In this document: piece by piece, positions 1-64,000 of the stretch
Numbering within the stretch: the first letter of the stretch is position 1
How the letters are laid out: each line of letters opens with the position of its first letter
Source of the DNA: an uncultured delta proteobacterium
GTDB lineage: Bacteria > Myxococcota_A > Polyangia > Polyangiales > Polyangiaceae
NCBI GenBank assembly: GCA_963782055.1
Contig: CAWAIF010000002.1
Span: forward strand, 320,001-384,000
Length of the DNA: 64,000 nucleotides
Direction: 5' to 3'
Position numbers and translations under genes: made by a program
Notes under the pieces: generated by a model
The model's input: only the letters and a program-made list of their open reading frames with translations
Told to the model about the DNA's origin: nothing
Database searches by the model: none

Positions 1-1840
1 TCGGCTTCTCCGCGGACCTCTTCTCGCCCTTCGCGGGCTTGAGTGAGCCGCCGCGCATCTCGAAGAGGCGCACCTCCCGCTGCGCGTCGATGTTCTTCGG
101 GTCCAGCTTGATGACGCTCTTGAAGTCCTCGAACGCGCGGGCGTCCTTGCCGATACGCTTGTGGAGCATGCCGCGGTAGAAGTGGGCGCGCGCGCACCGC
201 GGGTTGAGGGCGATGGCGCGGTTGAGCATGTCGATCTTCTTGTCGGTCGCCTCCGGCGCCTGCGCCTCCGGCCGCATGGACTCCAGCCAGGCGAGCAGGG
301 CCAGGTAGTCGGCCTGCTGCGGGTCGAGCTGGTGCGCCCGGCGAGCCAGCGCCTCCGCCTGCGCGGTGTCGTTCTTCTTGAGGCAGATGTCCGCCTTCTG
401 GAACTCCACCGTCGCCGTCAGCACGGCGTTGATCTCCTCCTGCTGCTCCGGCGTCTCGCCGCCCTCCTTCATCAGGGTGAGGTAGTCCGCGCGCCGCTCT
501 GCGTCCGCGAGCGTCTGGTGCGCCTCGCTCATGCGCGCGAAGACGCGCGCGCACGAGTCCTTCACGTCGGCCAGCGCGGAGGGGAGGCGATCGGGGTGCC
601 AGGTCTTCGCCAGGGCGAAGTACGCGTTCTTCACCTGGTCGGCGGTGGCGTTCTGCGTCACGCCGAGCATCTCGAAGTAGTTCTCGCGGTCGATCACCCT
701 GGCGCGCTCGGTGATCTCGATGCGACGCGCCTCGTAGTCCGGCGGCGGCGCGGCGGGGGCCGGCTTGGGAGGTGGCGGGGCCGGCTTGGCGGCGGGGGCG
801 GGCGGCGGCGCGGGCTGGGCGGGCGCCGTCTGCGGGGAGGAGACCTGGGGCACGCCGTGCGGCGGCGAGGCGCGGTGGTCCTTCGACCGGTTCGCGACGA
901 GCTCCTCCACCGCCGAGTAGCTGCGCGAGAGCGCCTTCGACTTCAGCGCCACACGCCCCACCGCGTTGCGCGGGCTGGACGGCGCGGCGCTCATCGCGGG
1001 CTGCGACGGCTCGGGACGCACGGCGCCGCGCAGCTCCGGCGGCACCATCAGGCGGCTGGACGAGGGCTCCGGCTCGATCTCCACGCCGTCGGTGGCGACG
1101 ATCTCGATCTGCTTGGCGATCGCCAGGCAGTAGATCAAGAGCCGGGTCGTGCGCTCGCCCACGCCCTCCGCCTGCATGATCAGGTCGTCGAGCGACATGG
1201 GCCGCACCCGCAGCAGGTCGAGCAGGCGGCGCTCGTCGGGCAGCAGGCCGAAGCGCTCGAGCTGCGCGGTGCGCGCGAGGCGGATGTGACCCTCCCGGAC
1301 GCGCGCGAGCGCCGCGGCGGCGTGCGCCTCGCTGGCGTGCTCGCGGATGCCCGACCACACAGTGGGCATGGGGTCGATGGGGAGCGGGTCGCCGCCCCAA
1401 TTCACCAGGCCGTCGTAGTGGCTGTAGAAGGCGAAGGTCGTCTCGGCGTCCCACAGGAAGAGCTCACCCAGCTTGCGCATGAGCTGGGCGCGCAGCCCCT
1501 GGGCGACGCCCACGATGTCGATCGCCCCGCTCCCGAGCAGGATCTCGCCGTGTAGCTTCCGGGTGCTGGACATCTCGCGCAGCGACGCGTCGAGCTGCGC
1601 GGCGGAGATGAGCCCGATCTCCAGCAGCACCTGTCCGAGGTAGATCGGCGGCGCGCTCAGCCGGGCCTTGGAGGGCCGACCGCCCTGCACCAGCAGCGTC
1701 GCGTTCGCCCCGCTCGGCGAGACGAAGTCGAAGGTGCCGGTGAGCTGGCGGTCGTGGGCATACACCACCAGGTGCGCGAACGGCGTGCGCGCGAGCTGCC
1801 CCGTGGACGTGGGCGGTGTAGGGCGATCCTCGGACGACAT
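1..1840 (-). CDS. J-domain (DnaJ-type) + TPR protein, myxobacterial type; 3' end runs off the left edge
   Basis: Manual minus-strand translation from ATG at 1840 (MSSEDRPTPP...TPFAHLVVYAHDRQLTGTF); in-frame J-domain ENYFEMLGV...AYFALAKTWHPDRL (HPD near 590-598), then TPR-like helices; absent from the ORF track because there is no stop in the window. Confidence 0.85.
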   Translation of the reverse strand, partial: MSSEDRPTPPTSTGQLARTPFAHLVVYAHDRQLTGTFDFVSPSGANATLLVQGGRPSKARLSAPPIYLGQVLLEIGLISAAQLDASLREMSSTRKLHGEILLGSGAIDIVGVAQGLRAQLMRKLGELFLWDAETTFAFYSHYDGLVNWGGDPLPIDPMPTVWSGIREHASEAHAAAALARVREGHIRLARTAQLERFGLLPDERRLLDLLRVRPMSLDDLIMQAEGVGERTTRLLIYCLAIAKQIEIVATDGVEIEPEPSSSRLMVPPELRGAVRPEPSQPAMSAAPSSPRNAVGRVALKSKALSRSYSAVEELVANRSKDHRASPPHGVPQVSSPQTAPAQPAPPPAPAAKPAPPPPKPAPAAPPPDYEARRIEITERARVIDRENYFEMLGVTQNATADQVKNAYFALAKTWHPDRLPSALADVKDSCARVFARMSEAHQTLADAERRADYLTLMKEGGETPEQQEEINAVLTATVEFQKADICLKKNDTAQAEALARRAHQLDPQQADYLALLAWLESMRPEAQAPEATDKKIDMLNRAIALNPRCARAHFYRGMLHKRIGKDARAFEDFKSVIKLDPKNIDAQREVRLFEMRGGSLKPAKGEKRSAEKP

Positions 1841-1995
1841 CACCTGGCCTGCGCCCCTCGCCGCCGATGCAGCGGACGGACGGACGCATCAGGCAGCATA
1901 CACGCCGCTGCTCCCCGGGCGAAGCCTCGATGGCCCGAGGCTCATGCGGCGCCCGAGTCCCCCAACGGGCCCGGTGTGTGGCATTCTACCCGTCC

Positions 1996-6466
<4,471 letters not shown>

Positions 6467-6509
6467 GCCCGGGCCGGCGGCCGGCCAACGGAGCGAAGGG
6501 TATGACGAG

Positions 6510-7790
6510 ATGACCCAAGGACAGACCTCGCCGCGCCGTGTGGCGATGATCCTCTCCGGGGGCGGAGCGCGCGGGGCCTACGAGGTAGGTGTCCTCTCGT
6601 ACCTCTACGACGATCTGACGCGCCTGCTCGGCGGGCCGCCCAAGCTCGACATCATCTCCGGCACGAGCGTGGGCGCCATCAACGGCTGCTTCCTCGCCGC
6701 GCACCTCGCCGACCCTGTCCTGGGCATGCGCCGCCTCGTCGGCCTCTGGACCGAGCTGGAGCTCACCCGCGTCCTCGGGTTCGGCGTGCGGCAGCTCGTC
6801 GGCCTCCCGCGGCTCGCCCTCGGCGGCGGCGGGGAGGGCAACGGCCTCTTCGACGTGCGGCCCATGGCGGAGCTGGTCTCGCGCGAGATCAGCTGGCGCG
6901 CCGTCACCCGCAGCCTGCGCAAGCGGCAGCTCCGCGCCCTGAGCGTCTCCACCACCGAGGTCTCGACCGGCCGCACCGTGGTCTTCATGCAGACCTCGCC
7001 GGATCTCACCATCCCGGCGCACGCCCCGCCGCGCACCCTCTTCCGGCACGACCACATCGGCCCGCACCACGCGCTGGCGAGCGCCGCCATCCCGCTGCTC
7101 TTCCCGCCCGTCCGCATCGACGACGAGCTGTACCTGGACGGCGGCCTTCGCCAGAACACCCCCATCGCCCCCGCGCTGCGTCTCGGCGCCACCCACATCT
7201 TCGCCATCGGCGGCTCGCGCGAGGTGCGCGGCCTGGTCAAGAGCGAGGAGGGTCCCCACATGAGCCGCTCGCCCGGCGCGGCCTTCTTGCTGGGCAAGGT
7301 GCTCAACGCCTTCCTCCTCGATCACATCGACGTGGACATCGAGCTCTTGACGCGCGTCAACAACGTCATCGCCGACGGCACCCGCGCCTACGGCGAGGGA
7401 TTCACCGAGGGCCTCACCGCGCAGGCGCAGCGCCGCGGCGCGCCGCCGTACCGCTACGTCAACTGCTTCGCCCTCCGGCCGAGCGAGGACATCGGCCGCA
7501 TGGCGTCGCTCCACGTGCGCCGCGGCCGCTTCAAGGGCGACCCCTTCGTCACCAAGAAGATCCTCTCCCTGCTCGACCTGGGCGTCGGCACCGAGGCGGA
7601 CCTCTCCTCCTACCTCATGTTCGACGGCCAGTTCTGCCGCCAGCTCATCGAGCTCGGCCGCGCCGACGCGCGCGCCCGCCGCCACGAGATGATCGCCTTC
7701 TTCGAGGGCGGGGATGAGCCCGGCCCGCCCATCGACCCGGAGGAGAGCGGCGCCTGGACGATGCCCTCGACCTTCCCTCTCGGCACCTGA
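6510..7790 (+). CDS. Patatin-like phospholipase
   Basis: GGGARG, GTSVG (GxSxG) and DGG motifs. Confidence 0.92.
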   Translation: MTQGQTSPRRVAMILSGGGARGAYEVGVLSYLYDDLTRLLGGPPKLDIISGTSVGAINGCFLAAHLADPVLGMRRLVGLWTELELTRVLGFGVRQLVGLPRLALGGGGEGNGLFDVRPMAELVSREISWRAVTRSLRKRQLRALSVSTTEVSTGRTVVFMQTSPDLTIPAHAPPRTLFRHDHIGPHHALASAAIPLLFPPVRIDDELYLDGGLRQNTPIAPALRLGATHIFAIGGSREVRGLVKSEEGPHMSRSPGAAFLLGKVLNAFLLDHIDVDIELLTRVNNVIADGTRAYGEGFTEGLTAQAQRRGAPPYRYVNCFALRPSEDIGRMASLHVRRGRFKGDPFVTKKILSLLDLGVGTEADLSSYLMFDGQFCRQLIELGRADARARRHEMIAFFEGGDEPGPPIDPEESGAWTMPSTFPLGT

Positions 7791-7792
7791 CC

Positions 7793-8344
7793 GTGACGCC
7801 GCGTCGACCTCGCCGGGTGCCCTCCGCCGCCACCCTCGCCGCGGCGCTGCTCGCGGCGTCCGCGTGCCACAAGCCGCCGGACCCCGCGCCGGGCGCCGCC
7901 TCCGCACCGGCGTCCGCCGTGGCCTCCGCGCCCGCCTCCGCGCCCGGCGCGCGACCGAAGCGCGAGAAGGTCGACGCCGCGGAGGTGCGCGTCCCGCCGG
8001 GCAAGTCGCAGCTCCACGTCGCCTGGGACCTGCCGGAGGGCACCGGCATCAACGACGAGGCCCCCTTCAGCGTGCGCTGGACGGCCAGCGACGGCCTGCT
8101 GGAGACGCCCACCGACATCAAGGGTCTGGGCAAGGAGGTCGCGCGCGGCTTCGACATCCCCATCGCCCTGATGAAGGACTCCCCCGGCGGCATGCTCTCC
8201 GGCGATCTGGACCTGGTCGTGTGCGACGTCGCCACCCACGCCGTGTGCGTCCCGCTCCACCACCGCCTGGAGCTCACCTTCGCCGTACAGGCCGGCGCCC
8301 CGGCCGGCCAGGTCCACCTCCCGCTCCCCCAGGCGAAGCAGTGA
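7793..8344 (+). CDS. Putative lipoprotein, DsbD-N-like beta domain with a C-terminal Cys pair
   Basis: Lipobox-like LLAASAC, Pro/Ala linker, VCDVATHAVC; tightly coupled to the patatin gene. Confidence 0.6.
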   Translation: MTPRRPRRVPSAATLAAALLAASACHKPPDPAPGAASAPASAVASAPASAPGARPKREKVDAAEVRVPPGKSQLHVAWDLPEGTGINDEAPFSVRWTASDGLLETPTDIKGLGKEVARGFDIPIALMKDSPGGMLSGDLDLVVCDVATHAVCVPLHHRLELTFAVQAGAPAGQVHLPLPQAKQ

Positions 8345-8403
8345 TCGGAGGCCGCCAGCCGCGCACCGGCGTGGATGGAGGCCCCCCGCGAAGCGAGGTA
8401 TAA

Positions 8404-10428
<2,025 letters not shown>

Positions 10429-10437
10429 GCTCGCGCC

Positions 10438-11568
10438 ATGACGGACGCCTACGCACCGACGGTCGACCCCCACGCGGCCGCCCTCTCGCGCCTCCTCTCC
10501 ATGGTCGCCGAGGAAGCCATCTTCGGTCTCTCCGCCGCCCTGGGCAACGCCAACGACGCCCTCGCGGAGCTCGGCAAGCGCCGCAAGGAGGTGCACGCGG
10601 CGGCCGCCGCCGGCCAGCCCGTCATCCGCATGACCGAGTCCTTCGATCAGTGGATCGTCGAGATGTCCCGCGCGATGGCGTCCATCAGCCCGCCCTCGTG
10701 GATGCCCATGGCGGAGGTGCTCCGCGAGAAGGTCACCCTGGAGATCGGCGCGCGCGGCCTGCGCTCCCTCTTCTCCTCCAAGCCGAGCGACAAGGACGTG
10801 CAGCGCGTCAAGCGCCTGGGCACCCTCGCGGTGCGCGTGCTGCGCGCGGTCTTCGCCTCCGATGGTCCGGTCGACGCCGAGGAGGCGCGCACCCTCGCGT
10901 CGCTCATCGGCTCGCTCGGCCTGCCGGAGGCCGACGCCGCGCCCCTCTACACCGAGGCCCCCGTCGCCATCGAGCAGGTCGAGCTCTACGGCGAGATCGA
11001 GCCCTCCGTCGCGCGCGCCATCCTCCGCGGCGCCTGGCTCGCCGCCGCGTGGGACGCCCTGGACCCGCCCGAGGAGCAGGTCATCCGCGCTCTCTCCACC
11101 AAGCTCAACATCCAGCTCAACGACGTCGAGTACATGCGCAACGAGGCCATCGCCCGCGTGGACGCGCGCCGCATGGTGGGCCTCGCCACCGTCGACGCCG
11201 TCCGCTTCATGCTCTCCGATCGCGTGCCCGGCCAAGGCACCAAGCTCGCGGCCGACGCCGGCGCCCTCATGCTCCCGCGCCGCTACCGGGAGGAGGCGCT
11301 CGCCCAGGTCACGCAGAACACGCCGGTCGCCCTCACGCAGCGCTACAAGGGCATCTCCGGCGACGAGAAGACGAGCGTCCTCGGCATCGCCTGGGCCGCC
11401 GCCCTGGTGGAGGACCCGAGCGTGTCGCGCCAGGCGCTCCTGCGCGCGCGCCTGGATCGCCTCGCGCAGGACCTCGGCGAGAAGGCCGACGGCGCGCGCA
11501 AGATCGTCGACGAGATGGTCTGGGCCTGCCTCGCCGACGCGGCCGCGACGACGGTGCGTGCGTCGTGA
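10438..11568 (+). CDS. Hypothetical protein with TerB-like helical repeats
   Basis: Clean high-GC3 ORF between ligA and proC; FASDGPVDAEE resembles the TerB ADG-x-V-x3-E motif. Confidence 0.6.
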   Translation: MTDAYAPTVDPHAAALSRLLSMVAEEAIFGLSAALGNANDALAELGKRRKEVHAAAAAGQPVIRMTESFDQWIVEMSRAMASISPPSWMPMAEVLREKVTLEIGARGLRSLFSSKPSDKDVQRVKRLGTLAVRVLRAVFASDGPVDAEEARTLASLIGSLGLPEADAAPLYTEAPVAIEQVELYGEIEPSVARAILRGAWLAAAWDALDPPEEQVIRALSTKLNIQLNDVEYMRNEAIARVDARRMVGLATVDAVRFMLSDRVPGQGTKLAADAGALMLPRRYREEALAQVTQNTPVALTQRYKGISGDEKTSVLGIAWAAALVEDPSVSRQALLRARLDRLAQDLGEKADGARKIVDEMVWACLADAAATTVRAS

Positions 11569-12398
11569 AGGGCAAGACCATCGGCTTCCTCGGCGCCGGC
11601 AACATGGCGGGCGCCCTCATCAAGGGCCTGCTGCACTCGCAGACCCTCGCGGCCGACGCCATCATCGCGAGCGACGTCAAGCCGGACCGCCTGCGCCAGC
11701 TCCACGAGGAGCACGGCATCCGCACCACGCCGGACAACCACGCCCTGGTCCGCGCCGCGGGCGTCATCGTCCTGTCCGTCAAGCCGCAGGTCATCGACAA
11801 GGTCCTCTCCGCCATCGCGCCGGACGTGCGCGCCGATCAGCTCGTCGTCTCGGTCGCCGCCGGCGTCCCCGTCTCGGTGCTGGAGGCGCGCCTCCCCACC
11901 GGCACCCACGTCGTGCGGGCGATGCCCAACACCCCGGCGATCGTCCTCGCCGGCGCGACGGCCATCGCTCCCGGTACGCACGCGACCGACGAGGACATGG
12001 CGATCGCCCGGGCCCTCTTCGAGGCGGTCGGCAGGGTCGTCGCCCTGGAGGAGACGCTGCTCGACGCGGTCACCGGCCTCTCCGGCAGCGGTCCGGCGTA
12101 CGTCATGCTGATGATCGAGGCCCTCGCCGACGGCGGCGTGAAGGTCGGCCTGCACCGCGACACCGCGCTGCTGCTCGCGGCGCAGACGGTCTACGGCTCG
12201 GCGAAGCTCCTGCTGGAGACAGGCGAGCACCCCGGCCGCCTGAAGGACCAGGTGACGAGCCCCGGCGGCACCGCCATCGCCGGCCTGCACACCCTGGAGT
12301 CCGGCGGCCTGCGCCGCACCCTCATCGACGCCGTGGAGACCGCCACCAAGCGCGCCGCCGAGCTGGGCGAGCAGATGGCGAGCAAGATCCAGAAGTGA
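11565..12398 (+). CDS. proC: Pyrroline-5-carboxylate reductase
   Basis: GFLGAGNMA, RAMPNTP, GLSGSGPAY, VTSPGGTAIAG; GTG start overlaps the upstream TGA. Confidence 0.97.
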   Translation: MKGKTIGFLGAGNMAGALIKGLLHSQTLAADAIIASDVKPDRLRQLHEEHGIRTTPDNHALVRAAGVIVLSVKPQVIDKVLSAIAPDVRADQLVVSVAAGVPVSVLEARLPTGTHVVRAMPNTPAIVLAGATAIAPGTHATDEDMAIARALFEAVGRVVALEETLLDAVTGLSGSGPAYVMLMIEALADGGVKVGLHRDTALLLAAQTVYGSAKLLLETGEHPGRLKDQVTSPGGTAIAGLHTLESGGLRRTLIDAVETATKRAAELGEQMASKIQK

Positions 12399-12401
12399 TC
12401 G

Positions 12402-12851
12402 CTACTGCGTGGTGCAGCGGTTCTCGTTGACCTGCACGCACACCGCGTACTCGGTCTGCCCGTCCAGGAGCTGCGCCGCCTGCGCGCACGAGGTCGCCAC
12501 GCCGATGGGGCACAGCTCGCCGTAGCACGCGCACTCCAGATCGATGACGCCCGCCTGCGGGCGGAAGCCGCAGTCGGGGTAGATGTCGTGGTCCACGACG
12601 ACGTCGGGGCACGCCGTGATCGCGGTGCAGAGCGTCGCGCCGGTGTACGGGTCCTGTCCGCAGTCGATGCCCTGGGACGTCGTCGCCGCGTCGCCCGCAG
12701 TTCCCGCCGCGCTGTCGCTCGAGGTGCCGCCGTCGCTCGAGGTGCCGCCGTCGCTCGACGTCCCCGCGTCCTTGGGCGAGCCGGTGCCCAGGTTGAAGCC
12801 GATGCAAGAGCACAACCCGAGCGCGGCGAGCGAGGACCAGAGGGCGCGCAT
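12402..12851 (-). CDS. Small Cys-rich lipoprotein
   Basis: C-terminal part of ORF 12402-13814 from ATG 12851: MRALWSSLAALGLCSC, GTSSD(G) x3 linker, 8-Cys C-terminal domain. Confidence 0.7.
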   Translation of the reverse strand: MRALWSSLAALGLCSCIGFNLGTGSPKDAGTSSDGGTSSDGGTSSDSAAGTAGDAATTSQGIDCGQDPYTGATLCTAITACPDVVVDHDIYPDCGFRPQAGVIDLECACYGELCPIGVATSCAQAAQLLDGQTEYAVCVQVNENRCTTQ

Positions 12852-12898
12852 GGTCGACGCATGCACCCCCGCGCCGCCGCGGGCCAAGTTTGTTGCGC

Positions 12899-14062
12899 TC
12901 AGGTGGCCAGCAGCGACGAGGGCGGACGGAAATCGGCGGGCACGCCCGCCAGCCCGCGCTCGAGCATGTCCTCCCAGTAGCGCGTCCCGAGCTGCACGGC
13001 GTAGGCGTCCAGCAAGGACGAGAGCGAGCGGACGCGCTCCACCGCGGCGATCACCCCGCGGAGCGCCGGGAACAGCGGCGTGAGGCGCGAGCGCGGGATG
13101 CCCAGCTTGTCGGCGAGCTCCGCGCCGAGCAGCCGCCGGCTGATCCCCCGCGCCACGGGCGCCATCCTCGCGGCGCGCCGGCGCTCCGCGTCGGTCCGCG
13201 CGCGCCTCCGGCCCACCTCCATCAGCGCGGCCGTCAGCGCTCGCGAGTCGGCGTCGGGCTCGCCCTGCGTGCGCACGATGAGGTCGGCGAGCTTCAGCCC
13301 ATCCTGCTCCGTCGGCGGCAAGAGCTCGGGGTCCACACCCAGCACGCTGCCGACGTAGCGCCAGAGCTGCACGTAGCGCTGCGCCTCCGCCACCGTCACG
13401 CGGAAGCCGAGCTTGCGCAGGCCGGCCAGCACCACCAGAGAGAAGAGCATCGTCGTCGCGACCATGTCGTGCTGGTTGATGGGCGCGCCCCACGCGTCGG
13501 CGTCCCAGCGGCCGGAGTCCTCCAGCAGCCGCCGCACATGCGCGTGCACCAGGCGCACGCGCACCGCGATGCAGAAGCCGTCGGCGCCGCGGCGCATCCC
13601 GCCGGGCAGACACACCGCGTGCACGAAGCGCCCCGTCTCGGTCAGCCGCCGGGGTGCCTGCTCCATCAAGCGTCCGCTCATGGCGAGCGGCTTGTTGCCC
13701 CCGGGCGACGCGTAGCCGTACGGCAGCGACTGCAACCCCAGGATGAGCCCGCCGAAGTACCCGGCGCGCAGCAGCACCTCGCCGCCGCGGTCGAGCGTCC
13801 CCCAGTCCACCCACGGCGGCACGCGCTCCACCGCCTCGAAGAGCGCGCGCACCGCGGGGTGCGCGTCGGGCACGCTCGCGACGCCGCGCGCCAGGGCCGC
13901 CTCCACCTGTCGCCAGCCGGCGCCGGGGGGCATCTCGTCGAAGGCGGAGACCACCGCGTCGGCGAGCGGGTCGGTGCGCAGGAGGTACGGCGCGAGCCTG
14001 TCGACGCGGTCTCCGTGCGCCGCGCGCGCGGCCGTCGTGGCGAGGAAGCGGGTCGGGATCAC
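12899..14062 (-). CDS. DUF2236 / MpaB-family oxygenase-like protein
   Basis: DPLADAVV, PPWVDW, RRLTETGRF, VRLVHAHVR, WGAPINQHDM, WRYVGSVLGV; start approximate (GTG 14062 or TTG 14065). Confidence 0.85.
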   Translation of the reverse strand: MIPTRFLATTAARAAHGDRVDRLAPYLLRTDPLADAVVSAFDEMPPGAGWRQVEAALARGVASVPDAHPAVRALFEAVERVPPWVDWGTLDRGGEVLLRAGYFGGLILGLQSLPYGYASPGGNKPLAMSGRLMEQAPRRLTETGRFVHAVCLPGGMRRGADGFCIAVRVRLVHAHVRRLLEDSGRWDADAWGAPINQHDMVATTMLFSLVVLAGLRKLGFRVTVAEAQRYVQLWRYVGSVLGVDPELLPPTEQDGLKLADLIVRTQGEPDADSRALTAALMEVGRRRARTDAERRRAARMAPVARGISRRLLGAELADKLGIPRSRLTPLFPALRGVIAAVERVRSLSSLLDAYAVQLGTRYWEDMLERGLAGVPADFRPPSSLLAT

Positions 14063-14120
14063 CAACGCTTCTTCTATACGACGGTTCGCGCGCCCGTTCG
14101 AGCGCCTCGACCGCGGCGCG

Positions 14121-15575
14121 TCACTGCGCGGCGCTCTCGACCTGGTAGACGTCCTTCGCGACGCCGTCAGCGCCCCCGTTGTCGCTGGCGCCGCCGAAGC
14201 CACCCTTGCCCGCCGCGCCCACCTGCACGTCGGCGGTCACCTCCGGCGCGTGCACGTCGTACATGACGCCCACCGAGACGCCGCCGGCGCCGCCGGCGCC
14301 GGTGCCGCCGTGGCCGCCGTGGCCACCGCCGCCGCTCGCGCAGATCCCGCCGGCGGCCTGCCCGCCCACCTGCCCCGACTGAGCATTCGAGCCCAAGCCG
14401 CCGTGGCCGCCTGCGTGCGTGACGATCTCACCGCCGCTCACCACCAGCGTCGTCTCGCCCGCGGCGAGCACGCCGATGCTCCCGCCGCCGCCCTGCCCGC
14501 CGCCGCCGCCCGCGCCGCCACACCCGCCGCACGATCCGCCGGGACCTCCGTAGCCGTAGTTGCCGGAGGCGCCGCCGCCGCCCTGGCCCACGCCGCCGCT
14601 CTGGCCGGCCGAACCGTCCTGCGGGGCCCATTTCCCCTGCGCGTCCAGCCCACCCACGATCGGGGCCGCCACGCCCTCCTTACCCACCGCCCCGGCCGCG
14701 CCGGTGTGCCCGGCACCGCACTGCGCGTTGCCCAGGTTGAAGAGGCCGCCGGCGCCGTCGACGCCCGCCTGCACCACGGTGTCGGCCGGGCTGCCCTTGG
14801 CGCCGTCGGTGCCCTTCGCGCCGCCCGCGCCGCCGAGGGAGTACGTCCCGTCCTTGCAGGAGCACTTCTTGGATGTGCCGCCGCTCACGCCGGACGCCGC
14901 GCTGCCCACGACGCTCGGGTCGTTGCTGGCGACGGGGTCGTAGTTGCTGCCGGGCACGCCGCCCGCGCCATCCTGTCCGCGCCCGGCCTCGATGTGCGCC
15001 CCCACGAAGGAGACCTTGCCCGCGTCGTGCAGCGCCACGGCCGTGCTCGTCTGGCCGGGCTGCCCGGCGTCGCGCGCGACGATGGACACGTCCTCGAAGA
15101 CGTGCGCGCCGCCTGTGCCGGTCATCGTCAGCGGGTTCGGGCCGGCCCCGAGGGTCGACGCGTCGCCGGTGTAGCTCCAGTCGGCGCAGGAGAAGCCGCC
15201 GTAGAGGTTGGCGGCGTGGGAGGCGTCCATCGTGACGTCCTCCGGGTACGCGCCGGCGCACAGGAAGATGGTGCCGCGTCCGTCGAGCATCTTCAGGGCG
15301 GCGCCCACCGTGCGCAGCGGCGCGGTACGTGAGCCCGCCCCGGTCTGATCGTCACCGTTGGGCGAGACGAAGACGCCTGCGGTCTCGGTCACGCACGCCG
15401 GATCGTCCTTCGGCTCCTGTCCGGACGCGCATGTGGGCGTGGTGCCGCCGTCAGCGCTGGTGCCGCCGGTGCTGTCGCCTGGCAGCTCGCCGCCCGGAGC
15501 GAAGGTGTCCGCCGTGCACCCGACGACGAGCGCGAGCACCGAGAGACCGAGAAGACCGAAGACCCGACCGACCAT
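14121..15575 (-). CDS. Gly-rich (PGRS-like) lipoprotein with DUF1565-like N-terminal domain, paralog L2
   Basis: Lipobox LVVGC; GVFVSPNGDD...APLRTVGAAL; LYGGFSCADWSY; poly-Gly motifs GGSCGGCGG, GAGGAGGVSVG. Confidence 0.85.
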   Translation of the reverse strand: MVGRVFGLLGLSVLALVVGCTADTFAPGGELPGDSTGGTSADGGTTPTCASGQEPKDDPACVTETAGVFVSPNGDDQTGAGSRTAPLRTVGAALKMLDGRGTIFLCAGAYPEDVTMDASHAANLYGGFSCADWSYTGDASTLGAGPNPLTMTGTGGAHVFEDVSIVARDAGQPGQTSTAVALHDAGKVSFVGAHIEAGRGQDGAGGVPGSNYDPVASNDPSVVGSAASGVSGGTSKKCSCKDGTYSLGGAGGAKGTDGAKGSPADTVVQAGVDGAGGLFNLGNAQCGAGHTGAAGAVGKEGVAAPIVGGLDAQGKWAPQDGSAGQSGGVGQGGGGASGNYGYGGPGGSCGGCGGAGGGGGQGGGGSIGVLAAGETTLVVSGGEIVTHAGGHGGLGSNAQSGQVGGQAAGGICASGGGGHGGHGGTGAGGAGGVSVGVMYDVHAPEVTADVQVGAAGKGGFGGASDNGGADGVAKDVYQVESAAQ

Positions 15576-15620
15576 GGACCACCTCCGCGGTGCCCATCGG
15601 CCGGGGGCGTCGGGAGGTTG

Positions 15621-17030
15621 CTACGGGATGGTGACCTGCGCCTGCGCCAGCCCGGGGATGCCATCGTCGTTGGCGCCGGCACCGGAGCCCGCCGCGCCGG
15701 CGTTTCCCACCTTGGTCTTCGTGGCGCTGTCCACGTCGGGAAGGGGCAGGCCCTTGATGAGCAGCGCGGCGGACACGCCGCCCGCGCCGCCGCCGCCGCT
15801 GCCGCCGTTGCCACCGGGCCCGCCGCCGCCGCCGGAGCATCCGTCGAGGTAGCCGTTGCCCCTGGCGCCCCCCTGCGGCATCCCCTGGATCCCGGTGACG
15901 CCTCTGCCGCCGTCGCCGGCGTCGTTGGCGAAGAGCTGAGACGCGAAGACGTGCACCTTGCTCGTGTCGACGGCGAGCGCCGCGCTCGCTCCCCCGCCGC
16001 CGCCTCCCTTGCCGCCCGGTCCGCCGCAACCGCCCGCGCCGCCGCCGCCGCCGCCGCCGGTGTTGCCGCCATTGTAGTTGCCGCCGCCGCCACCGCCCCC
16101 CTGGCCCACTCCGCCGTTGGCGCCGTCGCCCCCGGCCGTCGGCATCCAGGTTCCGTCCGGCGCGAAGTCCCCGAGCGTCGCCGCTCCCACCCCGTCGCCG
16201 CCCGATTTGCCCGCGCTTCCGCCGCCGCCGCCCTGGCAGCTCACATTGCCGCCCCCTCCACCGGCGCCGCCGCCGAGCGCCGGCATGCCGTCGTCCCCCT
16301 TCGAGCCGCTGTCCCCCCCCTGACCGCCGGTGGTGGTCTCGCCGGTAGGGCACTTGGAGTAGGTCATGGCGGCGCCGCCGCTGTTGCCGGTGGAGTCGTG
16401 GCCCTTGAGGTCGATCACCGGAGGCATCGCGGCGGAGGGTGGTACCGCGGAGGCGCCGCCCGATCCCCTGCCGGCGGTGAGCACGACGCGCACGAACGTG
16501 ACGTCCTTGGACTTGGACACCAACGCCGCGATGCTCGACTCACCCGGGTTGCTCCCGCTCCCCGCCGCGACGCTGACGTCGGAGATCAAGATCCCCCGGT
16601 CGGGCACGGTGATGCGCAGCGGGAGGTTGCTCGCGCCGATCGTCGGCACGCTCGACGCGTTGTACGCCCAGTCCCCGCACTCCAGCCCGCCGATGAGGCT
16701 CGCCGCTTTCTTCGCCTGGAGCGACACGTCCTCGAGGTAGTGACCCTGGCACACGTACACGCGGGGCTTGCCCCCTAGGTTGTCCAGCGCGTGCCCGATC
16801 GTCTTGAACGGGTGCTCCTTCGTCCCGTCCCCGGTCTGGTCGTTGCCGCCGGTGCCGTCCACGAAGACGCCCACTTCGTCCGTGACGCACGCGGCGGAGT
16901 CCATCGGCGTCTTCGCGAGATCGCAGCCGCTCGGGACGCCTGCGTCCGCGCCGGCGTCGTCGTTGTTGAAGGAATCCCCCCCGCACGCCACGAAAATCAG
17001 GCCCGCGAGCCCGAGGGCAAGGTGTCGCAT
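15621..17030 (-). CDS. Gly-rich (PGRS-like) lipoprotein with DUF1565-like N-terminal domain, paralog L1
   Basis: Lipobox FVAC; GVFVDGTGGND...HPFKTIGHAL; RVYVCQGHY; GGGGAGGCGG, GGGAGGVS. Confidence 0.85.
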   Translation of the reverse strand: MRHLALGLAGLIFVACGGDSFNNDDAGADAGVPSGCDLAKTPMDSAACVTDEVGVFVDGTGGNDQTGDGTKEHPFKTIGHALDNLGGKPRVYVCQGHYLEDVSLQAKKAASLIGGLECGDWAYNASSVPTIGASNLPLRITVPDRGILISDVSVAAGSGSNPGESSIAALVSKSKDVTFVRVVLTAGRGSGGASAVPPSAAMPPVIDLKGHDSTGNSGGAAMTYSKCPTGETTTGGQGGDSGSKGDDGMPALGGGAGGGGGNVSCQGGGGGSAGKSGGDGVGAATLGDFAPDGTWMPTAGGDGANGGVGQGGGGGGGNYNGGNTGGGGGGGAGGCGGPGGKGGGGGGASAALAVDTSKVHVFASQLFANDAGDGGRGVTGIQGMPQGGARGNGYLDGCSGGGGGPGGNGGSGGGGAGGVSAALLIKGLPLPDVDSATKTKVGNAGAAGSGAGANDDGIPGLAQAQVTIP

Positions 17031-17102
17031 CGATCAGTCCTCCTCGCTTCGAAGAAAAGAAAAGTCCGGCGCACAAAGCGTAGCGCACCGCGCCGCCGGG
17101 GA

Positions 17103-17134
17103 AAGAAAGCTGCACCGCCGTCGCTTTCTTGACA
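17103..17134. promoter_or_regulatory. 8-bp inverted repeat (AAGAAAGC-N12-GCTTTCTT) overlapping a TTGACA hexamer in the divergent intergenic region
   Basis: Read directly: arms 17103-17110 and 17123-17130; TTGACA at 17129-17134. Confidence 0.4.
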
Positions 17135-17252
17135 ACCGCGCGGACCCCCGGGTCGAGGGGCGGGGGACATGCGCGGACTTGGGCATCGGCCGCAAAGGAG
17201 GGTACGCTCGGCGCGTCATGTGCAGGCGTGCGTACCACCGCGGGAGTTTCGC

Positions 17253-17912
17253 GTGAGCAAGGTCGACACCGATCAGGGCCTCGGTCCGCCGAGCAGCGAG
17301 TCACGGGTCAAGTCGGCGGACGCGGCGGAGGGGCAGGCGCCCCCGCAGGCCTCGCGCAAGGCGGACACGCTGGACGAGCTGCTGGACGACTTCGGCCCGC
17401 AGCGACCGGACCAGCCGCGCATCCGCCCCAAGGCGGAGACGACGCCGCCGCCCGCGCCGGTGAAGAAGGAGCTGACGCCGACGGAGCCGGGCATGCGGCA
17501 GAAACGCAACCGCGTCCTGGTCGCCACCACGCTCGCGATCGTGGTGACCCTGGTGCTGGGGCTCGGGGTGCTCAAGCTGGTGCGCTCCTCGCCGGAGACG
17601 CCGCCCGCGCCGAGCGCGACGCAGACCGCGCGACAGCCGCCGCCGGAGACGCTCACCGCGACGGTGGGGACCACCGCGGAGACGGCGCCCGCGCCCGCGG
17701 CGAGCGCCACCGCGGTGGAGACCGCAGCGACCACCACCGTCCCCGCCGCGCACACCGCGCAGCCTCACCACACGTCGGAGGCGCCCCGTGCGAGCGCCAC
17801 CGCGCACGCCACCACCACCGCCACGGCCACCGCGACGCCGCACCCGACCGCGCACCCCGCGGGCAGCGCGCCTCCCGGGATGAACCTGCTCCCCGACGAT
17901 CCCCACCGATGA
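17253..17912 (+). CDS. Single-pass membrane protein with Pro/Thr/Ala-rich extracellular stalk
   Basis: From GTG 17253: acidic DTLDELLDDF, TM segment VLVATTLAIVVTLVLGLGVL, PTA-rich tail; ATGA overlap with the next gene. Confidence 0.7.
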   Translation: MSKVDTDQGLGPPSSESRVKSADAAEGQAPPQASRKADTLDELLDDFGPQRPDQPRIRPKAETTPPPAPVKKELTPTEPGMRQKRNRVLVATTLAIVVTLVLGLGVLKLVRSSPETPPAPSATQTARQPPPETLTATVGTTAETAPAPAASATAVETAATTTVPAAHTAQPHHTSEAPRASATAHATTTATATATPHPTAHPAGSAPPGMNLLPDDPHR

Positions 17913-18943
17913 GAACGTACTTCCTCTTGCCGCTCGCCCTCGCCGGCGGGCTGCTCTCCGCGTCCGCCTTCGCCCAGGACCAGACCTCCCCCGAGTACCA
18001 GGAGGCCAAGCAGCGCCTCCAGGAGGGCAAGGCCCTCTACGGGCAGGGCAACATCGACGGCGCGCGCCTCAAGTTCGAGCAGGCGTGCTCGGTGCTCAAG
18101 ACGCCGGCGTGCCTGCGCGCGCTGGGCCTGTCGGACTTCTACACGAAGCGCTACCTGGAGGCGCTCGGCAACCTGCAGAAGGCGCTGGAGGACAAGGAGC
18201 TGACCACCACGCAGCGCAAGCAGGTGACCGACCTGATGCAGCAGGCGTACGCGCAGACGGGGCACCTGGAGATCACCGCGCCGGCGGGCGGTCGCGTGCG
18301 CATCGACGACACCGTCGACGAGGGCAACGCGCCGCTGAGCGACGAGGTGCACGTCACGGCGGGGCAGCACATCGTCAGCGTGACGGTCGACACGCACGCC
18401 GAGCGCATGACGGTGGACTGCGCGCAGGGGAAGCTGGTGAAGGTGGACTTCACGAGCAAGTTCCCCGCGGCGAGCGGCGCGACGGGTGGCGCGGGCGCGC
18501 AGGGGAACGGCGGGGTCGGCCAGCCTGGCGGCCCTGGCGAGGGCGGGGAGCAACACCACGCGGGGGGGGGCGTGACCCGCTGGATCGTCGGCGGCGCGGT
18601 GGCGGCTGTCGGCCTGGTGGGCGTGGGCCTGGGCGTGGGCTTCCTGGTGGACTCCGGCTCGGCCAGCGACGACGCGGCGAACCTCCGCACGCAGCTCGGC
18701 GCGAGCGCGTCGTGCCCGGGGGCGGACGCCGCGCAGTGCGCGACGCTGAGCGGGCTGAAGGATCGCTACGACAACGGACAGACGCTCGGTCCGGTGTTTC
18801 TGGGCGTGGGCGTGGGCCTGGTGGTCGCGGGCGCGGCCACCGCGCTGCTCTGGCCCGGACCGAAGAAGGAGCAGTCGACCGGCCTGCGGGTCGTGCCCTT
18901 CGTGGGGCGCGAGTCGGGCGTCGCCGTGCTCGGTGCTTTCTAG
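17909..18943 (+). CDS. Secreted TPR + PEGA-like domain protein with C-terminal hydrophobic hairpin
   Basis: Signal peptide MRTYFLL...AFA; TPR-like EAKQRLQEGKALY; GHLEITAPAGGRVRID...VTAGQHIVSV; two hydrophobic segments; terminal Phe. Confidence 0.8.
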   Translation: MRTYFLLPLALAGGLLSASAFAQDQTSPEYQEAKQRLQEGKALYGQGNIDGARLKFEQACSVLKTPACLRALGLSDFYTKRYLEALGNLQKALEDKELTTTQRKQVTDLMQQAYAQTGHLEITAPAGGRVRIDDTVDEGNAPLSDEVHVTAGQHIVSVTVDTHAERMTVDCAQGKLVKVDFTSKFPAASGATGGAGAQGNGGVGQPGGPGEGGEQHHAGGGVTRWIVGGAVAAVGLVGVGLGVGFLVDSGSASDDAANLRTQLGASASCPGADAAQCATLSGLKDRYDNGQTLGPVFLGVGVGLVVAGAATALLWPGPKKEQSTGLRVVPFVGRESGVAVLGAF

Positions 18944-18959
18944 AAACAGGGAGAGGAAG

Positions 18960-20484
18960 ATGCGTCACCTTGCATGCTTGACCGGCTGCGTCCTCGTCGC
19001 CGGTGCCGTGGTCTTCGTCGCGCCGGGCTGCGGCTCGGCGGATTGCTCCTTCGAATCTCACCTGCGCGAACGCCGACGGCGGGACGGACGGCGGGGGAGA
19101 CGTGACGGTGGACGCGGGGCCGGACGGCTCCGGTTGTGACGTGGTCGCCGACCCGTCGTGCATCGACGAGTCGAGCGGAGTGTTCGTCTCTCCGACCGGG
19201 GACGACTCGCACGACGGGAGCAAGGCCAACCCGCTGGCCACCATCGGCGCGGCGCTGAAGAAGAACAAGGCGCGCGTCTACATCTGCCAGGGGACGTACG
19301 CGGAGAACGTGGACATCAAGGCCAACGTGGACCTGCTCGGCGGGTATGCGTGCGGGGACTGGTCGTACGCGGCCTCCAACGCCGCCACGATCCAGCCGGG
19401 GAGCGGGCTTGCGCTGCACGTGGACTCGGCGACGAGCGTGGTCCGGGATCTGAAGTTCGTGGGGGCGGACGCGTCGAAGGCGGGGGACTCGTCCATCGGC
19501 GCGCTCGCGGCGAGCTCGACGGTGACGTTGGTGCGCGACGACATCGAGGCGGGGAAGGGGATGAGCGCGACGCCGCCGTCGGCCCAGGCGGACTTCACGC
19601 CGGCGCAGGCGAGCAGCGGCAACACTGGAACGCTCAACAATGGCGGTGGACAGCAACCGGTGACGTGTCCCAATGGGAGCGGGAGTACGACGGGGGGAGC
19701 GGGCGGACCGCCCGGCGGAGCAAATGGCGTGAAGGGACAACCATTTGCCACCTACACGGTCAACCCCCCCAATGCTGATGGGACCGGTGGCGTGACGGGG
19801 AGTGATTGCATTGCGGGCCTCGGTCGAAACGGCTCCTACGGTCCCGGCGGCGCCGCGGGTGCGGGCGCGGCCAAGGCGGGCACGCTCGACGCGACGGGCT
19901 GGGCGCCCTCCGCCGGTGGTGCGGGCGGCACCGGCAAGGTCGGCGAGGGCGGCGGAGGCGGGGCGAGCCTGGACTCTGCCGGTGGCGGTGGCGGCGGCGG
20001 AGCTGGCGGCTGCGGTGGCACGGGCGGAGCGGCCGGCCCGGGTGGCGGAGCGAGCATCGCGCTCACGCTGGTGCAGTCCACCGCGACGCTCACGCAGACG
20101 AAGCTCGTCGCGAAGGACGCCGGCGACGGCGCGAAGGGGGGCACAGGGCAGAAGGCGCAGGGGGGTGGGAACGCCGGCTCGTTCTTCGCGACGTCGTGCA
20201 ATGGCGGCGCCGGCGGCCACGGTGGCTCCGGCGGCGGTGGCGGCGGCGGCGCGGGAGGCCTCTCCGTGGGCATCCTGTGGACCGGCACCGCGCCGACCAT
20301 CGACGGTTCCTCCACGTCGTCGGCGGACACCCTCGCGACGGTGACGACGGGCAAGGCCGGCGCGGCGGGCGCAGGCGGCGCCGGGGGTACCGCCGTGAAG
20401 ACCAGCAACCCCGCGAGCAACGCCGGCGCGGCCGGCAATCCGGGTTTGGCGGGGGTCGCCAAGGCCGTGATGCAGGCACCATGA
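18960..20484 (+). CDS. Gly-rich lipoprotein R1 (body type X); +1 frameshift just after the signal peptide (~19050)
   Basis: Signal MRHLACLTG...APGC from ATG 18960 after GAGGA; body in ORF 19003-20484; removing one T at 19050/19051 gives GCGSADCSSNLTCANADGG. Confidence 0.8.
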
Positions 20485-20522
20485 ATCGCCCTCTCTCGTC
20501 TCGCCACGAGGTCGGGTAGACC

Positions 20523-22022
20523 ATGCGCTGGTCCATCGGCCTCTCGTCTGCGCTCGCCATCGGCATCACCTGCGTCGCCGGTTGCGGGGATAGCTCCAGC
20601 GCGAACGCCGACGGCGGGACGGACGGCGGGGGAGACGTGACGGTGGACGCGGGGCCGGACGCGCCGCCCGGGTGCGATCTCACCAAGGACCCGAAGGACT
20701 CCCCCGCGTGCGTGGACGACGCGGTGGGCATCTTCGTGGACGGCACGAACGGCGACGACGGCAACGCGGGGACGAAGCTCGAGCCGGTGAAGACGATCGG
20801 CGCGGCGCTGAAGCTCACGAGCGCGCAGCAGGCGCGCGTGTACGTGTGCAAGGGGGTGTACGCGGAGGACGTGGTGGTGGACGCGAGCCACGACGGCGTG
20901 TCCATCTACGGCGGGTGGCGGTGCGCGGACTGGAGCTACAGCGGGACCAAGCCCATCGTGGGCGCGGGGACGATGGCGCTGAAGCTCGACGGCCTGACGA
21001 AGGCGGTGACCATCGAGGACATGGACTGGAAGTCGGCGGACGCGACGGCGGACGGCGGGTCGAGCATCGCGGCGTTCGTGAACGGCTGCGCGAACGTGAC
21101 GCTGGTGAGGGACACGCTGGAAGCGGGGAAGGGTAAGGCCGGCGCAGCGGGGAAGGCGGGGAGCAACTACACGGCGGTGGCGCAAGGCGACACCTCGATC
21201 AAGGGCAAGGATGGCAACGGGATCGTTGGCGGCGGGCCGCACGCCTGCACCTTGTGTACCGATGGTAAGAACTCAACCGGAGGGTTTGGCGGAAACGGGG
21301 GAACGTCGCCGGGTGATGGTCAGGACGGAACGCCCAATCTGGGTGGCATCAACCCGTTGGACGGAAAGGGTGGTGCCAAGGACATCGGCAGTGGATGCAC
21401 GTCAGGACACAAGGGTCCAACGGGCGACGCGGGGATAGCTGCCGTGGCTATTGCCGCTTCGGGCGTGCTGGATCCCACCGGATGGAAGCCGGCGATGGGC
21501 GGGGCTGGGTCCAATGGTGGGCCCGGTCAAGGTGGCGGCGGGGGTGGCGGAGGTCTGGACGGCAACAACACCGCAGGAGGCGCTGGTGGCGGCGGTTGTG
21601 GTGGCTGCGGCGGCGCCTCGGGATCTGGCGGTGGAGGCGGGGGCGCCAGCATCGCGCTAGCCGTCCTGTCCTCGACGGTTCAGGTCGCCTCGAGCAGCAT
21701 GGCGAGCACCGTCGCCGGCAACGGCGGAGCGGGTGCAGCAGGGCAGGCAGGGCAGGCCGGCGGATTCAGCGGCCAGAACATCAACCCCGGTTGCTCCGGC
21801 GGTACCGGCGGCACCGGCGGAGCCGGTGGCGCAGGAGGCGGCGGGGCAGGCGGCATCTCCGTCGGCGTGCTCTGGAAGGGCACCGCGGCGCCGACGCTTG
21901 ACTCGTCAACGACCAGCAACATCGTCTTCGCGCAGCAGGGCGGCGCCAAGGGCACCGGCGGCGCGCCCGGCCAGAACGACGGCATCGACGGCGTCGCGCA
22001 GGCCGTGCTCGAGGTGAAGTAG
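20523..22022 (+). CDS. Gly-rich lipoprotein R2 (body type Y)
   Basis: Lipobox VAGC; GIFVDGTNGDD...EPVKTIGAAL; poly-Gly motifs; ends DGVAQAVLEVK. Confidence 0.88.
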   Translation: MRWSIGLSSALAIGITCVAGCGDSSSANADGGTDGGGDVTVDAGPDAPPGCDLTKDPKDSPACVDDAVGIFVDGTNGDDGNAGTKLEPVKTIGAALKLTSAQQARVYVCKGVYAEDVVVDASHDGVSIYGGWRCADWSYSGTKPIVGAGTMALKLDGLTKAVTIEDMDWKSADATADGGSSIAAFVNGCANVTLVRDTLEAGKGKAGAAGKAGSNYTAVAQGDTSIKGKDGNGIVGGGPHACTLCTDGKNSTGGFGGNGGTSPGDGQDGTPNLGGINPLDGKGGAKDIGSGCTSGHKGPTGDAGIAAVAIAASGVLDPTGWKPAMGGAGSNGGPGQGGGGGGGGLDGNNTAGGAGGGGCGGCGGASGSGGGGGGASIALAVLSSTVQVASSSMASTVAGNGGAGAAGQAGQAGGFSGQNINPGCSGGTGGTGGAGGAGGGGAGGISVGVLWKGTAAPTLDSSTTSNIVFAQQGGAKGTGGAPGQNDGIDGVAQAVLEVK

Positions 22023-22025
22023 GTC

Positions 22026-23471
22026 ATGCGCCGCCTCGGGGGGATCGCTTGCGTGCTCGTCGCGGCCTGCCTCGCCGGTTGCGGGGACAGCTCCAGCACG
22101 AACGCCGACGGCGGGACGGACGGCGGGGGAGACGTGACGGTGGACGCGGGGCCGGACGCGCCGCCCGGGTGCGAACTCACCAAGGACCCGAAAGACTCGG
22201 CGGCGTGCGTGGACGACGCGGTGGGCATCTTCGTGGACGGCACGAACGGCGACGACGGCAACGCGGGGACGAAGCTCGAGCCGGTGAAGACGATCGGCGC
22301 CGCGCTGAAGCTGACGAGCGCGCAGCAGGCGCGCGTGTACGTGTGCGAGGGGACGTACGCGGAGGACGTGGTGGTGGACGCGAGCCACGACGGGGTGTCC
22401 ATCTACGGCGGGTGGCGGTGCGCGGACTGGAGCTACAGCGGGACCAAGCCCATCGTGGGCGCGGGGACGATGGCGCTGAAGCTCGACGGCCTGACGAAGG
22501 CGGTGACCATCGAGGACATGGACTGGAAGTCGGCGGACGCGACGGCGGACGGCGGGTCGAGCATCGCGGCGTTCGTGAACGGGTGCGCGAACGTGACGCT
22601 GGTGAGGGACACGCTGGAAGCGGGCAAGGGCAAGGCCGGCGCGGCGGGGACGCTGACGAACTTCAACTACCCGGACCAGGCGACGCTGAACGGGAAGGAC
22701 GCGTCGGGTATGACGGGTGGGCCGGCCAACGCGGTGAAGTGTCCGGCCGGCGACACGACGACGGGAGGCAAAGGCGGAGACAACGGCAGCACCGGCGACC
22801 CAGGTCTTCCAAGCCTAGGCGCAGGACAGGGGGGGACCCTGGCAGCTTGCGGTAGTGGCGGCTCAGGGAGTGACGGCGCTCCTGCATCGAAGGGACCGGA
22901 TGGCTCGGCGCCGTCGGGGCTAGGTAGCCTTTCCAGTCAAGGATGGGCAAGCATGGCTGGCGGGGCGGCCAAAGCGGGTGGCCCCGGGCAAGGGGGTGGA
23001 GGTGGGCTTGGCTTCGGAGGCGGCGGTGGCGGCGGGGGCGGCGCGGGTGGGTGCGGCGGTGCCGGCGGACCCGGTGGCGGTGGCGGGGGCGCCAGCGTCG
23101 CACTGGTGGTGCTGTCCTCCACCGTGACCGTGACGGCGAGCGCGCTGCAGGCGGCCACCGCGGGTGCCGGGGGAACTGGCGCGGCGGGACAGCCGGGAGA
23201 GACTACTTTCGGCTTTCACGGCAACGGGACCGGCGCTGGCTGCCAGGGCGGCAACGGCGGCACCGGCGGAAATGGTGGCGCAGGAGGCGGCGGGGCGGGT
23301 GGCATCTCCGTCGGCGTGCTCTGGAAGGGCACCGCGGCGCCGACGCTTGACTCATCAACGAACACCAACATCGTCTTCGCGCAGCAGGGCGGCGCCAAGG
23401 GCACCGGCGGCGCGCCCGGCACCAACGACGGCATCGACGGCGTCGCCCAGGCCGTGCTCGAGGTGAAGTAG
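22026..23471 (+). CDS. Gly-rich lipoprotein R3 (body type Y)
   Basis: Lipobox LAGC; framework nearly identical to R2 and R5. Confidence 0.88.
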   Translation: MRRLGGIACVLVAACLAGCGDSSSTNADGGTDGGGDVTVDAGPDAPPGCELTKDPKDSAACVDDAVGIFVDGTNGDDGNAGTKLEPVKTIGAALKLTSAQQARVYVCEGTYAEDVVVDASHDGVSIYGGWRCADWSYSGTKPIVGAGTMALKLDGLTKAVTIEDMDWKSADATADGGSSIAAFVNGCANVTLVRDTLEAGKGKAGAAGTLTNFNYPDQATLNGKDASGMTGGPANAVKCPAGDTTTGGKGGDNGSTGDPGLPSLGAGQGGTLAACGSGGSGSDGAPASKGPDGSAPSGLGSLSSQGWASMAGGAAKAGGPGQGGGGGLGFGGGGGGGGGAGGCGGAGGPGGGGGGASVALVVLSSTVTVTASALQAATAGAGGTGAAGQPGETTFGFHGNGTGAGCQGGNGGTGGNGGAGGGGAGGISVGVLWKGTAAPTLDSSTNTNIVFAQQGGAKGTGGAPGTNDGIDGVAQAVLEVK

Positions 23472-23474
23472 GTC

Positions 23475-24979
23475 ATGCGCCGCCTCGGGGGATCGCTTGC
23501 GTGCTCGTCGCGGCCTGCGTCGCCGGTTGCGGGGACAGCTCCAGCACGAACGCCGACGGCGGGACGGATGGGGGCGGGGGAGACGTGACGGTGGACGCGG
23601 GGCCGGACGGCTCCGGTTGTGACGTGGTCGCCGACCCGTCGTGCATCGACGAGTCGAGCGGCGTGTTCGTCTCTCCGACCGGGGACGACTCGCACGACGG
23701 GAGCAAGGCCAACCCGCTGGCCACCATCGGCGCGGCGCTGAAGAAGAACAAGGCGCGCGTCTACATCTGCCAGGGGACGTACGCGGAGAACGTGGACATC
23801 AAGGCCAACGTGGACCTGCTCGGCGGGTATGCGTGCGGGGACTGGTCGTACGCGGCCTCCAACGCCGCCACGATCCAGCCGGGGAGCGGGCTTGCGCTGC
23901 ACGTGGACTCGGCGACGAGCGTGGTCCGGGATCTGAAGTTCGTGGGGGCGGACGCGTCGAAGGCGGGGGACTCGTCCATCGGCGCGCTCGCGGCGAGCTC
24001 GACGGTGACGTTGGTGCGCGACGACATCGAGGCGGGGAAGGGGATGAGCGCGACGCCGCCGTCGGCCCAGGCGGACTTCACGCCGGCGCAGGCGAGCAGC
24101 GGCGATGGCGGGAAGGTGAACAACGGCGGCGCGCAGACGCCGAACAACTGCCCGAATGGGAGCGGCAACAGCATCGGCGGTGCAGGGGGCCCGCCTGGCG
24201 CAAACAATGGCTCGAAGGGGCAGCCGTTCGCTTCCTATCCCGTGAATCCAGCAATGGCGGATGGGACAGGCGGGACGACGGGAAGCAATTGTATCGCTGG
24301 GCTCGGCCGTGACGGCTCCTACGGTCCCGGCGGCGCCGCGGGTGCGGGCGCGGCCAAGGCGGGCACGCTCGACGCGACGGGCTGGGCGCCCTCCGCCGGT
24401 GGTGCGGGCGGCACCGGCAAGGTCGGCGAGGGCGGCGGAGGCGGGGCGAGCCTGGACTCTGCAGGAGGCGGTGGCGGCGGCGGAGCTGGCGGCTGCGGTG
24501 GCACGGGCGGAGCGGCTGGCCCGGGTGGCGGAGCGAGCATCGCGCTCGCGCTGGTGCAGTCCACCGCGACGCTCACGCAGACGAAGCTCGTCGCGAAGGA
24601 CGCCGGCGACGGCGCGAAGGGGGGCACAGGGCAGAAGGCGCAGGGGGGTGGAGGCTCGGGTGGCGCGGGTGGAACTCCCGGCGTCGATGCGTGCGGTGGC
24701 GGCGCAGGCGGTCATGGCGGCTCCGGCGGCGGTGGCGGCGGCGGCGCGGGAGGCCTCTCCGTGGGCATCCTGTGGACCGGCACCGCGCCGACCATCGACG
24801 GTTCCTCCACGTCGTCGGCGGACACCCTCGCGACGGTGACGACGGGCAAGGCCGGCGCGGCGGGCGCAGGCGGCGCCGGGGGTACCGCCGTGAAGACCAG
24901 CAACCCCGCGAGCAACGCCGGCGCGGCCGGCAATCCGGGCCCGGCGGGGGTCGCCAGGGCCGTGATGCAGGCACCATGA
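23475..24979 (+). CDS. Gly-rich lipoprotein R4 (body type X); -1 frameshift in a G5 tract within the signal peptide
   Basis: 5' end matches R3 except G5 (23487-23491) versus G6 (22038-22043); body near-identical to R1 outside two variable blocks. Confidence 0.8.
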
Positions 24980-25017
24980 ATCGCCCTCTCTCGTCTCGCC
25001 ACGAGGTCGGGTAGACC

Positions 25018-26469
25018 ATGCGCTGGTCCATCGGCCTCTCGTCTGCGCTCGCCATCGGCATCACCTGCATCGCCGGTTGCGGTGACAGCTCCAGCGCGAA
25101 CGCCGACGGCGGGACGGACGGCGGGGGAGACGTGACGGTGGACGCGGGGCCTGACGCGCCGCCCGGGTGCGATCTCACCAAGGACCCGAAGGACTCCCCC
25201 GCGTGCGTGGACGACTCGGTGGGGATCTTCGTGGACGGGACGGCCGGGGACGACGGCAACGCGGGGACGAAGGAGAAGCCGGTGAAGACGATCGGCGCCG
25301 CGCTGAAGCTGACGAGCGCGCAGCAGGCGCGCGTGTACGTGTGCGAGGGGACGTACGCGGAGGACGTGGTGGTGGACGCGAGCCACGACGGGGTGTCCAT
25401 CTACGGCGGGTGGCGGTGCGCGGACTGGAGCTACAGCGGGACGAAGCCCATCGTGGGGGTGGGGACGATGGCGCTGAGGCTGGACGGGCTGACGAAGGCT
25501 GTGACCATCGAGGACATGGACTGGAAGTCGGCGGACGCGACGGCGGACGGCGGGTCGAGCATCGCGGCGTTCGTGAACGGCTGCGCGAACGTGACGCTGG
25601 TGAGGGACACGCTGGAAGCGGGCAAGGGCAAGGCCGGCGCGGCGGGGACGCTGACGAACTTCAACTACCCGGACCAGGCGACGCTGAACGGGAAGGACGC
25701 GTCGGGTATGACGGGTGGGCCGGCCAACGCGGTGAAGTGTCCGGCCGGCGACACGACGACGGGAGGCAAAGGCGGAGACAACGGCAGCACCGGCGACCCA
25801 GGTCTTCCAAGCCTAGGCGCAGGACAGGGGGGGACCCTGGCAGCTTGCGGTAGTGGCGGCTCAGGGAGTGACGGCGCTCCTGCATCGAAGGGACCGGATG
25901 GCTCGGCGCCGTCGGGGCTAGGTAGCCTTTCCAGTCAAGGATGGGCAAGCATGGCTGGCGGGGCGGCCAAAGCGGGTGGCCCCGGGCAAGGGGGTGGAGG
26001 TGGGCTTGGCTTCGGAGGCGGCGGTGGCGGCGGGGGCGGCGCGGGTGGGTGCGGCGGTGCCGGCGGTACCGGCGGCGGAGGCGGTGGAGCGAGCATCGCG
26101 CTGGTCGTGCTGTCGTCCACCGTCAGCATGACAACGAGCACGCTGCAGGCGGGCACGGCTGGCGCCGGAGGAGCAGGTGCCGCCGGGCAACCCGGGCAGG
26201 GCATCTACGGCTTTGGTGGAAACAAAACGGCTGGTGGCTGCCAGGGTGGCAACGGCGGCACCGGCGGAAACGGTGGTGCCGGAGGCGGCGGGGCGGGTGG
26301 CATCTCCGTCGGCGTGCTCTGGAAGGGCACCGCGGCGCCAACGCTTGACCCGTCAACGAACACCAACATCGTCTTCGCACAGCAGGGCGGCGCGAAGGGC
26401 ACCGGGGGCGCGCCCGGCACCAACGACGGCATCGACGGCGTCGCTCAGGCCGTGCTGGAAGTGAAGTAG
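25018..26469 (+). CDS. Gly-rich lipoprotein R5 (body type Y)
   Basis: Signal peptide as R2 (MRWSIGLSSAL), central cassette identical to R3, distinct second variable block. Confidence 0.88.
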   Translation: MRWSIGLSSALAIGITCIAGCGDSSSANADGGTDGGGDVTVDAGPDAPPGCDLTKDPKDSPACVDDSVGIFVDGTAGDDGNAGTKEKPVKTIGAALKLTSAQQARVYVCEGTYAEDVVVDASHDGVSIYGGWRCADWSYSGTKPIVGVGTMALRLDGLTKAVTIEDMDWKSADATADGGSSIAAFVNGCANVTLVRDTLEAGKGKAGAAGTLTNFNYPDQATLNGKDASGMTGGPANAVKCPAGDTTTGGKGGDNGSTGDPGLPSLGAGQGGTLAACGSGGSGSDGAPASKGPDGSAPSGLGSLSSQGWASMAGGAAKAGGPGQGGGGGLGFGGGGGGGGGAGGCGGAGGTGGGGGGASIALVVLSSTVSMTTSTLQAGTAGAGGAGAAGQPGQGIYGFGGNKTAGGCQGGNGGTGGNGGAGGGGAGGISVGVLWKGTAAPTLDPSTNTNIVFAQQGGAKGTGGAPGTNDGIDGVAQAVLEVK

Positions 26470-26472
26470 CGC

Positions 26473-26991
26473 TCAGGGGCAGTCGGCCAGCCGCGCGTCG
26501 ACCTCGAGCATGCGCGGGTGGCGCTCGCCCTTGCCCTCGGCGACGAGGGTCGCGCGGTCGCGTCGCAGCGCGGCGCACTCCTCCGCGCTCGGAGGGGGCA
26601 TGGGCTTCGAGTCCCCGCAGAGCGCCAGCTTGGCGGCGGCGACCACCATCTCCGGATGGGCAGGCCCGTATCCGCGCGCCACCATCGCCTCGCGATCGCG
26701 CAGCACGCGCGCGCACGCCTCCGCCGAGGGCGTGCGGTCCTGACACTTCGCGAGGGCCGCCTCCACCTCCAGCACCTCCGGGTGCCGCTCGCCCTTGCCA
26801 CGCGCGCGCAGCTCGGCGCGGTCGAGCGCGAGATCGCCGCAGCTCTCGCCCTGGTGGCTGGGCGCGATCACGATGGGCGCCGGGCCCGCCGGGCGGGGCG
26901 GGGGCAGGACCGCGACGACGACGGTACGCTGCGGGGGCGCGTGGGCGCACGCGACCATGCACAGCGCAACGATCGAGACGGCGAGCCTCAC
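26473..26991 (-). CDS. Lipoprotein with three 33-aa Cys-bracketed 'G-x-G-x-x-HP' repeats
   Basis: GTG 26991 overlapping the upstream TGA; MRLAVSIVALCMVAC lipobox; three 99-nt repeat units. Confidence 0.7.
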   Translation of the reverse strand: MRLAVSIVALCMVACAHAPPQRTVVVAVLPPPRPAGPAPIVIAPSHQGESCGDLALDRAELRARGKGERHPEVLEVEAALAKCQDRTPSAEACARVLRDREAMVARGYGPAHPEMVVAAAKLALCGDSKPMPPPSAEECAALRRDRATLVAEGKGERHPRMLEVDARLADCP

Positions 26992-27524
26992 TGCAGCAAC
27001 AGCCCTTCGCCCGCCCCGCAGCGAGCGACCAGCGCCGCGAGCGCGCTCATGAGCGCCGTCACGCCGGCCACCTCCCACGCGCCGCGCGTCTTCTCCAGCG
27101 CCTCCCCCAGCGCGGCGATCTCGCCCGGCGCGACGAGGCTCGGTCCCTGGTCGGCGAGCCAGGCAGGGAGCCCGTGGTCGGGGGCGAACACCTCGCGGAT
27201 CACCGCGGCGGCGCTCGCGTCCTCCGCCGAGCCTGCGAGCGCCCCCAGCAGCTTCGCGGGCGCGTCCTCCACGTCCAGGTTCTCCAGCCTGTCGCGCTCC
27301 AGGGCGAGGGCGAGGGCCTCCGCACCGCCGGCGATGAAGCGCTCGCCCTTGCCGAACCAGAGCAGCTTTTTCTTGCGCTCGACCTTGAGGCCCTCGATCT
27401 GTCGCTCGCGCAGCAGGCCCTCGAGCGGCGTCATCGCCTCGTACTCGCGCGCCTTCTCGAACGCGGCGAGCAAGCGCTCCGCGTGCGTCCAGGGAATGCG
27501 ATCGACCGAACCGACCAGCGCCAT
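26988..27524 (-). CDS. Hypothetical protein
   Basis: ORF directly downstream of trxA with typical codon usage. Confidence 0.6.
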   Translation of the reverse strand: MALVGSVDRIPWTHAERLLAAFEKAREYEAMTPLEGLLRERQIEGLKVERKKKLLWFGKGERFIAGGAEALALALERDRLENLDVEDAPAKLLGALAGSAEDASAAAVIREVFAPDHGLPAWLADQGPSLVAPGEIAALGEALEKTRGAWEVAGVTALMSALAALVARCGAGEGLLLQ

Positions 27525-27540
27525 GCGCCGCGAGCGTACG

Positions 27541-27861
27541 TCAGGCGGGGAGCATCTTCAGCAGCGTGGCGGCGTTGGTCACGCCCACGTGCTGGCCAAC
27601 CTTCTCCCCCGCGGCGAACGCCAGGACCGTCGGCACGCCGCGGATGCCATAACGCTGCGCGAGGGTGGGCGCCTGGTCGATGTCGACCTTCACCACCTTG
27701 TACTTGCCCTCCGCCTTGTCGGCGAGCTGGTCGATGACGGGAGCGAGCGCCTTGCAGGGGCCGCACCAGGTGGCGGTGAAATCGACGAGCACCGGCTGCT
27801 CGGCCTCGAGGACCTCGCTCTGGAAGGCCTTGTCGTCGACGTAGGGGACTTTGCCGCTCAT
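27541..27861 (-). CDS. trxA: Thioredoxin
   Basis: VLVDFTATWCGPC, GIRGVPT; AAGGAG RBS upstream. Confidence 0.96.
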   Translation of the reverse strand: MSGKVPYVDDKAFQSEVLEAEQPVLVDFTATWCGPCKALAPVIDQLADKAEGKYKVVKVDIDQAPTLAQRYGIRGVPTVLAFAAGEKVGQHVGVTNAATLLKMLPA

Positions 27862-28167
27862 GGGATGACTACTCCTTGTCGGGGATCAGATGCTCCATAG
27901 CACCGTCTTGTGGTGAGTGTCGCGGTCTGCCGGGCTGCTGGCAGAAGGGGCAAGGTGAGCACGCCAACCATCGGTGTCGAGGGCTCGCGGCGCCCGGCGG
28001 CCTCGCGCTCCCGGTGCCTTCATCGGATGGGCTCCCGCCGGAAGGTTGGCAGGCGAACGATCCGCCACGCGCCCCCCCGCCGGACCCCCCCGCCGGAGGA
28101 GGGAACGGCCGTTCAGCCTCCCCGCGGACTTGCGCGGCGAGGGCCGGCCGGCTAGGTTTCGCCGCCC

Positions 28168-28410
28168 ATGGCCCGAGTCACCGTTGAAGACTGCCTCGAG
28201 CGCGAAGAGAACCGCTTCGCCCTCGTCATCCTTGCCGCCCACCGCACGCGCCAGCTCATGAAGGGCGCCGTCCCGCTGGTGCACTCCAAGAACAAGGCCG
28301 CCGTCACGGCCCTGCGGGAGATCGCCGCGGGTCGGGTCCACTACGACCGGACGACCAACGAGGCGGTGCAAGACTGGATCGACGCCCAGCGGCGCGCCGG
28401 CGTGATCTGA
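28168..28410 (+). CDS. rpoZ: RNA polymerase omega subunit
   Basis: [10 protein letters not shown]...[16 protein letters not shown]...[13 protein letters not shown]. Confidence 0.96.
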
Positions 28411-28444
28411 GAGGGCGCCCGGCCCCGCGCATCCGGCGGGAGCG

Positions 28445-29257
28445 GTGAGCCGGGGCACGTCGGTGGACTGCGAGCTCGTCGCGGGGTCGACCGCGCACTA
28501 CGAGGACCCTGCCTACTACACCGCGACGTACCGCGCGCGGATGGCGGACGTCGCCCATTATGTGCAGCTTGCACGGAAGTGGGGAGGGCCGGTGCTGGAG
28601 TACGGCGTCGGCAACGGGCGCGTGGCCGTCCCCATCGCGCGGCACGGCGTGCGCGTGGTGGGCGTGGATCACTCCGCGCCGATGCTCGCCGACCTGCGGC
28701 GTCGTCTCCGGAAGGAGCCGCCGGAGGTCGCGCGCCGCGTGACCCTGCGCCGCGGGGACATGCGCCGGGTGCGGCTCGGCCGGCGCTTCCGGCTCGTCCT
28801 CGCGCCCTTCAACACACTGCTGCACCTGTACACGCGCGCCGACGTGGAGGCGTTCCTCGCGCGCGCGCGCGAGCACCTGGCGCCCGGCGGCCGCTTCGCG
28901 ATGGACCTGTCGATGCCGATGCCGGAGGACCTCGCGCGGGATCCCGCGCGGGCCCATCACGCCCCGCGCTTCAGGCATCCCACGGCGGGCGTGGTCCGGT
29001 ACCGCGAGTACTTCGACTACGATCGGCTGCGGCAGGTGCTCTTCGTGTCCATGGAGTTCGAGCCCATCAAGGACCCGGGCGCCGCCTTCGCCACGCCCCT
29101 CACCCACCGGCAGTTCTTCCCGCAGGAGTGGGAGGCGCTGCTTCACTACAACGGCTTCGCGATCGAGAGCGCGAGCGGCGACTTCGGCGGCGGTCCGCTG
29201 GACCGCGCGAGCGAGGTGATGGTGCTCGTCGCCCGGCGCCGGAGGGGCTTCCGGTGA
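28445..29257 (+). CDS. Class I SAM-dependent methyltransferase
   Basis: VLEYGVGNGRV, VGVDHSAPML, RGDMR, APFNTLLH. Confidence 0.88.
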   Translation: MSRGTSVDCELVAGSTAHYEDPAYYTATYRARMADVAHYVQLARKWGGPVLEYGVGNGRVAVPIARHGVRVVGVDHSAPMLADLRRRLRKEPPEVARRVTLRRGDMRRVRLGRRFRLVLAPFNTLLHLYTRADVEAFLARAREHLAPGGRFAMDLSMPMPEDLARDPARAHHAPRFRHPTAGVVRYREYFDYDRLRQVLFVSMEFEPIKDPGAAFATPLTHRQFFPQEWEALLHYNGFAIESASGDFGGGPLDRASEVMVLVARRRRGFR

Positions 29258-29955
29258 CGGGGTCGGTCGCGGAAACACTCGCCGGCGTGCGCGCGCGCAT
29301 CGACGCGGCGGCTCGCGCGGCCGGCCGGGATCCGGCGAGCGTGCGGCTGGTCGCGGTCACCAAGACCCACCCACCCGACACGATCCGCGAGGCGTACGCG
29401 GCGGGGCAGCGCCTCTTCGGGGAGAGCTACGCGCAGGAGCTGGAGGCGAAGGCGAAGGCGCTCGCCGACCTCCCCGACCTCGAGTGGCACTTCATCGGCC
29501 ACCTGCAGACGAACAAGGCGAAGGTGGTGGCGCGCGCCGCGCACTGGACGCACGCGGTGGACAGCCCCGCGCTGGCGCGGGAGCTGGGCAAGCGCGTCGC
29601 GTCCGCCGGCCGCCCGGTGATGCCGGTGCTGGTGGAGGTGAAGCTGAGCCGCGAGCCGCACAAGCACGGCGCGCTGCCGGAGGAGCTGGAGGAGACGCTC
29701 GGCGCGGTGGAGGCGGAGCCCTCGCTCTCGCTGCGAGGGCTCATGACCATCCCGGAGCTCGGCCCCGTCGAGGTCGCGCGGGGAGCGTTCGAGACGCTCG
29801 CCTCGCTGCGCAACCTCCACGGGGGAGCGGCCCGGCTGCCCGAGCTCTCGATGGGCATGACGCACGACTTCGAGGTCGCCATCGCGTCCGGAGCGACCCT
29901 GGTGCGGGTGGGGACGGCGATCTTCGGGGAGCGGGAGTACCCCCCATCTGCCTGA
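29254..29955 (+). CDS. yggS: YggS-family PLP homeostasis protein
   Basis: LVAVTKT, FGESYAQE, WHFIGHLQTNK, LSMGMTHDFEVAI, VRVGTAIFG. Confidence 0.95.
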   Translation: MTGSVAETLAGVRARIDAAARAAGRDPASVRLVAVTKTHPPDTIREAYAAGQRLFGESYAQELEAKAKALADLPDLEWHFIGHLQTNKAKVVARAAHWTHAVDSPALARELGKRVASAGRPVMPVLVEVKLSREPHKHGALPEELEETLGAVEAEPSLSLRGLMTIPELGPVEVARGAFETLASLRNLHGGAARLPELSMGMTHDFEVAIASGATLVRVGTAIFGEREYPPSA

Positions 29956-30002
29956 TTCCGGCCACCTGGGGCAGACCGTTAGCGTGAGCATGGTCCCCGC
30001 GT

Positions 30003-31913
30003 TCAGCGGCGCAGGAGCCGCGCGAGCCACCCGCGCGCCCCGGCCGCCGGAGGGTCCGGCCGTCGCATGCGCTCGCGCAGCGCGACGTTCTCCGCGTCGT
30101 CCGGGGCGGCCGCCAGCGCCCGCTCGAGCAGACGCTCCGCCTCGCCCTGCTCCCCGCCCCTGAAGAGCGCCCCGGCGAGCCGGCCCAGCGCGCGGGGCGT
30201 GTCGCCTTCCAGCGCGCGCGCCCGCCGGCCGTGCACGACCGCCGCGTCGTGCTCGCCGATCGTGGAGAGCACCGCGCACAGCTCCAGGTGCGCCGACCCC
30301 GCGCCCGGCGCCAGGCGCGTCGCCCGCTCCAGGTGCTCGCGCGCGCGCTCGGGCTGCTCGGCGCGCGCCGCCGCCACGCCCGCCGCCAGCCACGCGGGCC
30401 AGGAACCGTGCTCCTCGGCCAGGCGCCGCGCGCGCGCCTCGATGGCCTCCAGCGCCGCGGCGGCCACCGGCGCCTCCCGCGCGGCGCGCAGCGCCGTCTG
30501 CACCGCGAGGGCGGCCGCCGGGTCGCGGATGGTCAGCCGCATGCGCTGGGCCTCCGCCGCCGCGGGCGTGTGCGACATGGAGAGCTCGACCTGACGCAGC
30601 CGGTCCTCCGCGGCCGCGGTCTCGCCCAGCTCCGCGAGGGCGCGGGCGCAGGTGAGGGCGGCCACCGCGTCCTCCGGAACGCGCTCCAGGATCGTCCGGC
30701 AGAGGGCGACGACGCGCGAGGCGCGGGCGATGCCCGGCGGCTCGACGGAGAGGGCGAGCTCGATGGCGCGCCGGAGCGTCTCGGGGGGCGCGGGCGTGAG
30801 GGCGAGGGCGTGGTCGACCAGGACCTGCGCGGCGGCGACGTCCTCGTGGTCCATGGCGACGGTGGCCAGGTTGGCGAACGCGGCGGAGTGGGCCGGCACG
30901 ATCGCCAGCACGCGCTCCCACTGATCGCGCGCGGAGAGGCGGTCACCGCGGGTCGCCAGCACGATGCCGTGCTCGTTGAGCAGCATGGCGTCCGGCTCCG
31001 TCTGACGGTCGATGCCGCAGGCGCACGCGTCGAGCGCGCCGTCGAGGTCCTGCTGCAGGCGTCGCGCCTCCGAGAGCAGCGCGTAGGGGCGACCGCGGGC
31101 GGGCGCGAGCTCGATCGCGCGGCTCGCCCACCCTTCGGCGACGGGGGCATCGTCCGCGCGCAGGGCGAGGGCGGCGGTGGCCTCCAGCAGCTCGACGCGG
31201 CCGGGGGCGTCGTCGCACGCACGGGCCAGGGCGCGACGCGCGGCCTCCGCGATGCCGTCGTGTGGGGTGGGCGCGGAGGCGAGCTCCATCGCGACCGCGG
31301 CGAGGCGGACGGCGGGGAAGGACGCCTCCGGCGCGTCACCGACGGCCCGCCCGAGGTGCAGCAGCGCGGAGAGGCAGTCCTGATGGGAGGCGCGATGCGA
31401 GCCGCGGGCGATGCAGCGCTCCGCCTGCAGCACGCTCTCCAGCGCGTCCCAGCCGAGCTCCTCGATCTGTCGAAGGGCGCCGAGGTCGCCGCCGACGTCG
31501 TGGCAGACGCGGTCGAGGGCGGCGACCAGCGAGCGGCCGGCCATGGGGCCGTCGAGCAGCGCCTCGCTCTTGCTGCGCGCCGAGCCGTCGTGGGGGTCGA
31601 AGGCGACGAGCTCCAGCATGCCGCGCCCCTCCGTGGGCGGCTCGAAGGCGCCGGTCAGCACGAGGGTGACGCCGCTCGGGGTCTCGGCGGCGCCCGGCAG
31701 CTCCTTCCAGGCGTGGGGCGGCACGAAGGCCTCGACGGCCGTCGCCGTGCCGCGGTCGTCCTGGGGGCGCGCGAAGAGCTGGGCGAGCGCGACGCCGCCC
31801 TCGCCGATGCGCGCAAAGGTGTGGACCAGGGCGGCGAGCCCCACGCCCAGGCCGCGGCCGCTGTCCGGAACGCCGAACGGGATGACCACCGCGCGGGCGT
31901 CCGGCGTCTTCAT
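30003..31913 (-). CDS. TPR-repeat protein
   Basis: From ATG 31913 (MKTPDARAVVIPF); multiple TPR-like A...P helical repeats. Confidence 0.75.
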   Translation of the reverse strand: MKTPDARAVVIPFGVPDSGRGLGVGLAALVHTFARIGEGGVALAQLFARPQDDRGTATAVEAFVPPHAWKELPGAAETPSGVTLVLTGAFEPPTEGRGMLELVAFDPHDGSARSKSEALLDGPMAGRSLVAALDRVCHDVGGDLGALRQIEELGWDALESVLQAERCIARGSHRASHQDCLSALLHLGRAVGDAPEASFPAVRLAAVAMELASAPTPHDGIAEAARRALARACDDAPGRVELLEATAALALRADDAPVAEGWASRAIELAPARGRPYALLSEARRLQQDLDGALDACACGIDRQTEPDAMLLNEHGIVLATRGDRLSARDQWERVLAIVPAHSAAFANLATVAMDHEDVAAAQVLVDHALALTPAPPETLRRAIELALSVEPPGIARASRVVALCRTILERVPEDAVAALTCARALAELGETAAAEDRLRQVELSMSHTPAAAEAQRMRLTIRDPAAALAVQTALRAAREAPVAAAALEAIEARARRLAEEHGSWPAWLAAGVAAARAEQPERAREHLERATRLAPGAGSAHLELCAVLSTIGEHDAAVVHGRRARALEGDTPRALGRLAGALFRGGEQGEAERLLERALAAAPDDAENVALRERMRRPDPPAAGARGWLARLLRR

Positions 31914-32788
31914 CAGTTGTTCCCGCGCGGGTTGAAGGTGATGCGCGCGAGGACCGAGCCGCGACCGCCCACCGGCGGCGGTAGGGAGAGCTTCTGCATG
32001 ACGGTGGCGGCGCAGCGCAGCAGGTCCTGATCGCCGCCCCACGGGTCGACGTGGGAGTCGGTGACGTTGCCGTGCGCGTCGAGCTTCATGTCGAACATGC
32101 CCCACGCCTCCACCGGCTTGTTGAAGCGCCTGGCCTCGTCAAGGCACTGGTGAAACTCGGGGCGAAGGGCCTCGAGCGCGACGTAGGCGGAGGCGGTGTA
32201 GGCGTCGCCGCGGTCGGGGTCGAAGTCCGGGCCGGAGCGCGGGACGAAGGACGCCGGGATGACCACGGTGTCCTTGCCGCCGGGGGGCGGGGCGAAGCGC
32301 AGCTGCTTGGCCTCGTCGTGCATGCACGCGAGCACCTCGTGGGAGACGCCGCACGCGCCGTAGCTCTCCACCTTGGCCACGCGGCCATCCGGCCCGACGC
32401 GCGCCACGATCGCCACGTGCCCGAACTGCCCCGGCGCGTGGATGAGACCGCGGTGGTAGCAGCTCCGGAACGCGGCGCGCGTGCGGTCCGCCGCCTGCTC
32501 GGTGTTGCTGCGGCCCAGGCCGCCCGCGGCGATGGCGGGCTGGTCGGGGGGAGGTGCGTCCTGCGACGACGCGGGGGGCGGGGTCCAGTCGGGCAGGGGT
32601 GGCAGCCACTCCTGGCCCAGCTCGCCCGGCGGCGGGCAGGAGGTGAAGCGGTCGATGCCGTCGGAGTGAATCTCGAAGTCGGCGATCTCGACGCTGGTGC
32701 CCGGCCGCGACGGCGGCACTGGTGGCCGGTCACTCCCCCCGCACGAAAGCATCAGCACTGTGATGCAAGTAAGGATGACCGTCCGCAT
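31913..32788 (-). CDS. Lipoprotein with two AgmX/PglI (TonB-C-like) domains
   Basis: Lipobox MLSC; two FRSCY...G.V...VGPDGRV...C...LRFAPP-type units. Confidence 0.7.
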   Translation of the reverse strand: MRTVILTCITVLMLSCGGSDRPPVPPSRPGTSVEIADFEIHSDGIDRFTSCPPPGELGQEWLPPLPDWTPPPASSQDAPPPDQPAIAAGGLGRSNTEQAADRTRAAFRSCYHRGLIHAPGQFGHVAIVARVGPDGRVAKVESYGACGVSHEVLACMHDEAKQLRFAPPPGGKDTVVIPASFVPRSGPDFDPDRGDAYTASAYVALEALRPEFHQCLDEARRFNKPVEAWGMFDMKLDAHGNVTDSHVDPWGGDQDLLRCAATVMQKLSLPPPVGGRGSVLARITFNPRGNN

Positions 32789-32817
32789 GCCTCCTTGGCC
32801 CCGCCTATACTCCGCCC

Positions 32818-34200
32818 GTGGCACGCAACGCAAAGTCGGGGATGTCGACGCCGCGGGAGACCCTCTTTTCCCACGCGTCGCGCGACGCGCAAGGGTCGGC
32901 GAGGCCCCCCCTCGCCGAGCGGATGCGCCCGTCGCGCTTCGAGGACTTCGTCGGACAGGCGCATCTCGTCGCCGAGCGGCGCTTTTTGGCCGAGGCCATC
33001 AAGAACGACCGGGTGCCCTCCATGGTGCTCTGGGGCCCGCCGGGGTCGGGCAAGACCACCCTCGGGCGCATCATCGCCGAGCAGACGAAGGCGGTGTTCG
33101 TGCCCTTCTCCGCCGTGCTCGGCAGCCTGGCCGAGCTGCGCGGCATCGTGGCCGAGGCGCGGGAGCGGCGCGACTACCAGGGCTGCCGCACCATCGTCTT
33201 CGTCGACGAGATCCACAGGTTCAACAAGGCGCAGCAGGACGCCTTTCTTCCCCACGTCGAGGCGGGGACCATCACCCTCATCGGCGCCACCACCGAGAAC
33301 CCGTCCTTCGCGGTCAACGCCGCCCTCCTCTCCCGCTGCAAGGTCTTTCGCCTGGAGGCCCTGGCGCCCGCCGACCTGGTCCGGGTGCTGGCGCGGGCCC
33401 TGACCGACGAGGCGTCGGGCCTCGGTACGCTGGGTCTCTCGGCCGCCCCGGAGGCGCTGGAGGCCGTCGCCCAGGACGCCCGCGGGGACGCGCGGCGCGC
33501 CCTCAACACCCTGGAGCTGGTCGCCGAGCACGCCCGGAGCGAGGGGCGCGACGCCGTCGACCTGGAGGCGGTGCAGGCGGCGCACGCGCACGCCCCGCTC
33601 CTCTACGACAAGGCGGGCGAGGAGCACTACAACGTCGTCAGCGCCTTCATCAAATCGATGCGCGGCTCCGACCCCGACGCCGCGGTCTACTGGATGATGC
33701 GGATGCTGGAGGCCGGCGACGACCCGCTCTTCGTCGCGCGCCGCATGATCATCTTCGCCAGCGAGGACGTGGGCAACGCCGACGCCCGCGCGCTGCTCGT
33801 CGCCAATGCCGCCGACCAGGCCTTCCGGCGCCTGGGCATGCCGGAGGGCATCTACCCGCTCGCGCACGCGGCGCTGTACCTGGCGTGCGCGCCCAAGTCG
33901 AACGCGGTGAAGAACGCCTGGCAGCGGGCGCGCGCGGCCATCGAGGCGCGCGGGGCGCTCGGCGTGCCGATGAAGCTGCGCAACGCCGTCACGAGGCTGA
34001 TGAAGGAGGAGGGCTACGGCCAGGGCTACCGGTACGCCCACGACCACGAGGGCGGGGTGGTTGCCGGCGAGACTTACCTGCCCGACGAGCTCGCCGGGGA
34101 GAGGTTCTACGAGCCGACCGAGCGCGGCGAGGAGGCGCGGATGAAGGCCCGCGTGGAGGCGCTGCGCGCGGGGCGCGTGGGGACGCCGGAGAAGAAGTGA
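32818..34200 (+). CDS. rarA: Replication-associated recombination protein A (MgsA/RarA)
   Basis: PLAERMRP, WGPPGSGKTT, DEIHRFNKAQQD, GATTENP, SAFIKSMRGSDPDAA; start GTG 32818 or ATG 32842. Confidence 0.96.
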   Translation: MARNAKSGMSTPRETLFSHASRDAQGSARPPLAERMRPSRFEDFVGQAHLVAERRFLAEAIKNDRVPSMVLWGPPGSGKTTLGRIIAEQTKAVFVPFSAVLGSLAELRGIVAEARERRDYQGCRTIVFVDEIHRFNKAQQDAFLPHVEAGTITLIGATTENPSFAVNAALLSRCKVFRLEALAPADLVRVLARALTDEASGLGTLGLSAAPEALEAVAQDARGDARRALNTLELVAEHARSEGRDAVDLEAVQAAHAHAPLLYDKAGEEHYNVVSAFIKSMRGSDPDAAVYWMMRMLEAGDDPLFVARRMIIFASEDVGNADARALLVANAADQAFRRLGMPEGIYPLAHAALYLACAPKSNAVKNAWQRARAAIEARGALGVPMKLRNAVTRLMKEEGYGQGYRYAHDHEGGVVAGETYLPDELAGERFYEPTERGEEARMKARVEALRAGRVGTPEKK

Positions 34201-34204
34201 GGGG

Positions 34205-34516
34205 TCAGTCGAGGGCCGCCAGCGCGCCCTCCAGCTCGGAGAGGGCGTGTCCGTCCCCCTTCGTGCGCGCCGCGGTCACGCCGGCCTCCAGCCACGCACG
34301 CGCGTCCTCGGCGCGGCCCATCTTCTCCAGCATCTGCCCGCACATGAGGAACATGGGCACGTAGTCCGGCGTGCGGGCGCGCAGCGCCTCGAAGGTGCTC
34401 AGCGCGTCCTCGTAGCGCTCCAGGTTCCGGTACTCGAGGGCGAGGCCGTACCAGGCGAACGGGTCGTTGGAGCCGTCCTGGGTGATCTTCTCCAGGTATG
34501 CGAGTCGCTTGGACAT
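34205..34516 (-). CDS. Small TPR protein
   Basis: NDPFAWYGLALEY, PDYVPMFLMCGQML. Confidence 0.8.
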   Translation of the reverse strand: MSKRLAYLEKITQDGSNDPFAWYGLALEYRNLERYEDALSTFEALRARTPDYVPMFLMCGQMLEKMGRAEDARAWLEAGVTAARTKGDGHALSELEGALAALD

Positions 34517-34565
34517 GGTCAGTCTCCGTGCCCCTTCGGGCCGCCGGCCGGCCTGCGCCCGGACC

Positions 34566-35090
34566 TCACGCCCGCTCCACGATGCCGATGTACGGCAGGT
34601 TGCGGAAGCGCTCGGCGAAGTCCAGGCCGTAGCCGACGACGAACTTGTCCTCGATGGTGAAGCCCAGGTAGTCGATGGGCACCTCGACGCGCGCGCGCGC
34701 CGGCTTGTGCAGCAGGGCGCACACCTTCACGCTCCGCGGCTGCCGCGTGCGCAGCAGGTCGATGAGGTGGGCGATGGTCAGCCCGGTGTCGACGATGTCC
34801 TCCACGATGAGCACGTCCTCGTGCTCGATCGGGCGCGAGAGGTCCTGCGTGATCTGCACGACGCCGCTCGACTCCGTCCCCTCGCCGTAGGATCGCACGC
34901 CCAGGAAGTCGACGCGCAGGGGCAGGTCGATGGTTCGGGCGAGGTCGGCGGCGAAGACGAAGCTGCCCTTGAGCACGCAGATCAGCACCAGGCTGCGGTC
35001 GGCGTATTCCTGGGTGATCTTGGCGCCCAGCTCCTCCACGCGCTTGGCGATGGTCTCACGCGACAGCATGGTGACGATGCGCTCGGACAT
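34566..35090 (-). CDS. hpt: Hypoxanthine phosphoribosyltransferase
   Basis: [28 protein letters not shown]...RNLPYI. Confidence 0.97.
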
Positions 35091-35121
35091 GGCGCTGGAT
35101 TAGAGGCGCGGCGCGCTCGCG

Positions 35122-37458
35122 TCAACGTGCCACTGCGTCGCCGACGAACAGGCCGTCCCCGTCGGTGCCCACGACGACCTGCCCGACGACGTCGGTCCGG
35201 AGCACCGGTATGTTTTCGGCGCGCAGCGTCGTCAGCGTCACCGGGTTGGGGTGGCCGAAGCGATTCCGGATGCCGCAGGAGATGACGGCGAGCTCCGGCG
35301 CCACCGCGCGCACGAAGGCGGGGCTGCTGGACGTACGGCTGCCGTGGTGGCCCACCTTGAGCACGTCCGCGCGGAGGCGATCGGGATGGCGCAGCAGGTC
35401 GGCCTCCTCTTCGTGCTCGGCGTCGCCCACGAAGAGGAAGGCGCGCCGGCCGTACGAGATGCGCAGCACGAAGGAGTTGTCGTTCGGGCCGCGCTCCGGC
35501 GTGGGCCCGGGGCAGGGGGCCAGCACCTCGACGCGCGCGCCGCCGAGGAGATGCTGTCCGCAGAGCGCGGCGGGGCGCAGGACCGGGACGCGCGCGGCGC
35601 GCATGTGCTCGAGCAGCGCGGCGTAGCCGCCGCCGACGCCCTCACGCTCGCCCTGCCCGGTGTCCCAGAGCGCGCCGCTCCGGACGGCGCCCAGACCGGT
35701 GGCCAGTCCACCGAAGTGGTCGGGGTGCGGGTGTGAGAGCACCACGAGCGCCAGCCGATCGCGCCGGCGCGCGCGCAGCACCGGCGCCACGACGCGCGTC
35801 CCCACGTCGATCGGGCTGCCGACCAGACCGCCGCCGTCGATCATCATGGCCTCGCCGTCGGGCAGGTCCACGAGCGCGCCGTCGCCCTGACCCACGTCGA
35901 GGAAGGTGGCGCGCAGCACACCGCGCGGCGCGCCGGCCGCGCGCACCGGAAGCTCGAGCAGCAGCGTGGCGGCAAGCGCCAGCGCGACGAGCGCCACCCG
36001 CCGCCGCCCGCCGATGACGACCGCCGCGAACCCGAAGCAGAGCGCCGCCATCTGCCACGCCGAGGGCGGCGGGACGCCGACCTGCAGCCACGAGGTGTGC
36101 GCCGACACCCGCGCGACGGCCCGCACCAGCCACAGCGCGCCGGACGCCACGAGCGCCGAGCCGCGCTCCGCCGCGGGCCACGGGGAGAGCACGCCGTGCA
36201 GAAGACACACGGGCAGCGCCGCGGCGTCGCCCACCGGCACCGCCAGCAGGTTGGCGAGGGCACCGCCGGCGGGCAGCGTGGGCGAGAAGAGCGCCAGCAC
36301 GGGGGCGCACGGGATCGTGGCGGCGAGCGTGGTGCCCATGGCCCGCATCACGCCGCCCATCCACCGCGGCGCGCGGCGCGCCAGCGCCTCGCCGATGGGC
36401 GTGGAGAACACGATGAGCCCGGCGGTGGCGCACGCCGAGAGCACGAAGGACACGTCGAACAGCACCAGCGGGTCGAAGAGCGCCGCGCCGAGCAGGGACA
36501 GCCCGAAGGATCGGGGCGCGGTCCCCTTGCGACCGATGGCCTGCGCGGCGAGCGCGGCCGTCAGCATCCACGCCGCCCGCACGGCCGAGCCCGAGCCGCC
36601 CGCGAAGTCGGCGTAGAGCCACGCGAACGGTATCCCCACCAGCGCCGAGAGACGCCCCACGTCCAGCCGCGCGGCGAGCCACTCCACCCGCACCAGAAAG
36701 GCCCTGAGCGCGTGCAGCACGCCGAGCACCACCAGCACCAGGTGCATCCCCGACACCGCGAGCAGGTGAGCGAGGCCGCTCATCCGGAACGCCGCGTCGT
36801 CGCTCGCCGCCAGGTCCGTCTCGCCGAGGACGAGGGCGCGCGCCATCGGCGCGGTGTCCGCCGGGAACGTGGCGTCGATGCGCGCGCGGGTGTGAGCGCG
36901 TGCGCGATCGATCAGCCACGCGACCGAGGCGCCTCGCCGGACGTAGCGCACGTCGATCGCGCTGCCCGTCCGCAGCACGCCACGACGTGTCTCGCGCGGC
37001 CGGACGTCGCCCGTCTCCGGGTTCCACAGCCGCTCCGGCGGCGCGATCTGCACCACCACCTCCACCCTGTCGCCCCGGGCCAGATCGTGCGGGCCGCCGT
37101 AGAGCGTGACCAGACCCGACCAGGGCGGCGCGCCCGGGTCGCAGTCGAGGGTGGCCGCCGCGTTCCACCGCAGCACGCCGTGGGTGCGGACGGGCGACGA
37201 CGCGACGGTCGCCTCCCCGCTGCAGCGCGCCACGCGTGGCAGCGCGTGCAGCGCGCTCGTCCGCGCCTCCTCGTAGCGGGCGACGGCGGCATGCGAGCGT
37301 GCCCAGCCCGTCAGCATGGCGAGCAGGGCCAGCGCCGCCAGCCCAGGCCGCCGCACCAGCGGCGCGACCGCGGCGGCGAGGGCGAGGGTGGGCCAGGGCG
37401 CGACGAGCAGCGCGCCGCCTCCGACCAGTGACAGGGCCATGATCAGGACGCCATCCAC
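35122..37458 (-). CDS. comEC: DNA internalization competence protein ComEC/Rec2
   Basis: GLAHLLAVSGMH competence domain; FLDVGQGD, SHPHPDH and KVGHHGS metallo-beta-lactamase domain. Confidence 0.95.
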   Translation of the reverse strand: MDGVLIMALSLVGGGALLVAPWPTLALAAAVAPLVRRPGLAALALLAMLTGWARSHAAVARYEEARTSALHALPRVARCSGEATVASSPVRTHGVLRWNAAATLDCDPGAPPWSGLVTLYGGPHDLARGDRVEVVVQIAPPERLWNPETGDVRPRETRRGVLRTGSAIDVRYVRRGASVAWLIDRARAHTRARIDATFPADTAPMARALVLGETDLAASDDAAFRMSGLAHLLAVSGMHLVLVVLGVLHALRAFLVRVEWLAARLDVGRLSALVGIPFAWLYADFAGGSGSAVRAAWMLTAALAAQAIGRKGTAPRSFGLSLLGAALFDPLVLFDVSFVLSACATAGLIVFSTPIGEALARRAPRWMGGVMRAMGTTLAATIPCAPVLALFSPTLPAGGALANLLAVPVGDAAALPVCLLHGVLSPWPAAERGSALVASGALWLVRAVARVSAHTSWLQVGVPPPSAWQMAALCFGFAAVVIGGRRRVALVALALAATLLLELPVRAAGAPRGVLRATFLDVGQGDGALVDLPDGEAMMIDGGGLVGSPIDVGTRVVAPVLRARRRDRLALVVLSHPHPDHFGGLATGLGAVRSGALWDTGQGEREGVGGGYAALLEHMRAARVPVLRPAALCGQHLLGGARVEVLAPCPGPTPERGPNDNSFVLRISYGRRAFLFVGDAEHEEEADLLRHPDRLRADVLKVGHHGSRTSSSPAFVRAVAPELAVISCGIRNRFGHPNPVTLTTLRAENIPVLRTDVVGQVVVGTDGDGLFVGDAVAR

Positions 37459-37717
37459 GCGGGCCAGATGAGCAGCACCCGTGCCCGCGCCAAGTGCGCG
37501 AAATCCTGGAGCTCACCCCCGTCCCCCCTGTCCCCCACCCCTGTCCCATGCCACCCCATCGAAACGGCAGATCATGGGCACGCTAACGATCGCGTCATTC
37601 GCCGTTCCGGCCTGTGGGGCGCTGCTGGGTGGGTCCGCCCTGCCCGGCGCCGCCCCGCTTGCGCCGGCGGCCGGGATTCTCTAGGTTCCAGCGCCCCACA
37701 AGGACGAGGACGTACCG

Positions 37718-38050
37718 ATGGCTGACAAGACCAAGCTCGCCGACTTTCTCACGAGCAAGAAGATCGACCCCCGCCGCCTGATGGCGGTCTCCCACCGTCT
37801 GGAGACCCTCCGCCCGGAGGATCGCACCATCCGCCTGAACCGCCGCCGCGCCCGCGGTGGCGAGGGCGAGAACGCCCCGAAGGAGGAGCGCAAGCCGCGC
37901 ACCGGTCGCCCGGTGACGCAGCGCGCCATGGATGCCGCCCTCGGGGGCGGGACCCTCAGCGGGCCGACAAAGCAGCGGATCCTGCGCGCGGTGAACCACA
38001 TTCTGGAGCAGCGCAAGGCGGACAAGGTCGAGCTCAAGACCCTGTTCTGA
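37718..38050 (+). CDS. Small highly basic protein, possibly DNA-binding
   Basis: GAGGA RBS; Lys/Arg-rich 110 aa; KPRTGRP motif. Confidence 0.7.
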   Translation: MADKTKLADFLTSKKIDPRRLMAVSHRLETLRPEDRTIRLNRRRARGGEGENAPKEERKPRTGRPVTQRAMDAALGGGTLSGPTKQRILRAVNHILEQRKADKVELKTLF

Positions 38051-38121
38051 TTGCCTTCCAGGCTCCCTGGGTCGCTTTCGGGGTCCGCGGCTGAACGCCT
38101 GGGGCTCCGGGGCACCTGATT

Positions 38122-38799
38122 GTGGTGGTGAGTGCAGCGATCATCGCCCCCTTCCTGGCCCAGGTGCCTGCCGGTCGCATCATGAGCGACGAAGACCAGC
38201 TCATTGCGCGCGCGGGTCGCGGCGAGACGGCCGCCTTCAGCGTGCTCTACAACCGTCATCGCGGTGACGTGGCCCGCCTCGTCTACCGGATGCTCGGCGG
38301 GCCCGCGGAGGTGGACGACGTCGTCCAGGAGGTCTTCGTCCAGGTCTTCCGCAGCCTGAAGGACTTTCGCGGGCAGTCCAAGTTCTCCACGTGGCTGCAC
38401 CGCGTGACAGTGAACGTGGTGCTGATGCACCGCCGCGCGGCGCGTAGCCGCCCGACATACACCGAGGAGCTCCCCCCGGACCAGACGGCGGACCAGGACC
38501 GCACCCTGCCCGACGAGGACGCCGAGCGCCGGGCGCGCGTGCGCGCCTTCTCCCGCCTGCTCGATCGCCTCGCCGAGAAGAAGCGCGTGGTCTTCGTGCT
38601 GCACGAGCTGGAAGGCGTCAGCCCGCAGGAGATCTCCAAGATCGTCGGCGCGCCCGTGCTGACGGTGCGCACCCGCCTGTTCTACGCCCGCCGCGAGCTC
38701 GAGGCGATGATCGCCGAAGAGCCCTTGCTGGCGAGCATCCGCGGCACCTTCTCGAAGGAAGGCAAGCGGTCACGTGCCGACGCCGGAGGCGAGCCATGA
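38122..38799 (+). CDS. ECF sigma-70 factor
   Basis: DDVVQEVF, FRGQSKFSTWLHRVTVN, region 4 EISKIVG...TVRTRLFYAR; start may be ATG 38182. Confidence 0.93.
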   Translation: MVVSAAIIAPFLAQVPAGRIMSDEDQLIARAGRGETAAFSVLYNRHRGDVARLVYRMLGGPAEVDDVVQEVFVQVFRSLKDFRGQSKFSTWLHRVTVNVVLMHRRAARSRPTYTEELPPDQTADQDRTLPDEDAERRARVRAFSRLLDRLAEKKRVVFVLHELEGVSPQEISKIVGAPVLTVRTRLFYARRELEAMIAEEPLLASIRGTFSKEGKRSRADAGGEP

Positions 38800-40064
38800 G
38801 CGATCGCGAACTGCCTCCGAAGGAGCTGCTCGGTGACCGCGCCGGCGAGGCGCTGGCCATGCTGACGCGCGAGGCGCGCGCCGACGAAGGGCCGGAGCCT
38901 GACTGGGACGCCATCGACGAGAAGCTCTTCGCGCGCATCGAGAGCGAGAAGAAGCCCGGCGCTGCGGAGCACGTGGCGGAGCGTCGCGGGTCGCCGTGGG
39001 CGTGGGCCGGTCTCGCGGCAGCGGTCGCCGCGGCCGCGGCGATCGTCGTGGGCGTGCGCCCCCACGTGCAGCCGGCGCCGACCGCCGAGACGACAGCGTC
39101 CGTCCCGGCGAGCGCGGGCACCCTGGTCGGCCATGATGGCTCCACCATCGTGCGCATCGGCGGCGCCGTCGCGTCGGAGGGACACTCCATCGCCGCCGGC
39201 GATCGCGTCGAGGTCCGATCCGGCCGCGCTCTGTTCGAGCAGCAAGGCAAGGTGCGCTGGTCCGCCGAGAGCGGGACGCGTCTGGTCGTCGAGCACGCGG
39301 CCTCGCCCCTCGTGCTCTCGCTGGAGTCCGGCGCGGCGGAGGCGCAGGTCACCCCCGTCCCCGCGGGCGAGGCCTTCGCCGTCGACGTCACCGGCAGCCA
39401 CGGCCACACCGTGCGCATCGCCGTGCACGGCACCCACCTGCGCGTCGCGCTCGCCGGCGATCACGTGACGGTGGACCTGACCGAGGGCATCGTCTCGGTG
39501 GGCGAGCCCCCCCGGCGCGGCCCGACGTACGGCACGCTGGTCGTCGCCCCCGCCCACGTGGAGCTGGACACCACGGACGTGGCCGGGTCGCTGGTGATCG
39601 AGCACGTTCCGGCGAAGGTGCGACCCGCGCAGTCGCTCGTCGTGAGCGCGCCCCCCGCGACGGTGGCGCTGACTCCGCCCCCGCCCGCGGCGAAGGCGTC
39701 CACCGGCGCGGTGCCTCCCCCGGTCGTCGCCATGCACGTGGACCGCCCGCCGTCGCCCGCCGTCTCCGCGCACCCGGATCCCGCCGTCGCGCCGGAGGTG
39801 GTGGAGCGCAACCCCAACGCCTCCGCAGACCTCGCCGCCGCGGTGCAGGCCTGCATCCAGAGCGCGCCGCACTCTGCAGACATCCGCGTGACCATCTCCT
39901 CCAGGCTGCTGGTCACCGTGGGCGAAGACGGATTTGTGCAAAACGCACGGTTCGACCCGCCCCTCACCGCCGGCGAGCAGGACTGCGCGGCGCGCACCAT
40001 CTATCGCAAGACGCGCTTCACCAAGAGCGGCAGCGTCATCATCCCCGTCGAGGTGCAGGAGTAG
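38796..40064 (+). CDS. FecR-domain anti-sigma / membrane sensor
   Basis: ATGA overlap with the sigma gene; TM helix; VRIAVHGTHLRV...VDLTEGIVSV; C-terminal Cys-paired domain. Confidence 0.82.
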   Translation: MSDRELPPKELLGDRAGEALAMLTREARADEGPEPDWDAIDEKLFARIESEKKPGAAEHVAERRGSPWAWAGLAAAVAAAAAIVVGVRPHVQPAPTAETTASVPASAGTLVGHDGSTIVRIGGAVASEGHSIAAGDRVEVRSGRALFEQQGKVRWSAESGTRLVVEHAASPLVLSLESGAAEAQVTPVPAGEAFAVDVTGSHGHTVRIAVHGTHLRVALAGDHVTVDLTEGIVSVGEPPRRGPTYGTLVVAPAHVELDTTDVAGSLVIEHVPAKVRPAQSLVVSAPPATVALTPPPPAAKASTGAVPPPVVAMHVDRPPSPAVSAHPDPAVAPEVVERNPNASADLAAAVQACIQSAPHSADIRVTISSRLLVTVGEDGFVQNARFDPPLTAGEQDCAARTIYRKTRFTKSGSVIIPVEVQE

Positions 40065-40112
40065 ACGCGGCGCGGTTCCGCCGGCGACCCTGCGTGGCGG
40101 CGGTCCTCGAGC

Positions 40113-40157
40113 TCAGCCGCGATCGGTTCAGCCGCGATCGGTTCAACCGCGATCGGC
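40113..40157. repeat. 3 x 15-bp tandem repeat TCA(G/A)CCGCGATCGG(T/C)
   Basis: Units at 40113-40127, 40128-40142 and 40143-40157. Confidence 0.9.
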
Positions 40158-40457
40158 TTCGGCGACCAGCTCGGTGATGACGTGCGTCTCCTTGGCGCCG
40201 AGCAGCCCGAACTGCACGCCCATGCCGCCCTCGCGCACCCACCGCACCACAGCCGGCAAGGCGAACGCGGAAGGCTCGCCGGGCACGTGGACGTGCACCA
40301 CGACCTCTGCCCCGAACGCCGCAGGTTGAGCCGTCAGGATGAACATCCCCCCGAGGGAGATGTCATGGCTCTCCCCCTGGAAGCGGGCGTCCTGGCCCTT
40401 GGGGGTGAACACGACGGGCTCGACGAACGGAACGCGGGAATGGCGGCGGAGGTCCAC
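40143..40457 (-). CDS. Single-domain PilZ protein (c-di-GMP binding)
   Basis: RRHSR (RxxxR), DISLGG (DxSxxG), VVRWV...GMGVQF. Confidence 0.9.
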   Translation of the reverse strand: MDLRRHSRVPFVEPVVFTPKGQDARFQGESHDISLGGMFILTAQPAAFGAEVVVHVHVPGEPSAFALPAVVRWVREGGMGVQFGLLGAKETHVITELVAEADRG

Positions 40458-40534
40458 GGGAGTATCCCCGAAGTACCATCGAACCGATGGCCCACGCAAC
40501 GGGCCGCCCCCGTTGTGTGCCATCATGAGCGGCG

Positions 40535-41548
40535 ATGGCGCCCCGAGAGGACCCGGAGGACCGGGAAGACGGCGAGGACCCGGAGGACCGGGAGGAGCCG
40601 CCCCCGGCCGCGGGCAGCCGGGGTTCCCGGTGGCTGGCCGCCATCCCGGTCACCGTGGGGCTCCTGCTCGGGGCGCTGCTCCTGCCGCACATGTCCCCGC
40701 CGGAGGACGTCCCCCTCCCCCGGACGGACACGCGGGTGCTGGCGGCCACCGAGCGCGGGGACGACACTCGCGCCGCCCGCGCCGAGGCGACCGAGCTGCC
40801 GGCGGAGGTGCGCGCCCTCGGCGACGCCGTGCGCGCCTTCAACGTCGCGGAGGCCAAGGACGCGCGCGAGACCAACTGGCCCAAGCTCCGCGCCGAGGTC
40901 GACCGCACGCGGCGCATCGCGCTGGAGAAGGGCATCGACGCCATCGTCAGCCTGCGCGCGGTCCAGCTCGCCATCTTCCTGCGCGAGGTCCGGCGCTACG
41001 AGCAGACCGGCGAGATCAGCGCCGAGCTGGACGCGGTGGGCGGCGCGTTCGTGCGCCGCATGTCCATCGTCGGCTGGGTCGACGGCCGCCGCGTCGCCTT
41101 CGACGAGCACGCGCTGCGCGCCGCCTTCAAGCTCAAGTGGAACGCCGTCACGCGCTTCGAGCAGGTGCCCGAGCTCGCGCTCTCCCTGGACGAGACACGC
41201 GCGCTCTACGCCTTCTACCTCACGCACCCCCTCGTGCCGGACACCGCGCGCCTCACCTTCGCCGCCGCGCGCAAGACGGCGCGCACGCCCGCCGACTGCG
41301 CCGCCCTCGCCGAGGGTGAGCGCATCGCGCGCGAGGGATGGCGACTCGAGAAGGTCGAGCAGATCGGCAAGCAAGACCCGGCCTACCCCCTGCTCTTCGC
41401 GCGCGGCGTCGAGCAGTACCGCACCGGCAAGTTCGACCTCGCCGCGTCGACCTTCACCAGGTGGCTGGAGAGCCACCCCGACGGACCGTTCACCCTGCGG
41501 GCGCGCAACCACCTGCGTGCATCCCTCGCCGCGTCGCGGCCGAGGTGA
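40535..41548 (+). CDS. Membrane-anchored hypothetical protein with C-terminal TPR
   Basis: Acidic N-terminal EDPEDRE x2 repeat, TM helix, C-terminal YPLLFARG...HPDGPFT. Confidence 0.7.
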   Translation: MAPREDPEDREDGEDPEDREEPPPAAGSRGSRWLAAIPVTVGLLLGALLLPHMSPPEDVPLPRTDTRVLAATERGDDTRAARAEATELPAEVRALGDAVRAFNVAEAKDARETNWPKLRAEVDRTRRIALEKGIDAIVSLRAVQLAIFLREVRRYEQTGEISAELDAVGGAFVRRMSIVGWVDGRRVAFDEHALRAAFKLKWNAVTRFEQVPELALSLDETRALYAFYLTHPLVPDTARLTFAAARKTARTPADCAALAEGERIAREGWRLEKVEQIGKQDPAYPLLFARGVEQYRTGKFDLAASTFTRWLESHPDGPFTLRARNHLRASLAASRPR

Positions 41549-41554
41549 GCCGGC

Positions 41555-41986
41555 TCACGGCATCCGGATCACGCCGTGCTTGCGCCCGCCCTCGCAGTCA
41601 AAGTCGACGTAGCAGCAGGTGCCGGGCGTCTTCGCCCGCGCCGCGGTCGTCTCCTTCACGCTCAGCTTGGCCGACCTGTGGCCTGCCAGTGTCGTCATGC
41701 AATGCTCGAACGGCGCCGGAAGAGGCCACGGCGGCGGGTCGGTGGACGGCAGGAAGCACGACACCACGCGCTTGCAGCCGGACCTGTCCGGCGGACGCGG
41801 CTCCGGCGGTAGCGCGCGGGCGTCCACGCCCGAGTCACGCGGGGTCGCCGCGTCGCCTGCGTCGGCGTCGGGCCCGCCCGCGCTCCCAGCGGGCAGCATC
41901 GGCGCACGGACGAGGCCGTCGCTCCCGCTCGAGCCGGCGCACGCGGCAACCACCATCGCCAGAGCGACGAGGCCCGCGACTCCCAC
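41555..41986 (-). CDS. Putative Cys-rich lipoprotein
   Basis: VGVAGLVALAMVVAAC lipobox; C...C...CCY C-terminus; start uncertain. Confidence 0.6.
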   Translation of the reverse strand: MGVAGLVALAMVVAACAGSSGSDGLVRAPMLPAGSAGGPDADAGDAATPRDSGVDARALPPEPRPPDRSGCKRVVSCFLPSTDPPPWPLPAPFEHCMTTLAGHRSAKLSVKETTAARAKTPGTCCYVDFDCEGGRKHGVIRMP

Positions 41987-42058
41987 GTTTACGTTTTTTT
42001 TCAACGTGGTGTGATCCACGAGGCCGCGTTTCCCTCCATTCTGCGTGGAGACTACCGC

Positions 42059-42745
42059 ATGCGGATCCTATTGGTGGACGACAACATCGAGCTCGGCAAC
42101 CTGCTGCGCGAGTATTTTGCCACGCACGAGGCCGACCTCGAGGACGTGACCAACGGCGGGGACGCACTCACGCGGCTGGCCTCGGAGAGCTTCGACGCCG
42201 TGCTGCTGGACGTGATGCTCCCCGGCGACGATGGCTTCCAGGTGTGCCGGTCCATCCGCCGCGTCAGCGATGTCCCCATCGTCATGCTCACCGCGCGCGG
42301 CGACGACACCAATCGCATCGTGGGCCTGGACCTCGGCGCCGACGACTACCTCCCCAAGCCCTTCAACCCTCGCGAGCTGCTCTCCCGCGTGCGCGCCGTG
42401 CTGCGCCGCGCGCGCCCCGCCGCCGTGAAGGACGGCGGCCGCCTGCAGGTCGGCAATCTCGCCGTCGACGTGCCCGGGCAGCGCGTCAGCGTGGGCGGCG
42501 CGCCCGTCCACCTGACCTCCTTCGAGTTCCGCCTGCTCGTCGAGCTCGCGCGCCGCGCCGGGGAGACGATCGGGCGCGAAGATCTCGCGAGGCTGCTCCG
42601 CGGCGGCCAGTACAATCCCACCGTGGACCGCTCGCTCGACGTGCACGTCAGCCACCTGCGCAGCAAGCTCGGCGACGACGCCCGCGACCCGAAGCGCATC
42701 CGTACGGTGCGTGGCGTCGGCTACGTGCTCTTGAGGCCGTCGTGA
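42059..42745 (+). CDS. OmpR/CpxR-family response regulator
   Basis: ILLVDD, LLDVMLP, MLTARG, GADDYLPKPF, DRSLDVHVSHLRSKL, RTVRGVGY. Confidence 0.95.
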   Translation: MRILLVDDNIELGNLLREYFATHEADLEDVTNGGDALTRLASESFDAVLLDVMLPGDDGFQVCRSIRRVSDVPIVMLTARGDDTNRIVGLDLGADDYLPKPFNPRELLSRVRAVLRRARPAAVKDGGRLQVGNLAVDVPGQRVSVGGAPVHLTSFEFRLLVELARRAGETIGREDLARLLRGGQYNPTVDRSLDVHVSHLRSKLGDDARDPKRIRTVRGVGYVLLRPS

Positions 42746-44028
42746 GCGGCGCGCCCGGGCCGGGTGCGCTCCGCCTCCAGACGCGGATCTTCCTGTGGTT
42801 CCTCGCCGCCATCCTCGCCGGGGCGATGGGCAGCATCGCCGCGTCGCTCCTGCGCACCGATCCCTCGGCGGGCCCCGCGCAGGTGATGGCGCGCACCATC
42901 GGCGCTCACCTCGCCGCGCGCTGGGACGACCCGCGCGCGACCGACGCCTACGTCGCCGAGATGCACTCCCTCACCGGCATCGACTTCCACCTGTACCGCG
43001 GCAAAGCCCACCTGCCGCACGTGGTGGGGCGCACGGTCCGGCGCGGCGCCGCGCTGGGCATCGCGCCCGGCGAGGGCGCGTTCATCCCCGTCGTGCGCGA
43101 CGGTCACGTGGTGGGTGCCGTCTCCTTCCCGCTCCCCGCACACCACCGCAACCGGCAGCTCGCCTTCCTCGTCGCTGCCTTGCTGGTGCTGGTCGTCGCC
43201 GCGCGGCGCGTCTCCGCCCGCGTCGTGCGCCCGCTCGAGCAGGTCGCCCACGCGGCCGCGCGCTTCGGCGGCGGGGACCTCGCCGCCCGCACCGAGGTGG
43301 ACCGGCGCGCCAGCCCGGAGGTCGTGGAGGTGGCGGGCGCCTTCGACGCCATGGCCGGTCGCGTCGAGCGGCTCATCAAGGATCAGCGCGAGCTGCTCGC
43401 CGCCGTCAGCCACGAGCTGCGCAGCCCGCTCGGGCGCGCCCGCGTGGCCCTCGAGCTGGCACGCGATCAGGCGCCGGAGGCGTCCGCGCTCGATCGGGTC
43501 GAGCGCCACCTCGGGGAGGTCAACGGCATCCTCGGTGATCTGCTGGCCGTGACCCGCGCCGGCCTCTCCGACCTGCGCAAGGAGCCGCTGGCGCTCACGA
43601 CGTGGCTGCGCGAGCGCTTTCCCACCGTGGAAGGCGTGGAGGTCGAGGTGCAGGGCGAGGAGGTCGAGGTGCAGGCGGATGCCTCCATGCTCGCGCGCGC
43701 CGTGCAGAACGTCCTGGAGAACGCCGTGCACCACGGCCACCCGGCGACGGAGGTGCTGCGCGTGCACGTGACGAAGAAGGACGGCGCCGCCCACGTCGTG
43801 GTGAGCGATCGCGGTCCGGGCTTCCCGGAGGAGCTCCTGCCGCGCGCCTTCGACCCCTTCGTCCGCGGGGACCCGGCGCGCACCACCACCGATGCGTCGA
43901 CCGGGCTCGGCCTCTCCATCGTGCGGCGCATCGCCGAGGCGCACGGGGGCTCGGCCTCCGCGCGCAACACGCGCGGGCCCGACGGCGAGGTCTGCGGCGC
44001 TGAAATCACCCTCGTCCTGCCGACGTAG
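42742..44028 (+). CDS. HAMP-domain sensor histidine kinase
   Basis: Two TM segments, HAMP, SHELRSPL, NVLENA, DRGPG, TGLGLSIV. Confidence 0.94.
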   Translation: MSGAPGPGALRLQTRIFLWFLAAILAGAMGSIAASLLRTDPSAGPAQVMARTIGAHLAARWDDPRATDAYVAEMHSLTGIDFHLYRGKAHLPHVVGRTVRRGAALGIAPGEGAFIPVVRDGHVVGAVSFPLPAHHRNRQLAFLVAALLVLVVAARRVSARVVRPLEQVAHAAARFGGGDLAARTEVDRRASPEVVEVAGAFDAMAGRVERLIKDQRELLAAVSHELRSPLGRARVALELARDQAPEASALDRVERHLGEVNGILGDLLAVTRAGLSDLRKEPLALTTWLRERFPTVEGVEVEVQGEEVEVQADASMLARAVQNVLENAVHHGHPATEVLRVHVTKKDGAAHVVVSDRGPGFPEELLPRAFDPFVRGDPARTTTDASTGLGLSIVRRIAEAHGGSASARNTRGPDGEVCGAEITLVLPT

Positions 44029-44045
44029 GATCGTATCCTTCCTGC

Positions 44046-44672
44046 GTGCGGACCTTCCTGCGGATCCTCAAGTGGGTGGTGGCGGTGCTCGCCGTCGTCG
44101 GGGGGATCGTCTACGCGCTCTTCGACCCGTGGCGGGTCCCGAGCGACGACCCGCAGTTCGGCGTCTCCATCGAGCCCACCGTGAGCTCCGGCGATCTGGT
44201 CCTGGTCTCCCGCTTCTCCGGCGCGAGCGAGGGCGCGCTGGTCCGCTGCCCCGACCCCGACGCCCCCGGCCGCTGGGTCGTCGGGCGCGTCATGGCGACG
44301 GGCGGCGACACCATCCACATCGCCGGCGGCTCCGTGCAGGTCAACGGCAAGTCCCCCGACTCGCCCTACGGGTGCGACGGCATCACCGTCACCAACCCCG
44401 CGACCGAGGAGCAGGTCGACCTTGCCTGCAGCACTGAGGAGGTCGGGGGAATCGCCCACCCCGCCGTTCGCGCCACCGCCTCGCAGGACCGGGAGGTGAC
44501 CGCGCAGGTGGAGGACGGCAAGGTCTACCTGGTCAGCGACGACCGCTCCCTGCACCTCGATTCGAGGGATTTTGGCGCCATTTCCCCGGCCGGATGCCAC
44601 CGCATCGCCTACCGTCTCGTCGGCGCCGCCGGGTGGGGGGATGCCAAGAGAAGGCTGACCTTCGTCTGGTGA
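44046..44672 (+). CDS. Signal peptidase I-like (S26) protein lacking the catalytic Lys
   Basis: N-terminal TM, SIEPT (box B), VVGRVMATGGD (box D, GR instead of KR), SDDR...DSRDFG (box E). Confidence 0.8.
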   Translation: MRTFLRILKWVVAVLAVVGGIVYALFDPWRVPSDDPQFGVSIEPTVSSGDLVLVSRFSGASEGALVRCPDPDAPGRWVVGRVMATGGDTIHIAGGSVQVNGKSPDSPYGCDGITVTNPATEEQVDLACSTEEVGGIAHPAVRATASQDREVTAQVEDGKVYLVSDDRSLHLDSRDFGAISPAGCHRIAYRLVGAAGWGDAKRRLTFVW

Positions 44673-44769
44673 GGCCCGTTCGCCGGGCTTTTTGGTAGTC
44701 TCCCCGCTCGAGACCACCTCTCTACCGAGGACCCGCCCAGCCGCGGGCCGACGCCCCGAAGGGCAATGG

Positions 44770-45882
44770 ATGGACATCGAGATTGGCATCGTCTGCGGAC
44801 GCTGCGACACCTACAGCCCGATTCGCACGCCGGTCTGCCCTGCGTGCGGCAACGACCTCGCGCTCTGGAGGGACCAGGCGTCGCTGCGTTCGCGTGCCGC
44901 GGTCACCCCGCCATCGGCCGAGAAGATGTTCGAGGAGAAGCTTCAACCCCGGCGCCACACCCCCGCCGGCGTCCCCCCGGTCCGCATGACGGACCACCCG
45001 GAGAACCCTTTTGCGTCCCGCGATGCCCCTCCGGTATCGTCGGCGGCCCCGAGCGCTGCCGCGCCGTCCGCCGGGGGCGCACTTTCACTGGAGGAGCTCA
45101 TGGATCAGGCCAAGAACTTCGTTTGCCGTTCGTGCTCGACACCCGTGCCGATGGGCCACAAGTTCTGCGGCCGCTGCGGCGCCGCCGTCCCGCCGGAGAT
45201 CCTGAACGCCCGCACGCAGTTCTTCGGCCAGCTCCAGGTCCCCGGCAAGGCCAAGCTGATCCTCATCCGCGGCGAGGGCGTCGAGGGACTGAGCTACCAG
45301 CTCAACGCCGAGCAGCACATCGTCGGGCGCAACGGCCAGCTCGTCTTCCCCGATGACCCCTTCGTCTCGCCGAAGCACGCCAACCTCTTCTACCGCAACG
45401 GCAAGCTGGTCGTGCGCGACGAGGGCTCCCTCAACGGCGTCTTCATCCGCGTGCGCGGCACCGTCGACATCGAGCCGGGCGATCACTTCCTGGCCGGCGA
45501 GCAGCTGTTCCGCGTCGACTCGCCGCCCACGGGCACCGACGGCCCCGGCCCCGATGGCACCTACTTCTACTCCTCCCCCAAGCACCAGTTCCTCTTCCGC
45601 GTGACGCAGATCCTCCAGGGCGGCGTCGAGGGCATGAGCGTGCTCGCGCGCGGGAACGCGCTGCAGATCGGCCGCGAGGGCGGCGACCTCAACTTCCCGA
45701 CCGATCTCTACATGAGCGCCTCGCACTGCAAGATCGAGGAGGCCGCCGGCAAGCTGGCGCTCACCGATCTGAACAGCCGCAACGGGACCTACCTGCGCAT
45801 CCGCGCCGAGCGCGAGCTCGCCCACGGCGACTACCTCTTCATCGGCCGCAAGCTGCTCCGCGTGGAGATCACCGCCGCCTGA
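44770..45882 (+). CDS. Double zinc-ribbon + two FHA domain protein
   Basis: CGRC..CPAC, CRSC..CGRC; FHA motifs GR...VSPKHA...SLNG and GR...MSASHC...SRNG. Confidence 0.9.
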   Translation: MDIEIGIVCGRCDTYSPIRTPVCPACGNDLALWRDQASLRSRAAVTPPSAEKMFEEKLQPRRHTPAGVPPVRMTDHPENPFASRDAPPVSSAAPSAAAPSAGGALSLEELMDQAKNFVCRSCSTPVPMGHKFCGRCGAAVPPEILNARTQFFGQLQVPGKAKLILIRGEGVEGLSYQLNAEQHIVGRNGQLVFPDDPFVSPKHANLFYRNGKLVVRDEGSLNGVFIRVRGTVDIEPGDHFLAGEQLFRVDSPPTGTDGPGPDGTYFYSSPKHQFLFRVTQILQGGVEGMSVLARGNALQIGREGGDLNFPTDLYMSASHCKIEEAAGKLALTDLNSRNGTYLRIRAERELAHGDYLFIGRKLLRVEITAA

Positions 45883-46492
45883 CCTTGCCCGGCCCCCCGC
45901 CGAGCGTCGCCCGCGCGATCGCCGCGAGCGTCTTGACGACGCCGGGCGGGATGCGGTCGAGCACCGCCTCCAGATCGAGCGACGCGCCCACGACGGGCAT
46001 CACCGCGTCGAACACCTCGCCGAAGCGCTCGTACTTGCGGCCGAGGGAGGTGACCTTGCGGCGCAGCGCGTCCGCCTTGTCCCCCTTCGCGTCCCCGAGC
46101 AGCGCCAGCGCGCGCCGCGTGAGCGCCTTCTTGTGGTCGATGACGACGCGCACCCGCGCGAGGTACGCGCCGATCACGACGTCGGGGTACTTGCCGCGCA
46201 GCGCGTAGACGTCGTGCCGCGCCCCCGCGCTGCGCTGCCGCTCCACGATCCCGGCGGCGTCGAGCGCGCGCAGGTTGACGAAGACGTTGCTCTTGGAGAC
46301 GCCCAGCTCCGCGCAGAGCGCGTCCATCGACTGCGGCGTGTCGGCCAGGTAGAGCGCCGCCACGACCTGCCCGCCGAGCCGGGTGATCCCCGGAAAGCTC
46401 GCCGACACCTCCGCGCCGACGCCCTCGAGCAGCGCCCGGCGCGCCTCGAGCACTCGCGGGTCCGCGTGCGTCCGGCCGGCCATCGTGGGCAT
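45869..46492 (-). CDS. GbsR/MarR-family transcriptional regulator
   Basis: GITRLGGQVVAALYL...SMDALCAELGVSKSNVFVNLRAL winged HTH. Confidence 0.82.
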   Translation of the reverse strand: MPTMAGRTHADPRVLEARRALLEGVGAEVSASFPGITRLGGQVVAALYLADTPQSMDALCAELGVSKSNVFVNLRALDAAGIVERQRSAGARHDVYALRGKYPDVVIGAYLARVRVVIDHKKALTRRALALLGDAKGDKADALRRKVTSLGRKYERFGEVFDAVMPVVGASLDLEAVLDRIPPGVVKTLAAIARATLGGGPGKVRRR

Positions 46493-46538
46493 CTAAGCCT
46501 GGGCGCGCTCCGTTGCCAACCGTTAGCCTGGAGGGCCC

Positions 46539-48650
46539 ATGCCCAATCGACTCGCCCGCGAGGCCTCGCCCTACCTGCAGCAGCACGCCGACAACCCGGT
46601 GGACTGGTACGCCTGGGGGCAGGAGGCGCTCTCGCGCGCGGTCCGCGAGGACCGGCCGATCCTGCTGAGCATCGGCTACTCGGCGTGCCACTGGTGCCAC
46701 GTCATGGAGCGCGAGAGCTTCGAGGACGAGGCCATCGCCGCGCTGATGAACGAGCACTACGTCTGCATCAAGGTGGACCGCGAGGAGCGGCCGGACCTCG
46801 ACCAGATCTACCAGCTCGTCGTGCAGATCATGGGGCGCAACGGCGGCTGGCCGCTGACCGTCTTCCTCACGCCCGACCAGAAGCCCTTCTTCGCCGGCAC
46901 CTACTTCCCGCCGGCCGACCGCTACGGCATGCCCGGCTTCCCCAAGGTGCTCGCCGCGGTGGCGGAGGCCTACCGCGAGCGCCACGGCGAGGTCGCCGAG
47001 CAGGCCGGCGAGATCGTGCGGGCCATCGAGACCGTCACGCGCCCGCAGACCGCCGGGGCGGAGATCGGCCCGGAGATGCTCGCCGCCGCCGCCGAGCGCC
47101 TGGGCGCGCGCTTCGACGACGAGCACGGCGGCTTCGGCAGCCGGCCGAAGTTCCCGAGCACGATGGCCCTCGACGTGCTGCTGCGGCGAGGCGCCCTGGA
47201 CGGCGACGCGCGCGCCCTCGCCCGCGTGCGCCACGCCCTCGACGCCATGCGCGCCGGCGGCATCCACGACCAGCTCGGCGGCGGGTTCCACCGCTACTCC
47301 ACCGACGAGCGATGGCTGGTCCCGCACTTCGAGAAGATGCTCTACGACAACGCGCTCCTGCTGCGCCTCTACGTCGACGGCTGGCGTGTCACTGGCGACG
47401 AGCGCTACGAGGACACCGCGCGCGGGATCGTCGCGTACCTCGCCAGGGAGATGACCCACCCCGACGGCGGCTTCTTCGCCACCCAGGACGCCGACAGCGA
47501 GGGCGAGGAGGGGCGCTTCTTCGTGTGGGACGAGGCGGACGTGCGTGGCGCGCTCCCCGGCGACGACGAGGCCGTGCGCGTGGCGCTCGCCCGCTGGGGC
47601 ATCACGAAGGAAGGTAACTTCGAGGACACCGGCAAGACGGTCCTGTCCGCGACGCGCTCGTGCGCCGAGATCGCCACCGACCTCGGCATCACGGAGAGCG
47701 CCGGGCGCGCCGCCGCCGAGCGCGCCCGCGTCGGGATGCTCGCCCACCAGGAGGAGCGCCCCCACCCCTTCCGCGACGAGAAGGTGATGGCGAGCTGGAA
47801 CGGCCTGACCATCAGCGCCCTCGCCGACGCCGCCGGCGCGCTCAACGAGCCCTCGTGGCGCGCGATGGCGGAGCGCGCGTTCGCCCACGTCTGGTCGCGC
47901 CTGGTCGAGGAGAAGGATGGCCAGGCCCGCGCCCGGCGTCACCTGAAGGACGAGACCGTGAAGGGCCCGGGCTTCCTCGACGACCAGGCGTTCCTCGCGT
48001 CGGCGGCGCTGGACCTCTACGAGCTCACCGCCGACGTCGCGTACGTGGCTCGCGCGCGCGCCCTGGCCGACGGCCTGCTTGCGCACTTCGCCGGGGACGA
48101 CGGCGCCCTCTTCTTTGCCGCCGACGACGCCGAGCGCCTCATCGCCCGCACCCAGGACGCCTTCGATCACGCGGTGCCCAGCGCCACCTCCGTCGCCGCC
48201 GCGGTGCTGCTGCGCCTCGGCACCCTGTGCGGAGCCGGCTACACCGAGCGCGGCGAGGCGGTGGCACGACGGCTCGCGGGACCCGCCGCGAGCAACCCCG
48301 CCGGCTTCGCGAGCGCCCTGCTCGTCATCGACCGCCTGGTGCGCGGCGCCAGCGAGGTCGTCCTGGTCGGCACACCCGACGACACGCGCCCACTCGCGCG
48401 CGAAGCCTTCCGGGCCTACCTGCCAGACCGATCGATTGGGCACGTGGATCCTGCGCGATCCAGTTCTCGCGAAGCGGTGCCGGAGATCGCCCAGGACAAG
48501 CCGGTGGATCGCGCACCCACCGCCTACCTGTGCCGTGGAAGGGTCTGCTCCGCCGCCCTCACGACGCCGCAGGCGCTCCGGGAGGCGCTCCAGGAGGGCG
48601 AGTCACCCTCCCGCAACACCCCCGATCCGGCCAAAAACGCCTGGAAATGA
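46539..48650 (+). CDS. YyaL/SSP411 thioredoxin-domain protein (DUF255)
   Basis: [46 protein letters not shown]. Confidence 0.95.
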
Positions 48651-48816
48651 GCCGTGTCCTACCTTCGGCTTCACCGTCGCCGGATCGAGATGGATCCAGA
48701 GTGGGCACTTCACGATCCACTCCGCAGGGCGATGCGGAGAGCGCCCTCCATTGTCGCACCCCCCGCTTTCTCGGCGTTTTTGCTCCTCACTCCCCACGAG
48801 CCTCTCCACGACGAGG

Positions 48817-48832
48817 TGGCACGGCTCATGGA
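48817..48832 (+). promoter_or_regulatory. Candidate sigma-54 promoter for the pilin cluster
   Basis: TGGCACG-GCTC-ATGGA versus consensus TGGCACG-N4-TTGCW; -24 box perfect, -12 box imperfect. Confidence 0.45.
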
Positions 48833-48859
48833 TAAGGGAAGGTCAATGGGAGGCCGTCG

Positions 48860-49033
48860 ATGAAAACCGGATTCCGTCTGTTTCGCACGAAGCGTGGTGC
48901 GGTGCAGGTTGAATACGCCTTTCTCCTACTTTGGGTGATGGTGCCCACAGCGACGGTTCTCCTGGCGGGCGGTAAGCACATGTACGACCAGTACAAGACC
49001 ATCCGCGCACAGATTCTGCTGTCAACGCCCTGA
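48860..49033 (+). CDS. Flp-like type IVb pilin (divergent), 57 aa
   Basis: Manual translation MKTGFRLFRTKRG/AVQVEYAFLLLWVMVPTATVLLAGG...; G/xxxxEY motif; GGGAGG RBS; not in the ORF track. Confidence 0.8.
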   Translation: MKTGFRLFRTKRGAVQVEYAFLLLWVMVPTATVLLAGGKHMYDQYKTIRAQILLSTP

Positions 49034-49084
49034 AGGCCGAGCAGCGAGAAACCACAACCCCCAAACAACCTGGAGGATACGGAC

Positions 49085-49252
49085 ATGAGCACGAAGAAGT
49101 TCTCGAAGCTGGTGAAGGACAAGCGCGGTGCAACGATGGTCGAGTACGCCATCCTGCTCTTCCTCATCCTCGTCGTCGCGGCCGTCGTCTACAAGAACGT
49201 CGGTACGAAGGTGAAGGACGCCGGTACGTCCGCCGCCAACGCGTTCAACTGA
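49085..49252 (+). CDS. flp: Flp family type IVb pilin, 55 aa
   Basis: Manual translation MSTKKFSKLVKDKRG/ATMVEYAILLFLILVVAAVVYKNVG...; GGAGG RBS; not in the ORF track. Confidence 0.92.
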   Translation: MSTKKFSKLVKDKRGATMVEYAILLFLILVVAAVVYKNVGTKVKDAGTSAANAFN

Positions 49253-49341
49253 TCCTCAGGTGCCCAGGCGCCGCGTCCTCGGTTGGGGGCGCGGCGCCGG
49301 CGTGAAACAGGGCGACCACCGATCGTGATACAAGTCGGCGT

Positions 49342-49875
49342 ATGACCTATTTTCTCGTTGCGGCTGCCCTCGTGGCAGCCGTCGCGGCCGTCACCGACTG
49401 GAAGACGGGAGAGATCCCGAACTGGCTCACGCTCGGCGCCCTGTTCCTCGCCCCGATCGCCTACGGCGCCGTCGCCGCGGTGCACCACGCACCCGACATC
49501 GGCATGCAGGTGGTCTGGTCTCTGCTGGGCGCCATCGTTTGCGCCATCGTCCCGGGGCTGCTCTACCGGCAGGACGCCATCGGCGGCGGCGACGTGAAGC
49601 TACTGATTGCGCTCGGCGCGATTCTCCAGGCCCGCCTGGGACTCGAAGCCGAGATGTACTCATTTTTCGCGGCGGGTTTGATCGCCCCGGCGCGACTTGC
49701 TTACGAAGGGAAGCTGTTCAGGACCATCAAGAACACGTTGCTCTTGGCCCTGAACCCGCTCCTCCCGAAAAAGAAACGTCGGACCGTCGAACCGACGCTT
49801 CTTACCTGGTTTCGATTCGGACCTGCGATATTCTTAGGAACGGCGTTGGTGGCCTACATCCACTGGAGGCAGTGA
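49342..49875 (+). CDS. Prepilin peptidase A24 (TadV/CpaA-like)
   Basis: TDWKTGEIPNWL, IGGGDVKL, FGPAI. Confidence 0.92.
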   Translation: MTYFLVAAALVAAVAAVTDWKTGEIPNWLTLGALFLAPIAYGAVAAVHHAPDIGMQVVWSLLGAIVCAIVPGLLYRQDAIGGGDVKLLIALGAILQARLGLEAEMYSFFAAGLIAPARLAYEGKLFRTIKNTLLLALNPLLPKKKRRTVEPTLLTWFRFGPAIFLGTALVAYIHWRQ

Positions 49876-49877
49876 GC

Positions 49878-50345
49878 ATGAACAAGCTGAGGAAGCCCGT
49901 GGCGCGAAGCACGAAGGGAGCGGTCCTCGCCGAGTTCATCATCGCCATCATCCCGATCTCCGCGATGTTCCTGTGCGTGTGCCAGATCGCGCGCCTGCAG
50001 ATCGCACGACTCGCCACGATGCACGCGGCTCAAGTGAGCGTGCGTGCGTGTGCGGTCATCGTCGATCCGGACCCCGGTCACGACCAGGGAGTCGACGGCA
50101 AGGACACCGACGTCGTCACCGCCGAGCGCCAGGTGCTCAAGCCGTTCGAGGGGAGCGAGTACGCCGCCGAGGACGCCACCTGCAAGCACTCCGGCGACGT
50201 GAACGGCGGGACGGATACGGTGACCATCAAGGCCACCTACACCTGCACGATCCCGCTCGCGCGGCACATCATCTGCCCGGGCGGGACCCGCAAACTCGAT
50301 GCCCAGGCGCAGTTCCCCCACCAAGGCGCGGAGTACGAGCTATGA
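49878..50345 (+). CDS. TadE-like pseudopilin
   Basis: KG/AVLAEFIIAIIP...HAAQVSVRAC. Confidence 0.82.
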   Translation: MNKLRKPVARSTKGAVLAEFIIAIIPISAMFLCVCQIARLQIARLATMHAAQVSVRACAVIVDPDPGHDQGVDGKDTDVVTAERQVLKPFEGSEYAAEDATCKHSGDVNGGTDTVTIKATYTCTIPLARHIICPGGTRKLDAQAQFPHQGAEYEL

Positions 50346-52018
50346 GCGCTGCCGTTGCACCGTCGGTCCTGTCCTTCCTCTTCGCCAAGGAGCGCGATCG
50401 AGCGAAGCGCACCGTGAACGACAACCGCGGCGCCATCATGGTGCTCGGCATCTTCATGGCGTGCGTGATGATCGGCTTCATGTGGATGCTGGTCGGCCTG
50501 GGCGACGCGATGATCTGGCGCGACCGCTCGCAGGAGGCAGCTGACGCGCTCGCCTACACGAGCGCCGCCGCCGACGCGAAGGCGATGAACTTCATCTCCT
50601 TCCTCAACCTCATCATGCTCCTCATCGCCGCCATCTATCTGGCGATGGCGCTCATCTACAACCTGCTCGACTTCACGCTCGTGCTCGTCGGTCGCACCGA
50701 CGACGGTCCCTGGCTGCGTCCGTCCTCCTGCGAGTACCGCGACGGCGTGAAGGACTTCGCGGCGATCGCCCTGGACGAGACGGGTATCGGCGAGGTGCTG
50801 CAGGCGATCGACTTCTGCGAGGTGGCCGATATCGCTCAGCCCCTGCACGACACGGTGGGCAAAGCACTGCGTGCCTACGAGAAGGACGTGATGTGGACCA
50901 TCCTCCCCTTGCTATCGAAGGCGGAGACCTTCGTCGCGATGGCCGGACCCTGGGTGGGCGCTGCGCTCGGGTCGATGGATGCCTACAAGTACACGGACTG
51001 GGGGAAGCATCGCTACGGCCTTCCCATCAGCTCCTCCATGGTTCCGGCGAGTGTCCTCCCCGCACCCGTCAAGAAGTGGTCCGCTGAGGATCGCAAGAAG
51101 CCGTACACCGGGCGCGACGGCCGTCAGGGCCTGCCGGTGGAGCCGAAGGAGATGGGCGAGCTTTGCAAGGTCGCCGCCGACGGCATCCTGGACACGACGC
51201 TGGGCTTCCTGAAGAAGATCCCCGGCATCGGCCTCATCGCCAAGCTCATGTTCGGCGGCATCGCCGACGCGATGGAGAAGGACTACTGCAAGAAGAACGC
51301 GAAGGGCATCTTCGGCAGCTTCGACGGCTGGGTGGCAGGCCTCGGTCATGCCCTCTCGGTGTGGGGCACCATCGCGGGCAAGGGGCCCAACCCGGACCAC
51401 GGCATCTATCACGTGGAGAAGAACGGGAAGTCCATCTGGGAGGACCCGGACGGCGTCGGCGGCCCGCACGAGGTCGTCGAGTACGCCGAGAACGGCAACG
51501 ACTGGATGCAGGTGTGGGGCGGCGTGCTCGGCGCCAACCGTCCGGAGCAGGCGCAGCGGAAGGTCGGCGCGGTCTACGCCCCGGCCCTCAACAGCCAGGC
51601 GCCCAGCGACACGACGGTGCAGGGCTTCCTCGCCAGCCTCACCACGAACTTCTCCTTCTACTTCGCGCAGTCGGAGTTTTATTACGACTGCGACAAGAAG
51701 TGGACGGACGAGGAGTGCAACAAGAACTCGCTCGCCAGCTACAACCTGAAGTGGCGCGCGCGCCTCCGCCGTGTCCACGGCATCTCCTGGGGCAAGGACA
51801 TGCTCGGGTGGTTCTGGAACACCAGCATGGGCGGCGACTTCGACAAGTGGGTCAAGGGCGGCGAGCAGGGTGACGTCAAGACCCTCTCCGAGAGCATCCA
51901 CGGGTTCGAGGGTGAGACGGCCGTCAACGGCGCCTACGACGCCGTCAAGGGCTTCGCCGGCCAGCAGGTCGGCGGCATGATCAACCCCGCCTCGGCGCTG
52001 CCGTCGGTCATCCACTGA
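50342..52018 (+). CDS. TadG-like minor pilin with large C-terminal domain
   Basis: NRG/AIMVLGIFMA...SQEAADALAYTSA; W-R-A-R-L-R motif near the C-terminus. Confidence 0.8.
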   Translation: MSAAVAPSVLSFLFAKERDRAKRTVNDNRGAIMVLGIFMACVMIGFMWMLVGLGDAMIWRDRSQEAADALAYTSAAADAKAMNFISFLNLIMLLIAAIYLAMALIYNLLDFTLVLVGRTDDGPWLRPSSCEYRDGVKDFAAIALDETGIGEVLQAIDFCEVADIAQPLHDTVGKALRAYEKDVMWTILPLLSKAETFVAMAGPWVGAALGSMDAYKYTDWGKHRYGLPISSSMVPASVLPAPVKKWSAEDRKKPYTGRDGRQGLPVEPKEMGELCKVAADGILDTTLGFLKKIPGIGLIAKLMFGGIADAMEKDYCKKNAKGIFGSFDGWVAGLGHALSVWGTIAGKGPNPDHGIYHVEKNGKSIWEDPDGVGGPHEVVEYAENGNDWMQVWGGVLGANRPEQAQRKVGAVYAPALNSQAPSDTTVQGFLASLTTNFSFYFAQSEFYYDCDKKWTDEECNKNSLASYNLKWRARLRRVHGISWGKDMLGWFWNTSMGGDFDKWVKGGEQGDVKTLSESIHGFEGETAVNGAYDAVKGFAGQQVGGMINPASALPSVIH

Positions 52019-52026
52019 GGCCCGCC

Positions 52027-52506
52027 ATGAACCCCAAGCACACCAGCAGCAAGTTTCTGGCAGCCCAGCGGAAGAAGGGAGGCGGCGTGGCCCTGGTCGA
52101 GGCCGGCATCCTCGCCCCCATCTTCGCGATGATGATGATGATGACCGTCTACCTCGGCGGCGTGTACCAGAAGAAGTACATCAGCACGATGAAGTCCCGC
52201 GACATGGCGTTCACCAAGGCCGCTGCCGGCTGCACGACCGGCGACTCCCAGCCCGGCTTCGGCGGGAGCGAGCCCAACGTGAGCGGCGGCGCCAACAACC
52301 CGTCCGGCAAGGCGATGGGCAGCGAGTCCGCGGCGACCTCCAACATGTTCTTCGCCACCGGCAAGGACACCGAGACGTGGGACTACGAGCCCACCTACAA
52401 GTTCAACGGCGGCGGCCCGAAGAGCGTGACTAGCTTGAGCTACGTCATGTGCAACGAGCCGCAGCGCGGGTACGCGTGGCCCATCAAGCTGGGGTGGAGC
52501 CCCTGA
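52027..52506 (+). CDS. TadE/F-like pseudopilin
   Basis: GG/VALVEAGILAPIF hydrophobic helix. Confidence 0.72.
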   Translation: MNPKHTSSKFLAAQRKKGGGVALVEAGILAPIFAMMMMMTVYLGGVYQKKYISTMKSRDMAFTKAAAGCTTGDSQPGFGGSEPNVSGGANNPSGKAMGSESAATSNMFFATGKDTETWDYEPTYKFNGGGPKSVTSLSYVMCNEPQRGYAWPIKLGWSP

Positions 52507-52530
52507 CACTGACAGGAGCGGAGACACACG

Positions 52531-53517
52531 ATGGTCATCTACCTATGGATCCTCAGCAAGCTGTCGAAGAAGACGCCCGGCGCAAGGCGCTTCTTCGGCA
52601 TGATGCGGGTGCTGGCCTACGTGACGGTGCTGTCGCTCGTGATGGGGGCGTTCACCATCCACAACGCGATGGCAGGCGCGAAGGACCAGAGCCTCCGGCT
52701 CGGCCGAGATCTGCAGGGTCTGTCTGACCTGCTCGCGGGCGGCAACGAGATCATGGTCAACAACCAGCCCATCTTCATCTCCGCCACCGAGACGACCGAC
52801 TCGGTGAGCACGGTGCTGGATCGCTTCGAGGCGCACTGCAACCACGACCCCGCGCTCTCCGAGATGCGCTGGAGCGACCTCGGCAACCTCAAGGGCACCG
52901 TCGCGAAGCCGAAGGACATCAATGGCGTCGGCGTGCTGCGCTCGGAGGACAAGCAGAAGGGCGACGGCGCCGTGGTCTGCTTCACCAACACAGGCGGCAG
53001 CCAGAAGGACCTGCTCAACGCCGTGGAGGCCTTCGGCCGCACCCGCGACCTCTCCTCCTTCGGCCAGCTCCGCTACGTGCACGTCAGCACCGACAAGGAC
53101 GGGGGCACGGTGGTGCGGGCGGTCTGGACGGAGGGCTCCTTCAACATCGGCAAGCTGATGCCGACGGCGGACGGCTCCGACTCCCCCGGCTCCGACTCCC
53201 CGGACGTCCCGCGCCCCGGCCACTCGGTGCGGCGCTTCACCGCCGAGGCGGTGGGCACGCCCTATCGCGCTCGGATCTACGAGACGAGCGAGTCGCCGGA
53301 GAAGCTGCTCGGCTGGTACGACACGGTGATGGCGCAGCGCGGGTGGCTGGTGGTCGACTCGCCGCTCCGCGACCAGAAGAAGGACCCCGCGAGCTGGTTC
53401 ACGCGCGGCGGCAAGATGACGATGGTCTCGCTGATGCGCGACGGCGACAAGACGCGCGTGGTGGTGGGCGACCTCGGCGCGCCGAGCGACCCGCCCAAGG
53501 CGAAGGTGCTTCCGTGA
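52531..53517 (+). CDS. Membrane-anchored hypothetical protein of the pilin cluster
   Basis: N-terminal TM, typical codon usage, co-oriented with the tad genes. Confidence 0.7.
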   Translation: MVIYLWILSKLSKKTPGARRFFGMMRVLAYVTVLSLVMGAFTIHNAMAGAKDQSLRLGRDLQGLSDLLAGGNEIMVNNQPIFISATETTDSVSTVLDRFEAHCNHDPALSEMRWSDLGNLKGTVAKPKDINGVGVLRSEDKQKGDGAVVCFTNTGGSQKDLLNAVEAFGRTRDLSSFGQLRYVHVSTDKDGGTVVRAVWTEGSFNIGKLMPTADGSDSPGSDSPDVPRPGHSVRRFTAEAVGTPYRARIYETSESPEKLLGWYDTVMAQRGWLVVDSPLRDQKKDPASWFTRGGKMTMVSLMRDGDKTRVVVGDLGAPSDPPKAKVLP

Positions 53518-53888
53518 CGGGAGCCCGCTGGGCGAGCGGCGCGGTGCTCGCGGCGGCGCTGCTGATGGCCGGTGGGGCTGCCTTCGGGCAGCAGGGTCCC
53601 ACGCCGATGCCCGGAGGTGGTGGGCACCACTCGGCTCCGCACCCGAAGGTGCCGAAGGGGCACTTCCCCATGACCCCGCCGACCTACTCGCACTACCTCG
53701 ACAAGTACATCGAGATGATCCGCACGCTCAGCGCGGGGCGCGGGCCGGAGATGAAGACGGCCATCGACAAGTGGGTCCTCGACGTGCGCGCGTGCGCTGG
53801 TCCGCTGCTCGCCCGCGGACGGCCGATCACCAAGCCGGAGGGGATGAAGTGCATCACGATTCCGGCGGACGTGCCGCAGAGCCACTGA
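53514..53888 (+). CDS. Secreted hypothetical protein
   Basis: GTGA overlap; signal peptide MTGARWASGAVLAAALLMAGGAAFG. Confidence 0.55.
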   Translation: MTGARWASGAVLAAALLMAGGAAFGQQGPTPMPGGGGHHSAPHPKVPKGHFPMTPPTYSHYLDKYIEMIRTLSAGRGPEMKTAIDKWVLDVRACAGPLLARGRPITKPEGMKCITIPADVPQSH

Positions 53889-55095
53889 GCCGGTCGATCT
53901 CCAGCACCTTCATCGCGGTGGCCATGAGCTCGGTCTTGGCGAAGCGCCCGGCCTTGCCCGCCTGAAGGCGCGGCTGCACCGCGATGACCCGGCGCATGGC
54001 GTCGGCGATCCGTCGCGGGATGGCGAAGCGCTCGATGACCGGATCGAGGAAGTCCAGCGCGGCGCCGGTCTTGTCGCGGGAGCCCGCCATCGCCTCCTCC
54101 AGCGGCTCGCGCAGCAGGGCGGTGACCAGCACCACGTCATCCAGCGGGGCGTGCTTCACTGCGCGGTCCACGACGTCCAGGCGCCGCCAGAAGCGCTTCA
54201 CGCCCTGCGGATTGGACTCCTCGTCGTCCAGGAAGGCGGACAGCTCGGGCAGCAGGATCGCCATCAGGCCGCACTCCCAGAGGATCCACATGGACCGGTG
54301 GGCGGCGCCGCCGCGCAGCAGGCGCATGATCTCCTCGAAGACGCGGGGGCGGGCGGCCTTGGCGAGCTCATCGCGGTGGGCGACCATCGCGTCGTAGACC
54401 GGCGGCTCGATGCCCAGGTCCAGCCGGGCGGCGAACTTGATGGCCCGCAGCACGCGCACAGGGTCCTCGCGGAAGCGGACCGAGGGCGCCCCGATGGTGC
54501 GGATGGTCCGGCGGGCGATGTCGTCCATCCCCCCGCACCAGTCCAGCACCTGGCGGCGGTCCAGATCGTAAAAGAGGGCGTTGATGGTGAAGTCGCGCCG
54601 CAGGGCGTCCTCGTGGGCCTCGCCGAAGACGTTGTCGTTGCGGATGAGGAGGTCCTCGTCGAAGGTGTCCTCCAGATCCTGCGGGTTGCGGCGGAAGGTG
54701 GCGACCTCGATGATCTTGCCGTGGGAGAACTGGACCTGCACCAGCCGGAAGCGCCGGCCGATGATGCGCGAGTTGCGGAAGAGGGCGCGCACGTCCTCCG
54801 GGCGGGCGCTGGTCGCGACGTCGTAGTCCTTGGGCCGGCGGCCGAGGAGCAGGTCGCGCACGCAGCCGCCCACGAGGTAGGCCTGGAAGCCGCCGCTGTG
54901 CTCCAGGCGGCGCACGACCTTCGCGGCGTCGGCGTCGATCGAGGCCTCGTTCAGGAAGGCGTCGTGGCGGACCAGGCCGGTGCCGGCGTGGCGCTCGGCC
55001 ACCGAGCGGGGGGCCTCCGCCTCGTCTGGGGAGGCCTCTACCCGGAAGGAGGGCAGCTCCGGCGGAGCCGGCAGGTTGTCCTTGTTGCGAGGCAT
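53854..55095 (-). CDS. pcnB: Poly(A) polymerase I
   Basis: YLVGGCVRDLL, PKDYDVAT, IIGRRFRLV (PAP signature), RRDFTINAL, EDPVRVLRA. Confidence 0.93.
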   Translation of the reverse strand: MPRNKDNLPAPPELPSFRVEASPDEAEAPRSVAERHAGTGLVRHDAFLNEASIDADAAKVVRRLEHSGGFQAYLVGGCVRDLLLGRRPKDYDVATSARPEDVRALFRNSRIIGRRFRLVQVQFSHGKIIEVATFRRNPQDLEDTFDEDLLIRNDNVFGEAHEDALRRDFTINALFYDLDRRQVLDWCGGMDDIARRTIRTIGAPSVRFREDPVRVLRAIKFAARLDLGIEPPVYDAMVAHRDELAKAARPRVFEEIMRLLRGGAAHRSMWILWECGLMAILLPELSAFLDDEESNPQGVKRFWRRLDVVDRAVKHAPLDDVVLVTALLREPLEEAMAGSRDKTGAALDFLDPVIERFAIPRRIADAMRRVIAVQPRLQAGKAGRFAKTELMATAMKVLEIDRLSGSAARPPES

Positions 55096-55402
55096 GAAAA
55101 GTTGCCGCGAGCGTTCGCGCCGGCGCGGCCCTCGCATGCTACCAATCGCGCCCGCGAACCGCAACGGCCGGAGGGACGCCGCTCCGTTTCACGAACCGTG
55201 CCGCGGGCGTTGACGCGCTCCGCCAGGTGATTAGCTTGCCCTCGCGGTCGAACGGATCGCCCGGGGCACCCCTGAACGCCCCGGGCACCGCTCTTCGGGG
55301 CTTTTTTGGACCGCGACTCTGCAGTATTTCCCGCGCAGGCTTCGCGCCGCGCGGCGACTGGCAAGCACTTTTCGGCAAGAGAACCAGAAGGACAGGACGA
55401 CC

Positions 55403-57313
<1,911 letters not shown>

Positions 57314-57314
57314 G

Positions 57315-58469
57315 TCAGGCGGTCGGGGCCTCGTCGCGGATGCGGCGGGCGATGAGCGTGACCGCGCCGAACAGGACGAGCCCGGCGATCACGTCGATGA
57401 CGTAGTGGTAGCGGAGGTAGACGCACGCCACCGGAATGGTCAGGACGATCGGCGCGAGCGCCCAGCCGAGCCGTGGCGCGCTGCGGGCGATGCCGCGCCA
57501 TAGCACCAGCGACAGCGCCGTGTGGAGGCTGGGGAAGCAGTCGCGCGGGACGCGCATGCGGTCCATGAGCTGCTCCTTCACGAAGCGCAGGTAGTATAGG
57601 TCCAGGCTCCGATCGAAGTGCATCGTGAAGACGGGTCCCTGCGCCGGGAAGAAGCTGTAGCCGACGTACCCGACGGCGAGGGTGAGCGCGACGGCGAACG
57701 CCAGGCGCGGAAAGCGTCGGGGGTCGAAGGCGTAGGCGACGCCCAGCGCCAGCGGCAGCAGCGGGACGTAGAAGACGTAACAGGCCGCCATCCACTCGGA
57801 GAGCGCGGGCGAGATGAGGTGCTCCATCCAGAGGTTGGGGTCGTGGCCGAAGAAGAGCCAGCGGTCGATGCGCATGAGCTCGGGGTCGACGTCGCGGACG
57901 AGCTGCACCGCGAGGACCGGCTGCATGGCGGAGTAGGCGTAGATGAGGAGCACCGGCGCGAGCCAGTCGCGGGCGGCGACACCCAGGACGCTCGCGCCGT
58001 CGCGCAGCAGCGGGCCCGGGCGCAGCCAACCGTCGTCGCGCAGGCGGCGCCCCACCATGAGCCACAGAAAGATCGGCACGATGACGGTGACGCCCATCCG
58101 GTACGCCTGGTCCTCGCCGAAGAGCACCCAGGTGGCGATGGTGCGCGGGTCGCCGTACTCGGCGGGGTGCTTGAAGCCGAGCGTCGCGAGCACGATGACC
58201 GGCGGCGCGGCGAAGGCGAAGGCCATGCGGCGGTGACGGACGCGGGCGTCGGCGTGCTCCTCCGGGAAGGGGGTGCGCCACCACTCCGCGGCGAGGCGCG
58301 CCGTGACGATGCCCAGCAGCATGAGCAGGACGTCCTGGCCAGGGAAGGGGGCGTTCGCCAGCTCGAATCGCCGCGCCGCGATCATGCGCAGGACGGCGTA
58401 CACCGCGAAGCCGAGGAGCACCTTCTCGGCCGGACGCGCGGCGTTCCACAGGCGGCGGAGTGAGCTCAC
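57315..58469 (-). CDS. PAP2-superfamily membrane phosphotransferase, Aur1/IPC-synthase-like (PAP2_3)
   Basis: Multi-TM; IDRWLF, GYSFFPAQGP, DCFPSLH, YLRYHYVID. Confidence 0.8.
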   Translation of the reverse strand: MSSLRRLWNAARPAEKVLLGFAVYAVLRMIAARRFELANAPFPGQDVLLMLLGIVTARLAAEWWRTPFPEEHADARVRHRRMAFAFAAPPVIVLATLGFKHPAEYGDPRTIATWVLFGEDQAYRMGVTVIVPIFLWLMVGRRLRDDGWLRPGPLLRDGASVLGVAARDWLAPVLLIYAYSAMQPVLAVQLVRDVDPELMRIDRWLFFGHDPNLWMEHLISPALSEWMAACYVFYVPLLPLALGVAYAFDPRRFPRLAFAVALTLAVGYVGYSFFPAQGPVFTMHFDRSLDLYYLRFVKEQLMDRMRVPRDCFPSLHTALSLVLWRGIARSAPRLGWALAPIVLTIPVACVYLRYHYVIDVIAGLVLFGAVTLIARRIRDEAPTA

Positions 58470-58595
58470 CGGTCGGTCAAGTTACCACGACGGGCGGCAC
58501 GCGCGGCGCGCGCGGGCCCCCGCGGCAGAGCCATCCCGGGGCGGGCGCGATCGACGCCGCGGCGGGCGGCCGCTCGTGTACCTTCGAGCGGGGAA

Positions 58596-60773
58596 ATGGT
58601 GGTCCTGTTCGCCTCGACGCTGCTGCTGAGCGCGCTGCTCCTCTTCTGCGTCGAGCCGATGGTGGCCAAGATGATCCTGCCGCTCCTCGGCGGCGTGCCC
58701 GCCGTCTGGAACACGTGCATGGTCTTCTTCCAGGCGGCGCTCCTCGGCGGCTACGCCTTCGCCATGGGGACGCTGCGCGCGCTCGGGCCGCGCCGGCAGC
58801 CGCTCATGCACCTGCTCCTGCTGGCGGCGGCGCTGGTGGTGATGCCCATCGCGGTGGAGCCCGCCCTGGCCGCGCGCTTCGCGTCGCACGGCCCGGTGCT
58901 GCAGGCGCTCTGCATCCTGGGCGCGAGCGTCGCGCTGCCCTTCTTCGCCCTCTCCACGATGGCGCCCACCCTGCAGCGGTGGTTCTCCACCACCGGCGCC
59001 GAGGGCGCGCGCGACCCCTACTTCCTGTACGCCGCGAGCAACCTCGGGTCGCTGGCGGCGCTGGTCGCCTACCCCTTCGTCGTCGAGCCGCTGCTCGGCC
59101 TGCGCGCGCAGGCCCTCGCGGTGCGCGCCGGCTATGCGCTGCTCGTCGTGCTCACCATGGCGTGCGCGGTCGCCACGTGGCGCAGCCCGGTGCAGGCGGT
59201 GCAGGCGGAGGAGGAGGCCAGCGAGCCGCCCATCGCCAACCGGCGGCGCCTCCGCTGGGTGTTCCTGACGGCGGTCCCCTCCGCGTACCTGGTCGCGATG
59301 ACCGAGCACATCACGACGGATGTGGCCCCCACCCCGCTGCTCTGGACGCTGCCCCTCGCGGTCTACCTCCTGTCCTTCGTCCTGGTCTTCGCGCGCAAGC
59401 CACCGCTCTCCCACGCGCGCGTGGTGCGGCTGTACCCGCTCGGCGCGGCGGCGGTGGTCTACACGCTCCTCATCTCCGCCAACGACCCGGCGCCCTTCGT
59501 CGTGACGCTGCACCTCGTCACCTTCTTCGGCGCCGCGATGGTGTGCCACGGCGAGCTCGCGCGCGACCGACCCGGCCCCGGGCGGCTGACCGAGTTCTAC
59601 GTGTGGATGTCGGTGGGCGGGCTCGTGGGTGGCCTCGCGGTGGCGCTCGTCGCGCCGGCGCTCCTGGACCGGCCGGTGGAGTACCCGCTGGCGGTGGTGC
59701 TGGCGCTGCTGGCGCGGCCGATGACCGACCCGAAGGAGCGCGCGAAGGGCCTGCGGGCGAAGCGGCTGGACTACGTGTGGCCCGCCGGCGCGCTGGCGAT
59801 CACCTTCGCGTGCGCGGTCGCCGCGCGGCATCTGCCTCACGCGGCGGCCGTCGCCATCCCGCTCTTGCCGCTGCTCGTCGTGTACGGGTCGCTGGTGAGG
59901 CCGGCGCGCTTCGCGCTCTCGGTGGGGGCGATCCTGGCGGCCTCCGGCTTCTTCCCCAGCCCGTACGGTCACATCGTGCTGCGGCGTCGCAACTTCTTCG
60001 GCGAGCTCCTCGTCGCCCGGTCGCATGACGGGCAGTGGGTCCAGCTCACGCACGGCACCACCATCCACGGCGTGCAGTCGACCGACGCGCGGGGGCGGCG
60101 CGAGCCGCGCTCGTACTACACGCGCTCCGGTCCCATCGGCGACGTCTTCCGCCTCCACGCCGAGCACCCGGCGTCGCCGCGGGTGGCGATCATCGGACTG
60201 GGCGCGGGCACCCTCGCGGCGTACGCGCGGCCCGCGGAGGACTGGACATTTTACGAGATCAACCCCGCCGTCGTGCAGGTGGCGGAGGACACGCGCTACT
60301 TCACCTACCTCGCCGACGCCTTCCCCGGCGGGCGGGGGATGCACGTCGTCCTGGGGGACGCGCGCCTGGAGATCGCGCACGCGGCCGGCAACTACGGGCT
60401 GCTCGTCGTCGACGCATTCAGCTCCGACGCCATCCCGGTGCACCTGGTCACGGTGGAGGCGATGCGCCTGTACGCCTCCAGGATGGCGCCGGGCGGGCTC
60501 ATCGCGTGGCACGTCTCCAACCGGCACGTGGACCTGTTGCCGGTGCTGGCCGAGCTGGGGGCGAGCGCCGGCTGGGCGGTGATGGCTCGCCACGACACCG
60601 AGGCGCTGCCCGACGCCGCGAAGGCCTCGTCGCTCTGGGCGGTGATGGCGAAGGATGCGGCGACCCTCGCGCCCCTGCGCGCGGGCTCGCGCTGGGAGAC
60701 GGTGCCCCGCAAGCCGGGCTTCCGCCCGTGGACCGACGACCGCTCGGCGATCGTGAGCGCGCTCGTCTTCTGA
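58596..60773 (+). CDS. Fused membrane / spermidine-synthase-like methyltransferase, copy 1
   Basis: EPMVAKMILPLLGG, PYFLYAASNLGS, HGTTIHG, IGLGAGT, EINP, DAFSSDAIPVHL, WTDD. Confidence 0.9.
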   Translation: MVVLFASTLLLSALLLFCVEPMVAKMILPLLGGVPAVWNTCMVFFQAALLGGYAFAMGTLRALGPRRQPLMHLLLLAAALVVMPIAVEPALAARFASHGPVLQALCILGASVALPFFALSTMAPTLQRWFSTTGAEGARDPYFLYAASNLGSLAALVAYPFVVEPLLGLRAQALAVRAGYALLVVLTMACAVATWRSPVQAVQAEEEASEPPIANRRRLRWVFLTAVPSAYLVAMTEHITTDVAPTPLLWTLPLAVYLLSFVLVFARKPPLSHARVVRLYPLGAAAVVYTLLISANDPAPFVVTLHLVTFFGAAMVCHGELARDRPGPGRLTEFYVWMSVGGLVGGLAVALVAPALLDRPVEYPLAVVLALLARPMTDPKERAKGLRAKRLDYVWPAGALAITFACAVAARHLPHAAAVAIPLLPLLVVYGSLVRPARFALSVGAILAASGFFPSPYGHIVLRRRNFFGELLVARSHDGQWVQLTHGTTIHGVQSTDARGRREPRSYYTRSGPIGDVFRLHAEHPASPRVAIIGLGAGTLAAYARPAEDWTFYEINPAVVQVAEDTRYFTYLADAFPGGRGMHVVLGDARLEIAHAAGNYGLLVVDAFSSDAIPVHLVTVEAMRLYASRMAPGGLIAWHVSNRHVDLLPVLAELGASAGWAVMARHDTEALPDAAKASSLWAVMAKDAATLAPLRAGSRWETVPRKPGFRPWTDDRSAIVSALVF

Positions 60774-60808
60774 CGCCGCGCGCCCGCTCGTGTACCGTTC
60801 GATCGCCG

Positions 60809-63014
60809 ATGGTCGCGCTCTTCGCCTCGACCCTCCTGGTCAGCGCCACGCTGCTCTTTTTCATCGAGCCCATGGTGGCGAAGATGCTGCTGCCGCTGCT
60901 GGGTGGGGTGCCCGCGGTCTGGAACACGTGCCTCGTGTTCTTCCAGGCGACGCTGCTCGCCGGCTACCTCTTCTCTCACGCGACGCTCCGGTGGCTCGGG
61001 CCGCGCAAGCAGGCGGTGGTGCAGGTGTTGCTCGTCGCCGGCGCGCTGGGGGTGCAGCCCATCGCCGTCGACGCGGCGCGCGCGGCGCGGCTGGAGCACC
61101 TCGGCCCGGTGGCGCAGGTGCTGCTGCTCCTGCTCGCCTCCGCAGGCCCGCCGTTCTTCGCGCTCTCCACGATGGCGCCCACGCTGCAGCGGTGGTTCTC
61201 CGCCACCCGGGCGCGCGGCGCGCGAGACCCGTACTTCCTGTATGCCGCGAGCAACCTGGGGTCCCTGGGCGCGCTGCTCGCCTACCCCCTGCTGGTCGAG
61301 CCCTTCCTCGGGCTGCCGGCGCAGTCGTCGCTGCTCCGCTGGGCGTACGTGCTGCTCTGCGGGCTCGTCGGCGCGTGCGCGGTGGCCACGTGGAAGCAGC
61401 GCGCGGAACAGGACACGGCGGGCGAGTCGTCCTCGAAGGCGCCGCCGGTGTCGTGGCGGCGTCGCGCGCGCTGGACGGTGCTCGCGATGGTGCCGTCGGC
61501 GTACCTGGTGGCGCTCACCGAGCACATCACGACCGACATCGCGCCGGCGCCGCTGCTCTGGGTGCTGCCGCTGGCGACCTACCTGGCGACCTTCGTCGTC
61601 GTGTTCGCGAGCAAGCCGCCGATAGCGCACGCGCGGGTGGTCCGGGTGCTGCCGATGGCGATGGTGCTCGTCACCTTCGTGGTGGCGTCGGGCGCGGCGG
61701 ATCCGGCGTTCATCGTGGTGCTGCTGCACCTCGCCGGCTTCTTCGTCGCCGGGCTCTTCTGCCACGGGGAGCTGGCGGCGGACAGGCCGGAGCCGGCGCG
61801 CCTCGCCGAGTTCTACGTCTGGATGTCGGTGGGCGGGCTGCTGGGCGGGCTCGCGGTGGCGATGGTCGCGCCGGCGCTCTTCCCGCGGCCCATCGAGCTG
61901 CCCCTCGCGGTGGTCGCGACGGTGCTGTGCGGGCGGTGGGGCACCACGACGGGGTCGAGCAAGCGTGACCGCGCCTTCGACGTGGCGCTGCCCGCCGGCA
62001 CGCTCGCCATCACCCTGGTGGTCGCGTGGGGTGCGCGGCGGACTGGCGCGGGCATGCGCTGGCAGCTCCTGCTCCCGGCGATCCCGCTCCTGCTCGCCTA
62101 CGGCGCGCGCGGTAGGCCGGGCCGGCTCGCCGCGAGCCTGGGCGCGGTGCTCGCCGGCGCGACGCTCTTTCCCAGCCCGGTGGGCGACGTGCTCGACCGC
62201 GAGCGGAACTTCTTCGGCGCGCTCGCGGTGGCGCACGACCCGAGCGGGCGCTTCGTCCAGATCATGCACGGCTACACCGATCACGGGCGGCAGTCGGTCG
62301 ACCCGGCGAAGCGTCGCGAGGCCTCCAGCTACTACACCGCGAGCAGCCCCATCGCCGACGTGCTCGGCCTGTATCGCAAGGCGGAGACGCCGCGGAAGGT
62401 CGCGGTCATCGGTCTGGGCGCCGGCGCGCTGGCGGTCTACGCGCGACCGGAGGACCACTGGACCTTCTTCGAGATCAACCCGGCGGTGGTGCGCATCGCG
62501 GAGAACCCGCGCTACTTCACCTTCCTCGCCGACGCCTTCCCTCGGGGGCCGGACATCGTGCTGGGGGACGCGCGGCTGGAGCTGGCGCGGCACGCGGGCG
62601 GCTTCGGGCTGCTGATCATCGACGCCTTCAACTCCGACGCCATCCCGGTGCACCTGGTCACCGTGGAGGCGGCGCGGCTCTACGCCTCGCGCATGGCGCC
62701 CGGGGGCATCATCGCCTGGCACATCTCCAACCGGACGCTGGACCTTCACCCGGTGCTCGCCGAGCTGGCGGCGGCGCTCGGGTGGGACGCGCTGCGGCGC
62801 GACGACCTGCTCCTGACGCGGAAGGAGAGGCTGGAGGGCAAGACGGCGTCGCAGTGGGTGGCGATGGCGAAGGACCCGCACACCCTGGAGGATTCTGCGT
62901 CGTCCGCCGGGGTCGACGTGGGAGCCGCTGCGGCGAAGGAAGGGCTTCCGGCCGTGGACCGACGCGCGGTCGTCGCTGGTCAGCGTGATCCGCTGGAAGG
63001 CGCAGGAGGAGTGA
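60809..63014 (+). CDS. Fused membrane / spermidine-synthase-like methyltransferase, copy 2; +1 frameshift near the 3' end (~62893)
   Basis: Paralog of copy 1 from ATG 60809; removing a T from GAGGATTCTG restores WEPLRRRKGFRPWTDARSSLVS, matching copy 1, with stop at 63014 (as assembled it reads to 63061). Confidence 0.85.
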
Positions 63015-63050
63015 GCGCGGAGCCGCGTCGCGTCGACGGGCGGAGGCCCC

Positions 63051-63911
63051 TCAGGGCTTGACGAAGACGAGGACGAACACGTCCTCCTTGGCGCCCGGCG
63101 TGACCGACTCAATCCCGGGGTGCGCGGCCATCGCCCCGAGCTCCGCGGCCGGCTGCGTGATGTCCGGGCGCGCGTCCCAGTCGCGCGGGTCGCTCGAGGT
63201 GCGGATGAAGCGCCCCTCGCTCGCGAGCCGGAAGCCGACCGACTCGATCTCCCGGCGCGTGCTGCGCGACTCCTGCCGGTGCGCGACCTCCGGCGAGTCG
63301 AGCCCGGGGATCGCGCGATCGAGAACGACGTAGCGGCCGCCGTGCTTGAGGGCGAGGTGCGCGGCGTGGTCGATCGCCTGCCGGTCGATGCCGAGCGCGA
63401 CCAGGGTGCCGTACTCGGCGTCGAGGTAGACCATGTCCAGGTCGCGATCGCGGGGGTCGAGGGGGCTCTGGAAGTCACGCGTGCGGGCGACGACGTTGGC
63501 CATCGACGGTCGCGTCAGCCGCTCCTGCCACACCTGCTCGATCCACGGTGGCGTCCAGCGCGGCGCGTTCTGCGCGATCACCAGCCCGCTCGGGCCGACC
63601 GAGAGGGCGAGCAGCTCGGCGAAGTGGCCGGAGCCCGCCGCGAGGACGGCGACGCGCTGCCCCGGTCGCGCGTCCACGTAGGCGAGCATGTCCGCCGACT
63701 GGCGCGTCCTGTCCAGCGCACGGTCCGCGCTGGAACGACCGGGCTGCGCGAGGATCGCGTACACGTCCGGCCCGGGCTGCACCTCGCGGACGACGTGCGT
63801 GTTCTGAGGCACGCGAGGGCGCGCGGCGGGGAGCGTGGCGTTGGAGAGGTTCAGCGGCGGCGCGGTCGCGCATCCGATCAGCAGGGCGAGCAAGGGGTAG
63901 CGGAGCCACAT
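63051..63911 (-). CDS. Predicted SAM-dependent methyltransferase lipoprotein (COG4798-like)
   Basis: Lipobox LLIGC; RPGQRVAVLAAGSGHFAELLA, LKHGGRYVVLD, VFVLVFVKP. Confidence 0.75.
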   Translation of the reverse strand: MWLRYPLLALLIGCATAPPLNLSNATLPAARPRVPQNTHVVREVQPGPDVYAILAQPGRSSADRALDRTRQSADMLAYVDARPGQRVAVLAAGSGHFAELLALSVGPSGLVIAQNAPRWTPPWIEQVWQERLTRPSMANVVARTRDFQSPLDPRDRDLDMVYLDAEYGTLVALGIDRQAIDHAAHLALKHGGRYVVLDRAIPGLDSPEVAHRQESRSTRREIESVGFRLASEGRFIRTSSDPRDWDARPDITQPAAELGAMAAHPGIESVTPGAKEDVFVLVFVKP

Positions 63912-64000
63912 GGCATCGGGTGGATCAACTTCCGTGCCCGGCATCGCCGGGCGCGCGGCTCAGCCGCTCTCGACGTGGCCGCCGCCGCCGATACACTGGA

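Follow-up and report, generated by a model that had tools for sequence, protein, structure and literature searches.

How does a bacterium come to carry five neighbouring genes that are near-copies over most of their length and sharply different in a few short blocks, and what might the differences be for? The genes in question, R1–R5, lie in a 64,000-nt stretch of contig CAWAIF010000002.1 (assembly GCA_963782055.1), from an uncultured member of the Polyangiaceae. This stretch is the window, and all coordinates given here are positions in it. A second locus, with the gene pair a1 and a2, lies on contig C3.

The array and its neighbours

R1–R5 run in tandem on the same strand in the ORF list. 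The first-pass annotation had sorted them into two body types, X (R1 and R4) and Y (R2, R3 and R5), and this sorting held when coordinates and modules were mapped (Table 1). The repeat unit is out of register with the genes: each signal peptide goes together with the body encoded one gene earlier.

Table 1. Features of the array and its surroundings, as positions in the window
Feature	Coordinates	Strand	Description
Lb	14121..15575	-	older family member just upstream, not homogenised with the array
La	15621..17030	-	older family member just upstream, not homogenised with the array
Pro/Thr-rich single-pass membrane protein	17169..17912	+	ORF; first gene of a likely operon
Secreted TPR protein	17909..18943	+	C-terminal part hydrophobic; last gene before the array
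R1	18960..20484	+	body X-type, leader its own; reading frame shifts after the lipobox Cys codon (19029-19031), before the linker
Linker, leader to beta-helix	19064..19126	+	63 bases identical in R1 and R2
R1 variable block 1	19621..19828	+	partner 24104-24311 in R4
R1 variable block 2	20169..20223	+	partner 24652-24718 in R4
R2	20523..22022	+	Y-type N-domain, cassette of a1/a2 class; lipoprotein leader intact
R2 divergent glycine-rich region	21128..21824	+	departs from R3; starts with 35-base tract identical to a1/a2
R3	22026..23471	+	Y-type, leader intact; modelled as beta-helix plus polyglycine-II bundle
R3/R5 identical tract	22584..23068	+	R5 25582-26066; includes cassette 1
R3 variable block 2	23069..23249	+	partner 26067-26247 in R5
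R4	23475..24979	+	X-type body; R3-type leader with G5 in place of G6
R4 variable block 1	24104..24311	+	partner 19621-19828 in R1
R4 variable block 2	24652..24718	+	partner 20169-20223 in R1
R5	25018..26469	+	Y-type; leader R2-type, cassette 1 R3-type, cassette 2 own
R5 variable block 2	26067..26247	+	partner 23069-23249 in R3

A relative of the TPR gene lies directly upstream of family genes in 23 of 43 family clusters. Its TPR_2 match is weak and below cut-off, and it includes a segment that we take to be PEGA-like, although it is not a Pfam match. The Pro/Thr-rich membrane-protein gene precedes the TPR gene in five of six syntenic stretches of congeners, the sixth contig ending earlier; at the syntenic site itself, congeners have a single gene. 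Downstream, the gene at 26991-27524 had no match, with the query used, in any of five congeners. A promoter and terminator scan of the locus found nothing exceeding shuffles.

The family is widespread: 22 of the 31 related genomes searched have matches, and the cultured relative Labilithrix luteola has a member. A metagenome scan with the R3 N-domain as query returned ten loci, the best at 63% identity and none conspecific. Its proteins are auto-named ‘PGRS family protein’, but Pfam assigns no family to any of seven examined; some homologues carry PF07602, which R1–R5 do not match, and a few carry PF22842. PHROGs gave a single weak tail-protein match to the N-domain and none to three C-terminal parts, and a sequence search of the PDB with an insert profile gave no meaningful match. 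No description of the family or the array turned up in the paper listings searched, which include few subscription papers.

Variable blocks, shared tracts and conflicting trees

R1 and R4 differ in two sharp blocks whose limits had been placed, on first reading, almost to the base. That they differ ‘essentially only’ there is right as to both blocks and wrong as to the leaders, which differ in their entirety (the first ~100 bases). Block 1 holds 74 differences and block 2 holds 29; the longest identical run is 441 bases, and the N-domains agree in 154 of 154 residues, with one synonymous difference. Nucleotide identity in block 1 is 65%, against 58–61% to the X gene of another genome, and since this mutual divergence about equals the divergence from another genome's gene, the cassettes appear to be old variants. 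At the amino-acid level 49 of 70 residues (70%) are conserved, and 33 of those 49 codons carry synonymous differences, where genome codon use predicts 19.7 at saturation. Synonymous sites in the R1/R4 blocks are saturated, so no excess of dN over dS, and hence no positive selection, is demonstrable there.

R3 and R5 have the identical central cassette, and the different block after it, that had been reported for them: an exact tract of 485 bases gives way to a second block with 50 differences, and the N-domains differ in two small patches. R2 is, as described earlier, a different cassette in the same framework, with the N-domain of R3 and R5. The odd one out among these three genes changes several times along their length. 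In all four pairs tested, differences are clustered beyond 2000 of 2000 permutations. GC at 4-fold sites is lower in divergent windows than in shared windows in all six pairs that have both; across the family, single genes included, the glycine region is low in GC (median 74 vs 90, n=59).

The leaders of R1 and R4 are both out of frame with their bodies, leaving three intact genes in the array. At 23487-23491 R4 has five Gs, one fewer than R3 and a2; in R1 the shift lies between 19031 and 19064. Leader and body are joined by a linker whose 36-base core recurs at 20616, 22113 and 25111 and twice on contig C3; R4 retains 27 bases of it, at 23573, so that the core is identical in six genes and nearly so in a seventh. 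Inverted repeats in the linker do not exceed 5 bases, and it has no dyad resembling a site-specific recombination site.

This core, common to the array and the C3 pair, is new here, as is the grouping of the R2 cassette, and not the R2 N-domain, with that pair. R2 shares exact tracts of 36, 35 and 25-26 bases with a1/a2 at module borders—the linker, the start of the cassette and the start of the tail—and the stop-to-start junction R2-R3 is the same as a1-a2. The N-domain tree unites R2, R3 and R5 (100/99) and joins a1/a2 with R1/R4 (96/85), whereas the insert-1 tree places R2 with a1/a2 (91/87), a conflict with AU p values of 0.00077 and 0.0037. Clustering tests, shared exact tracts and conflicting trees thus support mosaicism built by recombination, which extends past the array to the second locus. 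The exchange with a1/a2 may have run either way, since L048, another genome, shows the R2-type combination alongside an intact X-type gene.

Comparison with related genomes, suggested at the outset as a check, gave a divided answer. The pattern of near-identical N-domain and divergent inserts recurs in 3 of 14 within-locus pairs of other genomes (L031, L059 and L075), but congeners have only the single gene noted above. The other 11 pairs lack a clear constant-base pattern, two of them with partial patches.

Predicted fold and comparable systems

The AlphaFold model of R3 (pLDDT 92.6, pTM 0.86) predicts a right-handed beta-helix from whose turns glycine-rich inserts depart to form a polyglycine-II bundle, and the variable blocks are predicted to sit in these inserts. 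The beta-helix match (Z 15.1, rmsd 2.3, 185 aligned) spans residues 65–481, and the folds that come closest belong to pectate lyases, pectin methylesterases and glycoside hydrolases. The C-terminal model (pLDDT 94.6) resembles snow flea antifreeze protein (Z 8.0, rmsd 1.4, 75 of 81 residues). Foldseek found no match in the PDB at E 0.001 for either model, and weak collagen-like and tail-spike matches in a viral library. Conserved glycine motifs alternate with variable segments, and most of the residues that never vary are Gly or Cys. Cys275 and Cys406 are lost together in 12 of 59 members (eight loci, mutually related) and never singly; a disulfide is predicted between them, which would bring variable blocks 1 and 2 together in a single surface. 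From chain topology and this joint loss, we infer that the variable loops lie at the far tip.

A similar design occurs in gp38 of the T-even phages S16, T2 and T6. In published accounts, its beta-helix turns extend into a polyglycine-II sandwich, or lattice, and its hypervariable loops are tied to host range (PMC6851490, PMC3157838). The array proteins are predicted to share this architecture and, like gp38 in those accounts, they alternate conserved glycine motifs with variable loops from a limited palette and show exchange near the conserved motifs (PMC6851490, PMC3157838). Unlike gp38, they begin with a lipoprotein leader and linker rather than a tryptophan attachment domain, are chromosomal, run to about 480 residues compared with 248 in the solved gp38 chain, have Cys-pinned loops, and occur as several paralogues per cell. 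The structural match to gp38 is weak (6f45_D, Z 2.6, rmsd 4.7, 86 aligned), and the gp38 family is absent among the Pfam, PHROGs and PDB-profile matches, with no sequence match. Mycobacterial PE_PGRS proteins also form a polyglycine-II sandwich, rich in Gly and carrying variable loops (PMC9436101), the feature predicted here. The array proteins differ in having neither a PE domain (no Pfam match) nor a GRPLI motif in their translations, in a bundle set into a beta-helix, and in a leader of Gram-negative lipoprotein type. Leptospira LIC10774-LIC10365 surface proteins (DUF1565) match weakly at the start of the N-terminal beta-helix, over about 60 residues, at 34.5 and 30.3 bits against a cut-off of 380 bits, and polyglycine inserts are not implied.

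Borrelia vls, Neisseria pilE/pilS and Anaplasma msp2 are gene-conversion systems of antigenic variation, with a silent cassette store and a single expression site. The array resembles them in its constant framework, bounded variable blocks and segmental exchange between copies; it differs in its three intact genes, its saturated, old cassettes and its free-living host. A genome-wide search with 13 blocks found no silent store outside the family genes, and no single expression site with a store, though the frameshifted R1 and R4 could act as donors. Nor is a diversity-generating retroelement indicated: in four of four comparisons the differences involve the four bases in roughly equal measure, with no adenine bias, and the 13 reverse transcriptase matches are all on C3, none closer to the second locus than about 167 kb, with none on this contig. 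The antigenic-variation analogy thus holds in part, for framework and blocks. With no store found outside the family genes, no retroelement signature and cassettes that look old, the array points to recombination of ancient variants more than to programmed switching.

What the mosaics may do

We think it rather probable that R1–R5 are mosaics produced by gene conversion and unequal crossing-over, and that they encode predicted lipid-anchored beta-helices whose swapped polyglycine-II tips likely bind surface targets. Modules of all four kinds (leader, linker, beta-helix, tail) are common to members of the array and the C3 pair, probably through repeated events of both sorts, and crossing-over in the common linker would put bodies behind other leaders and alter the number of copies. 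Ordinary homologous recombination may hold the base constant, and selection may retain or import tips that are old and unlike one another, which would yield a repertoire of binding specificities. Judging from the model and from gp38, a rod-shaped base with differing glycine-rich tips likely recognises different surface targets—perhaps prey, kin or substrate surfaces—although escape from phage might be the driver instead; the upstream TPR protein could be a partner in display or transport. The recognition role proposed in the first-pass annotation survives in this form, as an analogy drawn from predicted fold, variable loops and lipobox-type leaders. A bolder version strikes us as unlikely: a Polyangiaceae counterpart of gp38, recombining and cell-bound, its base docked on the TPR protein and its two-block tip disulfide-linked, in which silent bodies would be put behind working signal peptides and tips traded across loci and species, which would serve prey or kin recognition much as a set of antibodies does.

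The blocks might also be left over rather than kept, neutral conversion homogenising whatever still pairs and sparing blocks too diverged to convert, with no selection on tips. The age of the cassettes, the undemonstrable dN/dS excess and the frameshifts in both X-type genes suit this account, as do the 22 clusters of direct repeats in this genome that are near-identical and within 12 kb. We nevertheless doubt it: R1/R4, R3/R5, a1/a2 and L059 all have their variable blocks at one and the same pair of insert positions, every block retains open frames and its Cys pairs, and a1 and a2, otherwise 97% identical, contain a patch of 11 codons in which all 11 differ. Programmed antigenic or phase variation, in which R1 and R4 would be ‘off’ donors and the linker a recombination hub supplying working leaders, seems improbable. 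Frameshifted leaders fall on both X bodies and no Y body, at a density (two in 7.5 kb, one of them in a G run) well above that in kinase domains (two in about 148 kb), and the near-constant linker core would suit a hub; but there is no cassette store outside the family genes among the blocks searched, no reverse transcriptase on this contig, no inverted repeat above 5 bases in the linker and no adenine bias, a run of five or six Gs is short for slippage switches, and both shifts, at short homopolymers, may be sequencing errors.

Errors of a larger kind, with co-occurring strain alleles joined in tandem or repeats cross-polished, would fit the reliance on a single assembly, the lone congener genes and an odd internal duplication in the similar array of L048. 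The chance of this is slight, in our estimation: the assembly comprises three contigs, 97% complete and 0.3% contaminated, every copy carries changes found in no other and is flanked by unique sequence, and the pattern recurs in other genomes. Even then, constant base and variable tip would still hold between strains. Least probable is that the model depicts no recognition protein at all but a polysaccharide-degrading enzyme or an ice-binding protein, as its matches to carbohydrate-active enzymes and springtail antifreeze proteins, and PF22842 in a few homologues, could suggest. Only about 180 residues align with the enzymes, over their first 210–240; mostly Gly and Cys are invariant; and neither function explains variation concentrated in inserts.

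To our knowledge, little is known of how myxobacteria of the Polyangiaceae distinguish prey, kin and surfaces. If recombined tips on a constant base do bind such targets, the array would be a cellular instance of the beta-helix and polyglycine-tip design known from phage adhesins, and a natural scaffold for exchangeable binding loops. It offers a concrete and widespread candidate for such discrimination, and because its fold is predicted and its variable loops are mapped, tip-swap experiments are direct.

The array and a second locus

The genome, 97% complete, is in three contigs, the window lying on contig C2, and the named homologues of the array proteins are from Polyangiaceae. A Pro/Thr-rich membrane-protein gene, a secreted TPR gene and then the five tandem glycine-rich genes, R1–R5, follow one another on one strand; the older family members upstream, La and Lb, have no long tract in common with the array. 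The first-pass annotation had divided the five genes between two bodies, X (R1, R4) and Y (R2, R3, R5), with two variable blocks separating R1 from R4, a stretch common to R3 and R5 that gives way to divergence, and a separate cassette in R2, and all of this is correct; the R3/R5 stretch is 485 identical bases. In 2000 permutations, neither the densest window of differences nor the longest identical run was ever reached in any of the four pairs tested. As assembled here, the genes do form a mosaic.

Features of the array and related loci (window positions unless a contig or locus is named)
Feature	Position	Remark
Lb	14121-15575	minus strand
La	15621-17030	minus strand
Inversion of membrane-protein/TPR/array block	17030-17169	relative to flanks, compared with congeners
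R1–R5	18960-26469
R1/R4, block 1	19621-19828 (R1); 24104-24311 (R4)
R1/R4, block 2	20169-20223 (R1); 24652-24718 (R4)
R2, divergent from R3	21128-21824
R3/R5 divergence	23069-23249 (R3); 26067-26247 (R5)
Low-GC region	49000-53000	GC 63-66% vs ~73%; no Pfam match in four ORFs tested
a1/a2 pair (locus L041)	C3 2441307-2444267	preceded by kinase and TPR genes
Cluster 5' of the block in congeners	G000:C3:137104	on contig C3 here
Duplication of cassette start, L048	~10480-11330	internal to the first of three family genes arrayed in another genome

Leader type tracks the preceding body—the R2/R5 leader follows X, the R3/R4 leader follows Y—and the repeat unit is therefore a body plus the next leader, joined in the linker, where R1, R2, R3 and R5 have 58–63 identical bases and R4 is interrupted. 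In R1 and R4 the leader is out of frame with its own body; a run of six G in R3 and a2 is five in R4. For background, the kinase domains of the genome gave 2 frameshifted pairs to 174 near-full domains (~148 kb), so two in 7.5 kb of array is a high rate, but both, occurring at short homopolymers, may be sequencing errors.

Identity between a1 and a2 is ~97%, broken by short patches of divergence that fall in the same inserts as those of the array genes; in one patch of 11 codons all differ, mostly synonymously. R2 matches a1/a2 exactly over 36 bases of linker, 35 at the cassette start and 25–26 at the tail start, although their N-domains have only ~50% protein identity.

Probable exchange and the age of the cassettes

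That recombination built the mosaic, as proposed earlier, is supported by these exact tracts, by the odd one out among R2, R3 and R5, which switches several times along the gene, and by the placement of R2, which conflicts between trees of the N-domain and of insert 1 (36 of the 59 collected genes, the remainder having failed motif or length filters). By N-domain, R2 groups with R3/R5 (100/99) and a1/a2 with R1/R4 (96/85); by insert 1, R2 groups with a1/a2 (91/87). With three long branches left out (33 rows), AU testing rejected two groupings: for insert 1, R2+R3+R5, which had been fixed in advance (p 0.00077), and for the N-domain, R2+a1+a2, which was picked after viewing the alignment and insert tree (p 0.0037). 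One array in another genome, at locus L048, has the R2-type combination alongside an intact X-type gene, so exchange may have run in either direction. Conversion and crossing-over, involving seven genes at two loci, best account for the mosaic.

Judged by sequence, the cassettes are old variants. R1 and R4 use different codons at 1 of 174 conserved residues in the N-domain and at 33 of 49 in block 1, against 19.7 expected at saturation from genome codon use. Their block 1 DNA is 65% identical, and each is 58–61% identical to that of the L048 X gene, to which their frameworks are 68–76% identical. Four-fold-site GC is 99–100% in the Y N-domains and 68–71% in their glycine regions; the genome mean is 94% and the median for glycine-rich windows of the genome 89 (121 windows, family included). 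It is lower in divergent than in shared windows in all six pairs that have both; a seventh has no shared window. The dip is family-wide (median 74 in the glycine region vs 90; 59 genes, 12 from this genome) and therefore not peculiar to arrays; it could be explained if these regions escaped GC-biased conversion or were imported from other lineages. Block differences have no adenine bias, no reverse transcriptase was found near the loci, and a genome search found no copies of the 13 variable blocks beyond family genes. Genome-wide there are eight reverse-transcriptase matches with identical scores, which suggests a recently spread retroelement.

Neighbourhood and other genomes

The family has matches in 22 of 31 related genomes, and congeners have one family gene at the syntenic site. 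Compared with theirs, the TPR operon here is reversed relative to flanking genes; this inversion, with the displaced cluster (see table), places the locus at a rearrangement break. Among 14 within-locus pairs in other genomes, three combine near-identical N-domains with divergent inserts, two have partial patches and nine neither; at L061 the common tracts are in linker and tail only. Motifs similar to those of block 2 recur in other genomes. The L048 duplication, with unrelated-looking or inverted sequence between its copies, is real or an assembly error.

In 23 of the 43 clusters with enough upstream sequence, the gene immediately upstream is a TPR relative, and in eight it is a kinase, in a count that entered one locus twice and missed a1/a2 owing to ORF overlap. 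Upstream-type TPR proteins number 53 in this genome, and Ser/Thr kinase ORFs 187. At L028 and L075 TPR genes and family genes alternate, the TPR gene coming first each time, hinting at a one-to-one partnership.

Predicted structure and role

An AlphaFold2 model built from 105 sequences (pLDDT 92.6, pTM 0.86) matches right-handed beta-helices over residues 65–481 (best Z 15.1, rmsd 2.3, 185 aligned). Each glycine stretch is followed by a return of the strand pattern, and the stretches are therefore predicted inserts between rungs. A bond between the two variable blocks is suggested by Cys275 of insert 1 and Cys406 of insert 2, which are both lost in 12 of 59 members (from eight related loci), never one alone. 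The C-terminal 280 residues, modelled alone (pLDDT 94.6), match antifreeze proteins of the polyproline-II-bundle type (Z 8.0, rmsd 1.4, 75 of 81 residues; second Z 6.0), the best score being close to the tool's caution level and both still exceeding all others; polyglycine bundles are listed in PMC11364801.

The match to the phage adhesin gp38 is weak (Z 2.6), and the array proteins appear to be built like it, a likeness of predicted architecture. In gp38, two turns of a beta-helix are described as reaching out to form a polyglycine sandwich, the distal variable loops of which are related to host range (PMC6851490); the glycine motifs of gp38 are conserved, its variable segments come from a restricted palette, and exchanges fall near the conserved motifs (PMC3157838). 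The array proteins are automatically named PGRS, yet have neither the PE domain nor the GRPLI motif of PE_PGRS proteins (PMC9436101). Our literature searches found no paper on this glycine-rich lipoprotein family. A surface-binding role for the array proteins is likely by analogy, and exchange would shuffle old tip variants onto a constant base.
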